DNA of 64,000 nt. Origin: Spirochaetia bacterium. Its GTDB lineage: Bacteria > Spirochaetota > Spirochaetia > UBA9216. Under the pieces are notes generated by a model. The model was given only the letters and a program-made list of their open reading frames with translations. It had not been told where the DNA came from and searched no databases. The stretch spans positions 64,001 to 128,000 of the forward strand of contig OY776510.1 in assembly GCA_963675665.1 (NCBI GenBank). Direction: 5' to 3'. Position 1 is the first letter of the stretch. The number at the start of each line of letters is the position of its first letter. The position numbers were made by a program, and so were the translations under genes. This document shows, in pieces, positions 1 to 64,000 of this stretch.

Positions 1-950
1 ACTGCTATCAGCAAAATGGAACCTCTTACAACATACTGGTAGAAAGTAGGGATATTCAGAAGATTCATCGCATCCTGAACAGTCCCCATGATAAGAACAC
101 CTACAATAGCTCCCTGGATAGGCGCAATTCCTCCGTTCAATGAGACCCCGCCGAGAACGCAGGATGATATTACGTTCAGCTCAAATCCCTGCGCCGCGTT
201 AGGCTGACCCGATGTCATTCTTGAAGATAAAATTACCCCTGCAAAACCGGCGACCAGACCCTGAAGGGTAAATATCATTATTTTTACCCGATCAACATTA
301 ATACCGGCAAGCCTGGCAGCCTCAACATTACCGCCAATAGCCAGAGTATTTTTCCCAAATGTCGTATTATTTATCAGAACGGCAAAAACCGCAAAACAGA
401 ATATTGTTATCCAGATAGGAGCGGGAATTCCGATAAAGATATTGTTTCCAAGTCCGAAAAAACCCGGGTTCCCAATACTGATTGCCTGGCCTCCGGAAAC
501 AATATAAGCAAATCCCCTGACTATCTGCATCATCGCAAGCGTAGTTATAAGCGCATTTATATGAAGTTTGGCAATAATAACGCCGTTCAGAGCACCGAAA
601 AGCCCGCCGGCAAGGATTCCGCATAGAATTCCCAGACCGACCGCGCCTGTACTGTTAATTATGACTGCAGCAACTACCCCCGAAAAGGCTACAATCGCAG
701 AGACAGAAAGATCAAAATCTCCGGAAGCCAGACAGAACAGCATTGTGCATGAAACCATCCCAAGCATTGAAACCGATAATGCAAGCGCAATCATGTTCCG
801 CCAGGTAAAAAAGTAGGGCACAAAAATTGACAATAAAATAAATAATACAATATATATAAAAAGCATACTCGAATTCTGCCATAAATTCCTGGCAATATCT
901 TTTACACCCTTCCTCTTCGTGTCCAGGCTGTTTTCTGCAATATTACTCAT
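1..950 (-). CDS. araH: Sugar (L-arabinose-type) ABC transporter permease, 3' end runs off the window
   Basis: ATG at 950-948 overlaps the araG stop (ATGA). Reverse translation gives hydrophobic CUT2 permease motifs (ASGDFDLSV, AIGGNVEAARLAGINV, SSCVLGGVSLNGG). Missing from the ORF track because it is truncated. Confidence 0.85.
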   Translation of the reverse strand, partial: MSNIAENSLDTKRKGVKDIARNLWQNSSMLFIYIVLFILLSIFVPYFFTWRNMIALALSVSMLGMVSCTMLFCLASGDFDLSVSAIVAFSGVVAAVIINSTGAVGLGILCGILAGGLFGALNGVIIAKLHINALITTLAMMQIVRGFAYIVSGGQAISIGNPGFFGLGNNIFIGIPAPIWITIFCFAVFAVLINNTTFGKNTLAIGGNVEAARLAGINVDRVKIMIFTLQGLVAGFAGVILSSRMTSGQPNAAQGFELNVISSCVLGGVSLNGGIAPIQGAIVGVLIMGTVQDAMNLLNIPTFYQYVVRGSILLIA

Positions 951-2470
951 AACTTAACTCCTGTAGAATCTTCTCTCTGTTCAAATTCCGGCAATGCATA
1001 ATGAAGAACCGATTCTTCCGTCGCATCGCTGCGCTGAATCTCCCTGACAATCCGGCCGCTCCTCATTACAAGGATTCTGTCCGCTACACCTATAACCTCC
1101 GGAAGCTCAGATGAAATAAAAATTATCGCGTTACCCTGTTCTGCGAGTGTATACATAAGTTTGTATATCTCGCTTTTGGTACCCACGTCTATTCCCCTTG
1201 TTGGCTCATCAAGAATAATCAGCTCTGTCGGCATTGAAAGATTTCTGGCAATAATAACCTTTTGCTGGTTTCCTCCTGAAAGGTTGCCGACAAGCTGCTC
1301 CATCGAAGGAGTTTTAATAGCAAGTTTATCAATAAAATCCGCGGCATTTTTTCTTTCACGCTTCTTGTCCAGAAACAGCCCGGCTTTAACATATTTCTTT
1401 CTGACGGAAATATTAATATTTTCATTAACATCCCGGACGGGAATTATTCCCTCTGCCTTTCGGTCTTCAGGACATAAGACTATACCTTCGGAAAGGGACA
1501 CTGACGGTGAACTTGTTTCTACAACTCTTCCGTTAAGTTTGAGCTCGCCTGTCTTCTTTTTATTCTGACCGTAGATCAGCCTCATCAATTCCGAACGTCC
1601 TGCGCCGACGAGTCCGAAAAAACCAAGGATCTCACCCTTTCTTACTTCAAAACTAACCGGTTCCGGAATTCCGGGACCTGCTATGTCATTTACCGTAAAA
1701 GCCGGCCCGCCTATTGTTCGTGCCCTGTAAGAAAAAATATCTTCTATCTTTCGCCCTACCATCTGGCTGACTATTTCATCATGTGTAGCTTTTTTAATAT
1801 CATCGTAGGTTATAATTTTCTTCCCGTCACGAAAAATTGTTAACGCGTCACACACTTCAAAAATTTCATTTAGCCGGTGTGACACATAAATAATGACGCA
1901 CCCCTGTTTCTTCAATGCATCAATAATTTTAAATAACCGGGCAGTTTCCTTCTCTGAAAGACTTGATGTGGGTTCATCAAATGCGATTATCCTCGCATTA
2001 TGAAGAAGAGCTTTGCCTATCTCTATCATCTGGCGCTGCGCAATTGGAAGATTCTTCACTTTAGTATTCGGATCAATCTTCTCCATCAGATGATCAAGCT
2101 CTTCCAGGCTGATTTTTTCAAGTTCCTTTTTGTCAATCAGCCCCCTTCTGACAGGTATATGCCCCAGCATAAGGTTTTCCGCCACAGACATATCAGGCAC
2201 AAGATTCAACTCCTGGTAGATTACTGCGGTACCTTCATCTATTGCTTCTTTCGGAGAATTAAACCTGCATTCTTTTCCGTTGACAAACAATGCACCGTCT
2301 GTCTGCGGATGCGCACCGCTTAATATTTTAAGCAATGTTGATTTGCCGGCGCCGTTCTCTCCTACAAGCCCATGAACCGATCCCTCTTTTACTGAAAGTG
2401 ATACATCATTCAGGGCTGTAACTCCAGGGAATTTCTTGGTTATGTTCTTGAATTCCAAATAAGCAGTCAT
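947..2470 (-). CDS. araG: Monosaccharide ABC transporter ATPase with tandem NBDs (AraG/RbsA/MglA type)
   Basis: GENGAGKST Walker A, DEPTSSL, LSGGNQQK signature and DEPTRGIDVG; 507 aa; lies between the binding protein and the permease. Confidence 0.9.
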   Translation of the reverse strand: MTAYLEFKNITKKFPGVTALNDVSLSVKEGSVHGLVGENGAGKSTLLKILSGAHPQTDGALFVNGKECRFNSPKEAIDEGTAVIYQELNLVPDMSVAENLMLGHIPVRRGLIDKKELEKISLEELDHLMEKIDPNTKVKNLPIAQRQMIEIGKALLHNARIIAFDEPTSSLSEKETARLFKIIDALKKQGCVIIYVSHRLNEIFEVCDALTIFRDGKKIITYDDIKKATHDEIVSQMVGRKIEDIFSYRARTIGGPAFTVNDIAGPGIPEPVSFEVRKGEILGFFGLVGAGRSELMRLIYGQNKKKTGELKLNGRVVETSSPSVSLSEGIVLCPEDRKAEGIIPVRDVNENINISVRKKYVKAGLFLDKKRERKNAADFIDKLAIKTPSMEQLVGNLSGGNQQKVIIARNLSMPTELIILDEPTRGIDVGTKSEIYKLMYTLAEQGNAIIFISSELPEVIGVADRILVMRSGRIVREIQRSDATEESVLHYALPEFEQREDSTGVKL

Positions 2471-2484
2471 TTTACTCCCTTATA

Positions 2485-2510
2485 ATAGCCGGGTCGATAA
2501 ACCCGGCTAT
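2485..2510 (-). terminator. Intergenic stem-loop between araF and araG (mRNA stabiliser or partial terminator)
   Basis: Perfect 10-bp stem ATAGCCGGGT-CGATAA-ACCCGGCTAT. Confidence 0.6.
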
Positions 2511-2533
2511 ACGTCTAATCTGTCAGTCTGTAT

Positions 2534-3547
2534 CTACTCGAGACCCATCTCTTTTCTGACCTGCTTGTAGTTGTCTCTGGTCATAAGTACACCTGATGTA
2601 AAAATCGCTTTATCGGGTTCAACACCGTCGGCAATCCATTTATACATATTGACTGAAGTCTCATAACCATGCTGTTTGGCTGCGAGAAGAACAGTTGCAT
2701 GAAAACCTGTCATTTCGGACTTTTCAAGTTCACCGACTGCGAGATCATTACCGTTGATTCCAACTCCGATAATATTGTCAGCCTTGAAACCGTTACCCTC
2801 AAGGGCTCTTACCCCGCCGATTGTCGTATCGTCGCATAATGAATAAACAAGCCAGTTTTCAATTTCAGGATGCGCAGCAACAAGAATATTGGTTGCGTCA
2901 AATCCACCTTCTGTTGTTGAATCGGTAGCAGTTGGAGCCTCAAAAACATTCGCTTTGGAAAATCCCATTTGAACAAGCATCTCAGTAGCTCCGTCCGTTC
3001 TCTCTTTGCTTGTTGGGAGCTCGTCGTATGTGAGACAATCCGCGCCGGTTTTACTCAGATCCCAACCCCTTCTTTTCGCTTCATCCATAAGGGCTTTGCC
3101 AACCTGCTTTCCGATTTCGTAAGCTGAAATACCCATATGATGTACTTCTTCCATAGGTTTGCCATCGGCACCTATAAATCGGTCGTCTACACTCATCAGC
3201 TTCATTTTATTCTGATCAGCTTTCATCTTGATTGAAGGCCCCAGCTTTACATCAGGTGTACATATAATAAATCCCTGTACATTCTGTGCTGCCATATTAT
3301 CTATTGCGGCAAGAACACTTTCACCATCGGGAGTACTTATCTTTATCAGTTCGAAACCGTACTCATCAGCCGCCTGCTGTGCAAACCTCCACTCATCCTG
3401 AAACCATGAACATTCCGCCAGTTTAACGAGGAATCCGATCTTTATCCCTTCGGAACCTTCAGCTTCCTGCTGCCCACCTGCAATAACCGGGCTGAGAACT
3501 GCCAGCAACAGAACCGCCGCGATTAGTAATGCCAGAATTCTTTTCAT
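2534..3547 (-). CDS. araF: L-arabinose-type periplasmic binding protein
   Basis: KIGFLVK..E..WFQDEW, ICTPDVKLGP and SVDDRF motifs match AraF. Likely start is ATG 3547 (MKRILALL, signal peptide, AGGQQE) after the AAAGGAG RBS. Confidence 0.85.
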   Translation of the reverse strand: MKRILALLIAAVLLLAVLSPVIAGGQQEAEGSEGIKIGFLVKLAECSWFQDEWRFAQQAADEYGFELIKISTPDGESVLAAIDNMAAQNVQGFIICTPDVKLGPSIKMKADQNKMKLMSVDDRFIGADGKPMEEVHHMGISAYEIGKQVGKALMDEAKRRGWDLSKTGADCLTYDELPTSKERTDGATEMLVQMGFSKANVFEAPTATDSTTEGGFDATNILVAAHPEIENWLVYSLCDDTTIGGVRALEGNGFKADNIIGVGINGNDLAVGELEKSEMTGFHATVLLAAKQHGYETSVNMYKWIADGVEPDKAIFTSGVLMTRDNYKQVRKEMGLE

Positions 3548-3583
3548 ATTAATCTCCTTTGTATGATTGTTTGTCGTTGATAA

Positions 3584-3600
3584 TGCACTATCCATGCCAA
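3584..3600 (-). promoter_or_regulatory. sigma54 (-24/-12) promoter of araFGH
   Basis: Minus strand TTGGCATGGATAGTGCA, GG-N10-GC spacing, about 37 bp upstream of araF; a sigma54 activator gene is adjacent. Confidence 0.8.
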
Positions 3601-3693
3601 CCCAGAATGATGGGAAACTGAAATATATAAATCCTTTTCATTCAAGAACTTATACTATAACATGCATTATCCTGAAATCTATATTTTTTTGTA

Positions 3694-3744
3694 ACGGGAA
3701 AAACCTCTCCCGCTCGAACTGATTTTACGGGAATATATTTTCCC
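3694..3744. promoter_or_regulatory. Two tandem palindromic enhancer (UAS) candidates
   Basis: ACGGGAA-N7-TCCC at 3694-3711 and 3727-3744, 33 bp apart and about 95-145 bp upstream of the sigma54 promoter. Confidence 0.6.
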
Positions 3745-3803
3745 ATTTCAGATTTTTTAAGAAAAACATTGAGTGATTAATACATCCTTATTATAATCCT
3801 TTT

Positions 3804-5108
3804 ATGTCTTATTCCATTCTTATTGTCGATGACGAGAAGCATATGTGCATATCGCTTTCGAAACTCCTGAATCTTCATGATTTTGAAACATCATATGAAA
3901 CAAATGCAGATGATGCCCTTGCCGTACTGAGAAAAGTTAAATTTGATCTGATAATAACAGATCTTAAAATGCCCGGAATGGACGGAATACGCTTCATCGA
4001 CAGAATAAAATCAATGAAGCTTCCTATTCCGATTATTATGATATCCGGTTACGCTACAGTAGAAAATGTCGTCGAAGCAATGCGCTGCGGTGCAATTAAC
4101 TTTTATTCAAAACCGGTAGACACCAGCATTCTTCTGGCTGAAATAAAAAAAATATTAAATATAAAAAGACTCCCCAGAGACAATATTCAGAACATCGTTA
4201 CTGAAAACAGGAAAATTAATGAACTGTTGATGTTTGCCGGTAAAGCCGCGCCTACGGACGCCCCTGTCATCATCACCGGTGAAAGCGGGACCGGAAAGGA
4301 ACTTTTCGCCTCTTATATTCATAATATGAGCAAAAGGAAAGAAAAACCTTATATCAAAATAAACTGTGCCGCCATACCTGAGAGCCTTCTTGAGAGTGAA
4401 CTTTTCGGACATGTGAAAGGCGCTTTTACAGATGCAAAAGAAAACCGAAAGGGCAAATTTGAAATAGCTGAAGGCGGAACAATCTTTTTTGACGAGATCG
4501 GTGAAATGAGCATGAAAACCCAGGCAAAACTGCTCAGGGTCATTCAGGAAAAAGAATTTGAACAGGTCGGATCCAATGATATAAAACATATGGACATCAG
4601 GTTTATTGCCGCAACAAACCGCAATCTTCAGGAAATGGTTGGACAGGGAGAATTCAGGGAAGACCTGTTCTACCGGTTGAATGTCGTAAGCATAAAAATT
4701 CCGTCCCTCCGCGAGCGCAAGGATGATATCCTTCCTCTTGCAAGACATTTCCTGAACGAAATGAACCTTATATACAACAAGCAGATTACGGAATTTACCG
4801 AAGAGGCCTCATCAGCCTTTCTTAAGCATGACTGGCCCGGCAATATCAGGGAACTTAAAAACACCATTGAACGTGCAGTCATCTTCTGTGAAGAAAACAA
4901 CCTTGGAATTGAATGCCTGCCGGAAGCATACCGCGACAGTATAAACGAAGAAAGCAGTAATCTGAAAAATGTATATGACAAGGTAACACGCGAGGTTATT
5001 CTTGACGCACTGGAAAAATCCAACGGTTCAAAACAGAAGGCTGCAGAGCTTCTGAATATTAACCGCAGAACACTTTATAATAAAATGAAACTGCTGGATT
5101 TGCTGTAG
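3804..5108 (+). CDS. NtrC-family sigma54-dependent response regulator (REC-AAA+-Fis HTH)
   Basis: LIVDDE/ITDLKMP receiver, GESGTGKE, ELFGHVKGAFTDA, FFDEIGE, WPGNIREL and a C-terminal HTH. Confidence 0.92.
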   Translation: MSYSILIVDDEKHMCISLSKLLNLHDFETSYETNADDALAVLRKVKFDLIITDLKMPGMDGIRFIDRIKSMKLPIPIIMISGYATVENVVEAMRCGAINFYSKPVDTSILLAEIKKILNIKRLPRDNIQNIVTENRKINELLMFAGKAAPTDAPVIITGESGTGKELFASYIHNMSKRKEKPYIKINCAAIPESLLESELFGHVKGAFTDAKENRKGKFEIAEGGTIFFDEIGEMSMKTQAKLLRVIQEKEFEQVGSNDIKHMDIRFIAATNRNLQEMVGQGEFREDLFYRLNVVSIKIPSLRERKDDILPLARHFLNEMNLIYNKQITEFTEEASSAFLKHDWPGNIRELKNTIERAVIFCEENNLGIECLPEAYRDSINEESSNLKNVYDKVTREVILDALEKSNGSKQKAAELLNINRRTLYNKMKLLDLL

Positions 5109-5114
5109 GTAAAT

Positions 5115-6923
5115 ATGAGTAAAATACTTGAAGTATCAAATATTAATTATTCATACGGAAATATCGAGGCGCTCTGCAGTTTTGATTTCGAACTGAACAA
5201 AGAGGAAATTCATGCCCTGACAGGCGATCACCGTTCAGGAAAATCAACCTTCGCAAAAATACTTGGGGGCGCCCTGAAAAACCAGAGCGGGCTTATTAGA
5301 CTTTTCGATAAAAACTTTCCGTTTCTTACCCCTAAAACCGCAATTCAGAACAGGATTGGCGTGGTTTACCAAACTCCTGAAACTGTACCGAATATGACGG
5401 TTGTAGAAAATATATTCATAGGCAGGATGCCCCATTTTCTTATAACCGGAAAAGACAAAGAACAGATGTGCAATACCTGCAGAGATCTGTTTGCCTGGTT
5501 GAATATTGATCTTGATATCGATACTCCTTTAAAAAAGCTGTCTTCAGGAGAACTGCAGATTGTAAGTATTGCCAGGGTATTATCTCTCGGGGTTAAGATT
5601 CTTGTACTTGATGAAATATCTCAACTGCTTACCCCGGCTGAAATGCAGGACATCTACAGTATTTGCAGAACAATCAGAAAAAAAGGTATATCAACAATTT
5701 ATATAACATCCAATATTGATGAAACCTTCAGGATAGCGGATCGTGTAACTGTAATCCGGGACGGCTGCAGAACAGGAACAGAAAAGATAAAAACCGTAGA
5801 TCCTTCCAGGCTTGCAAACCTTGTTTATAACATGGCCTATTCTTCAGATAATGACAGAAAAAATAACGAACCTTTCTTCTTTTTTACCAACCATGAAAAG
5901 GCAATTGTTAAAGATTTACCGATAGGAATGATCGTGCTGGATAGTGAAAATAATCCCTTGTTGATAAATACTTCGGCAGAGAATATTCTTAAAAAGAGCG
6001 GAGAAACACGGGAAAGCAATCTTCTTCATGATATCTTTTCAATTATAAATTCGGATGAACTTGAAAATATTATTGAAGCAATAAAAAGCAGACAGGAATA
6101 TTCCAGGGAAAAAACTTTTACAGAAACCAGCAGATTCCTGAGTTTTAAATCAATACCACTTTATGACAACAACAGCAACTTTATAGGTACAAATATCTTT
6201 TTGGAAGATGTTTCTACCGAACACGATACGAAAGAATACCTCCTGCGAGCTGAACGAATTGCATCTACAGCTGAACTTGCGGCAGGCGTTGCCCATGAAA
6301 TCAATAACCCCCTCGGAATAATTCAGAATTATGTAGAAATACTAAGCATGAGCACTGAAGACCGGGAAAGCAGGGAACAACTGCAACAGATAAAAAGAGA
6401 ACTTGCGCGTATAGTTGAAATTGTCGGCAGCCTGCTTTCATTTTCCAGAGTTCAGAAAAACCCGCTTAAAACAATTTCAGTCGACTCGCTTCTGGATGAG
6501 GTGATTCTTCTTCTCGGACATAAGCTAAAAGATAAAAATATAAATCTTATTAAAAACTATGGAAAAGAATCCATAATAATAAAGGGATATGAGAACAGAC
6601 TTAAACAGCTGTTTATGAATCTTATTGTAAACGCAATTGAAGCGGTTCTGAGCGGCGGAAAAATAAAAATTGATATTGATACTTTCCAGGAACATGTCGA
6701 AATAAGTATTTCCGATAACGGTTACGGTATTTCCGAAAAGGTAAATAATGATATTTTCAAACCCTTTTTCAGCACTAAAATGACCAAGATGAATACAGGA
6801 CTCGGATTATCAATCTGTCAGCATATTGTCGAAACACATAAGGGGATAATTACCTTTGAAAGCCGTCCGGGAAACTGGACAAAATTTTCCGTAAGGCTGC
6901 CCCGGTTTCAGTCTAAAAACTAA
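5115..6923 (+). CDS. Soluble histidine kinase: sugar-ABC ATPase-like domain, PAS, HisKA, HATPase
   Basis: The first ~240 aa align with NBD1 of AraG (GDHRSGKST, VVYQ, LSSGELQ, LVLDE, YITSN). These are followed by a PAS domain, the H-box AHEINNPL, N-box NLIVNAIEA, and DNGYGI / GLGLSIC. Confidence 0.88.
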   Translation: MSKILEVSNINYSYGNIEALCSFDFELNKEEIHALTGDHRSGKSTFAKILGGALKNQSGLIRLFDKNFPFLTPKTAIQNRIGVVYQTPETVPNMTVVENIFIGRMPHFLITGKDKEQMCNTCRDLFAWLNIDLDIDTPLKKLSSGELQIVSIARVLSLGVKILVLDEISQLLTPAEMQDIYSICRTIRKKGISTIYITSNIDETFRIADRVTVIRDGCRTGTEKIKTVDPSRLANLVYNMAYSSDNDRKNNEPFFFFTNHEKAIVKDLPIGMIVLDSENNPLLINTSAENILKKSGETRESNLLHDIFSIINSDELENIIEAIKSRQEYSREKTFTETSRFLSFKSIPLYDNNSNFIGTNIFLEDVSTEHDTKEYLLRAERIASTAELAAGVAHEINNPLGIIQNYVEILSMSTEDRESREQLQQIKRELARIVEIVGSLLSFSRVQKNPLKTISVDSLLDEVILLLGHKLKDKNINLIKNYGKESIIIKGYENRLKQLFMNLIVNAIEAVLSGGKIKIDIDTFQEHVEISISDNGYGISEKVNNDIFKPFFSTKMTKMNTGLGLSICQHIVETHKGIITFESRPGNWTKFSVRLPRFQSKN

Positions 6924-7845
6924 AATCGGAAATTTCAATGTCCAGCGCCCATTCCCGTACTTCACAAGGACTTAGAACTGATTCGTTACCCCAGGCACGG
7001 GCAGCCACAGGATCATCCATCGGGGCGCTCGCCGGTTCCAGTGCCAGATTATACTGACTGTCCCAGCCGCCTGAGTTCATCCAGATTCCGAGCCAGGGTA
7101 GTTTATCAGCTGAAACCGACATTTTTATCTCAAACCCCTGCTTTTCACGTCTTAAAACAGACCATCCTGCAGTATTCTTCTGCCTGAAATAATATTTCCT
7201 GTACCCGTCGCAGGTTTTTTCCGGCATATCGGAAAACTCCTTTGTCCAGCCGTATTCCCGCCCGTAGTCCGGTAAATCAACCGAAGGAACTGCATTTATA
7301 ACTGAGGTCAGGTTATCCGGCACTATTATCCGGTCGTCTTTATCAACATTGAAAAGAGGATGAGCAGCATACAGAAAAGGCATCGGAAAAGGCGAAAGAT
7401 TTTCAACCCGGTAAACAGTTTTGATGCTCGAACCTTCCAGCCGAACCCTTTTTGAAAGCCGGTACGGTAACCTGACGCCGAAAACGGAGAATACGACATC
7501 TTCCGTTCTTTTTTCATCGCTCCAGGGAATGGCCCACACCTCTCCGTGATCCGGAAGCTCAACCCCGCGCCATGGAAAATCCGGACAAAGGCATTTATTG
7601 ATTGTTGGAAACATTTCGTCAAACCCGGCCTTTTCACCGTCGGGAAACGGCTGGGCATAGCTAACCGGCGCATGCACTTTCCCGGTGTTCTGCCAAAGAA
7701 GTTCACAGTCTGCAGACTTAAAGAGGATCGAGGCTGTCCTCGCGCCTGCAGCCGGAACTATTTCCACCCTGAGGTCCCTGTTATCTAAAACGACTGATTT
7801 CAGGTTCTTATAATTGTTCTCATATACATTCATTGCTTTTCTCAC
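6913..7845 (-). CDS. Aldose 1-epimerase / galactose mutarotase-like protein
   Basis: GFDEMFPT, LPDHGEVW, YAAHPLF and LALEP motifs typical of the mutarotase-like fold. Confidence 0.7.
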   Translation of the reverse strand: MRKAMNVYENNYKNLKSVVLDNRDLRVEIVPAAGARTASILFKSADCELLWQNTGKVHAPVSYAQPFPDGEKAGFDEMFPTINKCLCPDFPWRGVELPDHGEVWAIPWSDEKRTEDVVFSVFGVRLPYRLSKRVRLEGSSIKTVYRVENLSPFPMPFLYAAHPLFNVDKDDRIIVPDNLTSVINAVPSVDLPDYGREYGWTKEFSDMPEKTCDGYRKYYFRQKNTAGWSVLRREKQGFEIKMSVSADKLPWLGIWMNSGGWDSQYNLALEPASAPMDDPVAARAWGNESVLSPCEVREWALDIEISDFSF

Positions 7846-9110
7846 ACCACGGTATTGTTGAAAGACTTTACTTCATCAAACATTGCTATTACATTTTCAA
7901 CGGGCGTATTTCCCACTATATTATGTATCGTATTGAAAACAAAGCCGCCTCCCGGAGACAGTATTTCAAGTCTTTCCCTCACCTCTGAACGAACTTCTTC
8001 CGGATTACCGAAAGGAAGCGTTTGCTGGGTATCCACCCCGCCGCCCCAGAAGGTCAGTTTGCCGCCGTACTCCTGTTTAAGCATTCTGCCGTCCATTCCG
8101 GCTGCACTTAGCTGGACGGGATTGAAGATATCGAAGCCGGCCTCAACAAACTCGGGCAGAAAATTGACAATTGAACCGCAGCAGTGGAAATGAGAATACC
8201 AGTTTGTATTCTCATGAACCCAGCCGTTAAGAGCAGTATAGTGCTCCTTGTAGAACTCCCTGAAATGTTCCACCGACATAAGCTCTCCCGACTGACTTCC
8301 GAAATCAGTACATGAGATATTTATGGTTGTTATTTTATCCCCAACAGCCTGCTTTATTATTTCAAGATTTTTAAATGCCAGCTCAGTCTGCCAGGAAAAT
8401 AATTCTTTCAGGTAATCCGGGTAAAGATAGTGGGCCATATACCAGTCTTCAAGTTTTCTTATACCCCGGGGATGCTTTTCCCAGGGACCGGGTATAATAG
8501 CGGCGTCACCGAATCCCCCTCCATTGAAATTGAAATGTATTGCACAGTCGGTTTTCTCAAAAAGCTCTGAGCAGCTGTTCTCTATAAACAGTGCGTCCGC
8601 ATCACTAAAAACCCCGTAAAGTTCACTGAAATCACGTACCGGATCCATATCCGACTCGTCTATTGCAGGCGCACGATCAATATTATCGAAAAAAGTCCCG
8701 CCTACCGGCAGCCGTACGCTTGGCGGCACACTGCGATCTCCCTGCGGATAAACCACGCACCCGCCGTCTTCAGTTTCATCATACTGAAAATTACCCGGCA
8801 TATTGACGGGCGTCCCGTCGGGCATTCGCCACGCTCGCCAGCTGTCAAAACGTGTGCCGAACAGAGTTCCCGGACACCATAGCGGTACTGTATCCACCCC
8901 GAGGGCCTTTCTCAAATCTTCATCTATCGTTCCAAGCAGCTGAAAGGGTTCGCATATATCTATCGGTTTATCCTTAAGCCCAAGCTCCCTCCGAAGCTGA
9001 TACAGGACGCTTGCATTTATCCCGCTCTGCCCTGAAGCCCCCAGATCAAGCGGTACCCTGTCCGGCTTTTCATGCCTGAGGGCTTTTTTTATTCGTTCTC
9101 TTGACGTCAT
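7842..9110 (-). CDS. Uroporphyrinogen decarboxylase / cobamide methyltransferase (MtaA/CmuA-like) family protein
   Basis: MTSRERI..AL.HE.PDRVP start, HCCG, FNPVQ, FWGGGVDTQ and GGFVFNTIHNI. Confidence 0.8.
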   Translation of the reverse strand: MTSRERIKKALRHEKPDRVPLDLGASGQSGINASVLYQLRRELGLKDKPIDICEPFQLLGTIDEDLRKALGVDTVPLWCPGTLFGTRFDSWRAWRMPDGTPVNMPGNFQYDETEDGGCVVYPQGDRSVPPSVRLPVGGTFFDNIDRAPAIDESDMDPVRDFSELYGVFSDADALFIENSCSELFEKTDCAIHFNFNGGGFGDAAIIPGPWEKHPRGIRKLEDWYMAHYLYPDYLKELFSWQTELAFKNLEIIKQAVGDKITTINISCTDFGSQSGELMSVEHFREFYKEHYTALNGWVHENTNWYSHFHCCGSIVNFLPEFVEAGFDIFNPVQLSAAGMDGRMLKQEYGGKLTFWGGGVDTQQTLPFGNPEEVRSEVRERLEILSPGGGFVFNTIHNIVGNTPVENVIAMFDEVKSFNNTVV

Positions 9111-9241
9111 AACACCTGCCCCTTTAAAATATTCTCCTGAAGTATTTTATTGCTCATAAGATAACTACATACTAAATCATGATTAAATACAAATGAATGC
9201 ATGATATTGCATAAAAAACTGGATTATATTAATCTGATAAT

Positions 9242-10102
9242 ATGAGCAGACCGGAAGGCTTTAAAGACCAGGTTCTTCATGTTATTCCTCCTGAATTCTA
9301 TAATAATTCCGACAGATTAACAAAGCAGCTTTATATAACCGATATAGGTTACTTCCCTAAGGCAGAAGACCACTGGATCTCAAGAAATGAAGGATGTTGC
9401 TCGTCAATTTTGATAATATGTACCGGCGGCAGCGGATATCTTGAAACAAAAGACTACAACGGACGAGTCGCTCCCGGCGAGGCCGTGATTATTTCTCCGG
9501 GAATTCCTCATTCATACGGAAGTGCGGCAGGCACATTTTGGGAGATTTTCTGGGTCCATTTCAGCGGAGAGATGGCCGTGGAATTACAATACAACCTCTC
9601 AGGCAGCAAAAAGTGTTTTCCTTTCCAACTGATTCCCGGTGATGAAAGCATGGAACTTTTCAGTGAAATTTGTTCAACACTATCAGAAGGGTTAAGCCCG
9701 CTGAAATATGAATTGATATGCAGCCGGTTCTGGCATCTCGGCGGCAGCCTAACCGCTGATAAAAAACACGGCAACGGCACTTCCGCCGGCCTTGTAACAA
9801 AGTGTATGGAAGTAATAGAAGAGAACCTGAAAGGGTCTCTAAGTCTTGAACAACTCAGCAGTAAAGTCTCTGTAACCCCACAATACCTGTGCAGATTATT
9901 CAAACAAAAAACAGGTCAATCCCCTATTGAATATTATAACCAACTGAAAATACAGCGTGCACGCGGACTTCTCGATATGACTTCTCTCAGAATCAATGAG
10001 ATCAGCGCCGGCCTGGGATTTAACGACCCTTATTATTTCACCCGCGTATTCAAACGCATAATGGGAATATCACCACGCGATTACCGCAACAGACAGATAT
10101 AG
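9242..10102 (+). CDS. AraC-family transcriptional regulator
   Basis: N-terminal cupin (DIGYFP, PHSY, WVHF) and C-terminal double HTH (LGFNDPYYFTRVFKRIMGISP). Confidence 0.9.
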   Translation: MSRPEGFKDQVLHVIPPEFYNNSDRLTKQLYITDIGYFPKAEDHWISRNEGCCSSILIICTGGSGYLETKDYNGRVAPGEAVIISPGIPHSYGSAAGTFWEIFWVHFSGEMAVELQYNLSGSKKCFPFQLIPGDESMELFSEICSTLSEGLSPLKYELICSRFWHLGGSLTADKKHGNGTSAGLVTKCMEVIEENLKGSLSLEQLSSKVSVTPQYLCRLFKQKTGQSPIEYYNQLKIQRARGLLDMTSLRINEISAGLGFNDPYYFTRVFKRIMGISPRDYRNRQI

Positions 10103-10161
10103 TGACACTTTTCGGGCGCTGATATATAATAACTATACGATATGGACCGACAGAAGGATAT

Positions 10162-11454
10162 ATGAAAAAGGAAAATCCGTTTTCAAAAGCTACAAGAGAC
10201 CAGAAAATCAGCTTTTCGGGATTCATGCTGCACGGTATATTCCTTGCTCTTGCAGTTACATTCACTGAAATAAATACAGTATTACCGGCATTGATAATCC
10301 AGAGCGGCGGCAGCGAAATACACATTGGCATTCTTACAACAATAATGATTGGCTTACCGCTGATTTCCCAGCTGCTTTTTTCACCCTTTCTTCAGTCCAG
10401 AAAAAGAAAAAAACCCTTTCTGCTGATTGGTATTTACGCCAGAATGACGGCATTTTACCTTATAGGTTTTCTGCTTTTCAAAGCGGAAAATTTTTCCACC
10501 GGAAGTATTTTGCTGATAGTATACTCAGGTCTTGTTTTATTCACTCTCAGCGGAGCATTTGCCGGTATAACTTACGTTTCCCTGATTGGTTCGACAATTC
10601 CTCCTTTACTGAGAAATCGTTTCTTCCTGAATAAACAGGTTTTCTGGAGTATCGGTGTATTTGTTTCCGGAATAATGACAAGGTTTATTATATCAACGGA
10701 AGGCGGGCTAACCCGGTACGGACTTCTCTTTGTGATGGCGGCATCCATGCTGGCTCTTGCATCAACAGGGTTCTGGCTTATCAGGGAAACCCCGGAGAAA
10801 AGCGCGCAGAAACATGAAAAGATATCAATATTCAAATCAATGCTGAGTATTCTCAGAACCGACAAAACCTTCAGAAATTACGCAGTAACGGCTAATCTGC
10901 TTACTACTTCTATTGTATTAATTCCGTTTTATATGAAAATATTCATCTCTTCCTATAATATCGACAATGCATTTATCGGAATAATTGTGCTTCTGCAAAC
11001 CGGCGGCATGGTCTTGTCAAATCTTATCTGGCCCCGAATTGTTTCATCATTCGGATTTAAGGGGCTGATGCGAATTCAGTCAGTACTTGGTTTTTCAATG
11101 CCGGTTTTTATTACCGCCTCCGTTATGGGAGGACTGGATTACAGAATAATTTATTTCATAGCCCTGCTTCTGGGCACAATGTCCGGCGCTTACAAGATGT
11201 CTGCAGAAGCTGTGCTGGTGCAAATCAGTCCCGATGATAAAAGAGCTCTCTATTCAGGAATTTATGGAGCCCTGAATCTAAGCTCCGCTATTTTTCCGCT
11301 TATTATCGCCGCGCTTATTTCCAACTTTCACTGGTTTGTTATTTTTCCAATTGCTTCAATACTGCCGCTGACGGCCATGGTTCCAATTAATAAAATGATA
11401 TGTCCTGTAGATATTAAAAAAGTGAAAGAAACAATCATTAAAAATAACAAATAG
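10162..11454 (+). CDS. MFS-type transporter
   Basis: 430 aa with about 12 hydrophobic segments in a 6+6 arrangement. Confidence 0.75.
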   Translation: MKKENPFSKATRDQKISFSGFMLHGIFLALAVTFTEINTVLPALIIQSGGSEIHIGILTTIMIGLPLISQLLFSPFLQSRKRKKPFLLIGIYARMTAFYLIGFLLFKAENFSTGSILLIVYSGLVLFTLSGAFAGITYVSLIGSTIPPLLRNRFFLNKQVFWSIGVFVSGIMTRFIISTEGGLTRYGLLFVMAASMLALASTGFWLIRETPEKSAQKHEKISIFKSMLSILRTDKTFRNYAVTANLLTTSIVLIPFYMKIFISSYNIDNAFIGIIVLLQTGGMVLSNLIWPRIVSSFGFKGLMRIQSVLGFSMPVFITASVMGGLDYRIIYFIALLLGTMSGAYKMSAEAVLVQISPDDKRALYSGIYGALNLSSAIFPLIIAALISNFHWFVIFPIASILPLTAMVPINKMICPVDIKKVKETIIKNNK

Positions 11455-11619
11455 ATTTGGAAATATTAACAGAAAATTAACGATCCCAAAATTATAACCT
11501 AATATCAGACTGCTAAAAAGATTTATAAAAAATTAAATACAGGCAGATGCAGTTTGCCCCGATAAATATCGGAATACAGAGGATATTCTGATCAGCAGGG
11601 CGCCATCTGCAGTTTTTAA

Positions 11620-11988
11620 TTATCTTTTATAAAGATAATTCGATTCACCTGCTGAATACCATTCACGGGCAAGTATGGATAAATCGGTTATCGTATATTC
11701 CAATGTTTCAGAATCCAGAAAATTATAATCTGCTTTAATACTGAAAACCCAGAATACCGACCAGATTTTAAGTTCATTGTCATCTGAATCTATACTCCAT
11801 TTTAAACCTATAGGGGCTTCACTAATCTCGCATTTCCCGTTTTCTTCAAATACAAAGGTTGTATCCCATTCATCTTCCCAGACTCCCACAAACCTGTCGC
11901 GATCATCCTCCAGCATAAGCCCTATCATATTGCACGATGTTATTAAAACAGCAGTAAGAATAATAATAAATAATAAACTTCTTTTCAT
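11620..11988 (-). CDS. Small lipoprotein of unknown function (paralog 1)
   Basis: MKRSLL...LITS-C lipobox; GGAGG RBS before ATG 11988; colinear with the neighbouring ORF. Confidence 0.75.
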   Translation of the reverse strand: MKRSLLFIIILTAVLITSCNMIGLMLEDDRDRFVGVWEDEWDTTFVFEENGKCEISEAPIGLKWSIDSDDNELKIWSVFWVFSIKADYNFLDSETLEYTITDLSILAREWYSAGESNYLYKR

Positions 11989-12051
11989 AGTTGCCTCCAA
12001 TTCTCTTCTTTTAAATAATATGACGACAGGCTGTGTTGTGTCAATTATTCC

Positions 12052-12426
12052 TTATCTTTTATAGAGATAGTAGGTTCTGCCTACCGAATAGCATTCACGG
12101 GCAAGAGCTGATAATTCGGTAATCGTCAGCGCAAGAGTTTCAGAGTCCTCAAAATCATAGTCCGCTTTTATATTTACCACCCACAAGGGAGACCATACTT
12201 TCAGCTCTTTGTCATCAGAGTCGATGCTCCATTTCAATCCTATAAGGAAATCGCTTATGTCGCAGCTTCCGTTTTCCTCAAACAAATAGATCTCACCTTC
12301 TTCATTCTCGTCCCAGGTTCCGATAAACATGTCACGGTCTTCTTCAAACATCAACCCTATCATGTTGCATGACGCCGTTATTACTGAAAAAAGGATTACA
12401 ATTAAAATCAATAAACTTCTTTTCAT
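12052..12426 (-). CDS. Small lipoprotein of unknown function (paralog 2)
   Basis: MKRSLL...ITAS-C lipobox; shares CNMIGLM, FEENG, IGLKWSIDSDD.ELK.WS, IKADY.F.DSETL and YLYKR with paralog 1. Confidence 0.75.
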   Translation of the reverse strand: MKRSLLILIVILFSVITASCNMIGLMFEEDRDMFIGTWDENEEGEIYLFEENGSCDISDFLIGLKWSIDSDDKELKVWSPLWVVNIKADYDFEDSETLALTITELSALARECYSVGRTYYLYKR

Positions 12427-12506
12427 GATCTCTCCAGAATTACATATATAAATATGATAAAGCGGTGATCCGATTTATGTCAATTATTAAAAATCAGGAG
12501 ATGATT

Positions 12507-13472
12507 TCAATTCACCCGGTAAGACGGCGATATGCCCTTAAGAACCTCAAGAACATTGCGCGCCGCCTTGGTTTTAAGCTCAACTATGGATTCTTCGCTG
12601 TACCATGCGGCGTGATCAGTCAGAGTAACATTTTCAAACTGTCTGAGCGGATTATCGTGCGGCAGAGGGTCATTGTTATAAACATCCAGACCGGCTGCCG
12701 CAATCTTTCCGCTTTCAAGGGCCCGACACAAAGCTGCCTCGTTTACTATCGGGCCGCGGGCCGTATTAATCAGAATTGCCCCGTCTTTCATCCTGGAAAA
12801 AGCCTTGTCGTCAAACATGTTAACAGTGTCCTGTTTCAGCGGACAGTGAATACTTATATAATCGCTGCGGCGCAACACTTCATCAAGGTCGGTCTTTCGG
12901 CCGCCTGCAACACCTATAAGCGCAGGATCAGTACTCGGGCTGTCTACAAGAATTTCACCGAACCCGAACCCCGAAATCTTTCTTACAAAGGTACTGCCTA
13001 TATGTCCGAACCCTATAATCCCGATTGTTCGACCTGCCATCCTGAAACAGGGCTGATCATTATGAAGGTTCCACCTGCCTTCGCGTATCTTGCGGTCGCG
13101 GTATGCCACTTTTCGTGCACAATTAAAAAGGAGCGCCAATGCATGCTCTGATGTGTCTTCCATTGAATAATCGGGAACATTGCATACGGTAATTCCCTTG
13201 TCCGATGCTGCATCTACATCCACATTGTCATAGCCGACACCGTAACGCGATATGACCTTGCATTTTTCAAGCCTGCCTATTAATTCCGCGTCAATATGAA
13301 ACAGATTGCATAAAATACCATCGGCATCATGAAGCAGATCAACTGCTTCTGCACTGCTTCCCGGGTAAGAAACCTCCGGAACTACACCGATTTCTGAAAG
13401 GACCTCAATTTCCTGATCGTAATGGTCGTAACGGTTATCAAGTATAACTACTTTATATTTATTTAAAGACAT
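12507..13472 (-). CDS. D-isomer-specific 2-hydroxyacid dehydrogenase (SerA/CtBP-like)
   Basis: RYGVGYDNVD, GIIGFGHIG Rossmann motif, INTARG, GLDVY and TDHAAWYS. Confidence 0.88.
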   Translation of the reverse strand: MSLNKYKVVILDNRYDHYDQEIEVLSEIGVVPEVSYPGSSAEAVDLLHDADGILCNLFHIDAELIGRLEKCKVISRYGVGYDNVDVDAASDKGITVCNVPDYSMEDTSEHALALLFNCARKVAYRDRKIREGRWNLHNDQPCFRMAGRTIGIIGFGHIGSTFVRKISGFGFGEILVDSPSTDPALIGVAGGRKTDLDEVLRRSDYISIHCPLKQDTVNMFDDKAFSRMKDGAILINTARGPIVNEAALCRALESGKIAAAGLDVYNNDPLPHDNPLRQFENVTLTDHAAWYSEESIVELKTKAARNVLEVLKGISPSYRVN

Positions 13473-13586
13473 ACCCTATACATCGACATGAAAAGCATAA
13501 AACAAAAGCCCGATGCTGCCAACAAAGATTTACCCGTACTTATTGACAAAAGCCCGATTATATGGCTTTATATACAGACTTAAATC

Positions 13587-13660
13587 GGGCCTATAGCTCA
13601 GTTGGTTAGAGCACCTGACTCATAATCAGGGGGTCCTAGGTTCAAGTCCTAGTGGGCCCA
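13587..13660 (+). tRNA. tRNA with CAT anticodon, most likely tRNA-Ile2 (lysidine)
   Basis: Cloverleaf GGGCCTATAGCTCAGTTGGTTAGAGC-ACCTGACT-CAT-AATCAGG...GGTTCAAGTCC..TGGGCCCA. The Ile-type acceptor stem has C4:G69 and C5:G68 pairs, with no initiator features. CCA is not encoded. Confidence 0.85.
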
Positions 13661-13664
13661 TTTT

Positions 13665-13698
13665 ACTACCTCCCCATTGGGGAGGTAAGTCTTTTATT
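13665..13698 (+). terminator. Intrinsic terminator after the tRNA
   Basis: TACCTCCCC-ATT-GGGGAGGTA stem followed by a T-rich tract. Confidence 0.6.
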
Positions 13699-13747
13699 TA
13701 CAACAAAATAGAGAAGAGACTGATTCCGGATTTTCCTATTTTGTACC

Positions 13748-13771
13748 GATTCTGACATTGATTCTGACATT
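13748..13771 (+). repeat. Tandem 12-bp direct repeat, probable integrase arm-type binding sites
   Basis: GATTCTGACATT twice, between the tRNA 3' end and the integrase RBS. Confidence 0.55.
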
Positions 13772-13798
13772 GAAACAGAGTCATACAGGAGGTATAAA

Positions 13799-14094
13799 AT
13801 GGAACGTCCAAAACGCCCCTATTCACTCAACAAACGCCCAACCACAAAGAAAAATAAGTTCATCTACTATGTAAGGTTCCGTCATCCGGAAACCGGGGAA
13901 TACATATCTGCTGTCTCTTCAGGAGAAACAAACAAAGCTTCAGCAGCAAACTGGGCTGACGACCAATTAAAAAAAGGACTGGTCCTTCTCCCCGGAAAGA
14001 AGAATATCACCTTTGCTCGGTATGCAGAGCAGTTCTGGGATTATGACAAGTCTCCCTACATCAGAGCAAAACTCGCCCGAGGCGGGTCCATCTC
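13799..14094 (+). pseudogene. N-terminal remnant of a tyrosine integrase
   Basis: AGGAGG RBS; YSLNKR..IYYVRFR..SSGETNKASAANWA..TFARYAEQFWDYD resembles the N-terminus of spirochaete phage-type integrases; sits next to a tRNA; no catalytic domain follows. Confidence 0.65.
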
Positions 14095-14376
14095 ACAATA
14101 TTTATTTCGATTGTTATCGGAATAATAGGTGTAGTAATATCTATCATTGCTGGCTTTATTGCCTTTGGGCAATATCAGGAGCACTGGATAGAATATAGGA
14201 CAACCTGTGAGAGTCTTAAAAAGGAAAGATTGCTCTTCAAAACAAAGGTAGAACCCTATAGTGATGAAGGAGCATTTGAATTATTAGTTCAAAGAGTAGA
14301 AACTCTCATCTCAAAGGAAAATACAAACTGGGCACAATACATGATGAATAGGGAAAAAGAAGAGAAAAAACGTTGA
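14095..14376 (+). pseudogene. C-terminal half of a SLATT (DUF4231) 2-TM effector, not in the ORF track
   Basis: Manual translation: TIFISIVIGIIGVVISIIAGFIAFGQYQEHWIEYRTTCESLKKERLLFKTKVEPYSDEGAFELLVQRVETLISKENTNWAQYM...KR*. A TM helix plus W..YR..CE.LK.E, PY and VE.LIS.EN..W. No start codon; fused to the integrase stub. Confidence 0.75.
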
Positions 14377-14439
14377 TGAAATCAGTTTTTGAATGATAAT
14401 TACTTGATATCCGAAATTATCGAATAAAAGGGGTATGAT

Positions 14440-14856
14440 ATTTCCAGTTATGTATTTATATCTTACAATTTCAATAATCGCGAATTAGTGCATGCAATAG
14501 ATAGTCTTTTCCAAAAACAAAACGGAAAGCTCCCTGGAACACCATTGCGTATGAAAAAAAATCTTAAAGATGAATCAGACACCATTATTAAATCTGAAAT
14601 TGTAACTATGATAGAGCGTTGTAAGATTTGCATCTTTGTAGTTGGAGCTGACACACACAATAGCCCTTGGATAGATTTTGAAGCACGAAAAGCAAAGGAA
14701 TTAGGGCTTCCAATATTCTTAGTTCGATTACCAAAAGAAAAGGGTGGTCCCCCAAAAATACTCAAAGAATGCTTAATCTATGAATGGAATTCAAAATCAC
14801 TTAAAGCTGAGTTGACAAAAGCATTTCAGCTAATAAATAGGCATAAGATAAAATAG
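14440..14856 (+). CDS. TIR-domain protein (ThsB/DUF1863-like)
   Basis: The frame extends upstream of the called GTG to ISSYVFISYNF (TIR box 1) after an AAGGGG RBS, with ATT at 14440. Also has CIFVVG..T..SPWIDFEARKA with the catalytic-type Glu. Confidence 0.75.
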   Translation: MSSYVFISYNFNNRELVHAIDSLFQKQNGKLPGTPLRMKKNLKDESDTIIKSEIVTMIERCKICIFVVGADTHNSPWIDFEARKAKELGLPIFLVRLPKEKGGPPKILKECLIYEWNSKSLKAELTKAFQLINRHKIK

Positions 14857-15041
14857 CTTTTATTTTGATAGTTTAATCACTCTTTCGTTTGGTAAGGCAA
14901 TAGCTGTAAAAAATAGTTGTAATTTTTCATATAGTCGTCGAAAATATAGTAATAGCGGATTTAAAAATTTTTGTTTCATTTCATTTATCTAAATATAATA
15001 TTCGCTGATTTTATGATAGCTAATAACATATAAGAGGAAAG

Positions 15042-15497
15042 ATGAACATTGTTGGAGGTTTATATCAAGAGCTCTGTATAGTTCCTGAATGGGATAAATT
15101 GCTGGGTTCTGGAGGACGAGCTGCCGCAGCAATTGCTAAATTCTCATCGGAATGTATTCTATGGTCTTACGCAAAATTGTAATCTCGAAGGAATAAAAGA
15201 ACTTGAAGCTTTAGGTGTGACTGTAAATATTAGTATACGCCAAACGCCTATTGTTTTTGCTTATTTCCATCCACTGTCTGTACCTCTAATTAAACCAACA
15301 CTAAATGAGATTCAAAACCAGAAAGAAATATTTGTAAGCGGAGATGTCGTGCTTCGTTTTGGATTTTTGGAAGGTGATGCAATTAATAAATGCCCATAGG
15401 GTTGTATATGATCCGCAAACTTGGCTGAACATTATTCCATTTAGTTCAAACGGATCTAAAGCTGATGAATTAGTATTAGTCCTTAATGAACTTGAAC
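15042..15497 (+). pseudogene. PfkB/ribokinase-like gene, frameshifted twice and truncated by IS66
   Basis: ATG 15042 after GAGG gives MNIVGGLYQELCIVPEWDKLLGSGGRAAAAI. It continues in other frames as FAYFHPLS..VLRFGFLEGDA and then RVVYDPQ..FSSNGSKADELVLVLNELE, ending at the IS end. Confidence 0.6.
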
Positions 15498-15528
15498 GTA
15501 ACCGTAAAAACAACCGCACCCTGAAAAA

Positions 15529-17040
15529 TCAGTTAAGATAAATATTCCAGGGAAGAAGCTCCTGCCAATCTTCACTGGACTTCATCAACGGAGCTTCGGT
15601 AAATACTTTTCTCAGATAAACATAAGGGTTGAGATCGTTTTGCTTTGCTGTTTCAACAAGTGAATAAATCCCGCAAGAACTCTCAGCACCTTTTGGGCTG
15701 CCGGCAAACAACCAGTTTTTCCTGCCCAACACAAACGGCCTGATAGCATTTTCACAGGCATTATTATCCGGAGTCAAATAAGGTGATTCAAGATAATTTA
15801 CAAGTTTGCTCCATTGCCCAATTGTATATGATATCGCTTTTCCGAGTTCAGTCGAAGGAACAACATTATGCTGCCTTTTCTCAAGCCAGGAACTGAACTT
15901 GGCCAATAGCGGTTCTGCCTTCTTTTTTCTTTCTGCAAGAAACTCGGGTTCACTTAAGTTTTTAGCTCTGAGTTCATTCTCTATCAAATACAGTTTCTGA
16001 ATATATTTCAGCCCTTCAGCAGCACTGCCAGGTTTCTTGGATACTCTTGATGCATCAAAGAATTTCCGTCTTGCATGAGCAAAACAACCGGCATGAATTA
16101 TATCTGGATAATCTTTCAACGCTGTAACATATGCTTCATAACCGTCAGTCTGAAGATAGCCGCTGAATCCGTCCAGAAAACTGCGAATATTCTTAGAACC
16201 CCTCGTTTCATGATATTCATATAGAATTGCAACTTGCCCCGGAGGCCCCCCTCGGGCAAGCCACATATAGGAGTTTCGAGTAGCAGGCCTATCCGGTTCA
16301 TTGTGAACCTGTATTCTCGTTTCATCCATCTGCATAACCGAACCGGTTTTCAGATGTTCTTTCATCAGTTCAAGCAGGATTATAAGAGCTTCATATGCCT
16401 GTCTTTGCCAGTTGCTCATATCCTGTCGGCTTATGCTGATCCCTATTCGCTCAAATCTCTTTTCCTGCCGGTAGAAAGGCAAATGATCTACATATTTATT
16501 TACAAGCAAAAATGCAAGGAGCTCGGGTGTTACTATGCTTTTGGGAAAGATTGTGGGAGCAGTCGGGGCTATCCGCACCGCAGGTTTATCTTCATCTCCG
16601 CTGCCTTCACAAGTCTTACAGGCATATTTGGGTCTGATGGTTCTTTCTACCCACATCTGTTCCGGTACAACTTTTATTCGTTCGGATATTTCTTCGCCTA
16701 TTCTAACCAGTTCTGCTCCGCAAGCGCATTTCTTCTCTTCTTCGGGTATATCAATAAGGATTTCTTCACGGGGAAGATTCTCGTTTATCTTCTTTCGACC
16801 AGGTTTCTTTTTGGTATAGGATTCTACCTTCTGAGTTTCAGATTCTTCTTCGGGAGCAATATCCGGTTCACTATCAAAAAGTAATATCTGAGCGGCTGTG
16901 TCTTTCTCGCTGGAACGATTATATTTCTTGAACAATTCAAGCTTGAAACGCTCTTCCAGCGCCTGGTATTTCGTTGCCCATTTTCGTTCAATATCTTTGA
17001 TGTATTGCTGTACTTCTTCAGGAAGCTTTTCAACATCCAT
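15529..17040 (-). CDS. tnpC: IS66 DDE transposase
   Basis: Zn-finger CACG/CKTC, HLPFYRQ, MDET, LQTDGY, CFAHARRKF, DNNACENAIRPFVLGRKNWLF and LLPWN. Confidence 0.95.
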   Translation of the reverse strand: MDVEKLPEEVQQYIKDIERKWATKYQALEERFKLELFKKYNRSSEKDTAAQILLFDSEPDIAPEEESETQKVESYTKKKPGRKKINENLPREEILIDIPEEEKKCACGAELVRIGEEISERIKVVPEQMWVERTIRPKYACKTCEGSGDEDKPAVRIAPTAPTIFPKSIVTPELLAFLLVNKYVDHLPFYRQEKRFERIGISISRQDMSNWQRQAYEALIILLELMKEHLKTGSVMQMDETRIQVHNEPDRPATRNSYMWLARGGPPGQVAILYEYHETRGSKNIRSFLDGFSGYLQTDGYEAYVTALKDYPDIIHAGCFAHARRKFFDASRVSKKPGSAAEGLKYIQKLYLIENELRAKNLSEPEFLAERKKKAEPLLAKFSSWLEKRQHNVVPSTELGKAISYTIGQWSKLVNYLESPYLTPDNNACENAIRPFVLGRKNWLFAGSPKGAESSCGIYSLVETAKQNDLNPYVYLRKVFTEAPLMKSSEDWQELLPWNIYLN

Positions 17041-17084
17041 ATCTTAAGTCTAGCATTTTTTGATCCGAGGGTAAATTCCTTATA

Positions 17085-17468
17085 CTATGTTATTTCAGAA
17101 TATTTTAATTCTGTATGAGCATTCCAGAAATCTATACCCTTTAGAAGCATGTCAAGCTCAGTCTGCTTCAGCTCTATTGCATCCTGATTATTTTTCGGCC
17201 ATGGAAAGCGATGTTTTTCAAGTTTCTTCTGCCATAAACAAAACCCGTTTTTATCCCAATAGAGAGCTTTCAAATTCCGTCTCTCTTTATTGCAAAATAA
17301 AAATAGATTGCCTGATAGTGGATCTGATTCAAGCTCATCAGCTACTATCATAGATAAGCCATTTATTGCTTTTCTCATATCGGTACTGCCTGGTTTTATG
17401 AATATCTTTATCTTGGAGAAATCAGGAAACACTTTTCGTTTCCACCAGGTCCATCGCTGCCATTGCAT
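17085..17468 (-). CDS. tnpB: IS66 accessory protein TnpB (real start probably GTG near 17432)
   Basis: DMRKAINGL, LFLFCNK, LYWDKNGFCLWQKKLE and FPWP. Confidence 0.92.
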   Translation of the reverse strand: MQWQRWTWWKRKVFPDFSKIKIFIKPGSTDMRKAINGLSMIVADELESDPLSGNLFLFCNKERRNLKALYWDKNGFCLWQKKLEKHRFPWPKNNQDAIELKQTELDMLLKGIDFWNAHTELKYSEIT

Positions 17469-17736
17469 CTTCTCTGCTGAATCCAGGCTGCAGGATTATT
17501 TTCCAACCACCGTGTTCGAGGATTATATTTTTCTTCACAGCAGGTATTTCAAGCATTGGCAATTTTACGAAACCCGGTTTTTGTGTTCTCTGTTTCTGCC
17601 GTTCTTGTTTGGTCCAGTTATAAAACGTGGTTGGCCGTATATCATTCTCACGGCAGAACTGACCTCCGGACATCCCGGACTCACGCCATTCTGTGAGATA
17701 GTCTGCTCGCTCTTTAGCGGTATATTGCTTGTTCAT
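17422..17736 (-). CDS. tnpA: IS66 accessory protein TnpA
   Basis: W.ESGMS..QFC.E..I..TTFYNW HTH; first ORF inside the IR. Confidence 0.85.
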   Translation of the reverse strand: MNKQYTAKERADYLTEWRESGMSGGQFCRENDIRPTTFYNWTKQERQKQRTQKPGFVKLPMLEIPAVKKNIILEHGGWKIILQPGFSREDAMAAMDLVETKSVS

Positions 17737-18117
17737 TATTTCCTCCAGCTTCCCGGAGTTTAATAGATTTCAGAGTTCAACATAAGGTGCGGTTGTTTTG
17801 ACGGTTACGTATATACAGAAAAACCGGCGCAGCTAACAGGGGGGGACTTATCAATATAATTGCCGCGGATAATTCAACCAGTACTATTGAGGAGAACTAA
17901 GAGTTCCTTTAGTATTTTTTCTCTTGTTGAAACTGCAAAACAGATTAAGCTTAATCATAAAAATTATTTTATAAAGGTTTTAAATAAACTGCATGGATAT
18001 GCAGCCATATCAGCGGTAAACCGCTTTTAATCTCTGCCCGTCTTCCAGACTTTCTCATCATAATTAACTATATTTCAAAGTAAGCGGTAATTCTTTCCTT
18101 CTTGCGAAAATCTGAAA

Positions 18118-18453
18118 ATGTACTATCCTCCGGGAAAAGAATCACGGAGGAATGAAATGAAGAAGATAATCAAAAACTGGGAAGAAATATTTGAACAACA
18201 ACAGATGAGCGGAAAATCAATTCCGGAGTTTTGCAAAGAGATTGAAATTCATCCAAATACTTTCTATAAGCACAGAAAACGGTTCGGTATGAACCTGTCA
18301 AAGAGCTCAGAGATAATAGAAATAAAACCCGTTCAATCTGTAGCAGCTGCACCAATTGTATTGAAGTCCAAAAAGTTTTTAATATCAATAACTGCCGGGT
18401 TTGATGAAGCCGAGCTGAAATCAGTTCTGAGAATAATCGGAGAACTTGAATGA
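18118..18453 (+). CDS. tnpA: IS66 accessory protein TnpA
   Basis: W..IFEQQQMSGKSIPEFC..I..NTFYKHR; real start probably 18157 after GGAGG. Confidence 0.85.
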   Translation: MYYPPGKESRRNEMKKIIKNWEEIFEQQQMSGKSIPEFCKEIEIHPNTFYKHRKRFGMNLSKSSEIIEIKPVQSVAAAPIVLKSKKFLISITAGFDEAELKSVLRIIGELE

Positions 18454-18794
18454 TTTTCGATTATACAGATTACCGATATTTTATACGGCCCGGCAAAACG
18501 GATTTAAGAAAAGGGGTAAACGGATTGAGCCTTCAGATTCAGAACGTAATGCATAATGACCCGTTTTCGAAAAGTTTGTTTCTGTTCTGTAACGGCCAAC
18601 AAAAACTTTTGAAAATTGTCTACTGGGATCGAAACGGATTCTGCCTATGGCAGAAACGGTTGGAGAAGAACAAGTTTCCCTGGCCTGAAACAGAAGAAGA
18701 GGCCAGAGAAATCAGATTCGAGGAACTTAAGATGCTGCTGGACGGGATAGATTTCTTCAACGCGCATAAAGAATTATCATATTCCCGCGTTTAA
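18450..18794 (+). CDS. tnpB: IS66 accessory protein TnpB
   Basis: DLRKGVNGL, LFLFCN and YWDRNGFCLWQKRLEKNKFPWP. Confidence 0.93.
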   Translation: MIFDYTDYRYFIRPGKTDLRKGVNGLSLQIQNVMHNDPFSKSLFLFCNGQQKLLKIVYWDRNGFCLWQKRLEKNKFPWPETEEEAREIRFEELKMLLDGIDFFNAHKELSYSRV

Positions 18795-18832
18795 TGCTTC
18801 ACACCGGAATTTAATCATGTTAAAATTTATTT

Positions 18833-20365
18833 ATGAACAGCCAGGCTTTGCTTGAAGAGAATGAGAAATTAAAAATAAAAATTGCCCGATTAGAAGAGCA
18901 GGTCCAGCTTTTGCAATCTCTTCATTTCGGAACAAAATCAGAGAAGCTCACGAATGAAGATAAAAAACAGGCGTCACTTTTCAACGAGGCAGAGGATACG
19001 GCATTTGAGCAGAACGAAGAAATAGAAACTGAGACCCGTGAAGTAAAAGCTCACACGAAAACTGTTCGTAAGGGTGTCGGTAGAAAAGCTCTGTCAGAAG
19101 ATCTTCCCCGAGAAATTATTGAATACGATATTGATGAGGAAGATAAAACATGCGCTTGCGGAACTGAGAAGATTTGTATTGGTGAAGATGTCTCCGAACG
19201 GCTATGCATAGTTCCTGCGAAAGTAGTAGTCAGGCGTGAGATAAAGAAAAAATATGTTTGCAGAAATTGTGAAGGAACCACCGATGAAACTTCGGGGGTG
19301 CAGACTGCTGAAGGGATTAAACATCTGATCGCCGGGAGCATTGCCGATGAAAGCCTTCTCGCGTGGATCATAAATGAGAAGTTTGAATATGCTCTCCCGT
19401 TCTACCGTCAGAGCAAGAGACTGAATACAATTGGTGCAGATATTCCAAGGGCAACACTGAGCACATTGGCAATAAAGTGCGCTGATAAATGCAGACCGAT
19501 TTATGAGTTGCTTAAAGATAATATTAAAAACGGGCCGATAATAAATGCCGATGAAACCCGGGTACAGGTTTTGAAAGAAAAAGGTCGCAAAGCACAGGAT
19601 AAATCCTGGATGTGGGTCTTTCTTGGCGGAAAACCTGATAAAAAATCGGTAGTGTTTCAGTATGAAACAGGCCGTTCTCATGAAATACCGTATGATTTTC
19701 TGCAAGGTTATACCGGTTGGTTGCAGACTGATGATTATGAGGCCTATCACACTGCTTTGAAAAGGCTGCGAAAAGATGGACATGATGGACCTCGTCATGT
19801 TTTATGTTGGGCGCATGCCAGAAGGTATTTTTATAAATACTGGGAGATGTCTAAATCTCCGGAAGTAAAACATATACTTGAATTGATTAAAGACCTGTTC
19901 GAGCTTGAAGCCCTGCGCGAGCAATATTCCAAAAAAGGCTTTCAGAAGCATCGAGCCAACCAGGCCGGATCTATCCTTGATTCTTTATTCAAACAGCTTA
20001 CTAAACATGCAGCAGGGACTCCGCCTACAATGGCTTTCGGGAAGGCGATATCATACACGCTTGATAACTGGGTTCAGTTAAAGTTATACCTGGAAGATCC
20101 GCTGCTTACTCCGTCGAACAACATTGCTGAAAATGCAATCCGGCCGTTTGTAATCGGACGGAAGAACTGGTTGTTTTCCGACACCGAACATGGAGCCGAA
20201 TCTTCGGCGGTACTCTACAGTCTTGTTGAATCTGCTAAATTGCAGAAGCTATCGGTCTATGATTACTTCTACTATGTTTTTCGCAAGTTACCGTACTGTG
20301 AAGAACCCGCAGATTATGAAAAACTGCTACCGTTCAACCTGACCGCTGAACAGATAAAGTCATAG
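18833..20365 (+). CDS. tnpC: IS66 DDE transposase
   Basis: FGTKSEK, CACG/CRNC, LPFYRQ, ADET, LQTDDY, CWAHARR and SNNIAENAIRPFVIGRKNWLF. Confidence 0.95.
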   Translation: MNSQALLEENEKLKIKIARLEEQVQLLQSLHFGTKSEKLTNEDKKQASLFNEAEDTAFEQNEEIETETREVKAHTKTVRKGVGRKALSEDLPREIIEYDIDEEDKTCACGTEKICIGEDVSERLCIVPAKVVVRREIKKKYVCRNCEGTTDETSGVQTAEGIKHLIAGSIADESLLAWIINEKFEYALPFYRQSKRLNTIGADIPRATLSTLAIKCADKCRPIYELLKDNIKNGPIINADETRVQVLKEKGRKAQDKSWMWVFLGGKPDKKSVVFQYETGRSHEIPYDFLQGYTGWLQTDDYEAYHTALKRLRKDGHDGPRHVLCWAHARRYFYKYWEMSKSPEVKHILELIKDLFELEALREQYSKKGFQKHRANQAGSILDSLFKQLTKHAAGTPPTMAFGKAISYTLDNWVQLKLYLEDPLLTPSNNIAENAIRPFVIGRKNWLFSDTEHGAESSAVLYSLVESAKLQKLSVYDYFYYVFRKLPYCEEPADYEKLLPFNLTAEQIKS

Positions 20366-20686
20366 GGGAAGAATTACCGCTTACATTTCAAATATTAAAG
20401 TTATCTCTGAAGTTAACCTCCGTTTAACTTCCAAGAGCTTTCTTAGACTATATTTTTATTAATTCAGACTTTGTAAGTCTGAATTAATAAAAAAAGCCTG
20501 GCTGACGATGGAGATAACTGCAAGCCGCTGTTAATCTCTATCTGTCTTCCAAGCTCTCTCACTGCAGAGAACTTTTTTCAAACATAAAAGTTATCTCTGA
20601 AGTAAAACTACGTTTTACTTCAAGCTCTTTCTTAGGTCTAATATTTTATCTTTCCAGGGCCTGCAGCCCTGTAAAGATAAAAAAAA

Positions 20687-20796
<110 letters not shown>

Positions 20797-20921
20797 TAAT
20801 TATTCATAATTATATCTAACAGGGATAGAAACCGAACTCGACAGGTTGCATTTTCAAGGAGTTTTCTTAAACTCACGCAGCCTATTGGTTCAATTCCTTG
20901 AGAATTGATTAAGGGGAAATA

Positions 20922-23914
<2,993 letters not shown>

Positions 23915-24094
23915 ATATTACCTCTTAACCCTTCCCTGTACTTTTCATCTCCCTGTTACGGACGAAAAGTAATTAAAATGCCTTACCTAAAAAGCACTTC
24001 TTTTATATAAAAGAACTAATCTCTCAATGGAGATAATTTTGTGAAGTTTTCTATGAAAACTTCGAATTGATTTTCACGAAGTGGAAATCAATAA

Positions 24095-24168
24095 TGGAGG
24101 TATGGGGACTCGAACCCCAGACCTATGGCTTGCAAAGCCACCGCTCTAGCCAACTGAGCTATACCCCC
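24095..24168 (-). tRNA. tRNA-Ala(TGC) in the 16S-23S spacer
   Basis: GGGGGTATAGCTCAGTTGGCTAGAGCGGTGGCTT-TGC-AAGCCATAGGTCTGGGGTTCGAGTCCCCATACCTCCA, with the G3:U70 pair. Confidence 0.96.
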
Positions 24169-24454
24169 GGGAGAAAATCATAGATTTTCTCTAAAGTTTG
24201 GCTTCGCCAAACTTCCACCGAGCAAACCCTGTTGACTTTCTTTTAGAAGCAACTTTACAGTTACCTAAAAGAAACCTGACCCTTAAGGAAAGATTTCTTT
24301 TACATAATAAAAAAGGAAGAAGAGAGAGCGGAGAAACGGCAATCCGTTTCTCTGAAGTTTGACTTCGCCAAACTTCACCATGTTTGTCATACCCATACGG
24401 GCACTTAATCCGGAAATTAGCAGCTGTGCTGACCACTTTCCGTTCCTTTCTCAC

Positions 24455-25992
<1,538 letters not shown>

Positions 25993-26170
25993 ATATAGTC
26001 TAGCTAACCCTAAGATTAGCCAGTTTTATCCTAACAATTATTGAATCAGCAAGCTGATTCAATTTGAAGTTTCTTTCGAAACTTCAGACGGGTCATACAG
26101 TATTCTGCATATCTCAGCAGACTCACTGCAATCACCCAAACACAGGCTCTCTCCATCCCTATTTAATTTA

Positions 26171-26178
26171 AAAGAACA
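26171..26178 (-). promoter_or_regulatory. rrn boxA antitermination element
   Basis: TGTTCTTT on the minus strand about 180 nt upstream of the 16S. Confidence 0.6.
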
Positions 26179-26508
26179 TGATTGAAAAATCCTCGCTGCG
26201 CTCGTCTTTTTCAATTCGGAGTTTGAAACTTCGTTTCAAACGTCCAAGGTGTAAATGCTTTGCATTTACTCTGGAGTTTCGCTTCGCGAAACATCCACAG
26301 AACTAATTCCCTTTGAGAATCAGTCCGTTATATCTACAAACCCTTTCGGGCCGGCATTCATTCTTGCTGACTCTTTTTATCGGAGTCAGTTATTAAACCC
26401 TTTAGGGTTTATTTTTCAGTTAACCCCAAGCTATGCAAGGAATTATCAGCCGCTCTGCAGTGCAAAACCTTGACACTGAAGCCGCAGCTTCCATAATCGC
26501 GGAGGTAA

Positions 26509-26537
26509 ATACTATCAATTACCTCAATTTATGTCAA
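26509..26537 (-). promoter_or_regulatory. rrn sigma70 promoter (proximal)
   Basis: TTGACA-17 bp-TAGTAT followed by a GC-rich discriminator (CCTCCGC). Confidence 0.75.
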
Positions 26538-26628
26538 TAACCAAAGCTGCATTTCATCCTTTTTCAAAACCCGTTGCAGCCGGCTGCTTAACGAACACAC
26601 AAAAAGGCTATCCTTTTAATGCGGAGGC

Positions 26629-26657
26629 AAAATACCAATTACCGTTAATATTGTCAA
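26629..26657 (-). promoter_or_regulatory. rrn sigma70 promoter (middle)
   Basis: TTGACA-17 bp-TATTTT followed by GCCTCCGC. Confidence 0.7.
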
Positions 26658-26731
26658 GAAGTGAAACAGCATTTTAGCCAAGCTCTTCCGAGTTGCTGAT
26701 AAGCAGTTCGTCTCGTTGACGTGTGATGATG

Positions 26732-26760
26732 AATATATAGAAATCGACCATCAGTGTCAA
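26732..26760 (-). promoter_or_regulatory. rrn sigma70 promoter (distal)
   Basis: TTGACA-17 bp-TATATT. Confidence 0.65.
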
Positions 26761-26918
26761 CAGAAACCGAAAAAATCTTATGGAAATTCCGGGAATTTCG
26801 AAGTTTTTTTATAGTCTGAATTAATGCTTGAAAACCGGATTGGTTTTTTAAAAAAGATACTAAAGGCTACACTTATTAACACCGATAATGGACGGTTTAA
26901 CTATTCAATCTGCTATAT

Positions 26919-27434
26919 TCAGCTCTTATTCCATTTCAGAAAGATGTCGAAGATAAGGACGCTCCAGGTAAATGAGAAAGCCTTGCTGTCAAAATTATAG
27001 AATGAGCCGACAGTAAAGATCCGGTCACGGTACCCGTTATAGCCGTTGCCTATTGCCAGCGGAGACAATCTGACCCCGATCATCCTGTTATGCTGAACAG
27101 CTCCGGTATTAAATCTGAGTCCGTAAAGGAAATCCAGCTGCGCATACATGTTAAAATACGTCAAACCCCGGGTGCCGAGCAGAGAACCTCCGAGACCTCC
27201 GCCGAAAAACACACTGCTGAACGGATCCGGGGCGGCTTCAGCTACAACAAAAACCTCCGATTCAAGGTATTCATTCCATCCGATATTCAATCCTGTATAA
27301 GGATATAATCCGTCAGAAACAGCTGTGTCGCTTGAGAGAAAAGACCAGGGCCCGAACGACATGGATAAATCAAGACCGAATGCAGCCGACACCGATAAAA
27401 AAAGAATCAGAAAAAATATAATAACCTTCTTCAT
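26919..27434 (-). CDS. Exported hypothetical protein, aromatic/beta-strand rich
   Basis: Signal peptide MKKVIIFFLILFLSVSAAFG; tightly spaced with the upstream genes. Confidence 0.65.
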   Translation of the reverse strand: MKKVIIFFLILFLSVSAAFGLDLSMSFGPWSFLSSDTAVSDGLYPYTGLNIGWNEYLESEVFVVAEAAPDPFSSVFFGGGLGGSLLGTRGLTYFNMYAQLDFLYGLRFNTGAVQHNRMIGVRLSPLAIGNGYNGYRDRIFTVGSFYNFDSKAFSFTWSVLIFDIFLKWNKS

Positions 27435-27443
27435 ATAACACCT

Positions 27444-27983
27444 TTAAAAAAGAAACAATCTGAAATCAAAAAGCCTGACACCCCAACCGGCATAGTTTAA
27501 GCCGACGTCGGTAATATAGGCCGCTGACATCACACTGAATCTTCCCGAACCCGTTTTCAGTCTGAAAGGAGAGAATACTGCCGACCAGTAAAGCGCTTCC
27601 GTATTCAGACTATCAAAAGGAAGCAGTGCTCGCATACTCAGAAGCGGACACCAACTGTTTTCAAGATCAATTATACCTGAAAAAGGATGTTTCCTTATAT
27701 TGAATAACTCAACGCCAATTTCGGCTGTCAATAATCCGGAGGCAAAATCAAGCGGGACTGCGGGAACTACTGCTCCGACCGACAGCGAGGGTGTTAAAAA
27801 GGGGAAGGTCCAGGGCTCTGCGAAGAGATTAAGCCCGACATACTCGGCATCATCATAAATCTGATCCGATATAAAACCTTCAGAACTTATGGAAAATCCG
27901 GCTATCCATCCGCTTGTTTCAGCAAAACCCGCAACTGTAACTATAAATAAAAGACAAAGTACAAGAAAAACAAGGTTCCTCAT
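27444..27983 (-). CDS. Exported hypothetical protein, possible outer-membrane beta protein
   Basis: Signal peptide, amphipathic strands and a terminal Phe (FRLFLF). Confidence 0.65.
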   Translation of the reverse strand: MRNLVFLVLCLLFIVTVAGFAETSGWIAGFSISSEGFISDQIYDDAEYVGLNLFAEPWTFPFLTPSLSVGAVVPAVPLDFASGLLTAEIGVELFNIRKHPFSGIIDLENSWCPLLSMRALLPFDSLNTEALYWSAVFSPFRLKTGSGRFSVMSAAYITDVGLNYAGWGVRLFDFRLFLF

Positions 27984-27984
27984 C

Positions 27985-29256
27985 CTACCCCCAGAACTGC
28001 ATAAGGATGTAATTCATCAGGTATTCAAAACCCTGATATGTTTCAGCTTCTTCATAAGAAATCTCCCTGCAACTTTCCAGAAGTTTCTCAAGATCATTCT
28101 GCACCTTGTCAAGTGTTGCAGGATCGTCAATAACAACGGAAAGTTCGCGTGACGTCGTCTGAGATCTGAAATTGTAGTTTGCCGAACCGATTGAAGCCAG
28201 TTTGCCGTCGGCAAGCATAAGCTTGTAATGGAGCAATGAGCCCGTCGGTGAATCATGAAAATATACCGTTGCGCCTGCTTTGAGAAGCGATTTTACGGAA
28301 TAATGTGATGCCCTGTCAAACCTGGTGCCTATATGATTATCGGATATGATGAAATTCACTTTTACACCCCGATCTACGGCATACTCGATCTTGTCCAGCA
28401 GCGACGGGGTTACATACGTATAGCATTGAACCATCCACAGCTCTTCTTCCGCAAAAGTAAAAAAACCGTCGAACATTTTTGTCACTTTTTCTCCGCCTGA
28501 AGGCCCCTGGTTAAAAACGAGGATATTATATTTATCCGCCTCTGAACGGTTTTGAAAATCTTCCTTGTGTATTTTGTCTATTGCATACCGGTTCCAGCTT
28601 TGAATAAAGGAGTCTGTCATCTCATTCGTAAAACCTGGGGACTCAACCTCTATCATCGCATCGATTAAGCCGCCCTCCTCCGGAAACCGAAGATTGTCAT
28701 AATCAATATTCTGGCCGCCGCATACTACAACTTTTCCGTCAACGATCCAGAATTTCCGGTGGTCCCTGTCAAAAAGTTTCAGCAAAGTCGGAACTCGCCG
28801 TCCCCTTATAGGATTGTATTCCGTATATGGAAGCTCTAATTCTTCAACGTATGGGATTGCGGCCCTGATCGGAACCGGAGTATTCGGATACGCCCTGTAA
28901 TATGAAGCACTGTCGAATAGCAGATAAACCCTTACACCTTCATCCTGCTTGCGTTTAAGTGCGTCAAAGACATCCCGGGCATGCTGATGCTCGGTTGTAA
29001 GAAATGAATGAATCAGAATATAGTCTTCAGCATTCTCGATCAGTTCCAGGCTTCGTTCATACCATTGTTTGCCGTTAAAATACAGATCAGCGGTTTCTCC
29101 GGGATACGAGGGGATGTTCTTTGCGGCAAAAAATGCCGAAGCATCGGGATAATCTTCTTCTATCCGCTCCAGCTTTCCGTAACTTGCACAGCCGGAAACA
29201 ATAAAAATCAGGACAAGAATAAGAATTGTTGAATGAAAAAGATTATTTTGTTTCAT
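27985..29256 (-). CDS. Phospholipase D / cardiolipin synthase-family lipoprotein
   Basis: Two HKD motifs (HRKFWIVD..GGQN and HYKLMLAD..GSAN) and lipobox VSG-C. Confidence 0.88.
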   Translation of the reverse strand: MKQNNLFHSTILILVLIFIVSGCASYGKLERIEEDYPDASAFFAAKNIPSYPGETADLYFNGKQWYERSLELIENAEDYILIHSFLTTEHQHARDVFDALKRKQDEGVRVYLLFDSASYYRAYPNTPVPIRAAIPYVEELELPYTEYNPIRGRRVPTLLKLFDRDHRKFWIVDGKVVVCGGQNIDYDNLRFPEEGGLIDAMIEVESPGFTNEMTDSFIQSWNRYAIDKIHKEDFQNRSEADKYNILVFNQGPSGGEKVTKMFDGFFTFAEEELWMVQCYTYVTPSLLDKIEYAVDRGVKVNFIISDNHIGTRFDRASHYSVKSLLKAGATVYFHDSPTGSLLHYKLMLADGKLASIGSANYNFRSQTTSRELSVVIDDPATLDKVQNDLEKLLESCREISYEEAETYQGFEYLMNYILMQFWG

Positions 29257-29378
29257 AATTATTTATCCATAAGCATTCTACCAGCATTCTATTAAAAATG
29301 CGAGAAAAACCGGCCTTAACTTTATACTGTTAATATTCTGAAGAATATAGAAAAAAGGAGTAAAATTCAGGAGTTCTT

Positions 29379-30956
29379 CTATTTAAAAATCCTGGTGCCT
29401 ATAAGATTACTGTAAAATTGATCAGTAAACAGCCTGCTTATGGGCCCTTCAGCCGCATGCGGAATAAAGGTTATTTCAGCTATACATGTATCCTGCCATT
29501 TTGATCCCTGATAAACATCTTTTATTATAAATAGATAGGTTCCGGGGTTAAGATCAACTGCAAAAAAAGCCTGCGGATCACGCTTGTCTTCAAGATCCAG
29601 AACAGCTGAAAAACTTCCGTCTTTATTTCGAATCTCCAGGCTTTTCACCCGGCTGTTCATTGTAAAATAATCTTTAAGACCGTTCTTCGGATCTTCAACC
29701 ACCCTTTCAAATGCGCCGGAATCAAAAACCCAGTCATCAACAGTAAACCTCTTAAACCCGTTGCGTACAATCACTCCTGAAACCGGTTCCATAATTGAAA
29801 CCTCAAGATACTCACCTTCACCGTAACCTTCAGCATTCTCGCACCACGAGGTTTCCGGCATACCGTCGAAAGCTGCGTTCGGGCCGAAAGAAGCCGATTC
29901 TATTACCCCGTTATCGGAAAAGACACTGACATGATCTTCGAGAAATGATGAGGATTTCACTTTCTTTACAAAATCCTGAACGGGCTCTTTGGCATCGGGA
30001 AAAGACAGATTCCTTTCCATCCACCAGCGCTTTTGTTCCGGGAAATAATCATAAAATTCATATTCCTTCATCAACCCTACGGGTCTGCAGGTCAAATTAA
30101 ACATTTCATCGATATCCGGTTCATATCCGGCGGCATAATAAACATCAACTCCGCCCGGCAGCCTTTTGCCGACTCGGCTCATACCCGAAGGCTCGCCTTC
30201 CCAGCATATCGGTTTTACAAAATAGAATTCACCTATCGGACCTTTCCATGTCCGCCCTGTACCGATTAGATAATTCCATTTATATACGTCGGCAGCAGCC
30301 CCCCCGTCGTTTCCACAAAGAAGGTCCTGTGTATACCTTACAGAAACCGAGCTGGTTCCGCCTGCCGGGAAATTCAGCCTATGCTTGAAATGAAATGTCA
30401 GACCGGCATACACTTCATTCACTTCGCGTTCCAGAAGAATATCTTCAACAGCCAGAGAAATCCCGTCCTGTTTTATTGAGAAATCAAGTCCGGTGTTACC
30501 GGGGATATCAGGGCCGAGAAAATTCCTGCTCTGGTTAAACTTATTCAACGGTATTACTTCATAATAAACAAACATGGGTTCATCATCCGTCCATTCCGGA
30601 TGCTTAACGGTCTCAAAAAACCGGAGGCCCGGTATGCCGTCTCCGCCGTATTTCGACATCTGAATTTCTGCATACCCGTCGCTGAGCCATACATCTATAC
30701 GGTTAACTACAGGAAATCCGCAAACCATCTCGATGTCTCTGTCGGTAGTATTCCTGAACAGAAAATGAGCTTCGGTATATTCCCCATTAAATATTAAAAG
30801 CTCTTTTTCCAATACGATATCGGAGCTTTCTTCCTCTGAATAAACGCTCCCGCCTGAAATACTGAAAGAGTTGCTCCAGCTGCCGTCATCTGCCGTCAGT
30901 TCAAACGAGACAAGCAATACCATGATTACAATCAGGATAAATATTCTTTTTAACAT
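29379..30956 (-). CDS. Exported protein: DUF4424-like N-domain and C-terminal NADase-type glycan-binding-like domain
   Basis: Signal peptide; F.F.N.T...GFP and YLIGTG.TWKGPI; C-terminal AFDG..ETSWCE...GEGE, NSRVK and DVYQGSKWQDTCIAEI. Confidence 0.55.
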   Translation of the reverse strand: MLKRIFILIVIMVLLVSFELTADDGSWSNSFSISGGSVYSEEESSDIVLEKELLIFNGEYTEAHFLFRNTTDRDIEMVCGFPVVNRIDVWLSDGYAEIQMSKYGGDGIPGLRFFETVKHPEWTDDEPMFVYYEVIPLNKFNQSRNFLGPDIPGNTGLDFSIKQDGISLAVEDILLEREVNEVYAGLTFHFKHRLNFPAGGTSSVSVRYTQDLLCGNDGGAAADVYKWNYLIGTGRTWKGPIGEFYFVKPICWEGEPSGMSRVGKRLPGGVDVYYAAGYEPDIDEMFNLTCRPVGLMKEYEFYDYFPEQKRWWMERNLSFPDAKEPVQDFVKKVKSSSFLEDHVSVFSDNGVIESASFGPNAAFDGMPETSWCENAEGYGEGEYLEVSIMEPVSGVIVRNGFKRFTVDDWVFDSGAFERVVEDPKNGLKDYFTMNSRVKSLEIRNKDGSFSAVLDLEDKRDPQAFFAVDLNPGTYLFIIKDVYQGSKWQDTCIAEITFIPHAAEGPISRLFTDQFYSNLIGTRIFK

Positions 30957-31085
30957 TTAAGCCTCCGTTACCGTGAAGTTTACCTTGTAAACTTCTTAAC
31001 CATAAACATAGTTTTTGGTTGAATTGAGGATTTATTCATTATAACCCTTTTTTAAGCCCCGGTGGCCGATATTTTTTTCTTATCG

Positions 31086-32291
31086 TGGGATCTGAAAAGT
31101 GATGGTTCCCCCCCCTGTTGCAATGATGAAATCAGGCAGCAAGGATTTTGAATGTATCTTTGTATTTTTTATACATAGTGTCAATTCGTATAGGTTTCAA
31201 AATCATTATACTTGAATCATATTTGACCTGTGCCTGCCGCATAATTTGAAGAGGTGTTCCATTCTTGTATGAATTGTTTCGTTCGCAATTATACCAGCGC
31301 TGATATTTAGCCGCCTTTCGGAAGAATTGGAAGCGTGTTGGAAACTCTTCAAATGCATAAAACTCGTCCTCAATCAACCTGTGAGAAGTTTCAACATCAC
31401 TCTGCCACGTTTTAGCCCCAGGAGGTATGGTTCTATGCTCAGACTTCCAAATCTGTTCAATTGCCTTTGTAAATACACACTTATTAAGACTGTTCCAGGT
31501 TGAGGCAAATTCTGTACCGTTATCGGTCTGTATTGTTACTGTTTTCAAATCAACCCCATGTTCCTGAAGATGCTCTCCAAGCCTCAACAGAAACATCGTA
31601 GTGGCTGTTGATGTTTTTTGTTCAGCATACGCATAGAATAAGGCCCCTGTACGAACACATCGGGCTGTAATCTGGTATTTTGGAAGTCTGAAAACCCTAT
31701 ATGCGGTATAGAACTCAGGAATATCATCAAGATACTTGATATCGACCTGAATCTTCTCAAACGGTTTCAGCATCTTTTTTAGTTCTCTGAGGTCGCGTTT
31801 CCGTTGATATTTCCGCTGTTTCTGGGGGAGGAAGCCTGATTCATGCATTATTTTCAATATGGTTTTTGTTGAATAAGGGATATTGTATTTGCGTTTGATA
31901 AGAACTGTGTTTATTCGCTTTCTTCGTTTCTTTGCTGTTTCACAAATATCAAGTATCTTGAATCGCCAGAATGGCATGATTTCATTTGGCGAATGGTGAG
32001 GACGTCTTGAGCTATCTCGTAACGCAGGGCGTTTACCTTCTTCATATCGTCTACGCCATTTTCTAACTGTCTTTACGCTGGTTTGGAACTTTCGTGCTGC
32101 AGGCTTGTTTCCATGCTTGATGGCATATTTTACTAATTCTGCTCTATGCGGCACAGGGTCTTTACTGTTTTTGATAAGTTGGTAGTATGTATACATGGTT
32201 CCTTCCTTGGGTTGGTTTTTTGTGGAACCCTATGCTGCCTGATTTCGTTGACTTTGGGCAACAGGGGGGAACCATGTTTCTTCTCCGGCCA
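31086..32291 (-). mobile_element. IS481-like insertion sequence (1206 bp) with a 15-bp direct repeat
   Basis: TGG...CCA termini. IR core ATGGTTCCCCCC..TGTTGC and GAAATCAGGCAGCA start 16 bp inside each end. Flanking DR ATTTTTTTCTTATCG at 31071-31085 and 32292-32306. Confidence 0.85.
31132..32196 (-). CDS. IS481-like DDE (rve integrase-core) transposase
   Basis: HTH (AARKF..S.KTVRKW.RRY), SRRPHHSP, QVDIKY, QTDNGTEF, VETSHR..EDEFY and WYN..R. Confidence 0.88.
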   Translation of the reverse strand: MYTYYQLIKNSKDPVPHRAELVKYAIKHGNKPAARKFQTSVKTVRKWRRRYEEGKRPALRDSSRRPHHSPNEIMPFWRFKILDICETAKKRRKRINTVLIKRKYNIPYSTKTILKIMHESGFLPQKQRKYQRKRDLRELKKMLKPFEKIQVDIKYLDDIPEFYTAYRVFRLPKYQITARCVRTGALFYAYAEQKTSTATTMFLLRLGEHLQEHGVDLKTVTIQTDNGTEFASTWNSLNKCVFTKAIEQIWKSEHRTIPPGAKTWQSDVETSHRLIEDEFYAFEEFPTRFQFFRKAAKYQRWYNCERNNSYKNGTPLQIMRQAQVKYDSSIMILKPIRIDTMYKKYKDTFKILAA

Positions 32292-32310
32292 ATTTTTTTC
32301 TTATCGCCCC

Positions 32311-32339
32311 TTGACCGATAAGAAAAACAGGGGTATTGT
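32311..32339 (+). promoter_or_regulatory. sigma70 promoter of the ilv leader
   Basis: TTGACC-17 bp-TATTGT; the predicted +1 falls at about the leader ATG (32346). Confidence 0.65.
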
Positions 32340-32345
32340 TACTAT

Positions 32346-32465
32346 ATGAAGAATCCGGCATCTGTGCTTGTCAGCGCAGTCGTCAATATCCTTAATATCC
32401 TCGTCGAAGTCGCAGTGGTGGTCGCTGTCGTCGTCGTGGACAGGAGACGTTTTGTAGCCGGATAA
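32346..32465 (+). CDS. ilvBN attenuator leader peptide (39 aa), not in the ORF track
   Basis: MKNPASVLVSAVVNILNILVEVAVVVAVVVVDRRRFVAG*: 14 Val, 3 Leu and 2 Ile, immediately upstream of a terminator and ilvB. Confidence 0.85.
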   Translation: MKNPASVLVSAVVNILNILVEVAVVVAVVVVDRRRFVAG

Positions 32466-32491
32466 CCTGGTTTTGTATTTTTAGCAAATAC

Positions 32492-32527
32492 GGCCTGTTG
32501 ACGGTTACAGTCAGCAGGCCTTTTTTT
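32492..32527 (+). terminator. Attenuator terminator of ilvBN
   Basis: GGCCTGTTGAC-GGTTACA-GTCAGCAGGCC followed by T7. The 5' arm can pair instead with GTGGACAGG...CGTTTTG in the leader (antiterminator). Confidence 0.85.
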
Positions 32528-32544
32528 ATGGGGGAATGCAGTAA

Positions 32545-34254
32545 GTGAAAGAAAATGAAAACAGAAAAGACAAAACTTTAAGCGGAGCCGATGCTGTTCT
32601 GAAAGCATTAAAGAAAGAGGAAACTGAAATCATTTTCGGTTATCCCGGCGGGGCGACCCTGCCGATTTACGACAATCTTGAAAAATACGGTATCAGGCAC
32701 ATCCTGTGCAGACACGAACAGGGCGGGGCCCATATGGCGGACGGATATGCCCGTGCAACGGGAAAAGCCGGGGTATGTATGGCCACAAGCGGGCCGGGGG
32801 CGACAAATCTTGTCACAGGCATCGCTACTGCTTTTATGGATTCATCTCCGGTTGTAGCAATAAGCGGTCAGGTTCCGAGAGAGATGATCGGCAACGATGC
32901 ATTTCAGGAAGTAGATATTACCGGCATCACTATTCCTGTAACAAAACACAATTATCTGATTTCCGATCCTGAAGCACTGTCCGATTCGATACATGAAGCT
33001 TTTTATCTGTCGACAACAGGCAGAAAAGGCCCGGTTTTGATCGATATTCCCAGAGATGTAATGACATCGGAGATCAAAATGAGCTCAAAACCCCGCAGCG
33101 CCCCGTTGCTCGAGGGATATAATCCTACGATTAAAGGCCATAAGGGCCAGATCAAAAAAGCAGCAGAACTTCTGAAAAAAGCAAAGAAACCCTTGATTAT
33201 TTCCGGCGGCGGGGTTGTATCTTCCGGTGCAGAAGATGCATTGACGACTTTCGCCCGAAAAAACAAGATCCCTGTAGCAGCAACACTGATGGGCAAAAAC
33301 GGTTTTCCAAATACGGATAATTTATACCTGGGCTTGATAGGCTATCACGGAACAGCAGCAGGAAATAATGCCGTTCAGAAAGCAGACGTCATCATCGCAA
33401 CCGGAACCCGTTTCGGCGACCGCACAACCGGACCTCTCGGCAATTTCGCACCGAACGCACAGATAATCCATATTGATATAGATCCGGCGGAAATCAGCAA
33501 AAATGTTCCGTCATTTTTACCTATTGTAGGAGACGCTTCCAATATAATAACTTCAATAGGTCAACATCTTGAGGCGGAAGGTTCTTTAGCCGGCGGCAAT
33601 GAAAGAAAAGAATGGCTCGACTTTCTGCTGAAAATCAAGGCTGATCGCCAAAAACCGGCTGACAACAGCAGGCTTAATATACCGCTGATTTTAGAGAGGC
33701 TTAAATCCATAATACCGGATCCAATCATTACCACCGATGTCGGGCGGCACCAGATTTTTACTGCGCATCATTTTCCAATCGACAGAAAAAATACTTTTAT
33801 AACTTCCGGCGGTCTTGGAACAATGGGTTTCGGTTTGCCGGCAGCAATCGGAGCCAAAGCGGGAAAACCTGATGATACTGTAATTTCAATTAATGGCGAC
33901 GGATCTTTTCTCATGTGCTGCCAGGAACTTGTAACCGCTGTAGAAGAAAATCTGCCGGTTATTGCAATGGTAATGAAGGACAGCAGGCTGGGAATGATAA
34001 GCCAGCTTCAGGACACATTTTACAGCCGGCGATATAACTGCTGCAATCTGGGCTCATGTGTGGATTTCACCAAAATAGCCGAAGGGATGGGGGCTTTTGG
34101 AATAAGAGCAGAGACCCCGGATCAGATCAACTCTTCTATTGAAAAAGCAATTGAATCCGGACGGCCGACTGTAATTGAATTCATTCTGCAGGAACAGGGC
34201 AATACCTATCCGATGGTAACGGGAGACAGCCTTACGGATTTTATTGAATCTTAA
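32545..34254 (+). CDS. ilvB: Acetolactate synthase large subunit
   Basis: FGYPGG, RHEQG, TSGPGATN, AFQE, SGGLGTMGFGLPAAIG and the GDGSF TPP motif. Confidence 0.95.
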   Translation: MKENENRKDKTLSGADAVLKALKKEETEIIFGYPGGATLPIYDNLEKYGIRHILCRHEQGGAHMADGYARATGKAGVCMATSGPGATNLVTGIATAFMDSSPVVAISGQVPREMIGNDAFQEVDITGITIPVTKHNYLISDPEALSDSIHEAFYLSTTGRKGPVLIDIPRDVMTSEIKMSSKPRSAPLLEGYNPTIKGHKGQIKKAAELLKKAKKPLIISGGGVVSSGAEDALTTFARKNKIPVAATLMGKNGFPNTDNLYLGLIGYHGTAAGNNAVQKADVIIATGTRFGDRTTGPLGNFAPNAQIIHIDIDPAEISKNVPSFLPIVGDASNIITSIGQHLEAEGSLAGGNERKEWLDFLLKIKADRQKPADNSRLNIPLILERLKSIIPDPIITTDVGRHQIFTAHHFPIDRKNTFITSGGLGTMGFGLPAAIGAKAGKPDDTVISINGDGSFLMCCQELVTAVEENLPVIAMVMKDSRLGMISQLQDTFYSRRYNCCNLGSCVDFTKIAEGMGAFGIRAETPDQINSSIEKAIESGRPTVIEFILQEQGNTYPMVTGDSLTDFIES

Positions 34255-34329
34255 TAAAGAAATCACTTCCGTGTGATTTCTTTATTCATACAAACCGCCT
34301 TCCATGGCGGTAGTAATTGGGAGTAAACC

Positions 34330-34815
34330 ATGAATCATACAATATCAATACTTTGCGATGACCAGCCGGGTGTAATGACGAGGATATCCGGTCTTTTTTC
34401 AAGACGGGGGTTCAATATCGAAAGCCTTACTGTCGGGCATACTGAACTTCCAGGAAAAAGCCGTTTTACCATAGTGGTTACCGGCGACGACACTGTTCTG
34501 GAACAGGTCAGAAAACAGCTTCAGAAGATTGTTCATGTTATAAAAGTCTGGGACATCAAAAACGCCGAGGCTGTCGAGAGAGAACATGCGCTTCTGAAAA
34601 TAGAAGTAACTCCGGATATAAGAAGCGATGTTCTTCAGATTATCACGGCGCTTCAGGCACGAATAATAGATTCCAGCGATGCCGTCTGGATTCTGGAAAT
34701 AACAGGCGACACAAACGCAGTAAATAACGCGTTTAATCTTCTCGGCGATTACAATATAATTGAATCAATAAGGACAGGGAAGATTTCTCTCAAGCGGGGA
34801 GCCCTGGTAAAATAA
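34330..34815 (+). CDS. ilvN: Acetolactate synthase small regulatory subunit
   Basis: ACT domain PGVMTRISGLFSRRGFNIESL, EQV.KQL.K and RTG. Confidence 0.93.
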   Translation: MNHTISILCDDQPGVMTRISGLFSRRGFNIESLTVGHTELPGKSRFTIVVTGDDTVLEQVRKQLQKIVHVIKVWDIKNAEAVEREHALLKIEVTPDIRSDVLQIITALQARIIDSSDAVWILEITGDTNAVNNAFNLLGDYNIIESIRTGKISLKRGALVK

Positions 34816-35548
34816 GCGAAAAAGTGCTCCCTTTACCGGGAGTACTTTCAGCAGTTATTTCGACACCGAAAAAGTCTGCATATCTCCCGGAGGCTATAAG
34901 CCCGAGCCCGATACCGGCTTCTCCTTCCGTTCCGTGTGTTTTCCATTTTGAATCAATCCGAAACAGGTTTTTAAGATTCTCCGGTTCAATACCCACGCCT
35001 TCATCCTTAACGCTGACAATACAACCGTCACCTTTTTCAACATACGAGATAATAACACGGCTGCCCCTGACGGAGAATTTCACGGCATTTGAAACAAGAT
35101 TTTTAAGTATGAATTCGAACATTTTTGAATTTGCCTTTATCATCTGCTCGGGATTATACCGGTGATCAATTTCAATATCTTTTCCGGTTAAAACCTCTTC
35201 AAGTCCTGTCAAAACCTCTTCAAGCACAAGTTTCAGCGGTATTGTCTCAATAGTTGTATTATACTTTCGACGTTCTATCCGACCCCACTCAAAAAGATTT
35301 TCAATAAGCTGATAAGTATTTTTTAGTGTCTCGTGAATGGTCGAAACATAAGTTTTTACATCATCTGTTGATAAATCTTCCACTCCGGAAGCAAGCATTT
35401 CAGACAATCCCAGCAACCCGCTGAACGGACTGCGCAGATCATGCGAGGCGATTACAAAAACTTTATCGCGGGATTTCTGTAAATCCTTGTAAGCCTCAAT
35501 GAGTTCATCCTTCGACAGACTATTCAGATCAGCTTCATCAATATTCAT
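34790..35548 (-). CDS. Sensor-less histidine kinase (HisKA plus HATPase)
   Basis: SHDLRSPF, NLVSNAVKFS, DEGVGI, GIGLGL and GKGSTF; only about 30 aa precede the H-box. Confidence 0.85.
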   Translation of the reverse strand: MNIDEADLNSLSKDELIEAYKDLQKSRDKVFVIASHDLRSPFSGLLGLSEMLASGVEDLSTDDVKTYVSTIHETLKNTYQLIENLFEWGRIERRKYNTTIETIPLKLVLEEVLTGLEEVLTGKDIEIDHRYNPEQMIKANSKMFEFILKNLVSNAVKFSVRGSRVIISYVEKGDGCIVSVKDEGVGIEPENLKNLFRIDSKWKTHGTEGEAGIGLGLIASGRYADFFGVEITAESTPGKGSTFSLILPGLPA

Positions 35549-35621
35549 TACACAGCTCCGTTTACATTATCGGCTGAATTTCAGTGAACGAAAAGTTTTT
35601 TACCTACGTTCTGTCGACGGC

Positions 35622-36110
35622 TTAAACATCCTGATGTTCAGTATCGCGACCTTCCAGCATTTTAATTGCATGCTGCAGCACAGGTTTGAGAATATCCAGA
35701 TTTTCTGCTACCGCTTTGGGATTCCCGGGCAAATTGATTATAAGGCTGCCCTTTCTTATTACCGCCCTCCCCCTTGAGAGCACTGCATAAGGCGTAATTT
35801 CATAACCTTTCATTCTCATCAGCTCGGCAAGTCCGGGCATTTCCCGCTCCCCGACAGCAAGAGTTGCTTCGGGCGTATTGTCCCGGGGAGAGGCTCCGGT
35901 TCCGCCGGAGGTTACAATAAGATTAATCCCGTTGTCGGAATGTCTGATCAGGGCCTGCTCTATTACAATCCTGTCATCAGGAATTATTTCAGTCCCAACC
36001 ACCTTAAATCCCATTTTCGACAGTTCATCTGAAGCAAGAGGTCCGGACTTGTCTTCACGAAGCCCGGCAGCGCCTTTGTCGCTGACTGTGATTACAGATG
36101 CTGTATACAT
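35622..36110 (-). CDS. mog: Molybdopterin adenylyltransferase MogA/MoaB family
   Basis: ITVSD, REDKSG, TSGGTG..PRD.TPEA, LSRG and INLPGNPKA; likely start MYTASV. Confidence 0.88.
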   Translation of the reverse strand: MYTASVITVSDKGAAGLREDKSGPLASDELSKMGFKVVGTEIIPDDRIVIEQALIRHSDNGINLIVTSGGTGASPRDNTPEATLAVGEREMPGLAELMRMKGYEITPYAVLSRGRAVIRKGSLIINLPGNPKAVAENLDILKPVLQHAIKMLEGRDTEHQDV

Positions 36111-36111
36111 A

Positions 36112-36588
36112 TTACTCTTCAATAAACACATCTCCGCTTTTCCCGCCGGTTTTGCTTGCCAGCCTGATATTATTTATAACCATGGTCTTTTCCACGGCCT
36201 TGCACATATCATATACGGTCAAAGCAGCAGTACTCACTGCCTGCAAAGCTTCCATTTCCACACCGGTTTTCCCGGAGGAACGTACCTCCGCCTCAATCCT
36301 TACTCCGGGAAGATTTTCATCCGCTGCCAAATCTACCCTGGCCCCGGTAACCATAACAGTATGGCACAACGGAATCATATCCGGCACTTTTTTGGCGGCC
36401 ATGATACCGGCTATCCGGGCAGTCTGAAGAACATCGCCCTTCCTGTTGTCATTTTTCAAAATTTCCCTGAGGGTTTCGATTTTCATTATAACTTCACCCC
36501 TGGCTACCGCCCTGCGAACGGTTACGTCCTTGTCGCTGACATCGACCATCCGGGCTTTTCCGGCTTCGTCTACATGATTCAATCCCAT
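36112..36588 (-). CDS. moaC: Cyclic pyranopterin monophosphate synthase
   Basis: [31 protein letters not shown] and KTGGKSG. Confidence 0.96.
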
Positions 36589-36589
36589 A

Positions 36590-37573
36590 TCAGCCTCCTA
36601 TCTCATGCATGCATCTGCTGTCGGTGTTAACCCGCTGAAAGTCGGCATGCGATTCGGGTTTCATCCCGACCGCGTCCTTAAACAGTCCGGCAAGACGCTC
36701 AGGCATCCCTCCATCGCCGCTTCTTAGAGCCTGGACGAGATCTACTTCATCGTTGGAAAAAAGACATGGTTTCAGTTTACCGTCGGCAGTAAGCCGTATA
36801 CGGTTACAATTCTCGCAGAACGCATGACTTACGGCTTCAATCAGTCCCAGACTTCCAAGATCTCCGGTTCGGCACCAGCTTTGAGCCGGCCCGCTTCCGT
36901 ATACCCCGCATTGCTTAAGGTCCGGAAAACCTGAAAAAATGCGTGTCCTGATATCATCCGACGGATAATGGCTCTGTTTAAAAGGAAAACTGCTGTCGTT
37001 AACCGGCATAAATTCTATAAACCGCAGATGCAGATGATTTTCTAGCGCCCAGTCAGACAAAGGAATAATCTCATGATCATTGAAACCGCGAATAATTACA
37101 GAATTTATCTTGATGGGGAATAAACCGGCATGTTTTGCAGCCGCAATTCCGTTAAAAACATCTTCAATATTCCCAACCCTGGTTATAGTCTTAAAACTCT
37201 CGGGATCAAGCGTATCAAGGCTGATATTGACCCTGTCCAGACCTGCTTCCGCCAGCTCTTCTGCAGCCCCTGCAAGAAGAATTGCATTCGTGGTCAGTGA
37301 AATATTTTCAATTCCATTAACTGCTTTTATCATACGGACAAGCTCGCTTACACCTGGACGCACAAGCGGTTCGCCGCCGGTAAGCCGGATTTTTTTTATG
37401 CCGAGCCCTGCGACAACCTTTACCACCTCGGCTATTTCTTCATACCTGAGAATATCCGGATGCTTCAGGCTTGTTACTCCGGATTCAGGCATACAGTACA
37501 AACACCGAAGATTGCATCGATCCGTTATTGATATCCGCAGATAATCTATCTTGCGCTTAAAGGAATCATTCAT
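36590..37573 (-). CDS. moaA: GTP 3',8-cyclase (radical SAM)
   Basis: [45 protein letters not shown] and a C-terminal IGG; likely start near MNDSFKR. Confidence 0.96.
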
Positions 37574-37628
37574 CGTCAATACAGTAGTGAAGAATTTACT
37601 AAATTTCAATAGTGTGTTATACATTAGG

Positions 37629-38082
37629 AATGGAAGAAAACAAAGAAAGCGTTGAATTCTGGGAAGAAAAGAAAAAGGAAACCGGGAAAGATATTATTTT
37701 TAAAAGCTTTGCCCGTTTTATCGGCGAGTCCGGACAGGGAGAAAACAATCTTAGCGGGTTGATCTATTCAACTGATGAGCGAATATACTTCGAGGATTTT
37801 GAAAAATCATCCATGCTTGATATTTTCATGAAGAAAAAAAGAAAATACGAAAAATTCACAATGAATTTTCTTATAGCTGATGTGAATGGAATGAGAAAGG
37901 TTTCGCAGTCCAGCGCTGTCGCCTGTATTAATGGTGAAATTGACGAAGGGAAACCGCAGGGAGCATTGACGGGCCTTTTTAATTCACCGGCATGGGAGAT
38001 AAAATTCGGCTCAGGCTCGTCTTATTTCTTTGAACTTTTTGAGCCGAACGAACTTGTTAAAATAATTAATAGTAATGACTGA
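37629..38082 (+). CDS. Hypothetical cytoplasmic protein
   Basis: Clean ORF divergent from moaA and overlapping the suhB start. Confidence 0.6.
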
Positions 38083-38866
38083 AAATAAAGAAAAAATTCT
38101 CGAAACAGCAAAAGAGGCGGCAGAAGAAGCTTCACGAATTATTCTGGAGTTTTTAAATAAAGCCTCTATAAGCAACAAGGGGACAAACAACCTTGTGACG
38201 GAAGCCGACGTGAGATCAGAAAAAGCTGTAAGAGAAATTATATCAAGAGAGTTCCCGTCTCATTCGATTCTTGGAGAGGAAAACGGCGGCGAGAAAAATC
38301 ATGAAGCAGAAAATCTGTGGATAATTGATCCCCTTGACGGAACAAACAATTATGCTCACGGTTTTCCTTTTTTCTCGGTATCAATAGGATATGCCGAAAA
38401 AGGTTTGATGAAAGTCGGATACGTTCTGGACGTGATAAGAGATGAGCGGTTCCATGCAATCGAAGGTGCGGGAGCCTTTTGCAACGGCAAACTCATCAGG
38501 GTGTCTGAGCGGAACCTTAACGAAGCGCTTGTCGGAACTGGTTTTTATTATGACCGCGGAACCATGATGCAAAGCACTCTTAAATCAATCGGCAGGCTTT
38601 TCGAAAATAACATACGCGGAATCAGGCGAACAGGAAGCTCCGCCCTCGACATCTGCTTTGTTGCAGCAGGACGTCTGGATGCATATTTTGAATACAAACT
38701 GGGTCGCTGGGATTTTGCTGCAGGAATGCTCATTCTCAGAGAAGCCGGCGGAGACTGCCGGGACGCAACAGGCAGGCAGCTGACGCTTGAATCCGAATCT
38801 TACGTATTCAGCAACGGCGTTTTTGCCGACAGGCTTATCGAACTTGTGAGATACCCCGAGGAATAA
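38075..38866 (+). CDS. suhB: Inositol monophosphatase family protein
   Basis: LVTEAD, GEE, WIIDPLDGTNNY, RRTGSSALD and WDFAAG. Confidence 0.9.
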   Translation: MTENKEKILETAKEAAEEASRIILEFLNKASISNKGTNNLVTEADVRSEKAVREIISREFPSHSILGEENGGEKNHEAENLWIIDPLDGTNNYAHGFPFFSVSIGYAEKGLMKVGYVLDVIRDERFHAIEGAGAFCNGKLIRVSERNLNEALVGTGFYYDRGTMMQSTLKSIGRLFENNIRGIRRTGSSALDICFVAAGRLDAYFEYKLGRWDFAAGMLILREAGGDCRDATGRQLTLESESYVFSNGVFADRLIELVRYPEE

Positions 38867-38869
38867 CGT

Positions 38870-39238
38870 TTGGGCGTTCTCGGTGAATTTCTGATAATTT
38901 CCGGCGCAGCTGCGGCGGGTGTGTTGCTTTCCGCAATACCGCAGTTTCCGCTGCCCGGCAGCGTTACAGGCATGCTGATATTGCTCTTTTTAATGCTAAT
39001 CGGGGTGCTTAAACCCGAACGCATAAAGCACGCAGCTGATTTTCTGATCAGGTTTCTGCCTTTATTTTTTATTCCCCTTATTGTTAATCTTCTCAAGGAA
39101 TCTGAACTTCTTGAAACCTACGGCCTGAAACTTTTAATAATAATTATATCGACGACCCTGATAACACTTGCAGCAACAGGGCTTACCGCGCGCCTGCTTC
39201 TTTCAGCTGCATCACGGAGAAAACAGCGTGATGTTTGA
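38870..39238 (+). CDS. cidA: CidA/LrgA-family holin-like membrane protein
   Basis: PLPGSVTGML and LPLFFIP motifs; directly upstream of an LrgB gene. Confidence 0.82.
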   Translation: MGVLGEFLIISGAAAAGVLLSAIPQFPLPGSVTGMLILLFLMLIGVLKPERIKHAADFLIRFLPLFFIPLIVNLLKESELLETYGLKLLIIIISTTLITLAATGLTARLLLSAASRRKQRDV

Positions 39239-39926
39239 ATCTTTCTGCAGCAATCCTGCTTTCGGACTGGTAATTACCCTTTCGGCCTATGCTGCCGGCC
39301 TCAGACTGTATAAAAAGGCAAGTGTTTCGTTACTGCATCCGGTACTGACTGCTTCAGTTCTGATAATTGCCTTCCTGCTGATATTCGGTGTTGACATTGA
39401 AAGTTATCAAAAAGGCGGAGCTGTAATTTCATTCATGCTGCCCCCGGCAACAGCCGCCCTGGCAGTTCCTCTTTACAGGCAAAGGAAGGTTTTAAAAAAA
39501 CATGCTGTTATCATATTTATTTCAATAAGTGTCGGCGCTGTAGTTTCGATAGTTTCAGCAATACTTTTTTCAAAAGTTTTAGGACTTCCGGAAGAATTGA
39601 TTTTGTCAATGGCTCCCAAATCGATTACAACTCCGATTGCAATTGAGGCGTCCGCCAGGATCGGCGGCCTGCCGTCGATAACCGCCCTTGCTGTCATTTT
39701 TACGGGCATCACCGGGGCAATCCTCGGCCCGCTGGTTCTAAAACTACTGCATATTTCTGATCCGACGGCAAAGGGTCTTGCCATGGGGACAGCCGCTCAT
39801 GCGATCGGAACATCAAGAGCTCTGGAAATGGGAGAAACTGAAGGCGCTCTCGGCAGCCTTTCAATCGGGCTTGCCGGAATAATAACCGTAATGATCATAC
39901 CGCCGATTGTTTTGTTTTTACTTTAA
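39231..39926 (+). CDS. lrgB: LrgB/CidB-family membrane protein
   Basis: PATAALAVPLY, PKSITTPIA and GLAMGTAAHAIGTSRA; likely start ATG 39231. Confidence 0.9.
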   Translation: MFESFCSNPAFGLVITLSAYAAGLRLYKKASVSLLHPVLTASVLIIAFLLIFGVDIESYQKGGAVISFMLPPATAALAVPLYRQRKVLKKHAVIIFISISVGAVVSIVSAILFSKVLGLPEELILSMAPKSITTPIAIEASARIGGLPSITALAVIFTGITGAILGPLVLKLLHISDPTAKGLAMGTAAHAIGTSRALEMGETEGALGSLSIGLAGIITVMIIPPIVLFLL

Positions 39927-39942
39927 CCGAAACAATCCGGGT

Positions 39943-41256
39943 TCAGTTTTTAAGTTCCTTTGCTCTTGACTCCATGAGCTTCAGCATGGCTGTTCTGTCC
40001 TTTCCTATGGAAAAAATAACGCCTATAAAAAGAATAGAGCAAAGAAACCAGAAAGACACGGACGTATTTACCATAAAGGAGTAACTTCCCGTGGCGGCAA
40101 GCATTGCTCCGCCGATAGCGGGACCGAATCCTTTTCCAATATTATCAGTAAGATTAAAGACCGCAAAGACGGATCCCCTGTGTTCCGGACGGTTTATGTT
40201 CATCAGGATAGCTTTATTGTTGCTCGATGCTGTTGAAATACATATTCCGCCCAGCAGGCTGAACAGCATAACAGTCAGGCTCGAACTGAACCCGATATTG
40301 AAAAAGATAAAACATGGAACGGTTCCCACCGCAATTCCAATTGTACAAAGCAGAGGCAGATAGGACGGCTTTTTGGCAAAAAGCCTGTCGCCGACAATGG
40401 CCCAGAGCAGCCCGCCGGTAACAGCGCCCACGCCGAACAACTCCCAGATCAGGGTGGCTTCAGCCTGTCCCATGGCCTGGGTTTCCTTAAAAAACGTTAT
40501 GACCCAGAAAGTTAGCACACCCCAGGGAATTGTCCCCGGAATCCCCTGCAGAAAAAGAAAGATGTTTGTTTTATTGCTGAATACGAATCTGAAATCAGAA
40601 AACCTGATCCGATGCCTGTATGTCGCACCGGCGCTTATTGCTTCAGCGAGAGCTTCTTCGGTTGCGCCGCGTTCTGGTGATTTTGCGGTCAGTGCAAATA
40701 AAAGAACCACCGGAAAATTCGGTACGGCGGCAAGAATGAAGGCCAGGCGCCAGCCGTAACCCGATCCGAGCCCGATACCGGCCATAATCGGACCGACCAT
40801 GATGCCGAGAGCCCAGGCAATGTCTACTACTGCAACGGCCTTGGCTCTGTTCCTGTCGGTAAAGTAATCCGACACCAGAGAAAACAACAACGGATAAATC
40901 CCTCCGACGCCGATTCCTGTGAGAACCCTTAGAATTACAAAACCCTGAAAACTGGTTGTTAAGGGTTTAATTCCTGTCAACAGGCATGGAACCTCTCCAA
41001 TTAGAACAACACCAATAAGCAAAGCTTTTCTTGAAGATTTATCTGAAAAATATCCGAAGATTATACTTAATGCTGCTCCAAGCAGTGTAAAAGCTGAAGC
41101 CACATAACTTATGGATTCTTTCGCTACGCCATATTCAGCTGCAAGCTCCGGGACAATAGCCGGAGTAATATACAGATCACACTGAAGAAAAAACGACATA
41201 AGAACCATCAGTGCAAGCGTTATTTTGTCACGGGTCTCCATTTTATAAACAGACAT
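39943..41256 (-). CDS. MFS transporter
   Basis: G.FSDK.SRK motif A, RVLTGIG.GG and about 12 TM segments. Confidence 0.85.
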   Translation of the reverse strand: MSVYKMETRDKITLALMVLMSFFLQCDLYITPAIVPELAAEYGVAKESISYVASAFTLLGAALSIIFGYFSDKSSRKALLIGVVLIGEVPCLLTGIKPLTTSFQGFVILRVLTGIGVGGIYPLLFSLVSDYFTDRNRAKAVAVVDIAWALGIMVGPIMAGIGLGSGYGWRLAFILAAVPNFPVVLLFALTAKSPERGATEEALAEAISAGATYRHRIRFSDFRFVFSNKTNIFLFLQGIPGTIPWGVLTFWVITFFKETQAMGQAEATLIWELFGVGAVTGGLLWAIVGDRLFAKKPSYLPLLCTIGIAVGTVPCFIFFNIGFSSSLTVMLFSLLGGICISTASSNNKAILMNINRPEHRGSVFAVFNLTDNIGKGFGPAIGGAMLAATGSYSFMVNTSVSFWFLCSILFIGVIFSIGKDRTAMLKLMESRAKELKN

Positions 41257-41321
41257 CGATAATACCTCCGGGATTATTCTAACTCACCGTATAAGAAATG
41301 ACAGTAATTATTTTCTTTAAT

Positions 41322-41351
41322 AAAAAAACTGCCGCCATTGACGGCGGCAGT
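41322..41351 (-). terminator. Intrinsic terminator after the caspase-like gene
   Basis: ACTGCCGCC-N6-GGCGGCAGT stem followed by a T run on the minus strand. Confidence 0.75.
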
Positions 41352-41426
41352 CCAGTTAAAAACTGTTACAGTTTGGGGAACTGTAGGGCGCCTCATCGGC
41401 GCGCCTTTAATATTTTTTAAGGAATA

Positions 41427-43868
41427 CTAAATACGTATTCCCACAAACCATGTTGGATACATATCAAATGAACCGTATTCATTTTTAAAGGAAAGCGGCT
41501 CAATTCTGTCTATAAATGAGGCTGCGGCATCTTCACCAATCTCAATATTATCTCCATCGAAAACTGTATTGATATAACAATCAAAATTCACGCCTACAAA
41601 GACAGACATAAAATCAAACACCTTCATTCCCGCGGAAAGTCTCAACGCCGGATAAAAATCAGTATTGCCCATTATTATACCCTGTATATTTTCATCAGCG
41701 CCGCCCATTCCGGACATATAGGCTTTGGCGTAGATATCAGTATCTAGATAGAGTAAATCTCCGCCGAGCTCAAGCCCTAACCCAATTCCCAATGATGAAG
41801 CATCAGTCCAGTTCTCGGAAAATCCGGCGTGCATGAATGTGTAAACCGTCGACGTTCCAAGCTGATAGCCGAAGTTTATAAAATCATTATCACTGTACCA
41901 GAAGGACATATCGTTAAGGCCGTTCTCGCTGATGTTTATCAGGCCTATCGGAAGCCCGTGCAGGTCCTCGCTTATATTTATCAGCCCGACCTGCAATCCG
42001 TAAACTTCTCCGCCGAAATTCAGCAAACCGAACTGCCCGCCGCGGACGTCTTCTGCAATATTGATAATGCCTGCTGCCTGTACGCCGTCGACATCCTTTG
42101 CCGCATTGAATACACCGGCCGCCTGGACACCGACAACCTTTTCTTCGGAAATATTAAATACTCCCGAGGACTGAATGCCGGTAACCTTTCCTTCCGCAAT
42201 ATTGAAAACGCCGGCACTTTGAATAAAAGCAATATCATGAGCTGAATTCCAGACGCCGGAAAACTGCCCGCCTGTTACATCACCTTCGGCAGCCGCCCAG
42301 ATACCTCCGATCTGAACTCCGCTGACATCACCTTCAGATGTCGTATATACTCCGGCAATCTGGGCGCCCTGAACATTGCCTTGAACCGAGCCGAAGATCC
42401 CGGCGAGCTGAATACCGTCGAGCTTTCCTTCTACATCCGCACCTATTGCACCAAGCTGTATTCCGTTCAAATTCTCTGCTGAAGCAACTATTCCAAAATC
42501 CATGCCGTAGTCGGTTTTCATCGGTTTGTATTCACGGCTCTCAGCCTGTGGTTTCTGTACCCCGGCGGTTTGAGATGCTGAAGGTCCATCAGTATTTCCA
42601 CTTTCTCCCGTGCTCATTCCTGCAGCTTCAAGCGCTCTCTTTTTTGCTTTTTCAGCTATAATATCGAGTTCTGCTGCAGTATCATTAACTGAGCGTTCTT
42701 CGCTTTCGACGGTGGTTTCGAAATCTGCGGCAGGCTTGTCAAGGCTGCGGCCGTCATCCGCTGCGATATGCGTGCCTCCGCGGACGACATTATTTGAACG
42801 CGGAACAGGATAAAATTCATCCTTCATTACCATTATCTTTGAACCGCCGGCAAGCATGAGATCCGCCGAAAGCAGACGATCGCCGTCGTCGAGGATCATT
42901 GAGTAGCGCCCCGGACCGATTGACACGACAAGCGGAGTACCCTCAATTTTCTTGAGTTCAACTACAAGCCTTCCGGCGCTGTCCCTGACAAAAATCCGTC
43001 CCCGAAGATCTTCCTCAAACATTATCTGCTCCGAAACGGACCTTAAATCGGTCAGGACCAGGTCTCCCGTGCCGGCAAGCTGAATATCGTAACTTGGGTG
43101 TTGCGGCCCGGCGAGGGTGTCTTCCGTTCTCGCAAGAGTTTCCGATGAAGCATAGGAGTATGCTTCATTCAGCGAAACCGTACCGTCAAGGGTTGAATCA
43201 GCAGCGCCGCGAAGGGCCGTTACAAAATAGTGGGTAAAAAAGGAAGCGCCGAGATCATCAGATTCCTGGGCCGCCTCATCCTCCGAACTTGAGGTAAGAA
43301 ATGCATGCCCTGAAGCATTCACGGATTCATCCGAAAGAAACGGAGATTTTCTGATTCCGCCTTTCATGCGTGTAAACGCGCCTGAGGAACATGAGTCAAG
43401 AACCGCAATATTCACATCAGCTTCAACCGAGTCAATTGCATCTTTCAACTCTTCATATTTATAAACCGAATCGCCAAGAAGCAACCCCTCTTCATCGGAA
43501 TGCCCTGAGTAATAAAAGAAAAACTCGGAGCGTTTTATATTATCTGATTTTATACTCTTCTGAATCTCTTTTATTGTGTGATTAACCATCATCGGGGAAG
43601 GATCAGTAAGAATAATACTGTCGGTGGGCATTACTCCGCCCAGCTGCTGCATTACATCGGATACCGTTCTGGCGTCGGTAACGGCATAGGAAAGGGTTAC
43701 ACGATCCCTTCCGCCGTAATTGGAACCGACATAGAGACCGTACCTGCGTAATACTGTATCCTGTGCCGAAACGTTGACTGCGGAAAACAGCATAAGGAAT
43801 GCTATAAACATTATAAGTCCGATCTGGATCGCTATATTTCGAAAAGAATTATTCGTCGTCTTTTTCAT
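41427..43868 (-). CDS. Exported caspase-family (peptidase C14) protein with G.Q.AG..N repeats and a beta-rich C-terminus
   Basis: Signal peptide; catalytic YYSGHS and LDSCSSG; AQESD...SFFT...GAAD...DG.VSL.EAY; about 10 glycine-rich ~17-aa repeats; ends WFVGIRI. Confidence 0.85.
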   Translation of the reverse strand: MKKTTNNSFRNIAIQIGLIMFIAFLMLFSAVNVSAQDTVLRRYGLYVGSNYGGRDRVTLSYAVTDARTVSDVMQQLGGVMPTDSIILTDPSPMMVNHTIKEIQKSIKSDNIKRSEFFFYYSGHSDEEGLLLGDSVYKYEELKDAIDSVEADVNIAVLDSCSSGAFTRMKGGIRKSPFLSDESVNASGHAFLTSSSEDEAAQESDDLGASFFTHYFVTALRGAADSTLDGTVSLNEAYSYASSETLARTEDTLAGPQHPSYDIQLAGTGDLVLTDLRSVSEQIMFEEDLRGRIFVRDSAGRLVVELKKIEGTPLVVSIGPGRYSMILDDGDRLLSADLMLAGGSKIMVMKDEFYPVPRSNNVVRGGTHIAADDGRSLDKPAADFETTVESEERSVNDTAAELDIIAEKAKKRALEAAGMSTGESGNTDGPSASQTAGVQKPQAESREYKPMKTDYGMDFGIVASAENLNGIQLGAIGADVEGKLDGIQLAGIFGSVQGNVQGAQIAGVYTTSEGDVSGVQIGGIWAAAEGDVTGGQFSGVWNSAHDIAFIQSAGVFNIAEGKVTGIQSSGVFNISEEKVVGVQAAGVFNAAKDVDGVQAAGIINIAEDVRGGQFGLLNFGGEVYGLQVGLINISEDLHGLPIGLINISENGLNDMSFWYSDNDFINFGYQLGTSTVYTFMHAGFSENWTDASSLGIGLGLELGGDLLYLDTDIYAKAYMSGMGGADENIQGIIMGNTDFYPALRLSAGMKVFDFMSVFVGVNFDCYINTVFDGDNIEIGEDAAASFIDRIEPLSFKNEYGSFDMYPTWFVGIRI

Positions 43869-44696
43869 CTCTCAGCCCCCTTTTTAAGAAGGATTGTTGT
43901 CTGGTAATAGGTTTCCGGAATATCCAGAAACTCGCGTCTGGAAGAATTACCCTTTGAAGCCAGCTCATAAGCAGCATCAAAGACCTCGTCGATATCAAAA
44001 CTGCTTCCTCCGGTAATGAAGAAAAACCTTTCAAACTCAGGAGCGTCGTCAAGCTCATAAGCATACGGAAGCAGAATAGCTCCGTTATTATCAAGTTCCG
44101 CAGCTATTCCTTTATAAGTCGGAAAATGAAGGGTAACAGTACCGCGTCCGTCAATAGAAAATATCACGCCGTACTTGAAACTTCCTGCAATATATTCAAT
44201 CTGAAGCAGATCTTTTTCATATGCCGTATCACGATTTGCAAGGATTTCCGCCGATTCGCCGGACCTGCGGTAAATTTTCAATGAAGGTTTCAACCCCTTT
44301 ATTCGTTCGGCAGATAACCCCTCCGAGGCTTCAATCATTGCTCCGGTACTTGTTGCAGGGCCGTTATAGAAGCTGATGCCCAAAACCAGAGCAAGAACGG
44401 CTGCAGCCGCTATCACGGAAAAACGGACCGCTTTAAAAGCGTTAAACGGCTTAATTTTATCATTGTCTTCAACATCTGAATTTTCTGTATCCGAATCATC
44501 AAGCCTGGCTTTAATTTTCGCTGCCATTTGCTCAGGTTTATATTTTTTAAGTATTTCCGCATCTGAAATTTCAAGACGCTCCAACTCACGCTTCAGTTCA
44601 TCCTGATCCGGATAACCGGCTTCAAGCGCCCTCTTTTCATCTTCGGTTAATTCACCCAATCTGTATTTCTCAAGTAAAAGATTTCCGGGTTTCATT
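43865..44696 (-). CDS. Single-pass membrane protein, putative anti-sigma factor (ActD-like/DUF4384-type C-domain)
   Basis: LE.YRLGEL N-terminus, one TM helix, then RIKG, YGVIFSIDGRG.VTLHFP and AYELDDAPEFERFFF; between the sigma factor and the caspase. Likely start MKPGN after AGGAGG. Confidence 0.7.
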
Positions 44697-44791
44697 GATT
44701 TATCCTCCTGTTTCTCCGGGGGCGAATGTTCATGAAACAAACTTCTGAAGAAAATTGAATCGAAGGCGCTTGCGCCTGAGAGGCAATTTCC

Positions 44792-45283
44792 TTACTCCCC
44801 CTTAAAGGCCAGTCCCCGCTCTCTGAGGCCTCTCAGCCTCTTACGGACTCCGGAAACCGACATTTCCATCATGTCTGCGGTTTGTTCAAGCGTATAACCG
44901 TCCACATAATGCAGAACAGCCATTGTTCTTGTTGTTTCTTTCTCACTCGCAAACAGCTGTTCAAGAAAATGCCCGGTAAGAACGACTTCTTCATGATCCC
45001 TGAATCCGCTTTCAAACGCTGCGATAGTATCAAGCATCTCGTTTCCGTCGTTCACAAAACGGCTGCGGTTTTTCCGCAGTTCATTCAGACAGATATTGGT
45101 TGCAATAGTGTAAAGCAGGCTGGACGGCGCGCGGTCGTCCAGAACGTCGGCTTTTTGCAGAACCTTCACAAAAACTTCCTGCATGGCATCAAGAGCCTGC
45201 TCTTCATTCTTCAGAAGAGACCGGCAGCGGCGAAGTACCATCGGGCCGTATTTTGTGTAAAACTGTTCAACATCAATCTTCAA
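44792..45283 (-). CDS. ECF (sigma70 group 4) sigma factor
   Basis: YGPMVLRRC..LL..E..A.DAMQEVF, LY.IATN.CLN.LR and region 4 G.T.E.TA....S...VRKRL; likely start TTG 45283. Confidence 0.88.
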   Translation of the reverse strand: MKIDVEQFYTKYGPMVLRRCRSLLKNEEQALDAMQEVFVKVLQKADVLDDRAPSSLLYTIATNICLNELRKNRSRFVNDGNEMLDTIAAFESGFRDHEEVVLTGHFLEQLFASEKETTRTMAVLHYVDGYTLEQTADMMEMSVSGVRKRLRGLRERGLAFKGE

Positions 45284-45381
45284 GAATTCCGTTCCTTCCC
45301 ATTGTCTATATATTGAACACGCTAAATGAGGATAAGTGTTACCTGATAATAACATTTTTACCAATAATTATGTTGGAAGAC

Positions 45382-45768
45382 TTAATTTATTTTATCGCCG
45401 TTGATATAAATATTAAAACCGTTTGTGGTAATATTTCCGGTTGATCCTGTCAGTTCCGACAGATATGTATCACCGTTTAAAACTCATTTACTGGTTTCAT
45501 CGATATTTACAGTAATGCAGCCTCCGGAGTTTTCCGCATTTTTTGTTCCTTCGTATACCGTACCGTCGGCGCCTTCATTCTGAACTATCCCCTATTCATA
45601 GAGATCGTCCACGATTATGTTTAAGTCGGAAGTATTTTCATCAAGGTCATAAAAATATTCAGACGAGCTGTTAACTGCCGGTTCTGTTTCAGATACTGAG
45701 GGATTTGTATTGTTGTTACTCCTGTCCAAGGTATACAGCAAATATAACAAACCAGTTAAAAAGAAGAG
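45382..45768 (-). pseudogene. Remnant of an exported beta-helix/adhesin-like gene with two in-frame stops
   Basis: Manual translation: ...DDLYE*GIVQNEGADGTVYEG...ITVNIDETSK*VLNGDTYLSELTGSTGNITTNGFNIYINGDKIN*. Stops are TAG at 45592-94 and TGA at 45484-86. Confidence 0.55.
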
Positions 45769-45817
45769 TTAATGAAGTGTAAATAGAGTGCAAACAACGT
45801 AAAAACGTGAATAGTGT

Positions 45818-47737
45818 CTATTTATTCTTGATTTTTTTGAATTTCCCGCTCCTGATTTCTTTCGCCGCAAGCCTTACGCCTGCAGCCTTTACGCCTTTTA
45901 CAAGATAGTCATCCACGGGAAAGCTTTCTTCAAGAACTTTCAGCCTCGGTTTAGGTTTATAATTAAGTTTTACCGCTTCACCATCTTTCGTGGACAATTT
46001 TAGAATGGTACAGCCGTCAGGAACAAGTTCATATGATTTATCCAGGATGAATTTTTCAATCTTGCACCGTTTCAGATGGGCATATCCGGTTTTATCATTC
46101 TTATAGATAATATTGAATATCCTCCCGGCCATTTCATCCTTTTCCGCAAGCCCGCAGAAGAGCATACCCTTATCTACAAAAAGTTTGTCCGGAACATCGG
46201 TAACTGAGTAAACGCCGCTCTTCCTGATAATCAGGATTCTGTCATAGCTGGAAACATTAAACAGGACTTTCCCCGACTTAACCTCATGTCCGAGATACCC
46301 TGTTTGATCATCGTAGCACAAAGTCAGATTCCGCTGGGCGGCTTCACGCACATCAACCTTATCAAAAGCGAGAATCTCCGTCCTGCGTCTCTGCTCAACG
46401 GTTACTCCTTCCAGCAGCTGGTCCACAAATGAAACGGCATAGCTTATAATATTTTTCAGATGATGTCTTACCTGCTTCAACCTGTCGTTAAGCTGCTGCA
46501 TCTCTTCCCGAGCCTTGTTGATATCGTAAAGAGATATCCGGCGTATCGGAATCTTAAGCAGACGTTCAACATCTTCCTCGGTAACTTCCCGTTTTATTTC
46601 ACTCTGAAAGGGTTTAAAACCTTCTATTACGGTATCTATAACACCTTTTCGCGTTTTCATCTGCTCAATTCGTTTGTAGATTCGTTCTTCGATAAATATC
46701 CGTTCAAGAGTCCGGGCATGTATCTTGTCTTTAAGGCCCCTTTCTTCAAGTTTGAGTTCATCCGTTAAGACCTCAACAATCTGTTTCGCATAGTAGCGGA
46801 TAACTTCGGTTACAGTCATCTGGGTAGGAAGACCGTTTTTAATTACAAGAAGATTTACCGAGATTGAAACCTCGCAATCGGTAAAAGCGTATAATGAATC
46901 AACTACCTCATTGGTGTATGCGCCGCGGGCCAGCTTTATTTCAATTTCCGCCTTCTCGGTTGTATAGTCGGTAATTCCGGAAACTTTTATCTTGTTGCGG
47001 CGGGCGGCGTTCTCGATCGAATTCATCAGGGTTTCGGTAGTCGTGCCGAAAGGGATTTCCCTGATTACTATACGTTTGGGATCCTTCGTATCAAGCTTTG
47101 CCCTCACGAGGATTTTGCCGTTTCCGTCTTCATAATCGGATACATCGACCAGACCGCCCGTCGGGAAATCCGGGTAAAGTTGAAACGCCTTGTTATTAAG
47201 GCAGGCCTTTAACGCTTCAAGTACTTCTTCATAGTTGTGCGGAAGTATCTTTGTCGACATTCCTACCGCAATTCCTTCGGCGCCGTGCACAAGCACAACA
47301 GGTATCTTTGAACGGAATGCGACCGGTTCTTTATTCCGCCCGTCATAAGAATCTACATATTCTGTAATATCCGGGTTGTAAAGCACCTTTTTTGCCAGCG
47401 GAAGCGCCCGGCACTCGATATATCTTGATGCTGAAGCCGGATCTCCCGTAAGAATATTACCGAAATTACCCTGCTTCTCTATGAATAAATCCTTATTGGC
47501 CAGTACCACAAGGGCCGAATATATCGAAGCGTCTCCATGAGGATGATATTTCATGCAATGCCCGACTATATTTGCAACTTTATGAAACTTCCCGTCGTCC
47601 ACCTCGAAAAGCGAATGCAGAATCCTTCGCTGGACCGGTTTTAATCCGTCCGCTATATCGGGGATTGCCCTGTCCTTGATAACGTATGAGGCGTACTCAA
47701 GAAAATTGCTGTTGAATACTGTTTTTGCGTATGCCAT
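45818..47737 (-). CDS. parC: DNA topoisomerase IV subunit A (short type)
   Basis: RAIPD..DGLKPVQRRIL, YHPHGD, ASRYIE catalytic Tyr and PDFPTGG; no GyrA box seen. Confidence 0.9.
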   Translation of the reverse strand: MAYAKTVFNSNFLEYASYVIKDRAIPDIADGLKPVQRRILHSLFEVDDGKFHKVANIVGHCMKYHPHGDASIYSALVVLANKDLFIEKQGNFGNILTGDPASASRYIECRALPLAKKVLYNPDITEYVDSYDGRNKEPVAFRSKIPVVLVHGAEGIAVGMSTKILPHNYEEVLEALKACLNNKAFQLYPDFPTGGLVDVSDYEDGNGKILVRAKLDTKDPKRIVIREIPFGTTTETLMNSIENAARRNKIKVSGITDYTTEKAEIEIKLARGAYTNEVVDSLYAFTDCEVSISVNLLVIKNGLPTQMTVTEVIRYYAKQIVEVLTDELKLEERGLKDKIHARTLERIFIEERIYKRIEQMKTRKGVIDTVIEGFKPFQSEIKREVTEEDVERLLKIPIRRISLYDINKAREEMQQLNDRLKQVRHHLKNIISYAVSFVDQLLEGVTVEQRRRTEILAFDKVDVREAAQRNLTLCYDDQTGYLGHEVKSGKVLFNVSSYDRILIIRKSGVYSVTDVPDKLFVDKGMLFCGLAEKDEMAGRIFNIIYKNDKTGYAHLKRCKIEKFILDKSYELVPDGCTILKLSTKDGEAVKLNYKPKPRLKVLEESFPVDDYLVKGVKAAGVRLAAKEIRSGKFKKIKNK

Positions 47738-49533
47738 CAGATAAGGTTCTCCATAATAAAACTGCGGCGGGCAGGCGTATTCTTACCCATGAAAAATTCC
47801 AGCGTATCGGGGATATCTTTCATTGTCTTAATGTTAACCTTAACCAGCCTCATATCTTCTCCAATAAACTGCCCGAATTCTTTGGGTGAAATCTCTCCAA
47901 GGCCTTTAAAGCGTGTAATCTCCGCTCCTGAAATGGAATCCGAAGCTTCATCCCGCTCCTTGTTGTTATAGCAGTACCGGGTCTCTTTCTTGTTTCTTAC
48001 CCGGAACAATGGTGTTTCAAGGATATATACATGCCCTGCGCTTACAAGTTCTTCAAAAAAACTTAAAAAGAAGGTCATCAGAAGATTCCTGATATGAAAC
48101 CCGTCGTAATCAGCATCTGTGGCGATTATCAGCCTGTTATAGCGCAGGTTCTCAACATCATTCTCAATACCCAGCGCCATCATCAGGTTGAAAAGCTCTT
48201 CATTCTTGTATATTGCAGCTTTTGTTTTACCGAAAACATTGAACGGCTTTCCCCGAAGGCTGAAAACCGCCTGGGAATAAACGTCACGAGCGGAGACAAT
48301 GGAACCCGATGCAGATTGACCCTCGGTAATAAAAATCATTGAGCTGTCGCCTTTTTTATCGCCGAGATGATATTTGCAGTCTTTAAGATTCGGAATTTTC
48401 AGCGCTACTTTCTTGGCGGCTTCGCGGGCTTCTTTCTTTACGGCATTAAGTTCCTTGCGCAGTTTTTCATTGCTGATTATCTTGTTCTCAAGTTTCTTTG
48501 CCGCTTCCTTGTTCTTGTGCAGGAAGTCGACAACGCCTGATTTAACCTCATTTACAAGCCAGCCCCGAATTTCCGTGTTGCCCAGCTTGTTCTTTGTCTG
48601 GCTTTCAAACACAGGGTTCTGAAGCTTGATGGCCACCGCACCGGCAAGTCCGTCGCGCGCATCTACACCTGAATAATTCTTTTTATAAAATTCGTTTACT
48701 CCCTTCAGAAACCCTTCGCGAAATGCGCTCTGATGGGTTCCTCCGTCTGAAGTATACTGGCCGTTAACAAAAGAGAAATAATTTTCCCCGTAGGTATTTG
48801 TATGTGCAAAAGCGAATTCCAGCTTATCACTTCGGTGATAGCCTATATCATAAATAGTAGTCTCGCCGACTTCGGAATCCAGCAGATCAAGCAGACCATT
48901 CTTTGATTCATACTTCTGCTTGTTAAGGTACAGCGTCAAACCGCTGTTCAGGTAGGCGTAGTTCCAGATCCGCTGATCGATAAATTCGAAATTGTAGCTG
49001 TATTCGCCGAAAATCTCCGGATCGGGAACAAACTCAACATAAGTGCCGTCGGCTTCCTTCTCTGTTTTGCCCTGCCGTTTTTTCTTTAAATTCCCACGTT
49101 CAAAAACAGCTTCAAAAAACTTGCCGTCGCGAAACGATACAACACGAAAATATTCCGATAATGCATTAACAGCCTTTGTGCCGACACCGTTCAGGCCGAC
49201 CGAAAACTGAAACACGTCGTCATTGTATTTGGCGCCGGTATTAATAACCGATACGCAGTCAATAACCTTGCCGAGGGGAATGCCGCGCCCGTAGTCACGA
49301 ATCTTGACCCGGCTGCCTTCAACATTTACGATAATCCTGGAACCGTTTCCCATTATGAATTCGTCAATTGAGTTGTCGATTACTTCTTTCAGAAGAACAT
49401 ATATTCCGTCGTCGAGATTTGTTCCGTCTCCGAGCCGGCCGATATACATACCTGTACGCAAACGGATATGCTCAAGCGAGCTTAGAGTCTTTATTTTACT
49501 TTCATCGTATGTTGTGTTCTTAGCTTTTGCCAT
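47737..49533 (-). CDS. parE: DNA topoisomerase IV subunit B
   Basis: EVIDNSIDE, DYGRGIP, GLNGVG, TEGQSA, LRGK, TDADYDG and RFKGLGE. Confidence 0.9.
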   Translation of the reverse strand: MAKAKNTTYDESKIKTLSSLEHIRLRTGMYIGRLGDGTNLDDGIYVLLKEVIDNSIDEFIMGNGSRIIVNVEGSRVKIRDYGRGIPLGKVIDCVSVINTGAKYNDDVFQFSVGLNGVGTKAVNALSEYFRVVSFRDGKFFEAVFERGNLKKKRQGKTEKEADGTYVEFVPDPEIFGEYSYNFEFIDQRIWNYAYLNSGLTLYLNKQKYESKNGLLDLLDSEVGETTIYDIGYHRSDKLEFAFAHTNTYGENYFSFVNGQYTSDGGTHQSAFREGFLKGVNEFYKKNYSGVDARDGLAGAVAIKLQNPVFESQTKNKLGNTEIRGWLVNEVKSGVVDFLHKNKEAAKKLENKIISNEKLRKELNAVKKEAREAAKKVALKIPNLKDCKYHLGDKKGDSSMIFITEGQSASGSIVSARDVYSQAVFSLRGKPFNVFGKTKAAIYKNEELFNLMMALGIENDVENLRYNRLIIATDADYDGFHIRNLLMTFFLSFFEELVSAGHVYILETPLFRVRNKKETRYCYNNKERDEASDSISGAEITRFKGLGEISPKEFGQFIGEDMRLVKVNIKTMKDIPDTLEFFMGKNTPARRSFIMENLI

Positions 49534-49668
49534 TGAGTATTTTAAATCTCCCCCAGTCTGATTACTATTTTATCACTTATCAGTCCGGGATTCAAGAATG
49601 AGATTTTAAAAGAATGAACAGAGATTTATAATATGGAGATCTCCAGGCTTTAAAATGTTTATTTCGTC

Positions 49669-50703
49669 CTATTGATCGATATACTCTTCGCTCAGGATAT
49701 TATAGCAAAGATATTCAGGGAATTTCTTTCTGAGGGAAGACACAAGCACCTTCGAATCCATATCGGAAAAGAACGGCCGGGTCGGATTGACCGTTATTGC
49801 AAGCGTATTGACCGAATCAAAGACCCTCAGGCTTATTCCTTTTTTCTCCATTTTACCCTGCAGACGTGAATTTAAAAACAGGCGAGTGCTGTCTTTAATA
49901 ATTACACTTAAATCCCGTCCCCGATCGCTGTTCAGAATCTGCTCTGCACGCTTATCGGTAAGCGCCCCCGACAGAACAACCGCCCTTACGGAGTTTTCCT
50001 TTCCCAGTCCGGAGATCGCCTCATCAGCATTGCCGGCTTGCAGAACACTGCCGTCGTCGGTTATACAGCCGCTTTTTTGAGATACAAATAAATCCCGGGC
50101 GATTTCCACAAGATCCGGATCATCTAGTTCCGGTACCTTTAATTTTGATACAGCCTCTTCAGTATGCCTGACTACATCGTCTTCGGTCATTCCGAGAACA
50201 GCGCCTGTGGAGAGTATACATGCATCCGAGATCAGCGGAACTGCAGAACTTCGCCTGTCCAGCGCTCCGTCGATTAAAACCAGATCGGACTGCCGTTCCA
50301 GCAAAGGTATTATTTTTAATAATCCGGCAACCGTGTTCACTCCGATCAACTCGGCCATGCCCCCGTTGGAACCGCTGGTATATACTTTTGTCTCTCCGAA
50401 AACCGTAAAAAGGCCTGTGCCGGTTTCGGATTTAATATCAATCACAGCCGGATTAATAAAGCGTTCGGCCGTTACAAAAAGTGTATTCGGCGGTACATGT
50501 ATACGTGGTTTTTCCAGCAGGGTTATTGCATCAACCGATTCCCCATCCCGCCCGAACGAGATGAGCGCCGGTTTAAGCCCTACGGTCCGGCACTCCGCAA
50601 TAAGTGTATTGAAGGTAACTGTTTTACCTGTATTTTTTGCAAGACCAATAACCGATAACCGTTTAATTTTCTTCTCAATAATTCTGTCAACTAATCTTGC
50701 CAC
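49669..50703 (-). CDS. kamB: KamB-like P-loop protein (putative lysine 5,6-aminomutase reactivase component)
   Basis: GLAKNTGKT, GRDGE..D..T...KP.I and LIDGALDR motifs, recalled from the protein found beside kamDE; last gene of the kam operon. Likely start GTG 50703. Confidence 0.6.
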   Translation of the reverse strand: MARLVDRIIEKKIKRLSVIGLAKNTGKTVTFNTLIAECRTVGLKPALISFGRDGESVDAITLLEKPRIHVPPNTLFVTAERFINPAVIDIKSETGTGLFTVFGETKVYTSGSNGGMAELIGVNTVAGLLKIIPLLERQSDLVLIDGALDRRSSAVPLISDACILSTGAVLGMTEDDVVRHTEEAVSKLKVPELDDPDLVEIARDLFVSQKSGCITDDGSVLQAGNADEAISGLGKENSVRAVVLSGALTDKRAEQILNSDRGRDLSVIIKDSTRLFLNSRLQGKMEKKGISLRVFDSVNTLAITVNPTRPFFSDMDSKVLVSSLRKKFPEYLCYNILSEEYIDQ

Positions 50704-50787
50704 TATCAATCCCGCAATGTAAAAATAAGCGGCGGGCCGGACGAAGCACAGCCCCCGCAGAGACATTTTATAATCTATTATATTGCA

Positions 50788-52230
50788 TTAAACCGATACT
50801 TTCTCTTTTTTCTTCGGATTCATGCACATCTTCTCGTCACCATACCATATTGCCCTTCCCGTGAAAGCATAGATAACCGCAATAATCGGTACAAAAAGGG
50901 CAAGATATACGAACGGAAAATACTGGGTAGTCGGTACCCCAAGCGCCCCGGTAAAAAATACACCGCAGAGACCCCACGGAACCATCGGTGAAAATACGGT
51001 ACCGGAATCTTCAAGTGTTCTTGAAAGAACATTGTTTCTCAGGTTCTGCTTCCTGTATTCAGGAATCATCATTCTTCCGGTAATTATAATTGCCATATAC
51101 TGGCTTGCTGTTGCAAGGTTAAGAAGAATACCTGAAACGACGGTTGTTGTAACAAGACCGCTTGGTTTTCTCAGCAGGACGGAAAGCTTGCCGAGGAAGA
51201 CTTCCAGCATTTTTGTTTTTTCCAGAATACCGCCAAAGGCAACACCGATAAATCCGAGTGAGACTGTCCACATCATGCCCTGAAGACCGCCCCTGCTGAC
51301 CAGTTTATCAACTACGGCAACACCGGTGTCTCCGGAGAATCCGTAATTCATAACATTTGTAATGGAAGTCAATGTGGCGCCCTGAAAGATCATTGCCAGA
51401 ATTGCCGCAATGATAGCCGAAATTATCATTGTCGGCAGCGAAGCCACTTTCTTGACGGCAAGAACAATAACCACTACAGGCGGGATAAGCAGCACAGGAT
51501 TAATAAAGTAATTTTCCTTGAGAGTAGTCAGAATGAGCCTAACCTGTGAGGTGTCTGCACTTCCCTTAACCTGAAAAGCTCCGAGTATTCCGTAAACTAC
51601 CAGTGCAAGAACAAAAGCAGGAACAGTTGTATACATCATGCTCTTAATATGGTCAAAAAGATCAGCTTCTCCTACTGCTGCAGCCAGGTTGGTTGAATCC
51701 GAAAGCGGCGACATTTTATCACCTATGATTGCTCCGCTTATAACAGCACCCGCCGTCATGGCAGGCGATACGCCAAGACCCATTCCGATACCCATCATGG
51801 CCACGCCTACGGTTCCGCCTGAAGTATAGCTGCTTCCGGTAGACATTGAAGTCAGGCCTACAATAACCGCGGCAGCTACCAGAAAATACGAAGGCTTAAG
51901 AATCAATAGTCCGTAATAGATAATTGTCTGAATTGTTCCCGAAGCAACCCAGGTTCCTATTACAACACCGATAATCATCAGTATAAGCATGGGGATCATT
52001 GCAAGATCCGCGCCGTATTGAATTGCATCCTGGATATCTTTCCACTTATATCCGGATCTCATAGCTACAATGGTTGCCACAATGATGTTTACAATCAAGG
52101 TAATATGTACGGGTATCCCTAACCACAGGACGGAGATGCCCATACTGGCAAACAGAAACAACAGAACGAATAAAACACTACCGAAACTTATTGCTTTCTT
52201 CCTTTCTTGATCTTTGATTTCGCTCATCAA
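50788..52230 (-). CDS. nhaC: NhaC-family secondary transporter (probable amino-acid uptake)
   Basis: TGSSYTS.GT.G, GA..GDKMSPLSDSTN, RGG and LSRTLED.GT...P..PW. Confidence 0.85.
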   Translation of the reverse strand: MMSEIKDQERKKAISFGSVLFVLLFLFASMGISVLWLGIPVHITLIVNIIVATIVAMRSGYKWKDIQDAIQYGADLAMIPMLILMIIGVVIGTWVASGTIQTIIYYGLLILKPSYFLVAAAVIVGLTSMSTGSSYTSGGTVGVAMMGIGMGLGVSPAMTAGAVISGAIIGDKMSPLSDSTNLAAAVGEADLFDHIKSMMYTTVPAFVLALVVYGILGAFQVKGSADTSQVRLILTTLKENYFINPVLLIPPVVVIVLAVKKVASLPTMIISAIIAAILAMIFQGATLTSITNVMNYGFSGDTGVAVVDKLVSRGGLQGMMWTVSLGFIGVAFGGILEKTKMLEVFLGKLSVLLRKPSGLVTTTVVSGILLNLATASQYMAIIITGRMMIPEYRKQNLRNNVLSRTLEDSGTVFSPMVPWGLCGVFFTGALGVPTTQYFPFVYLALFVPIIAVIYAFTGRAIWYGDEKMCMNPKKKEKVSV

Positions 52231-52246
52231 ATTCTCCTCTATCTCT

Positions 52247-53458
52247 TCAATCTAATAATATTTTTATGAGGTAGTCATATATCGTTTCAGCTGTTCGGGC
52301 AGCCGTATCAATATAGACAAACTCATCTGCGCTGTGAAAATTTTCACCCATCGGACCGAATACATAAGTAGGTAAATCAGCTCGTGTGCCGAGATAGTTG
52401 AAATCGCCAATGCTGGAAAAATAATCAATATTTGCAGCAATCCCGGTTACATCCTTTATGCTTTGCTTCAGGATTTTCGTGTACGGGTTGCTCTCTGATA
52501 CTGTATATGGAAGGAAACTGTCGGCCCCGGGGTTCGGAGCCTCCCTGAACCTGACTTTAACCGTCCCCTTTACCCCGGCATCTTTGGCAGCCTTCAGTAT
52601 TTCATCACGAACCGAATCCGGCGTTTCCCCTACAGTAATATGACGGAACACTGAAAAGACAGCTTCTTCCGATACGGAGCAGGCTGCCTGGCCGCCACCG
52701 GAAGAGCTTGTTATACAGGTTGATCCTGCGCCCAGCTTCGGGTCTTCTATTCCCTTCAGCTCTTTTAACGCCACGATTAATTTTGAGGCTTCATAAATCG
52801 CGCTGACCCCCTTTTCAGGCTCTGCAGCATGCGCGCTTCGCCCTTTTACCGTTACCGTGTAGCTGAAACCGCCCCGCGCACCGAGGCACAGACAGGGAAA
52901 AGGCACGCGACAGAACCCCGAGCTCGGTTCCGGAACAATGGCAACATCACAATTATCAATAATTCCGTCTACAATTGCTGCATTGGTACCAAGGCCGTAA
53001 GGGCCTTCTTCATCACTTACAAGCGTATATAAAATACTGCCGTTAAATTCTTTTACATTTTCTTTGAACGCTTCGATAGCCAGCATAATGGCGGCGCAAC
53101 CGCTTTTCATATCAAGCGCGCCCACCCCATAGAGCTTTCCATCCACAAACTCGGCCCCGTACGGATCTTTTGTCCAGCCCTCGCACAAATTGACAGTATC
53201 AAGATGCCCGTTAAGCAGAACTTTCGGGCCGTCGCTGCCGCCCTTCAGCTCTCCTACTATATTTTTCCCGTTAAATCCGGTTACTTTATCTTCCTTAAAT
53301 TCATGCACCCGTGCGGGAATACCACGTTCTTTAAACCATTTATACGCAAAGTCCATAATTCGTGATTCATGAAAATACGGACTTTCAATTTGTATAAGAT
53401 CAGAAGTCAGTTTCAGTATTTTTTCATCAATACCTTCTATTACTTTTTCTCCATTCAT
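52247..53458 (-). CDS. M20 (ArgE/DapE-like) metallo-amidohydrolase/deacylase
   Basis: NGHLDTV, GALDMKSG, SDEEG, PEPS and HSADE metal and catalytic residues. Confidence 0.88.
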   Translation of the reverse strand: MNGEKVIEGIDEKILKLTSDLIQIESPYFHESRIMDFAYKWFKERGIPARVHEFKEDKVTGFNGKNIVGELKGGSDGPKVLLNGHLDTVNLCEGWTKDPYGAEFVDGKLYGVGALDMKSGCAAIMLAIEAFKENVKEFNGSILYTLVSDEEGPYGLGTNAAIVDGIIDNCDVAIVPEPSSGFCRVPFPCLCLGARGGFSYTVTVKGRSAHAAEPEKGVSAIYEASKLIVALKELKGIEDPKLGAGSTCITSSSGGGQAACSVSEEAVFSVFRHITVGETPDSVRDEILKAAKDAGVKGTVKVRFREAPNPGADSFLPYTVSESNPYTKILKQSIKDVTGIAANIDYFSSIGDFNYLGTRADLPTYVFGPMGENFHSADEFVYIDTAARTAETIYDYLIKILLD

Positions 53459-53467
53459 TAATTCATC

Positions 53468-54502
53468 CTATGTATACAGTTTTTCGAACATTTCTCTTAT
53501 CACGGGATTTTCCCTTAACACGTTTAAAGCTACCTCCGCATGTCCTTTTGTGTACCCGTTACCGATAATCATCTCTATATCCTTTCCTACACCTTCCGCG
53601 CCGAGCGCAGCCTTGGTAAAACTTGTTGCCATGCTGAAGAAATAGATTAAACCGTCTTCCTTAACGGAAAGGATCGAGGCCATTTCAGTATTCGGGATAT
53701 TTACATTATTTATTACGATATCAGCCGGCTTGCCGTGATTTGCTTTAAACAGCTTCTCCATAACATCCACAGCCATAGCGGCATCTGCCTGTATGATAGC
53801 ATCGGCAAGCCCGGTCTTGCGTATCCGCTCGCAACCGGCTTCGGAATGCGACAGGCCTATAATGCGTCCGGTTACGCCGGCGTGTTTTCTGGCTTCATGA
53901 AGACATAAAAGACCCGACTTGCCGCCGGCGCCTATGATAAAAACAGTTTGCCCCGGCTGAACAAGTTTTGCCGTCTGCGCGGGAGCTCCCGCTACATCAA
54001 GAACAGCAAGCCCGAGCGTGTCTTCCATGTCTGACGGCAGTTTCGCGTAAATTCCGCTTTCGAACAGTATGGCCTGCCCGTCGATATCAACCTGATCTAT
54101 ATTCTTTTTAATTTTCCTGATTTTATCTATTTTGAGCGGCGTTAACGACAGGGACACAAGGGTTGCAATCCTGTCTCCGACCTTGAGACCGTCATCTATC
54201 CGTGCATCTCCGATCTTCACAACCTCGCCGATCAGCATGCCGCCCGATCCGGTTACCGGATTCTGCATTTTTCCGCGTTCGTTAACTATGGCAAGAATCT
54301 GTTCGGCGATCTTGTCCTCATCTCCATTCGCCGCGTTTTTCAATTGGGTAAAACTTGCCGAATCAATATTAAGAGTCTGAACCTTGATCAGAACCTCGTT
54401 ATCATAGATTTCCATTGAATTATCAATTTTAACTGCCGTTTGAGGAAGAACTCCCTCAGGTTTGATAACCCGGTGCAATCCATAGCTGTTTCCTTTTTTC
54501 AT
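53468..54502 (-). CDS. kdd: L-erythro-3,5-diaminohexanoate dehydrogenase
   Basis: YGLHRV..P.G.LPQ, LNIDSASF, GKMQNPVTGSGG, VLDVAGAP and FFSMATSF..AALGAEG. Confidence 0.93.
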   Translation of the reverse strand: MKKGNSYGLHRVIKPEGVLPQTAVKIDNSMEIYDNEVLIKVQTLNIDSASFTQLKNAANGDEDKIAEQILAIVNERGKMQNPVTGSGGMLIGEVVKIGDARIDDGLKVGDRIATLVSLSLTPLKIDKIRKIKKNIDQVDIDGQAILFESGIYAKLPSDMEDTLGLAVLDVAGAPAQTAKLVQPGQTVFIIGAGGKSGLLCLHEARKHAGVTGRIIGLSHSEAGCERIRKTGLADAIIQADAAMAVDVMEKLFKANHGKPADIVINNVNIPNTEMASILSVKEDGLIYFFSMATSFTKAALGAEGVGKDIEMIIGNGYTKGHAEVALNVLRENPVIREMFEKLYT

Positions 54503-54516
54503 TATTGTTTCTCCTT

Positions 54517-55335
54517 CTAAGATATTTTCAGTATTTTTCGTGCTTCATCCGGAGCGGCTATTTCACGGCCGAATTCTTTTGCCAGACGCGCAACCCGCTC
54601 AACAAGCTGGGCATTACTTTCAGCAAGAACTCCGTATGAATAATAAATATTGTCTTCAAACCCGACCCGGACATGACCGCCGAGCGGGATCGTGTGATAA
54701 ACCATAGCCAGCTGATGCCGTCCTATACCCGAAGCGGTCCAGGTTGCTCCCGGGGGCAGCATTGAAATCATAAGAAGTAAATGCTCTATTGTTGCCGGCA
54801 TTCCACCCTTCACTCCAAGAACAAAATTGAAATGCATATGTTTAAGGCTCAGCTCTCCACGACAGATATCAAGCGCATTTGCAACATGTCCGGAATCAAA
54901 ACATTCAAGCTCCGGCAGAATATTCAGAGTGGTCAGCCGGTGCGCAAAACTGCGGATCATCTCAGGAGTATTGATAAAGACATCGTTTTCTCCGAAATTT
55001 ATCGAACCGCAATCAAGGCTTACCATTTCAGGCTTCAGTTCCACAGGCTGCTGGCGCTCTTCATAAGACATATTCACCGCCCCTCCGGTCGAGGGCTGTA
55101 TTATCGCCCGGACACCTTTCTGCTTCATCAGGTCTATTGTCTCCCTGAAGACTTCAATATCCTGAGTCGGCAGTCCTTTATCATCTCTTACATGGAGATG
55201 AATAACTGAAGCCCCGGCTTTTTCCGCATCCAGTGCGGCAACCGCAAGCTCTTCAGGTGTTATCGGAAGATTCTTGTTATCGACTTTTCTGACCTCAGCT
55301 CCGCATATGGCTGCAGTGATTATTAGTTTTTCCAT
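54517..55335 (-). CDS. kce: 3-keto-5-aminohexanoate cleavage enzyme (BKACE)
   Basis: LIITAAICGAE, HLHVRD zinc motif, QPSTGG and RVGFEDN. Confidence 0.92.
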   Translation of the reverse strand: MEKLIITAAICGAEVRKVDNKNLPITPEELAVAALDAEKAGASVIHLHVRDDKGLPTQDIEVFRETIDLMKQKGVRAIIQPSTGGAVNMSYEERQQPVELKPEMVSLDCGSINFGENDVFINTPEMIRSFAHRLTTLNILPELECFDSGHVANALDICRGELSLKHMHFNFVLGVKGGMPATIEHLLLMISMLPPGATWTASGIGRHQLAMVYHTIPLGGHVRVGFEDNIYYSYGVLAESNAQLVERVARLAKEFGREIAAPDEARKILKIS

Positions 55336-55337
55336 TT

Positions 55338-56075
55338 TTACATCCTTATGTTCTGTACAATATATGAAGCTACATCCGGCGGAAGAGATCCCGGCCCAAA
55401 CCCTGCGTCAAATCCCAGTTCCAGCGCCAATTCATGACTCAGCCTTGGTCCTCCGACAATCGTAACGAATTTATCTCTCAGTTCTTCCGCTTCCAGAAGC
55501 TCAACAAACTGAGTCAGGTTTTTGATGTGCACATCCTTTTGAGTGACGATCTGGGAGATCAGAATTGCATCGGCCTTTTTTTCAACGGCAAATTTAATCA
55601 GTTCTTCGTTAGAAACCTGGCTGCCGAGATTATATGCATCTATTTCCGGATACCGCTCAAGGCCGTATTCACCGGCATACCCTTTCATATTCATTATCGC
55701 ATCCAGCCCAACCGTATGAGCATCTGAACCGGTGCAGGCGCCTACGACTACTACCTTGCGACCAATATTTTTCTTTATGTAAGCATTGATCTCGTAAAAA
55801 CTCATTACGGGGGTTTCAACTTTCGGAATATGAATTGCGGTTGCATCTATGGAATGAACACAGGAGCCGTATACAACAAAAAAAGTTAATCCGCTGCCGA
55901 CTGTTTTCATATCCGCTACATCAATATTTTCCATTCCCATTTTTGCGGCCAGCTGCCTTGCGGCTTCACGTCCTTCAGGACTTCTTTCAACCGGAAGGCT
56001 GAAACTGAGCTGAACTTTGCCGTCGTTCAGGGTATCTCCGTATGCCCGAAGGTTCTTTTTATCTACACCTTTCAT
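55338..56075 (-). CDS. kamE: Lysine 5,6-aminomutase beta subunit (B12-binding)
   Basis: YGDTLNDGKVQLSF, DAHTVG (DxHxxG), NMKG PLP-lysine and SQIVTQKD. Confidence 0.94.
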   Translation of the reverse strand: MKGVDKKNLRAYGDTLNDGKVQLSFSLPVERSPEGREAARQLAAKMGMENIDVADMKTVGSGLTFFVVYGSCVHSIDATAIHIPKVETPVMSFYEINAYIKKNIGRKVVVVGACTGSDAHTVGLDAIMNMKGYAGEYGLERYPEIDAYNLGSQVSNEELIKFAVEKKADAILISQIVTQKDVHIKNLTQFVELLEAEELRDKFVTIVGGPRLSHELALELGFDAGFGPGSLPPDVASYIVQNIRM

Positions 56076-57646
56076 TTTATTCCAAGTTCCTTTTTAAAGA
56101 TTTCCAAGAATGGATTCAGATAGTCTTTATCTTTTTCGATTACACCGGCGGCACCCTTGCCCCCGTTAAGCGGCCTTGAAATATTTGCAAAAACGCCCCG
56201 GGATATGGCATCCATCAGGCCTTTTTCCGATATTTCTTCAAGCATATCCGTTGTTTCCTGTAAAACCTGATCTGCCCTTTTTTGAATCCGGCCGTCCTTC
56301 TTGAATTGGATTTCTTCACTTAAATGTCTTGCATTATTAAATACATAATTTGCGTTTTCGATAGAAAGGGCCCTGTCCTGAAGAAACGGTGTGTGAATAG
56401 CTTCCGTAAGCATGCCGAGAAGCTGAATGCTTTGCCCGGTCAGCACCGACGCCAGATTGAACATGCAATCCATCAGATGTCCCTTGAATATATTTCCTGT
56501 CATGTGCTTTGTCGGAGGCATGTATTTGATCGGGGCTTCGGGAAAAAGCTGCCGGACAAGCTGAGCCTGAGCCAATTCCATCAGAAATCCGTCTTCAATA
56601 TCCGGGTTTATCTCGAAAGCATGACCCAATCCCATCTGATCAGGTTTTAATCCGGATCGATATGCCAGTTCTTCATTGATAAACTGGGAAACAACTACGG
56701 TATGTGCTTCCTCAACCGCATCGGCGGTAGTCAGGTAATTATCCTCGCCGGTATTTATTATAATTCCGGCAAAAGCGTTAATCATTCTGGAAAAATACTG
56801 ATCGATAAATGTCCGCTTCATATTGATATCTCTGAACAGAATGCCGTACATTGCATCGTTGAGCATCATATCAAGCCGCTCAACAGCACCCATTGCGGAT
56901 ATTTCAGGCATTGCCAGCCCTGAGGCATAATTCACTAGCCTTACATATTTTCCGGTTTCAAGTGCAACTTCATCCAGGGCTTTTCGCATAATGCGAAAAT
57001 TCTCCTGAGTAGCATAAGTTCCCCCGAAACCTTCCGTTGTAGCCCCATACGGAACATAATCCAGCAGACTCTGCGCTGTGCTTCGGATAACCGCAATAAT
57101 ATCCGCTCCGCTTCGGGCTGCCGACTGGGCCTGAAAAACATCTTCGTATATATTACCTGTTGCAACTATGACATACAGCCAGGGTTCAGGCCCGGACGGT
57201 CTCACACTGAGCTCTTCCTCTCTTTTTTTCCGCTGTTCTTCAATTCTCTGTACGGTTTTTGCTGTATAACTTTCAAGCGCCTTTCTTACTTCTGCTTCCG
57301 AATGCTGCGGCAACCCGGTGAGTCGAATCTCGTTCTTGTCAACCATTTCGGCAATTTCCCGGGGCGTTTTCCCTGTTTCAATAACAGCGTTACCCAGCCA
57401 GTAATATATTCCGCGGCCTAAAGCTCCTGATTCGTTGACACTATCAACTACGATATTCGGCAGGGGTGTTCCGCCTGAATCAACCCCGTCGATACCTAGA
57501 AACCTTGCAACGGTTCTCTCCACCGAGGTTGTAGTATTTTTATCAATATGAACCTGAATATCATCAGCTATGGAACGGGAAGCACTGCGGCAGCGTGCCA
57601 CAAGCGCCTGATCAACTATTAATTTATCCTGTAAATTTCTTCCCAT
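56072..57646 (-). CDS. kamD: Lysine 5,6-aminomutase alpha subunit
   Basis: YVIVATGNIYED, AVIRSTAQSLLDYVPYGAT.EGFGGT, INTGEDNY and KYMPPTKHMTG. Confidence 0.95.
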   Translation of the reverse strand: MGRNLQDKLIVDQALVARCRSASRSIADDIQVHIDKNTTTSVERTVARFLGIDGVDSGGTPLPNIVVDSVNESGALGRGIYYWLGNAVIETGKTPREIAEMVDKNEIRLTGLPQHSEAEVRKALESYTAKTVQRIEEQRKKREEELSVRPSGPEPWLYVIVATGNIYEDVFQAQSAARSGADIIAVIRSTAQSLLDYVPYGATTEGFGGTYATQENFRIMRKALDEVALETGKYVRLVNYASGLAMPEISAMGAVERLDMMLNDAMYGILFRDINMKRTFIDQYFSRMINAFAGIIINTGEDNYLTTADAVEEAHTVVVSQFINEELAYRSGLKPDQMGLGHAFEINPDIEDGFLMELAQAQLVRQLFPEAPIKYMPPTKHMTGNIFKGHLMDCMFNLASVLTGQSIQLLGMLTEAIHTPFLQDRALSIENANYVFNNARHLSEEIQFKKDGRIQKRADQVLQETTDMLEEISEKGLMDAISRGVFANISRPLNGGKGAAGVIEKDKDYLNPFLEIFKKELGIK

Positions 57647-57683
57647 CTGCGAATCCTCTCATAACACTATTATAAACTTATGA

Positions 57684-57700
57684 TGCAACAACTGTGCCAA
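57684..57700 (-). promoter_or_regulatory. sigma54 promoter of the kamD operon
   Basis: TTGGCACAGTTGTTGCA matches the TGGCAC-N5-TTGCA consensus. Confidence 0.88.
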
Positions 57701-57773
57701 AAAAGTTTCTCCCGATATAAGCATACTTTTGTTGTATATTGGCCGAAACGGATGTATAATCCGTATAAACAGC

Positions 57774-57830
57774 TGATGCAAATAAGATTCAATGATTCGT
57801 TTTAGAATCGTTTGATTCATAAATGAATCG
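57774..57830. promoter_or_regulatory. Three tandem palindromic activator sites (TGATTC-N6-GAATC)
   Basis: TGATGC-N6-GATTCA at 57774, and TGATTC-N6-GAATCG at 57793 and 57813; about 20-bp period; 75-130 bp from the sigma54 promoter. Confidence 0.65.
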
Positions 57831-59574
57831 TTTTATTGAGGAGATCATTATTTTAAATTCAATTTTGAATTCGCTTGAAGAAGGAATACTGGTTGCAGAT
57901 CCTGAGTTAAGAATTATTTTCATGAACCCCAAGGCCGAAACGATTCTTAAACTGAATACCGACAAGCATACCGGCCGGGTTTTATGGGAAACTGATCTCG
58001 CCCCCGAGATACTCCTTATCCTGACATCAAAAAAAACGGGATACACCCACAGGCTTGATGTCGGAGGCGAATCCATTCTTGTAAAAGGACTGCCTTTTTC
58101 CGATAAAACAGAAGCAAAAGGTTCGATCTGGATAATACAAAGAACCTCTGATGCACCGGAAACAGACTCGCTCATCTGCAAAACAACCGAACAGGAACTG
58201 AACGCAATTATTGAATCGGTCTCCGACGGCATCTACGTAACGGACGGAAAAGGAATAACCCTGCGTGTTAATTCAGCTTTTCAACAGATTACGGGAATTA
58301 AAGAAAATGACGTTAAGGGTCTTCATGTTGAAGATCTGATAAAAATGGACGTCTTCAGGAAATCAGCTACAGTTTCCGTTCTTGCAGAAAAAAGACAGGT
58401 CAGTATGGTAGAGAACCTTAAGATAGGAAAAGAAGTTCTTCTTACCGGCACGCCTGTATTTGATAACAATAATGAGATCTTCAGGGTTGTAACCACATTA
58501 AGGGATATTGAAAGCCTCAATGAACTCAAGAAAAAGCTTGCCGTCTCCCAGGAAAAAACAAAACTGTATGAGAAGGAACTTTTTCAGCTAAGACTTCAGC
58601 AGATGGATATGGAGAATGTCGTAATTAACTCCCGCCAGATGCATGAAGCGGTACAGACCGCCATGCGCCTTGGAGAAGTTAATTCAAATGTGCTGATTTC
58701 CGGAGAATCCGGGGTAGGAAAGGATATTATTGCCAGAATTATACATAAAACCGGGCTCGGAGAGGACGCGCCGCTGATTACAAGCAATTGCGGGGCTATT
58801 CCGGAGTCATTAATCGAGTCTGAGCTCTTCGGATACGAAGGAGGCGCCTTTACCGGTGCGAAAAAAGAAGGCAGCCCCGGACTGTTTGAACTGGCCCGCG
58901 GAGGCACCCTTTTCCTGGACGAGATTGGAGAACTGCCGATCAGTTTTCAGTCGAAGTTCCTCAGGGCTATCCAGGAAAAGGAAATAAGACGAGTTGGGGG
59001 CAACAAGCCCATCAAACTGGACTTCAGGCTTATTGCCGCTACCAACCGTGATCTTGAAGAAATGGTCAGCAGGAAACTTTTTCGCAGCGACCTGTTTTAC
59101 CGGCTGAATGTTGTTCCTCTTAACATCCCGCCGTTACGGGAACGCAGGGAAAGTATCGTAATTTTTGTTTATAAATTCCTCGAAGTATATAACCGCCAGT
59201 TCAACAGGGTTGTTCAGATCAGTCCGGAAGCGCTTCAGATCCTCGAGGATTACGACTGGCCCGGAAACGTACGTGAACTGAAAAACCTGATTGAGCGGCT
59301 GGTGGTTCTGGTTGTCGGAAACGTTATTGAAGCAAACGATATTCCGAGATATATCAGAAGCGTACATTCGGAAGAAACAGAAAACCAGATCTCACTGCAT
59401 GGAATTATGCCGCTGAACAGGGCCATTGAGGAACTCGAATATCAACTGCTGACAAAAACTTACAAAAAATACTCATCAACCAGGGAAACCGCCAAAATAC
59501 TCGGTATCAGCCAGTCTCAGGTGTCGAGAAAACTGACCAAATACAATATCTATAACGGCCCCGAAGAAAACTGA
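57823..59574 (+). CDS. PAS-PAS sigma54-dependent activator
   Basis: Two PAS repeats, GESGVGKD, ELFGYEGGAFTGA, FLDEIGE, WPGNVREL and a C-terminal HTH. Confidence 0.92.
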   Translation: MNRFIEEIIILNSILNSLEEGILVADPELRIIFMNPKAETILKLNTDKHTGRVLWETDLAPEILLILTSKKTGYTHRLDVGGESILVKGLPFSDKTEAKGSIWIIQRTSDAPETDSLICKTTEQELNAIIESVSDGIYVTDGKGITLRVNSAFQQITGIKENDVKGLHVEDLIKMDVFRKSATVSVLAEKRQVSMVENLKIGKEVLLTGTPVFDNNNEIFRVVTTLRDIESLNELKKKLAVSQEKTKLYEKELFQLRLQQMDMENVVINSRQMHEAVQTAMRLGEVNSNVLISGESGVGKDIIARIIHKTGLGEDAPLITSNCGAIPESLIESELFGYEGGAFTGAKKEGSPGLFELARGGTLFLDEIGELPISFQSKFLRAIQEKEIRRVGGNKPIKLDFRLIAATNRDLEEMVSRKLFRSDLFYRLNVVPLNIPPLRERRESIVIFVYKFLEVYNRQFNRVVQISPEALQILEDYDWPGNVRELKNLIERLVVLVVGNVIEANDIPRYIRSVHSEETENQISLHGIMPLNRAIEELEYQLLTKTYKKYSSTRETAKILGISQSQVSRKLTKYNIYNGPEEN

Positions 59575-59649
59575 GATCGAATTGATCTGACGGCTGCCGC
59601 AATCTTTCACTTTTTGCTTCAAACGCGCCTCCGTTATCCCTTTTGATAA

Positions 59650-59665
59650 TGGCACACTTATTGCA
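59650..59665 (+). promoter_or_regulatory. sigma54 promoter of the CoA-transferase/kal operon
   Basis: TGGCACACTTATTGCA consensus match 33 bp upstream of the ATG. Confidence 0.88.
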
Positions 59666-59698
59666 TATATTAAATTAACTTTTAGGAGGAACAGAAAT

Positions 59699-60718
59699 AT
59701 GGATACAAAATATGATGACTGCGGTGTCCTGGATTCCGGTACGGGACCTGTTTTTATGGATCCCGATCCGGACAAAGCCCGATTATTTTTTAGAAATAAA
59801 TCAAAAAAAATGTCTGTTAAACTTACATCCATGGAAGAAGCCGTTCGGGCAAATGTTCATGACGGGGATTACCTTGTGGTTGGAGGATTCGGTTCCAACC
59901 GAACTCCGTTCCATGCTGTTCACGAGATTGTCCGTCAAAAAAGAAAACATCTGAAATTTGCCGGACACACGTCCACTCACGATATGCAGGTTCTGGCTGC
60001 CGGCAATACCTTTGATTGCATCGATATAGCTTATATCATCGGGCTGGAAGCCCGCGGACTTTCGAAATGCAGCCGCAAACTCTTCGAGGAAAACCGTGTA
60101 CAGTTCAATGAAGATACGAACTACGGTCTTGCCATGAGGTTTAAAGCGGCAGCCATGGGTATTCCGTACATACCGACACGTAATGTTATGGGAACAGACA
60201 CATTCAGGAACGGATGCGGGAAGATCATAACCTGTCCGTTTACAGGAAAGAAACTTGTTGCAAAACCTGCCATTTATCCCGATGTTTCAGTCCTTCATGT
60301 ACATGAAGCAGACAAATACGGCAATGCACGTTTCAGGGGCATATCTGTTTCCGATATAGATGTAGCCAATTGCACAAAGAGGCTGATCATAACTGCCGAA
60401 CGTATTATTGACCATGAGGAATTCCGCAACAACCCGGATTCTACAATGATTCCGTACTATCTGGTAGACGCCGTCGTTTCTTCCCCATGGGGAGCATACC
60501 CGGGAACCATGCCTTATGAATATTTTTCCGATGAAGATCATCTCGGCGAATGGCTTTCAGCTGAAAAAGACCCCGAAACATTCAGGAAATTTCTCGACAA
60601 AAACATTTACAGCTGCAAAAATCATTTCGAATATATAGAAAAAAACGGCGGACTCGAAAAAATGGCGCATCTTCACGAGCTTGAGATGCTTACTTACAAG
60701 GAGGACAGCAATGGCTGA
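59699..60718 (+). CDS. CoA transferase subunit A (GctA/CatI-like)
   Basis: V.DGD...GGF...R.P, RFKAAAMGIPYIP, CPFTG, HVHEAD.YGN and PWGAYP. Confidence 0.85.
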   Translation: MDTKYDDCGVLDSGTGPVFMDPDPDKARLFFRNKSKKMSVKLTSMEEAVRANVHDGDYLVVGGFGSNRTPFHAVHEIVRQKRKHLKFAGHTSTHDMQVLAAGNTFDCIDIAYIIGLEARGLSKCSRKLFEENRVQFNEDTNYGLAMRFKAAAMGIPYIPTRNVMGTDTFRNGCGKIITCPFTGKKLVAKPAIYPDVSVLHVHEADKYGNARFRGISVSDIDVANCTKRLIITAERIIDHEEFRNNPDSTMIPYYLVDAVVSSPWGAYPGTMPYEYFSDEDHLGEWLSAEKDPETFRKFLDKNIYSCKNHFEYIEKNGGLEKMAHLHELEMLTYKEDSNG

Positions 60719-61478
60719 TTACAATACAATGGAACTGATGATTGTCGCCGCATCCAGAGAGCTGGAAAACGGCGCAACCGTCGGTGTAGGTACCGGGGCC
60801 CCCTGCGCCGCCGCCATGCTTGCCCAGAAAACGCATGCGCCGGATCTGGTCATCCTTTTTGAAGCGGGCGGAATCAGCCCCCAACTGCCTGAAATGCCCA
60901 TAAGCGTCGGCGACAGCCGGACTTTCTACCGCGCAATCAAGGCAGGCGGCATGTGCGATATCATGGATGCATGCGCCAGGGGTCTGGTTGATTATACCTT
61001 TCTCGGAGGTGCGCAGATAGACATGTACGGCAACCTTAATTCAACAGTTATCGGCGACTATGAAAAACCGAAGGTCAGACTTCCCGGAAGCGGAGGCGCA
61101 AACGATTTTGCTTCATTCTGCTGGCGGACAATGGTAATTACGCCCCAGGACAAACGGCGGTTTGTTGAAAAACTTGATTTTCTGACCACTCCGGGATGGA
61201 TTACCGGGGGTAATTCAAGAACAGAGGCAGGTCTTCCGGAAGATACAGGCCCATATAAAATAATCACTGATATGGCAATTATGGGTTTTGACGAAGAATC
61301 AAAGCGTATGACCGTTCTGAGCCTCAATCCGGGAAGCACAAAAGAAATGGTGCAGGAAAACTGCGGCTTCGAGCTTCTCTGGGCAAAAAACATCACTGAA
61401 ACGCCTCCTCCGACAAAAGAGGAGCTCAGGATATTAAGAGAACAGGTTGACCCAAAGAAATATATTATAGGCCGGTAA
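60711..61478 (+). CDS. CoA transferase subunit B (GctB/CatJ-like)
   Basis: ILFEAG (catalytic Glu position), [26 protein letters not shown] and DFLTTPG; likely start ATG 60711. Confidence 0.85.
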
Positions 61479-61500
61479 AATAAAAAGGAGAAATACATCA

Positions 61501-61890
61501 ATGGGAAATATAAACTCAACATTAAGACTGAGAATGTCGCATAAAGACGCACATTACGGAGGGAGCCTTATCGACGGGGCCCATATGGTTCATCTGTTCG
61601 GAGATCTGGCCACCGAGCTTCTGATAATTCTTGACGGCGACGAAGGCCTCTTTCTTCGATACGATGAGGTTGAATTCCTGGCCCCGGTATATGCGGGAGA
61701 CTACATAGAAGTATACGGGGAAATAACCGGGATCGGAAACACATCCAGAACAATGGAATTCACGGCAAAGAAGGTTGTTGCGGCACGACCTGACATCAGC
61801 CCGTCAGCCGCTGATGCACTTGACGAACCGATAACCGTAGTAAGGGCTAAAGGTGTCTGCGTAACACCGAAAGAATCAAAGCGGAAATAA
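61501..61890 (+). CDS. kal: 3-aminobutyryl-CoA ammonia-lyase (hotdog fold)
   Basis: RLRMS..DAHYGG.L.DGA...LFGD.ATEL.I..DGDEGLF..Y..VEFLAPV.AGD. Confidence 0.9.
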
Positions 61891-61932
61891 TTACAGCAAC
61901 GTTTTAAGGATTTGCAGTTGCTCAGGCAAGTC

Positions 61933-61969
61933 GCCGGTTTCAACCTGGTTGCTTTCGGTTGAAACCGGC
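61933..61969. terminator. Stem-loop between the convergent kal and pheT genes
   Basis: 13-bp stem GCCGGTTTCAACC...GGTTGAAACCGGC. Confidence 0.65.
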
Positions 61970-61989
61970 AATTTATATTATTGCCGTTA

Positions 61990-64000
61990 TCACCCCTGTT
62001 TAAGCGGGTAACCGGCTTTGTCAAGCTCAGCTACAATCCTGTCTTCAGCAGATCTCAGAAAATCAGGAGTCAGTGTCTTGTCCCGATCAAGCAGCCAGGA
62101 ACGCAGTGTTACTGTTTTATTTGTTTCAGACAGCGGGTAAACATCGACAATTTTTGTATCAACAAGTTCCTTCATCTTCACTTTTCCAAGGACAGCCAGA
62201 ACATCGGCAACCGGAGCAGCGGTATCGGCAACAACAGTACAATCGAAGGTTGAGCCGGGAAATTTCGGAAGAGGCTGATATCTGGTCTTGTCACTGACAG
62301 GCCTGTCCATGAAATCAGTAATATCAAGTACCGCCATAACAAGATTGCCCTTGATTTTAAAGTTTCTGCACATCAGCGGATGAACTGTTCCGATAAAACC
62401 GCAGTTTTTGCCCATAACCATTATATCAAGGAACTCGTTCGGATGCCGGCCGACCCAGTCGGAAGCAACAAGAGGGTTTTTAAATTTTGCAGTCGGGGGT
62501 TGAATCCGGGCATTAAGACTCAGATTCTCAAGCAAGTCTCCCATCAGGTTCACGACTTCCATAAAAGGCGAACCGTTCCTGTCATGATAGATGATTCCAA
62601 GCTGGTGCCGTTCCTCACTGAAATTTTCATCTGATTCCAGATAGCTTCTGCCTAGTTCGAACAGTCTGAATCTGGAATGAAATTTCTGGTTGAACGCTGC
62701 TTTCTCTATAAGCGACGGCACAAGAGAAGGCCGCATTCTGTCAGTCTCCGGGCTGAGCGCATTTGCAAGAACAAGCCCCTCATTCAGAACATTCCATCCG
62801 GCCTGTTCCAGCAGTTTTGCCCCGGTGAGCGGATAACTGTAAATTTCAAGCGCCCTGCCCCGATAAACCATAAAGTCCATGATACTGCGTTCCATTGTCC
62901 TGGCGGAGCTCAGGGATACAGCGGTAACTTCATTGTGAGGAGCTACAGGAACAAGTTTGTCATAACCGTAAATTCTGCCGATATCTTCTATCAGATCAGC
63001 ATCAACCTCAACATCTTTTGTTGAACGGTATGAAGGAACAGTAACTTTCAGAACTTTATCGCCCGGTCCTATCACGTAATCAAGCGATTCAAGTATACGT
63101 ATTACTTCGTCCTGCTCCAGTTTCGTTCCAAGAATGGAATTTACCCGGGCAAGGGTTAAATCAATAACCAGCGGCGGAGAAAGTTCCAGACGATCAGACA
63201 CAAGCGGCCCGACGACTTTCGCCTGCGGACAGCTTTCCTGCAACAGTTCCAGAATCCTCAGCGCCGTACGTTCAAGCTGATGACTGTCCAGCGACTTCTC
63301 GTAACGCTGAGACGCATCGGTCCTCAATCCCAGTCTGGTTGAGGTATGGCGGATCCGTTCAGGTTTCCAGTTGGCTACTTCTATAAAAACACGGCTTGTA
63401 TCATCTTTAACGCTTGACGTGAGCCCGCCCATAATACCGCCGATTGATGAAGGCCCTTCAGCATCGCACACCATCGTGTCCGAAGGAATCATTTTCCGCT
63501 CAACTTCATCAAGGGTTATAAAAATTGAATCTTCACCGTTTTCGCGGACGATTATCTTTCCCCCGCAGATTGTATCACGATCAAAAATATGGTTCGGCAT
63601 ACCCTGTTCAAGCATCACGTAGTTTGAAATATCAACTATATTATTGATAGGCCTCATCCCGCAGGCTGTAAGGCGCTGCTGCATCCAGACGGGGCTCGGC
63701 TTAATCTCAACATTATCAACACTCAAGCCCAGGAATCCCAGGCATGCGCAGTCTTCCTGCACCTCAATTGTTACGGGAGGAACCGAATCGTTATAAAACG
63801 CGCGCATTTTCTCAATCCATGCATCGTCAAAAGGTTTCGCAAGCGGCTTTCCGAACGCGGCGGCAAACTCGCGCGCCATACCGTAATGCCCCCAGAGGTC
63901 GGGGCGGTGAGTAATTGATTTATTATCAATATCAAGCAGAACATCGTGCTTGATCTGCATCAGCTGTGCCAGTGTAACGCCCACAGCCGCGTCGGACGGA
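61990..64000 (-). CDS. pheT: Phenylalanine-tRNA ligase beta subunit, 5' end outside the window
   Basis: ITHRPDLWG..G.ARE, RPINNIVDISNYVMLE.G.P.H.FD, TDASQRYEK, DLIED.GRIYGY and the C-terminal FDX-ACB domain. Confidence 0.93.
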   Translation of the reverse strand, partial: PSDAAVGVTLAQLMQIKHDVLLDIDNKSITHRPDLWGHYGMAREFAAAFGKPLAKPFDDAWIEKMRAFYNDSVPPVTIEVQEDCACLGFLGLSVDNVEIKPSPVWMQQRLTACGMRPINNIVDISNYVMLEQGMPNHIFDRDTICGGKIIVRENGEDSIFITLDEVERKMIPSDTMVCDAEGPSSIGGIMGGLTSSVKDDTSRVFIEVANWKPERIRHTSTRLGLRTDASQRYEKSLDSHQLERTALRILELLQESCPQAKVVGPLVSDRLELSPPLVIDLTLARVNSILGTKLEQDEVIRILESLDYVIGPGDKVLKVTVPSYRSTKDVEVDADLIEDIGRIYGYDKLVPVAPHNEVTAVSLSSARTMERSIMDFMVYRGRALEIYSYPLTGAKLLEQAGWNVLNEGLVLANALSPETDRMRPSLVPSLIEKAAFNQKFHSRFRLFELGRSYLESDENFSEERHQLGIIYHDRNGSPFMEVVNLMGDLLENLSLNARIQPPTAKFKNPLVASDWVGRHPNEFLDIMVMGKNCGFIGTVHPLMCRNFKIKGNLVMAVLDITDFMDRPVSDKTRYQPLPKFPGSTFDCTVVADTAAPVADVLAVLGKVKMKELVDTKIVDVYPLSETNKTVTLRSWLLDRDKTLTPDFLRSAEDRIVAELDKAGYPLKQG

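Follow-up and report, generated by a model that had tools for sequence, protein, structure and literature searches.

We identified a family of soluble histidine kinases in which an ABC nucleotide-binding domain (NBD) is fused to a PAS domain and a two-component kinase core. This family is real and conserved, is apparently unstudied so far, and looks like a variation on transporter-coupled two-component signaling. Its member in the window, the whole stretch of 64,000 nucleotides that we analyzed, is encoded beside an NtrC-type regulator and a divergent araFGH operon. The conserved gene layout gives good support to a circuit made of the kinase, the NtrC-type regulator, a sigma-54 promoter and the sugar importer, and we lean slightly toward a kinase that reads its importer through the NBD.

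A kinase carrying a transporter-type ATPase domain

The kinase and its parts were assigned as follows.

5115..6923, +: histidine kinase (clade A of the family), 602 aa, ABC NBD - PAS - HisKA - HATPase_c, soluble
5115..5843, +: ABC NBD, residues 1-243, related to the CUT2 ATPase N-terminal NBD (motifs, alignment, model pLDDT 91.9)
5223..5249, +: Walker A GDHRSGKST, residues 37-45, with His39 in place of an Asn invariant in CUT2 NBD1
5610..5630, +: end of Walker B and reshaped D-loop DEISQLL, residues 166-172, Pro lost
5709..5711, +: Ser199 at the switch-His position (alignment, VSHR/ITSN register)
5901..6212, +: PAS domain, residues 263-366, the least conserved among the folded domains
6273..6905, +: kinase core; HisKA contains His394 (6294-6296), HATPase_c the N, G1, F and G2 boxes

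The ORF runs without internal stops, and Pfam placed ABC_tran at residues 23-168, HisKA at 387-447 and HATPase_c at 492-597, all above cut-off, together with PAS_10 at 263-366 (23.8 bits, cut-off 22.1). Residues 1-217 aligned with NBD1 of the neighboring AraG at 30% identity (E 9e-31) and with NBD2 at 28% (2e-15). The preliminary description had recognized an NBD1-like stretch in the first ~240 aa, had given the Walker A and D-loop sequences listed above, and had placed a PAS-HisKA-HATPase module behind them without a transmembrane helix; all of this was borne out. Neither hydropathy nor AlphaFold models revealed a membrane helix, and the most hydrophobic 19-mer (KD 1.96, residues 147-165) corresponds in the models to an NBD helix and the Walker B strand. 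The NBD was modeled as a confident ABC NBD (pLDDT 91.9, pTM 0.90), closest to LivG-type MJ1267 and LptB (Z 27.9, rmsd 2.3-2.5 over 226-237 residues). In the full-length model (mean pLDDT 76, pTM 0.57) the domains were confident and the linker 230-265 was not resolved.

By its motifs, namely a phospho-accepting His together with N, G1, F and G2 boxes, the protein would class as a HisKA-type two-component histidine kinase. Residues H394, E395, N502, N506, D534, G536, G538, P550, F551, G562 and G564 are invariant in 81 aligned members. The NBD is conserved to the same degree as the catalytic domain, and the PAS domain, likely a relay, less so (82, 82 and 56% to homolog P0002; mean column conservation 0.60, 0.63 and 0.45). 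The PAS-HisKA-HATPase core and the REC-AAA+-HTH regulator resemble AtoS/AtoC and NtrB/NtrC. Unlike AtoS, however, the kinase scored 236 bits against a cut-off of 646 with the AtoS NCBIfam equivalog model, and its first 258 residues fell outside the match. With the AraG model it reached 158 bits (cut-off 689), having a single ABC_tran stretch and not the two fused NBDs of a CUT2 ATPase. No whole-length match was found among NCBIfam families or PDB chains, and Foldseek found no PDB chain spanning both halves (best TM-score 0.37).

Family members and their genomic context

The ABC_tran-PAS-HisKA-HATPase fusion was present in 239 of the 240 listed homologs, these being the best 120 matches to the window kinase (119 with the fusion) and the best 120 to a distant paralog (all 120). 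An assembly or frameshift artefact, which the preliminary description had named as a possible undoing of its proposal, was rejected on these grounds. Database labels often read "AtoS" or "ATP-binding cassette protein", and both are mislabels for this family. With the source genome counted, members occurred in 19 of 61 related genomes, including 7 of 10 of the same taxonomic family, and in 14 of 401 genomes drawn from the phylum (three candidates scored per genome). Source names were Spirochaetota and KSB3/Moduliflexota, plus single others; named Oceanispirochaeta strains carry members, one KSB3 genome has three, and the source genome itself harbors eight paralogs. A public contig is identical over 2300-7200 of the window, of which it may be the source. 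Two kinds of sequence looked damaged: P0040 (851 aa), seemingly misassembled with its PAS-HisKA stretch duplicated, and the kinases of L211 and L213, which are fragmented, as are their ATPases.

Full-text searching of the open-access literature brought up no description of an ABC NBD-histidine kinase fusion. In the ESM Atlas the family was present only as automatically named clusters. A search of 50% clusters returned mostly ordinary CUT2 ATPases, with no new architecture among 150 listed, and an Atlas search without HisKA returned plain ATPases only. One locus search gave mostly ordinary kinases, with full-length members in 6 of 80 loci, and in another, judged on the best 11 of 80, the first 8 were members and the next 3 ordinary ATPases.

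In a quick tree of 59 kinase NBDs, 31 NBD1, 15 NBD2, 2 single-domain sugar ATPases and 9 other ATPases, the kinase NBDs formed two clades among CUT2 NBD1 sequences (support 99 each; joint support for a single origin 55), and the window kinase fell in clade A. A recent copy of the adjoining araG was rejected as the origin of the NBD, both by this tree and because over 40 other ATPases of the genome outscore AraG.

Around the kinase, the window contains the following features.

3804..5108, +: NtrC-type response regulator; REC with Asp53, sigma-54 AAA+ with GAFTDA loop, Fis HTH
3696-3711 and 3729-3744: two imperfect palindromes, 33 bp apart, predicted activator sites
3584..3599, -: predicted sigma-54 -24/-12 promoter of araFGH, 2 mismatches to consensus
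2534..3548, -: araF, for an arabinose-binding protein similar to solved AraF (E 1e-101); 3548 is the likely start
947..2470, -: araG, CUT2 ATPase with two fused NBDs (NF008442, 756.7, cut-off 689)
3..950, -: araH, CUT2 permease (NF008441, 463.7, cut-off 378); extends past the window, whole in L018 (331 aa)

The regulator lies upstream of the kinase, as the preliminary description had it, and ends 6 nt before it. This arrangement is general: among 60 distinct kinase loci (one duplicate contig left out), an NtrC-type regulator lay directly upstream in 59, and the remaining locus was cut by a contig end. The genomes of these loci are kin, so this and the following counts are not independent. The proposal that araFGH is read from a sigma-54 promoter fared less evenly. 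The site (3585-3599) is 37 nt upstream of the probable araF start (an ORF call from 3595 would overlap it), but taken alone it is not above chance, with 38 such matches in the window against 46 expected; a site pointing away from the regulator nevertheless recurred in 42 of 56 assessable loci. The rpoN gene is present in the source genome (domain over cut-off), and all parts of an NtrC-type sigma-54 circuit, namely the REC Asp, a GAFTGA-type loop, a -24/-12 site and rpoN, are predicted here. The palindromes are found farther up, at distances of 112 and 145 bp from the sigma-54 site; a similar motif was seen in 4 of 16 other clade A loci, a partly circular count since the pattern was drawn from the same loci.

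A CUT2 ATPase or permease lay within 6 kb of the kinase in 47 of 52 assessable loci, a further 8 being cut by contig ends. This linkage had been expected; the accompanying expectation that the switch His would be lost along with it does not extend to the whole family (see below). Five assessable loci had no CUT2 ATPase or permease despite at least 7 kb of context. The idea that the kinase is always beside a transporter was rejected on account of these exceptions, and the kinase is apparently able to function without an adjacent importer. In the source genome (5.15 Mb, 70 two-NBD CUT2 ATPases, 26 sigma-54 activators), 7 of the 8 paralogs were within 5 kb of a CUT2 ATPase; among the 37 other kinases only 4 were, and among randomly chosen places 16%. 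Similarly, a sigma-54 site preceded 6 of 8 linked CUT2 ATPases and 5 of 62 others. Two of the CUT2 ATPase ORFs, at 1379910 and 2422487, had identical scores and may belong to a duplicated block. Each intact linked operon that we examined retains its ATPase; the L106 operon, with permease and binding protein and seemingly none, reflected an ORF-calling error, and tblastn recovered the gene. In 5 loci the kinase beside AraFGH belongs to clade A, but in one KSB3 locus (L022) an AraFGH ortholog (AraH 67% identical) has a clade B kinase, so both clades have served this importer.

Several loci departed from the common layout. At three of the five importer-less loci, L016:8624-17400, L215 and L216 (L214 is short and alike), regulator and kinase face a sigma-54 operon with no transporter, which encodes two Zn-dehydrogenases, a glycyl-radical enzyme of the PFL2/glycerol-dehydratase family and its activase; a related glycyl-radical enzyme lies within a CUT2 operon with a sigma-54 site in L015. 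Four of the five importer-less loci have catabolic or redox genes behind a sigma-54 site, or have retained the site. At L020:2953-9797, two back-to-back regulator-kinase pairs each face their own CUT2 operon. The importer genes of L122, L125, L204 and L205 are on the same strand as regulator and kinase, and no sigma-54 site was found adjoining the regulator. The neighbor in L101 and L204 is a single-domain sugar ATPase, which indicates that CUT2-like permeases can be served by separate NBDs.

Left of the window, beyond araH (L018:6152-8949), are a lactonase-like gene, an SDR and a galactonate dehydratase, the last above its NCBIfam cut-off. These genes suggest an oxidative route, with galactose perhaps a substrate as well. 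Window 6913-10102 holds epimerase-like and URO-D-like genes convergent with the kinase, plus an AraC regulator, and genes resembling these border the ara loci L099, L100, L102 and L103. Farther along, two small lipoprotein-like ORFs, alike and in tandem, were noted at 11620-12426, and an ORF of 503 aa resembling an IS66-type transposase at 15529-17040, and two perfect sigma-54 consensus sites, at 57685-57699 (-) and 59650-59664 (+), flank a gene for a 583-aa sigma-54 activator (57823-59574).

Nucleotide site and permease-facing groove of the NBD

We counted motifs in 239 family members (119 of clade A, 120 of clade B) and in 70 NBD1 and 70 NBD2 sequences from the source genome. The window kinase keeps the A-loop Y14, K43, Q86, D166 and E167, and so does nearly the whole family (A-loop aromatic 227/239, K43 238, Q86 238, D166 239, E167 235), which indicates that nucleotide binding is under selection. 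In contrast, Walker A position 39 is Asn in 70/70 NBD1 and in 0/239 members (His in 224), and the D-loop Pro168, found in 67/70 NBD1, is likewise kept in 0/239. Asn39 touches the Asp of the partner D-loop, and both elements function across the NBD dimer. By sequence position, the changes shared by the family would all map to the NBD-NBD face, and their presence throughout suggests that this face has been rebuilt. The ABC signature is degenerate in the kinase NBDs, as it already is in NBD1; in RbsA, one ATP site is described as degenerate in a passage of PMC11466899.

The preliminary description had reported the switch His as lost to Asn and had inferred a pseudo-ATPase. The His is indeed absent from the window copy, which reads ITSN (residues 197-200) where AraG reads VSHR, but it is Ser199 that takes its place, and Asn200 replaces the Arg. 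The wider conclusion was too strong: the His is kept in 148/239 members (35/119 in clade A, 113/120 in clade B) and the catalytic Glu in 235/239, and retention of the Glu does not point to a dead enzyme. A kinase homodimer would have two sites without a canonical signature, likely binding ATP with little hydrolysis.

The groove that receives the permease was located from passages on MalK (F81-Y87 and A73; cleft 81-87; PMC7658222) and LptB (F90 and R150 in the groove, L72 and H73 cross-linking to LptFG; PMC5082905), and was mapped through the LptB of the source genome. The window kinase has retained K48, Y85, V91, P92, N99, G103 and R154. Conservation in clade A (n=119) was high: K/R48 in 97, an aromatic residue at 85 in 112, P92 in 110, N99 and G103 in all 119, and K/R154 in 116. 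In clade B (n=120) the groove is partly changed (K/R48 7, P92 3, G103 0), and these kinases are still linked to importers. ABC-F proteins (n=7; Q86 1, N99 0, G103 0, K/R48 6, K/R154 5) were set aside as a no-permease control because their alignment is unreliable in this region; since K/R48 and K/R154 occur in ABC-F too, neither is specific for docking. In the transporter-less subclade (L016, L214, L215, L216), residues 69-80 of the NBD are deleted, covering the positions of L72 and H73 in the LptB passage, and Walker A, here with Asn, Walker B and the switch His are kept. This deletion is a single event. The importer-linked paralogs of L013, L014, L015, L017 and L209 are as degenerate as unlinked ones. 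In clade B, the 6 unlinked kinases had a median NBD profile score of 143 bits against 193 for 23 linked ones (kinase core 249 and 280), and we claim no p-value since four of the six belong to one subclade.

We then considered a predicted complex of NBD 1-243 with two AraH. It scored 0.47, the best control reaching 0.00, and lends weak support to docking; inputs were alignments of 73 rows (NBD) and 37 rows (AraH), and the controls included no other NBD. The runs shared at least 95% of contacts, with a partner pLDDT of 78. Of 157 solved pairs, 116 reached the mark applied, and of 215 mismatched ones, 2 did; only 18 of the solved pairs, but both mismatches, reached it at 0.60 or under. The pass may reflect mere likeness to solved NBD-permease structures of ABC transporters, and a sequence search of the PDB found no CUT2 permease. 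Over 30 loci, the partial correlation between NBD and permease divergence (0.17, p 0.064) did not reach significance, nor did it on a thinned set of 22 loci (0.13, p 0.19), and the same test on the PAS domain and on the kinase core gave about zero. The similarity excess of the kinase NBD to its own neighboring ATPase was not significant either (p about 0.09, 30 loci).

How the kinase may sense its importer

The kinase has no membrane or periplasmic sensor, yet eight paralogs stand by different operons, so a specific input is needed. The preliminary description had proposed docking on AraH. Groove conservation in clade A, gene linkage, the groove deletion in the transporter-less subclade and the complex prediction speak for it and make it the best reading of the data, whereas the co-evolution tests do not support it. 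We judge it by a narrow margin probable that the groove of the kinase NBD docks on AraH, probably replacing AraG, and reads the conformation of AraH. In a minority of permease dimers, the NBDs of a kinase dimer would then sit on both AraH coupling helices, and sugar-loaded AraF would switch the kinase by way of AraH. The docked NBDs may bind ATP and hydrolyze it slowly or never, the opening and closing of the pair being the signal, which could pass from the post-NBD helix through the PAS domain to the DHp helix. Sugar might act either by turning kinase activity on or by turning phosphatase activity off. From the conserved gene layout, the kinase would phosphorylate the regulator at Asp53, and the phosphorylated regulator would activate the sigma-54 promoter from which araFGH and the catabolic genes that follow are expressed. 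More tentatively, AraF and AraH2 could carry either AraG, for transport, or the kinase dimer, as a receptor. Such subunit exchange would make the importer a transmembrane receptor, one per importer by kinase duplication, and the importer-less lineage would have lost its docking helix.

Other readings have to be weighed against docking on AraH. The kinase might sense a cytosolic sugar or catabolite directly, in a PAS or NBD pocket, its linkage merely reflecting regulation of importers. PAS domains are capable of ligand binding, a variable PAS suits differing ligands among paralogs, regulators commonly adjoin their targets, and the five importer-less loci, four with catabolic or redox genes or a retained sigma-54 site, fit as well. 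However, the PAS domains of kinases adjoining AraFGH are no more alike (25-27% to P0001) than those of unrelated loci (22-28%), unlike their NBDs (40-44%), and the retention of a CUT2-specific NBD with a permease-facing surface is left unexplained; we hold this reading to be rather unlikely. It is also improbable, to a greater degree, that the NBD binds AraG instead of or besides AraH, swapping with NBD1 and pairing with NBD2 into a live ATP site, which would amount to true flux sensing. The domain does derive from NBD1 and keeps its half of the live site (K43, Q86, D166 and E167, and the His in many members), every intact linked operon examined retains the ATPase, and the lost residues face the ATP site whose degeneration in CUT2 ATPases, as the passage of PMC11466899 describes, had already taken place. 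Yet a covalently tethered NBD1 would need displacing, the otherwise invariant Walker A Asn39 is replaced in all members, and the NBD does not co-diverge with its cognate ATPase (partial r of 0.01 and -0.02).

A stand-alone ATP/ADP sensor, through which energy state would control the kinase, would account for the nearly invariant nucleotide-binding residues, retained even in the transporter-less subclade, but a common nucleotide could not give eight paralogs eight specificities, and the CUT2 linkage would go unexplained. As the main input we regard this as very improbable; nucleotide sensing may rather be a second one. Hardly credible, finally, is an NBD that is a vestige or a mere dimerization scaffold with no sensing role: several paralogs of the source genome do have long NBD branches and eroded motifs, but the domain is whole in all but one of the listed homologs and conserved like the catalytic domain.

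The preliminary description had set its proposed mechanism apart from the BceAB-BceS and PstB-PhoU-PhoR systems; the kinase may work like either, but it lacks the defining features of both. It recalls BceS/BceR-BceAB, for which passages of PMC6978683 and PMC11109136 outline flux sensing, a kinase that lacks a dedicated sensor domain being proposed to monitor an ABC transporter whose genes it controls. In those passages, however, BceS is anchored in the membrane and its partner is a complete transporter for peptide resistance. The window kinase is soluble, brings its own NBD, and would serve a sugar importer and signal to a sigma-54 activator; the membrane-anchored intramembrane-sensing kinase and BceAB-type transporter are replaced by a protein without membrane helix and a CUT2 neighbor. 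As in PstSCAB-PhoU-PhoR, outlined in the same source (PMC6978683), an ABC importer would govern a PAS-containing kinase from the cytoplasmic side. There PhoU is described as bridging PstB and PhoR, whereas here the transporter-type domain is fused, and no adaptor was seen in the kinase loci, the window neighbors being araFGH, the regulator and epimerase-like and URO-D-like genes. With NBD1 of the CUT2 ATPases AraG, RbsA, XylG and YtfR, the kinase shares its fold and post-NBD helix, the A-loop, Walker A Lys, Q-loop and Walker B, and a degenerate signature; unlike them, it has a single NBD fused to a PAS-kinase, the D-loop Pro and Walker A Asn are lost throughout the family, and the window copy has also lost the switch His. 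In XylFII-LytS, ChvE-VirA and LuxP-LuxQ, as presented in a passage of PMC8050422, sensing likewise probably begins with a Peripla_BP sugar-binding protein, and a sugar ABC operon (xylFGH) may be among the targets. LytS, VirA and LuxQ own an extracytoplasmic domain and membrane helices in that account. The window kinase lacks both, so that a signal from outside would have to reach it across the membrane by way of the permease. A transporter part is also built into CbrA/CrbS with their STAC domain, described in passages of PMC5715377 and PMC11109136; there a membrane transporter domain is fused, whereas the window kinase carries only the soluble motor domain, Pfam detecting neither an SLC5 transporter nor a STAC domain.

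In the described transporter-dependent kinases, the kinase touches an intact membrane transporter directly or via an adaptor. If docking holds true, a kinase bearing the motor domain would report directly on the coupling between NBD and permease by which every ABC importer is driven, and would lend itself to the study of CUT2 permeases. The family also suggests a way in which sugar-fermenting spirochetes and KSB3 bacteria could control part of their large sets of importers. For the window copy the class of ligand is known (arabinose/galactose) and the partners resemble those of E. coli, which makes it directly testable. NBD-kinase fusion may have occurred more than once: ranks 2-3 of the ESM Atlas search were clusters of 826 and 852 aa, mostly Actinomycetota, with ABC_tran and HisKA and in one case GAF_2 (score 0.84), possibly a parallel fusion.

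Follow-up and report, generated by a model that had tools for sequence, protein, structure and literature searches.

Within the window (the whole 64-kb stretch of DNA analysed here) we found a seven-gene minus-strand operon, kamD-kamE-kce-kdd-M20-nhaC-kamB, with intergenic gaps of -4 to 21 bases. Divergent from it, and all on the plus strand, are genes for a sigma-54 activator, a two-subunit CoA-transferase and Kal (Table 1). Genes were called by NCBIfam score against the curated cut-off and by Pfam domains. Both subunits of the lysine 5,6-aminomutase KamDE exceed their equivalog cut-offs, as do Kdd, Kce and Kal, and the locus is a genuine beta-lysine-to-crotonyl-CoA module. Every gene named in the original prediction was recovered, in the same order and at the same position.

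Table 1. Genes and promoters of the beta-lysine locus, with positions in the window; profile scores are in bits, given against the curated cut-off
Feature	Position	Strand	Evidence
kamB, 5,6-aminomutase reactivase subunit	49669-50766	-	NF052386 259 vs 210
NhaC-family carrier, proposed importer of the M20 substrate	50788-52230	-	TIGR00931 448 vs 370
M20A (DapE/ArgE-like) metallo-deacylase, proposed feeder enzyme	52247-53458	-	Pfam Peptidase_M20 and M20_dimer; no NCBIfam cut-off reached
kdd, L-erythro-3,5-diaminohexanoate dehydrogenase	53468-54502	-	NF052381 276 vs 200
kce, 3-keto-5-aminohexanoate cleavage enzyme	54517-55335	-	NF052387 398 vs 382; Pfam BKACE
kamE, lysine 5,6-aminomutase beta subunit (B12-binding)	55338-56075	-	NF052385 391 vs 280; Pfam OAM_dimer and B12-binding
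kamD, lysine 5,6-aminomutase alpha subunit	56072-57646	-	NF052384 888 vs 600; Pfam Lys-AminoMut_A E 2.7e-262
Sigma-54 promoter (-24/-12) of the kamD operon	57684-57699	-	TGGCACAGTTGTTGCA, 0 mismatches to TGGCACN5TTGCW
Sigma-54-dependent activator (PAS, AAA+, HTH)	57823-59574	+	Pfam Sigma54_activat E 2.5e-65, PAS, HTH_50
Sigma-54 promoter of the CoA-transferase/kal operon	59650-59665	+	TGGCACACTTATTGCA, 0 mismatches
CoA-transferase subunit A-like	59699-60718	+	Pfam CoA_trans E 6.6e-29; no equivalog cut-off reached
CoA-transferase subunit B-like	60681-61478	+	Pfam CoA_trans E 1.1e-28
kal, 3-aminobutyryl-CoA ammonia-lyase	61501-61890	+	NF052388 180 vs 160

The two operons form a sigma-54 regulon, in that the activator carries a Sigma54_activat AAA+ domain and a zero-mismatch site lies directly upstream of each, TGGCACAGTTGTTGCA 38 bases before the kamD start and TGGCACACTTATTGCA 34 bases before the start codon of the CoA-transferase gene. 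The kamD-operon site is one of 17 strict sites genome-wide; with up to two mismatches allowed, the motif showed no excess across the window (23 found, 26.9 expected). The activator itself is PrdR-like (446 bits, under the cut-off of 795). Of the two-subunit KamB/KamC reactivase only KamB is encoded. KamC, its ATPase partner, is absent, the best whole-genome match to the KamC model (184 vs 300) falling on MutS-like genes, and none turned up in those parts of related, kamA-bearing spirochaete clusters that were inspected.

The genome is a single contig of 5,150,563 bases with 0 N, and neither it nor the window contains a canonical kamA (best TIGR03820 match 286-287 against a cut-off of 525.4). 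A tblastn search of the genome with the canonical KamA of a relative retrieved just two KamA-family paralogs, 40% and 28% identical to the query, and no fragment of a pseudogene. The original prediction that kamA is missing from cluster and window therefore stands, and the genome-wide search for kamA/ablA that it called for, by profile and tblastn in a complete one-contig assembly, likewise gave no canonical gene. Among 61 relatives, the other KamD-positive genomes all carry canonical KamA (8/8). This genome is the sole complete kamA-less case; the MAGs G063, G070 and G095 are further candidates, and four more MAGs scored as KamD only show pieces of KamA.

Related clusters run kce-kdd-M20-nhaC-kamA-kamB (L009), kdd-M20-kamA-kamB (G008) and ...nhaC-kamA-thl-M20 (G113). 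Judged by gene order, the first two arrangements mark what is presumably the former position of kamA in the cluster. M20-nhaC-kamB without kamA occurs in the window and in L008, the genome of which carries kamA elsewhere. A contig deposited under a second strain label is about 98% identical and collinear over 49533-61890 with the same intact arrangement, so the kamA-less nhaC|kamB junction is not an assembly accident, and pieces of the cluster are found in a marine metagenome at 96-98% identity. The eight cluster proteins compared hold 13-23 window-specific substitutions each, not clearly above L008: the window has fewer than L008 in five proteins and more in KamE and NhaC, while for M20 the sign of the difference depends on which of two outgroups is used. 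The window cluster shows no sign of decay.

We tentatively favour, at somewhat less than probable, a sigma-54-controlled beta-lysine pathway that operates without KamA and in which M20 and NhaC form a feeder module with beta-lysine as its likely product. In such a pathway KamDE, with KamB, would convert (3S)-beta-lysine to 3,5-diaminohexanoate, from which Kdd would form 3-keto-5-aminohexanoate; Kce would yield 3-aminobutyryl-CoA and acetoacetate, and Kal would release ammonia to give crotonyl-CoA. KamA (lysine 2,3-aminomutase), the usual entry enzyme, would have been lost from this cluster type. The NhaC-family carrier would import an N-acylated compound of the lysine/beta-lysine family, whose putative acyl group M20 would strip off. 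Since no other input to the pathway is visible in this genome, the product of M20 would most likely be beta-lysine. N-epsilon-acetyl-beta-lysine is, to our knowledge, the only abundant natural candidate for the substrate, and it should be regarded as a candidate and not as a result.

A somewhat unlikely alternative is that M20 serves lysine fermentation as a general accessory: an N-alpha-acyl-lysine or a dipeptide containing lysine would be imported and ordinary L-lysine freed from it, with the KamA step covered here by a 363-residue paralog or with the pathway recently orphaned. This paralog is encoded outside the cluster and scores 249 vs 199 on TIGR00238. Aligned to PDB 2A5H, it retains the CxxxCxxC radical-SAM cysteines, the lysine-binding Arg134, Asp293 and Asp330, and the PLP lysine Lys337, which speaks for this alternative. 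Against such a role, the paralog's C-terminal domain is missing (LAM_C is matched at model positions 4-31 of 127 only), its KamA-model score is 287 vs 525, and the 400 bases upstream of it contain no strict sigma-54 motif, TGGCA[CT]N5TTGC[AT]. The paralog is also present in relatives without KamD and coexists with canonical KamA in KamD-positive ones, and is therefore not the fermentative enzyme in those relatives. A GenX/EpmA-like gene in the genome (264 vs 287) suggests an EF-P-type role for it; the EF-P-type aminomutase of E. coli gives the (R) isomer. Recent orphaning, in turn, is at odds with cluster proteins that change no faster than those of the kamA-bearing sister.

The residues of the M20 protein bear on the L-lysine alternative as well. 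Across 28 orthologs, H85, D87, D116, E150, E151, E177, H210 and H375 do not vary, and they place the protein in M20A; its metal and catalytic residues align to the DapE motifs, the roles being those given in excerpts of PMC10699109, namely two His, one Asp and two Glu binding the metals, a catalytic Asp/Glu and a His of the dimerisation domain. The protein falls under the cut-off of every named M20 equivalog (DapE, ArgE, YgeY and others), its best NCBIfam match being the ArgE/DapE subfamily (201 vs 218), with YgeY (152 vs 321), the best DapE equivalog NF006399 (139 vs 381), the DapE subfamily model (132 vs 289) and ArgE (103 vs 298) lower. Its closest solved relatives are DapE enzymes, and the best alignment is to DapE. 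Arg258 of DapE, which in the part of PMC5919655 consulted holds the carboxylate adjoining the scissile nitrogen, aligns to the invariant R272, while Arg178 and Asn245 of HiDapE are not kept (A194 and C260/S261 at the aligned places). The same excerpts of PMC10699109 describe M20A aminoacylases as cleaving N-alpha-acyl bonds and assign the characterised epsilon-lysine acylases to the YtcJ-like amidohydrolases, which have a different fold, so an N-epsilon-acetyl substrate would be unusual for M20; this biochemistry, together with the conserved proximal-carboxylate arginine, speaks for release of L-lysine. The literature searched, mostly titles and abstracts, contained no characterised enzyme that deacetylates N-epsilon-acetyl-beta-lysine. 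Across phyla the family has a mean column identity of 68%. Halophilic or alkaliphilic anaerobes are the main source of its named orthologs, and existing annotations call it only 'succinyl-diaminopimelate desuccinylase' or 'M20 peptidase'.

The carrier is of the NhaC family, and on the ArcD model it reaches 362 vs 650. M20 followed by NhaC was found in 7 of 80 related loci, in Spirochaetota and Halanaerobiales, at 72-86% identity, and M20 is paired with a carrier in at least six phyla and with three carrier families (NhaC, AGCS and SSS), a breadth that argues for coupled import and hydrolysis. Five of the 80 loci, and G008 besides, have M20 adjoining kamA; in G010 the same genes lie within 1.2 kb. 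Synergistota and Atribacterota possess a tight KamA-M20(-SSS carrier) operon, and the five such genomes tested contained no KamD, Kdd or AblB (BKACE in one of five). An NhaC-M20-Amidohydro_3 module without an adjoining lysine gene makes up 26 of the 80 loci. Elsewhere M20 adjoins a DAP epimerase (L025) or an LD-carboxypeptidase (L086), both in Atribacterota, and SleB/YpeB in three loci, one of which (L063) has glutamate racemase too. The Amidohydro_3 modules and the cell-wall neighbours in Atribacterota point to other M20 substrates.

The M20 family is genomically tied to beta-lysine enzymes. Among 78 genomes with an M20 ortholog, 52 have KamA and KamD, 8 KamD only, 12 KamA only and 6 neither, so that 72 hold at least one of the two and 64 a canonical KamA; in 61 Spirochaetia, the four genomes with M20 are all KamD-positive and none of the 52 KamD-negative ones has it, neither set of counts being phylogenetically independent. 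With regard to the co-occurrence raised in the original prediction, of the M20 and NhaC pair with the pathway genes where kamA is missing, M20 does track beta-lysine enzymes, yet 52 of the 78 genomes have both KamA and KamD. Similarly, the claim that uptake plus deacetylation replaces KamA agrees with this locus, where canonical kamA is gone and M20 and NhaC sit inside the operon, but does not hold as a general replacement, because operons that contain kamA (L009, G008, G113) have this M20 too. Such operons, in most lineages, fit an alpha-lysine product equally well, and the M20-kamA adjacency in Synergistota, Atribacterota and G008, as well as the prevalence of canonical KamA among M20 genomes, favours the L-lysine alternative. 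On the other hand, genomes with KamA only and those with KamDE only have beta-lysine as their sole common metabolite, which favours beta-lysine as the product; were L-lysine released, the KamA-only genomes would make beta-lysine without a known consumer.

A broader form of the beta-lysine reading, which we hold to be unlikely, would make M20A plus a carrier (NhaC, SSS or AGCS) the catabolic entry for N-acylated beta-lysine, foremost the methanogen osmolyte N-epsilon-acetyl-beta-lysine, feeding KamDE here and a reverse KamA reaction to L-lysine in the Synergistota and Atribacterota with kamA-M20-carrier operons.

Very unlikely, in our estimate, is that M20 is a murein-peptide amidase cutting gamma-D-Glu-L-Lys or gamma-D-Glu-meso-DAP, by which cell-wall debris would feed lysine fermentation. 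The DapE structures closest to M20, the cell-wall genes beside it in L025, L086, L063 and the other SleB/YpeB loci, and the frequent Amidohydro_3 partner would all suit such an activity. The Amidohydro_3 family includes N-acyl-D-amino-acid deacylases. Both gamma-D-Glu bonds occur in compounds chemically near N-succinyl-DAP. However, cell-wall neighbours are seen in just a few of the 80 loci, the linked NhaC, AGCS and SSS carriers are of amino-acid type and not peptide permeases, an alpha-lysine or DAP product could not enter KamDE here without KamA, and the KamA-only operons would be left unexplained. It is similarly improbable that NhaC takes up free beta-lysine or lysine that neighbouring cells leak, with M20 in a side role that has nothing to do with entry into the pathway, or that the cluster is non-functional in this strain, since although NhaC-family members carry amino acids (as the ArcD score may reflect) and KamC is absent, M20 is paired with carriers of three families in at least six phyla, the genes are intact in two strains and evolve no faster, and KamC is likewise not seen in the kamA-bearing spirochaete clusters examined.

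The fermentation of lysine, a textbook B12/radical-SAM pathway, supplies butyrate and ammonia in guts, sediments and digesters. The locus shares KamD, KamE, KamB, Kdd, Kce and Kal with the Clostridium/Fusobacterium version (KamA, KamDE, Kdd, Kce, Kal and butyryl-CoA:acetoacetate CoA-transferase), and thiolase and AtoDA genes are nearby, 2 kb past the end of the window. Unlike that version it lacks KamA and KamC, has M20 and the NhaC carrier between kdd and kamB, is under sigma-54 control and encodes a divergent-type CoA-transferase. With acetyl-beta-lysine biosynthesis (AblA/AblB) it has in common the metabolite family, beta-lysine and its N-epsilon-acetyl form, and a setting in saline anoxic habitats; AblA/AblB is biosynthetic, whereas the locus is proposed to be catabolic, and neither AblA nor AblB was found in the window's genome. 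The M20 protein shares with DapE and ArgE (N-succinyl-DAP desuccinylase and N-acetylornithine deacetylase) the fold family, dinuclear metal ligands, catalytic Asp/Glu, oxyanion His of the dimerisation domain and proximal-carboxylate Arg, but lies far below their equivalog cut-offs and in a catabolic gene context, not one of lysine biosynthesis. Ectoine catabolism, according to published abstracts, follows a like logic, in which cells take up a compatible solute that their neighbours release, deacylate it and live on it as a nutrient; its enzyme families and solute are unrelated, and the route proposed here would be anaerobic and B12-dependent.

Two aspects appear to be undescribed: a highly conserved M20A deacylase that, across at least six phyla, is embedded among beta-lysine genes or co-occurs with them, and a complete genome that retains the full downstream pathway under selection without its entry enzyme. 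If M20 acts on an acyl-alpha-lysine or on murein peptides, it would represent an unrecognised feeder step of lysine fermentation, and a widespread misannotation would be corrected. If the entry of N-acylated beta-lysine through M20 and its carriers is true, it would constitute the first route for the consumption of such a solute by anaerobes, and activity on acetyl-beta-lysine in particular would reveal how saline anoxic habitats recycle a major osmolyte of methanogens.

Two divergent operons occupy window positions 49669-61890, and the arrangement put forward in the original prediction (kamD-kamE-kce-kdd-M20-nhaC-kamB in one direction, with a divergent activator, CoA-transferase and kal) is borne out by NCBIfam scores above the cut-offs for all scored genes except M20 (Table). 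The seven genes of the minus-strand operon are separated by gaps of -4 to 21 bases, and both operons are preceded by a zero-mismatch TGGCAC-N5-TTGCW motif, of which the genome holds 17 strict sites. A thiolase and AtoD/AtoA are encoded about 2 kb beyond the window end. Taken together, the curated scores, tight packing and promoters confirm that this is a real, intact beta-lysine fermentation locus. The genes for topoisomerase IV subunits A and B follow kamB immediately, in the same orientation, and pheT forms the other flank, so that the cluster is wedged between housekeeping genes, consistent with insertion. A terminator scan gave no convincing operon end. Elsewhere, the window carries a minus-strand rRNA operon (5S, 23S, a tRNA, 16S).

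Table. Positions, scores and gene orders of the features discussed (NCBIfam or model score against cut-off)
Feature	Location	Strand	Score/cut-off	Gene order
kamD		-	888/600	
kamE		-	391/280	
kce		-	398/382	
kdd		-	276/200	
M20 metallo-deacylase	window 52247-53458	-		
NhaC-family carrier	window 50788-52230	-	448/370	
kamB		-	259/210	
Sigma-54 activator with PAS domains		+		
Two-subunit CoA-transferase		+		
kal		+	180/160	
Promoter motif, minus-strand operon	window 57684-57699	-		
Promoter motif, plus-strand operon	window 59650-59665	+		
Topoisomerase IV A and B	window 45818-49533	-		
pheT	window 61990-63984			
rRNA operon	window 20687-25994	-		
KamA-family paralog, 363 residues	G000:C1:2,584,505-2,585,593		286/525	
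Same paralog with HD-NUDIX gene	G000:C1:2584505-2586900			
KamA-family protein, 762 residues	G000:C1:806354-808639			
GenX/EpmA-like gene	G000 5142760-5143728		264/287	
Two giant ORFs	G000:C1:186689-197042 (L096 1276-11361)			
Split KamD match	G010:C4:2215368-2216898			
Window and L008 (genome G012)				...kdd-M20-nhaC-kamB
Relative's locus	L009			kce-kdd-M20-nhaC-kamA-kamB
Relative	G008			kamD-kamE-kce-kdd-M20-kamA-kamB
Congener, M20 absent	G004			kce-kdd-kamA-kamB-kamD-kamE
MAG operons, kamA absent	G070, G095			M20-nhaC-hbd-crt-atoD-thl-atoA-kamB-kamD-kamE-kal-kce-kdd
Complete Halanaerobiaceae genome	G113			kdd-kamB-kamC-kamD-kamE-nhaC-kal-kce-atoD-atoA-nhaC-kamA-thl-M20
Halanaerobium MAG operon	L092 4687-5934			
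NhaC-M20-Amidohydro_3 examples	L069 8526-14100; L048 2635-8500			
kamA-M20(-SSS carrier) operons	L070 8478-12657; L073 8641-12834; L071; L025 213-2733			

Assembled as one contig (5,150,563 bases, no N), the genome shows throughout the lack of canonical kamA that had been noted for the window. The curated lysine 2,3-aminomutase model found no kamA/ablA over the cut-off of 525 bits, matching two KamA-family genes only (286 and 115 bits), and tblastn with the canonical KamA of a relative gave nothing beyond these two. Neither KamC nor AblB was found in the genome. The better-scoring paralog, of 363 residues, is without most of the C-terminal domain; it retains CxxxCxxC and, in the alignment with PDB 2A5H, the counterparts of the lysine-binding Arg134, Asp293 and Asp330 and of the PLP lysine Lys337. 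It overlaps, and is translationally coupled to, an HD-NUDIX fusion gene. Similar short paralogs (290-303 bits) are found in the KamD-less relatives G002, G003 and G009, and in the KamD-positive G004, G008 and G010 they coexist with canonical KamA. A GenX/EpmA-like gene scores 264 against 287, so that the two may form an EF-P-type beta-lysylation system. The original prediction had named a co-regulated kamA elsewhere as the contrary case: no canonical gene was found and the 400 bases upstream of the paralog contain no strict sigma-54 promoter motif, yet the paralog keeps its lysine-binding residues. An ACGGAT-N5-ATCCGT palindrome upstream of kamD was rejected as an activator site, having 4 genome copies under the loosest pattern and none near the paralog or in the CoA-transferase leader. 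The second KamA-family gene encodes a 762-residue protein with a KamA-family region of 115-141 bits and no Pfam match for the whole protein; it adjoins a NeuB-family gene, and several relatives have similar proteins of about 720-820 residues.

Within the same class, KamD scored over cut-off in 9 of 61 Spirochaetia genomes. Besides the genome studied here these are eight relatives, all of which have canonical KamA, seven of them on the contig of KamD. In one of the nine (G010) the KamD match is split into a piece covering model positions 1-173 and another covering 164-510, which could reflect a frameshift or sequencing error. The closest relative of the window cluster is L008, with proteins 53-86% identical; its genome has kamA on a different contig in an unrelated neighbourhood, and nothing in the genome studied here is syntenic with that region. 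The cluster of the congener G004 is of a more distant type (28-62% identity), and in our genome the corresponding site is taken up by a pair of giant ORFs, 1547 and 1809 residues long. From these gene orders and the distance of the G004 cluster, the window type looks horizontally acquired, and the loss of kamA looks older than the split between the window and L008. That a complete genome should have lost kamA is unusual, and here it is well documented. In seven further Spirochaetia (G015, G017, G018, G028, G046, G053 and G054) KamA/AblA scores reach 751-776 bits, much higher than for the fermentative enzymes, and these genomes are without canonical KamD or M20, G017 and G053 giving a weak KamD-model match of about 148 bits; in these, beta-lysine might be made for another purpose, for example as an osmolyte.

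Decay of the cluster was assessed by counting lineage-specific amino-acid changes in eight cluster proteins, taking either G008 or L009 as the outgroup. Changes specific to the window numbered 13-23 per protein and those specific to L008 9-35; the window count was the lower one in five of the eight proteins and the higher one in KamE and NhaC, while for M20 the outgroups disagree. A contig under a second strain label is about 98% identical and collinear across 49533-61890, and pieces of the cluster occur in a marine metagenome at 96-98% identity, although the run with the best match may be where the window itself came from. Judged from these substitutions, the kamA-less cluster shows no visible decay.

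At least 560 relatives of the M20 protein occur in the genome collection, and gene contexts were taken from the best 80 loci among them. An NhaC-M20-Amidohydro_3 arrangement accounts for 26 of these, mostly in Clostridia, with a BTAD protein next in 24; the Amidohydro_3 member is a YtcJ-like protein of 522 residues, and C. subterminale is among the species that have the module. An AGCS carrier adjoins M20 in about 11 of the 80, mostly with a second M20-like gene. M20 followed by NhaC was seen in seven (Spirochaetota and Halanaerobiales; carrier identity 72-86%), and kamA directly before M20 in five (Synergistota and Atribacterota), often with an SSS carrier next. Genes of lysine or butyrate pathways belong to the M20 context in about 16 loci, and the other loci of the 80 have housekeeping neighbours. 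A quick tree places every lysine-embedded M20 in a single starred clade (29 rows), which also includes alkaliphilic Clostridia. No lysine riboswitch was found near NhaC/M20 in eight Clostridial loci, the window and four lysine-cluster loci, the only elements being T-box and SAM. The T-box in L048, with specifier loop UCC read as Ser-specific, lies upstream of a 426-residue ORF, and none of the remainder adjoins the NhaC/M20 module.

The 78 genomes behind the best 80 loci are mostly MAGs, and their counts are phylogenetically non-independent: 52 have both KamA and KamD over cut-off, 8 KamD only, 12 KamA only and 6 neither. Two of the KamD-only genomes (G069, G104) have kamA pieces at contig ends and two (G139, G150) N-terminal KamA pieces; no kamA pieces were found in G063, G070 and G095, all three MAGs. 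The operon of G070 and G095 can be seen in full and has no kamA (Table); in G070, kce and kdd are separated by a class-III aminotransferase gene. In G095 M20 lies at the end of a separate contig, and we infer its place at the head of the operon. Other KamD-bearing members of this family have kamA 5-7 kb away in three cases. In the Halanaerobium MAG operon (L092), where a class-III aminotransferase separates kce from kdd, a corrinoid adenosyltransferase follows kdd. The expected association of M20 with KamD is seen in Spirochaetia, where the counts are likewise phylogenetically non-independent: M20 occurs in four genomes, all KamD-positive, and is absent from the 52 KamD-negative genomes. The expected absence of KamA is not, since 52 of the 78 M20 genomes have KamA along with KamD.

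The kamA-M20(-SSS) operons of five Synergistota/Atribacterota genomes, at least two of which (L070, L073) are tight, with genes overlapping or 11 bases apart, present the mirror of the window, which has KamDE without KamA. Neither KamD nor Kdd was found in the five genomes, and AblB was over cut-off in none, three giving weak GNAT matches of 20-29 bits. An alternative BKACE route was rejected (BKACE in one of five). Lysine auxotrophy does not explain the Synergistota operons, since LysA is over cut-off in three of the five genomes.

The M20 protein has Peptidase_M20 and M20_dimer domains and scores below every curated family cut-off (ArgE/DapE subfamily 201 vs 218, YgeY 152 vs 321, best DapE equivalog 139 vs 381); ESM Atlas returned generic M20/DapE labels only. 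An alignment of 28 orthologs, drawn from several phyla, has a mean column identity of 68%, and the metal and catalytic residues H85, D87, D116, E150, E151, E177, H210 and H375 are invariant and align to DapE motifs. Some M20 enzymes do act on N-substituted beta-amino acids, beta-alanine synthase being one of them. Invariant R272 aligns to Arg258 of DapE, whereas Arg178 and Asn245 of DapE are not kept. In H. influenzae DapE, Arg258 binds the carboxylate adjacent to the scissile nitrogen (PMC5919655; PMC4012986). According to PMC10699109, M20A aminoacylases act on N-alpha-acyl amino acids, whereas epsilon-lysine acylases known so far are amidohydrolases of the YtcJ-like type, so homology does not favour an N-epsilon-acetyl substrate.

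Beta-lysine is the sole metabolite common to KamA and KamDE, and the KamA reaction is reversible. Were M20 to release beta-lysine, both patterns would make sense, with fermentation in the window and conversion to lysine by KamA in the KamA-only genomes. Gene context thus points tentatively, at somewhat under even chances, to beta-lysine released from an imported acyl derivative. That this is specifically acetyl-beta-lysine is unlikely. The review PMC1224877 bears out the earlier description of this compound as an osmolyte that methanogens make with AblA/AblB, and adds that it turns over little in the producing cell. A literature search, mostly at title and abstract level and outside subscription journals, returned no acetyl-beta-lysine deacetylase or anaerobic catabolic route, and no paper assigning M20 or NhaC a function in lysine fermentation.

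Against uptake plus deacetylation as a general replacement for KamA, as first proposed, stands the finding that M20 adjoins kamA far more often than it occurs in kamA-less clusters. The same pattern fits alpha-lysine as the M20 product, the KamA gap being filled by the paralog or by nothing, as do the N-alpha-acyl preference of M20A chemistry and a paralog with lysine-binding residues; but the window pathway would then have no entry and the beta-lysine of the KamA-only operons no known use, and we consider this rather doubtful. A murein-peptide amidase is improbable, even with neighbours suggesting murein or DAP-type substrates in Atribacterota (DAP epimerase, LD-carboxypeptidase) and Tissierellia (SleB/YpeB, joined in L063 by glutamate racemase). 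Uptake of free beta-lysine, or a silent cluster, has an equally slim chance.

On the beta-lysine reading, the carrier would import the acyl derivative and M20 would release beta-lysine, which the window organism would then ferment and the KamA-only organisms would turn into lysine. The best reading of M20 and its carrier is that they form a conserved module, as yet unannotated, which feeds beta-lysine metabolism.
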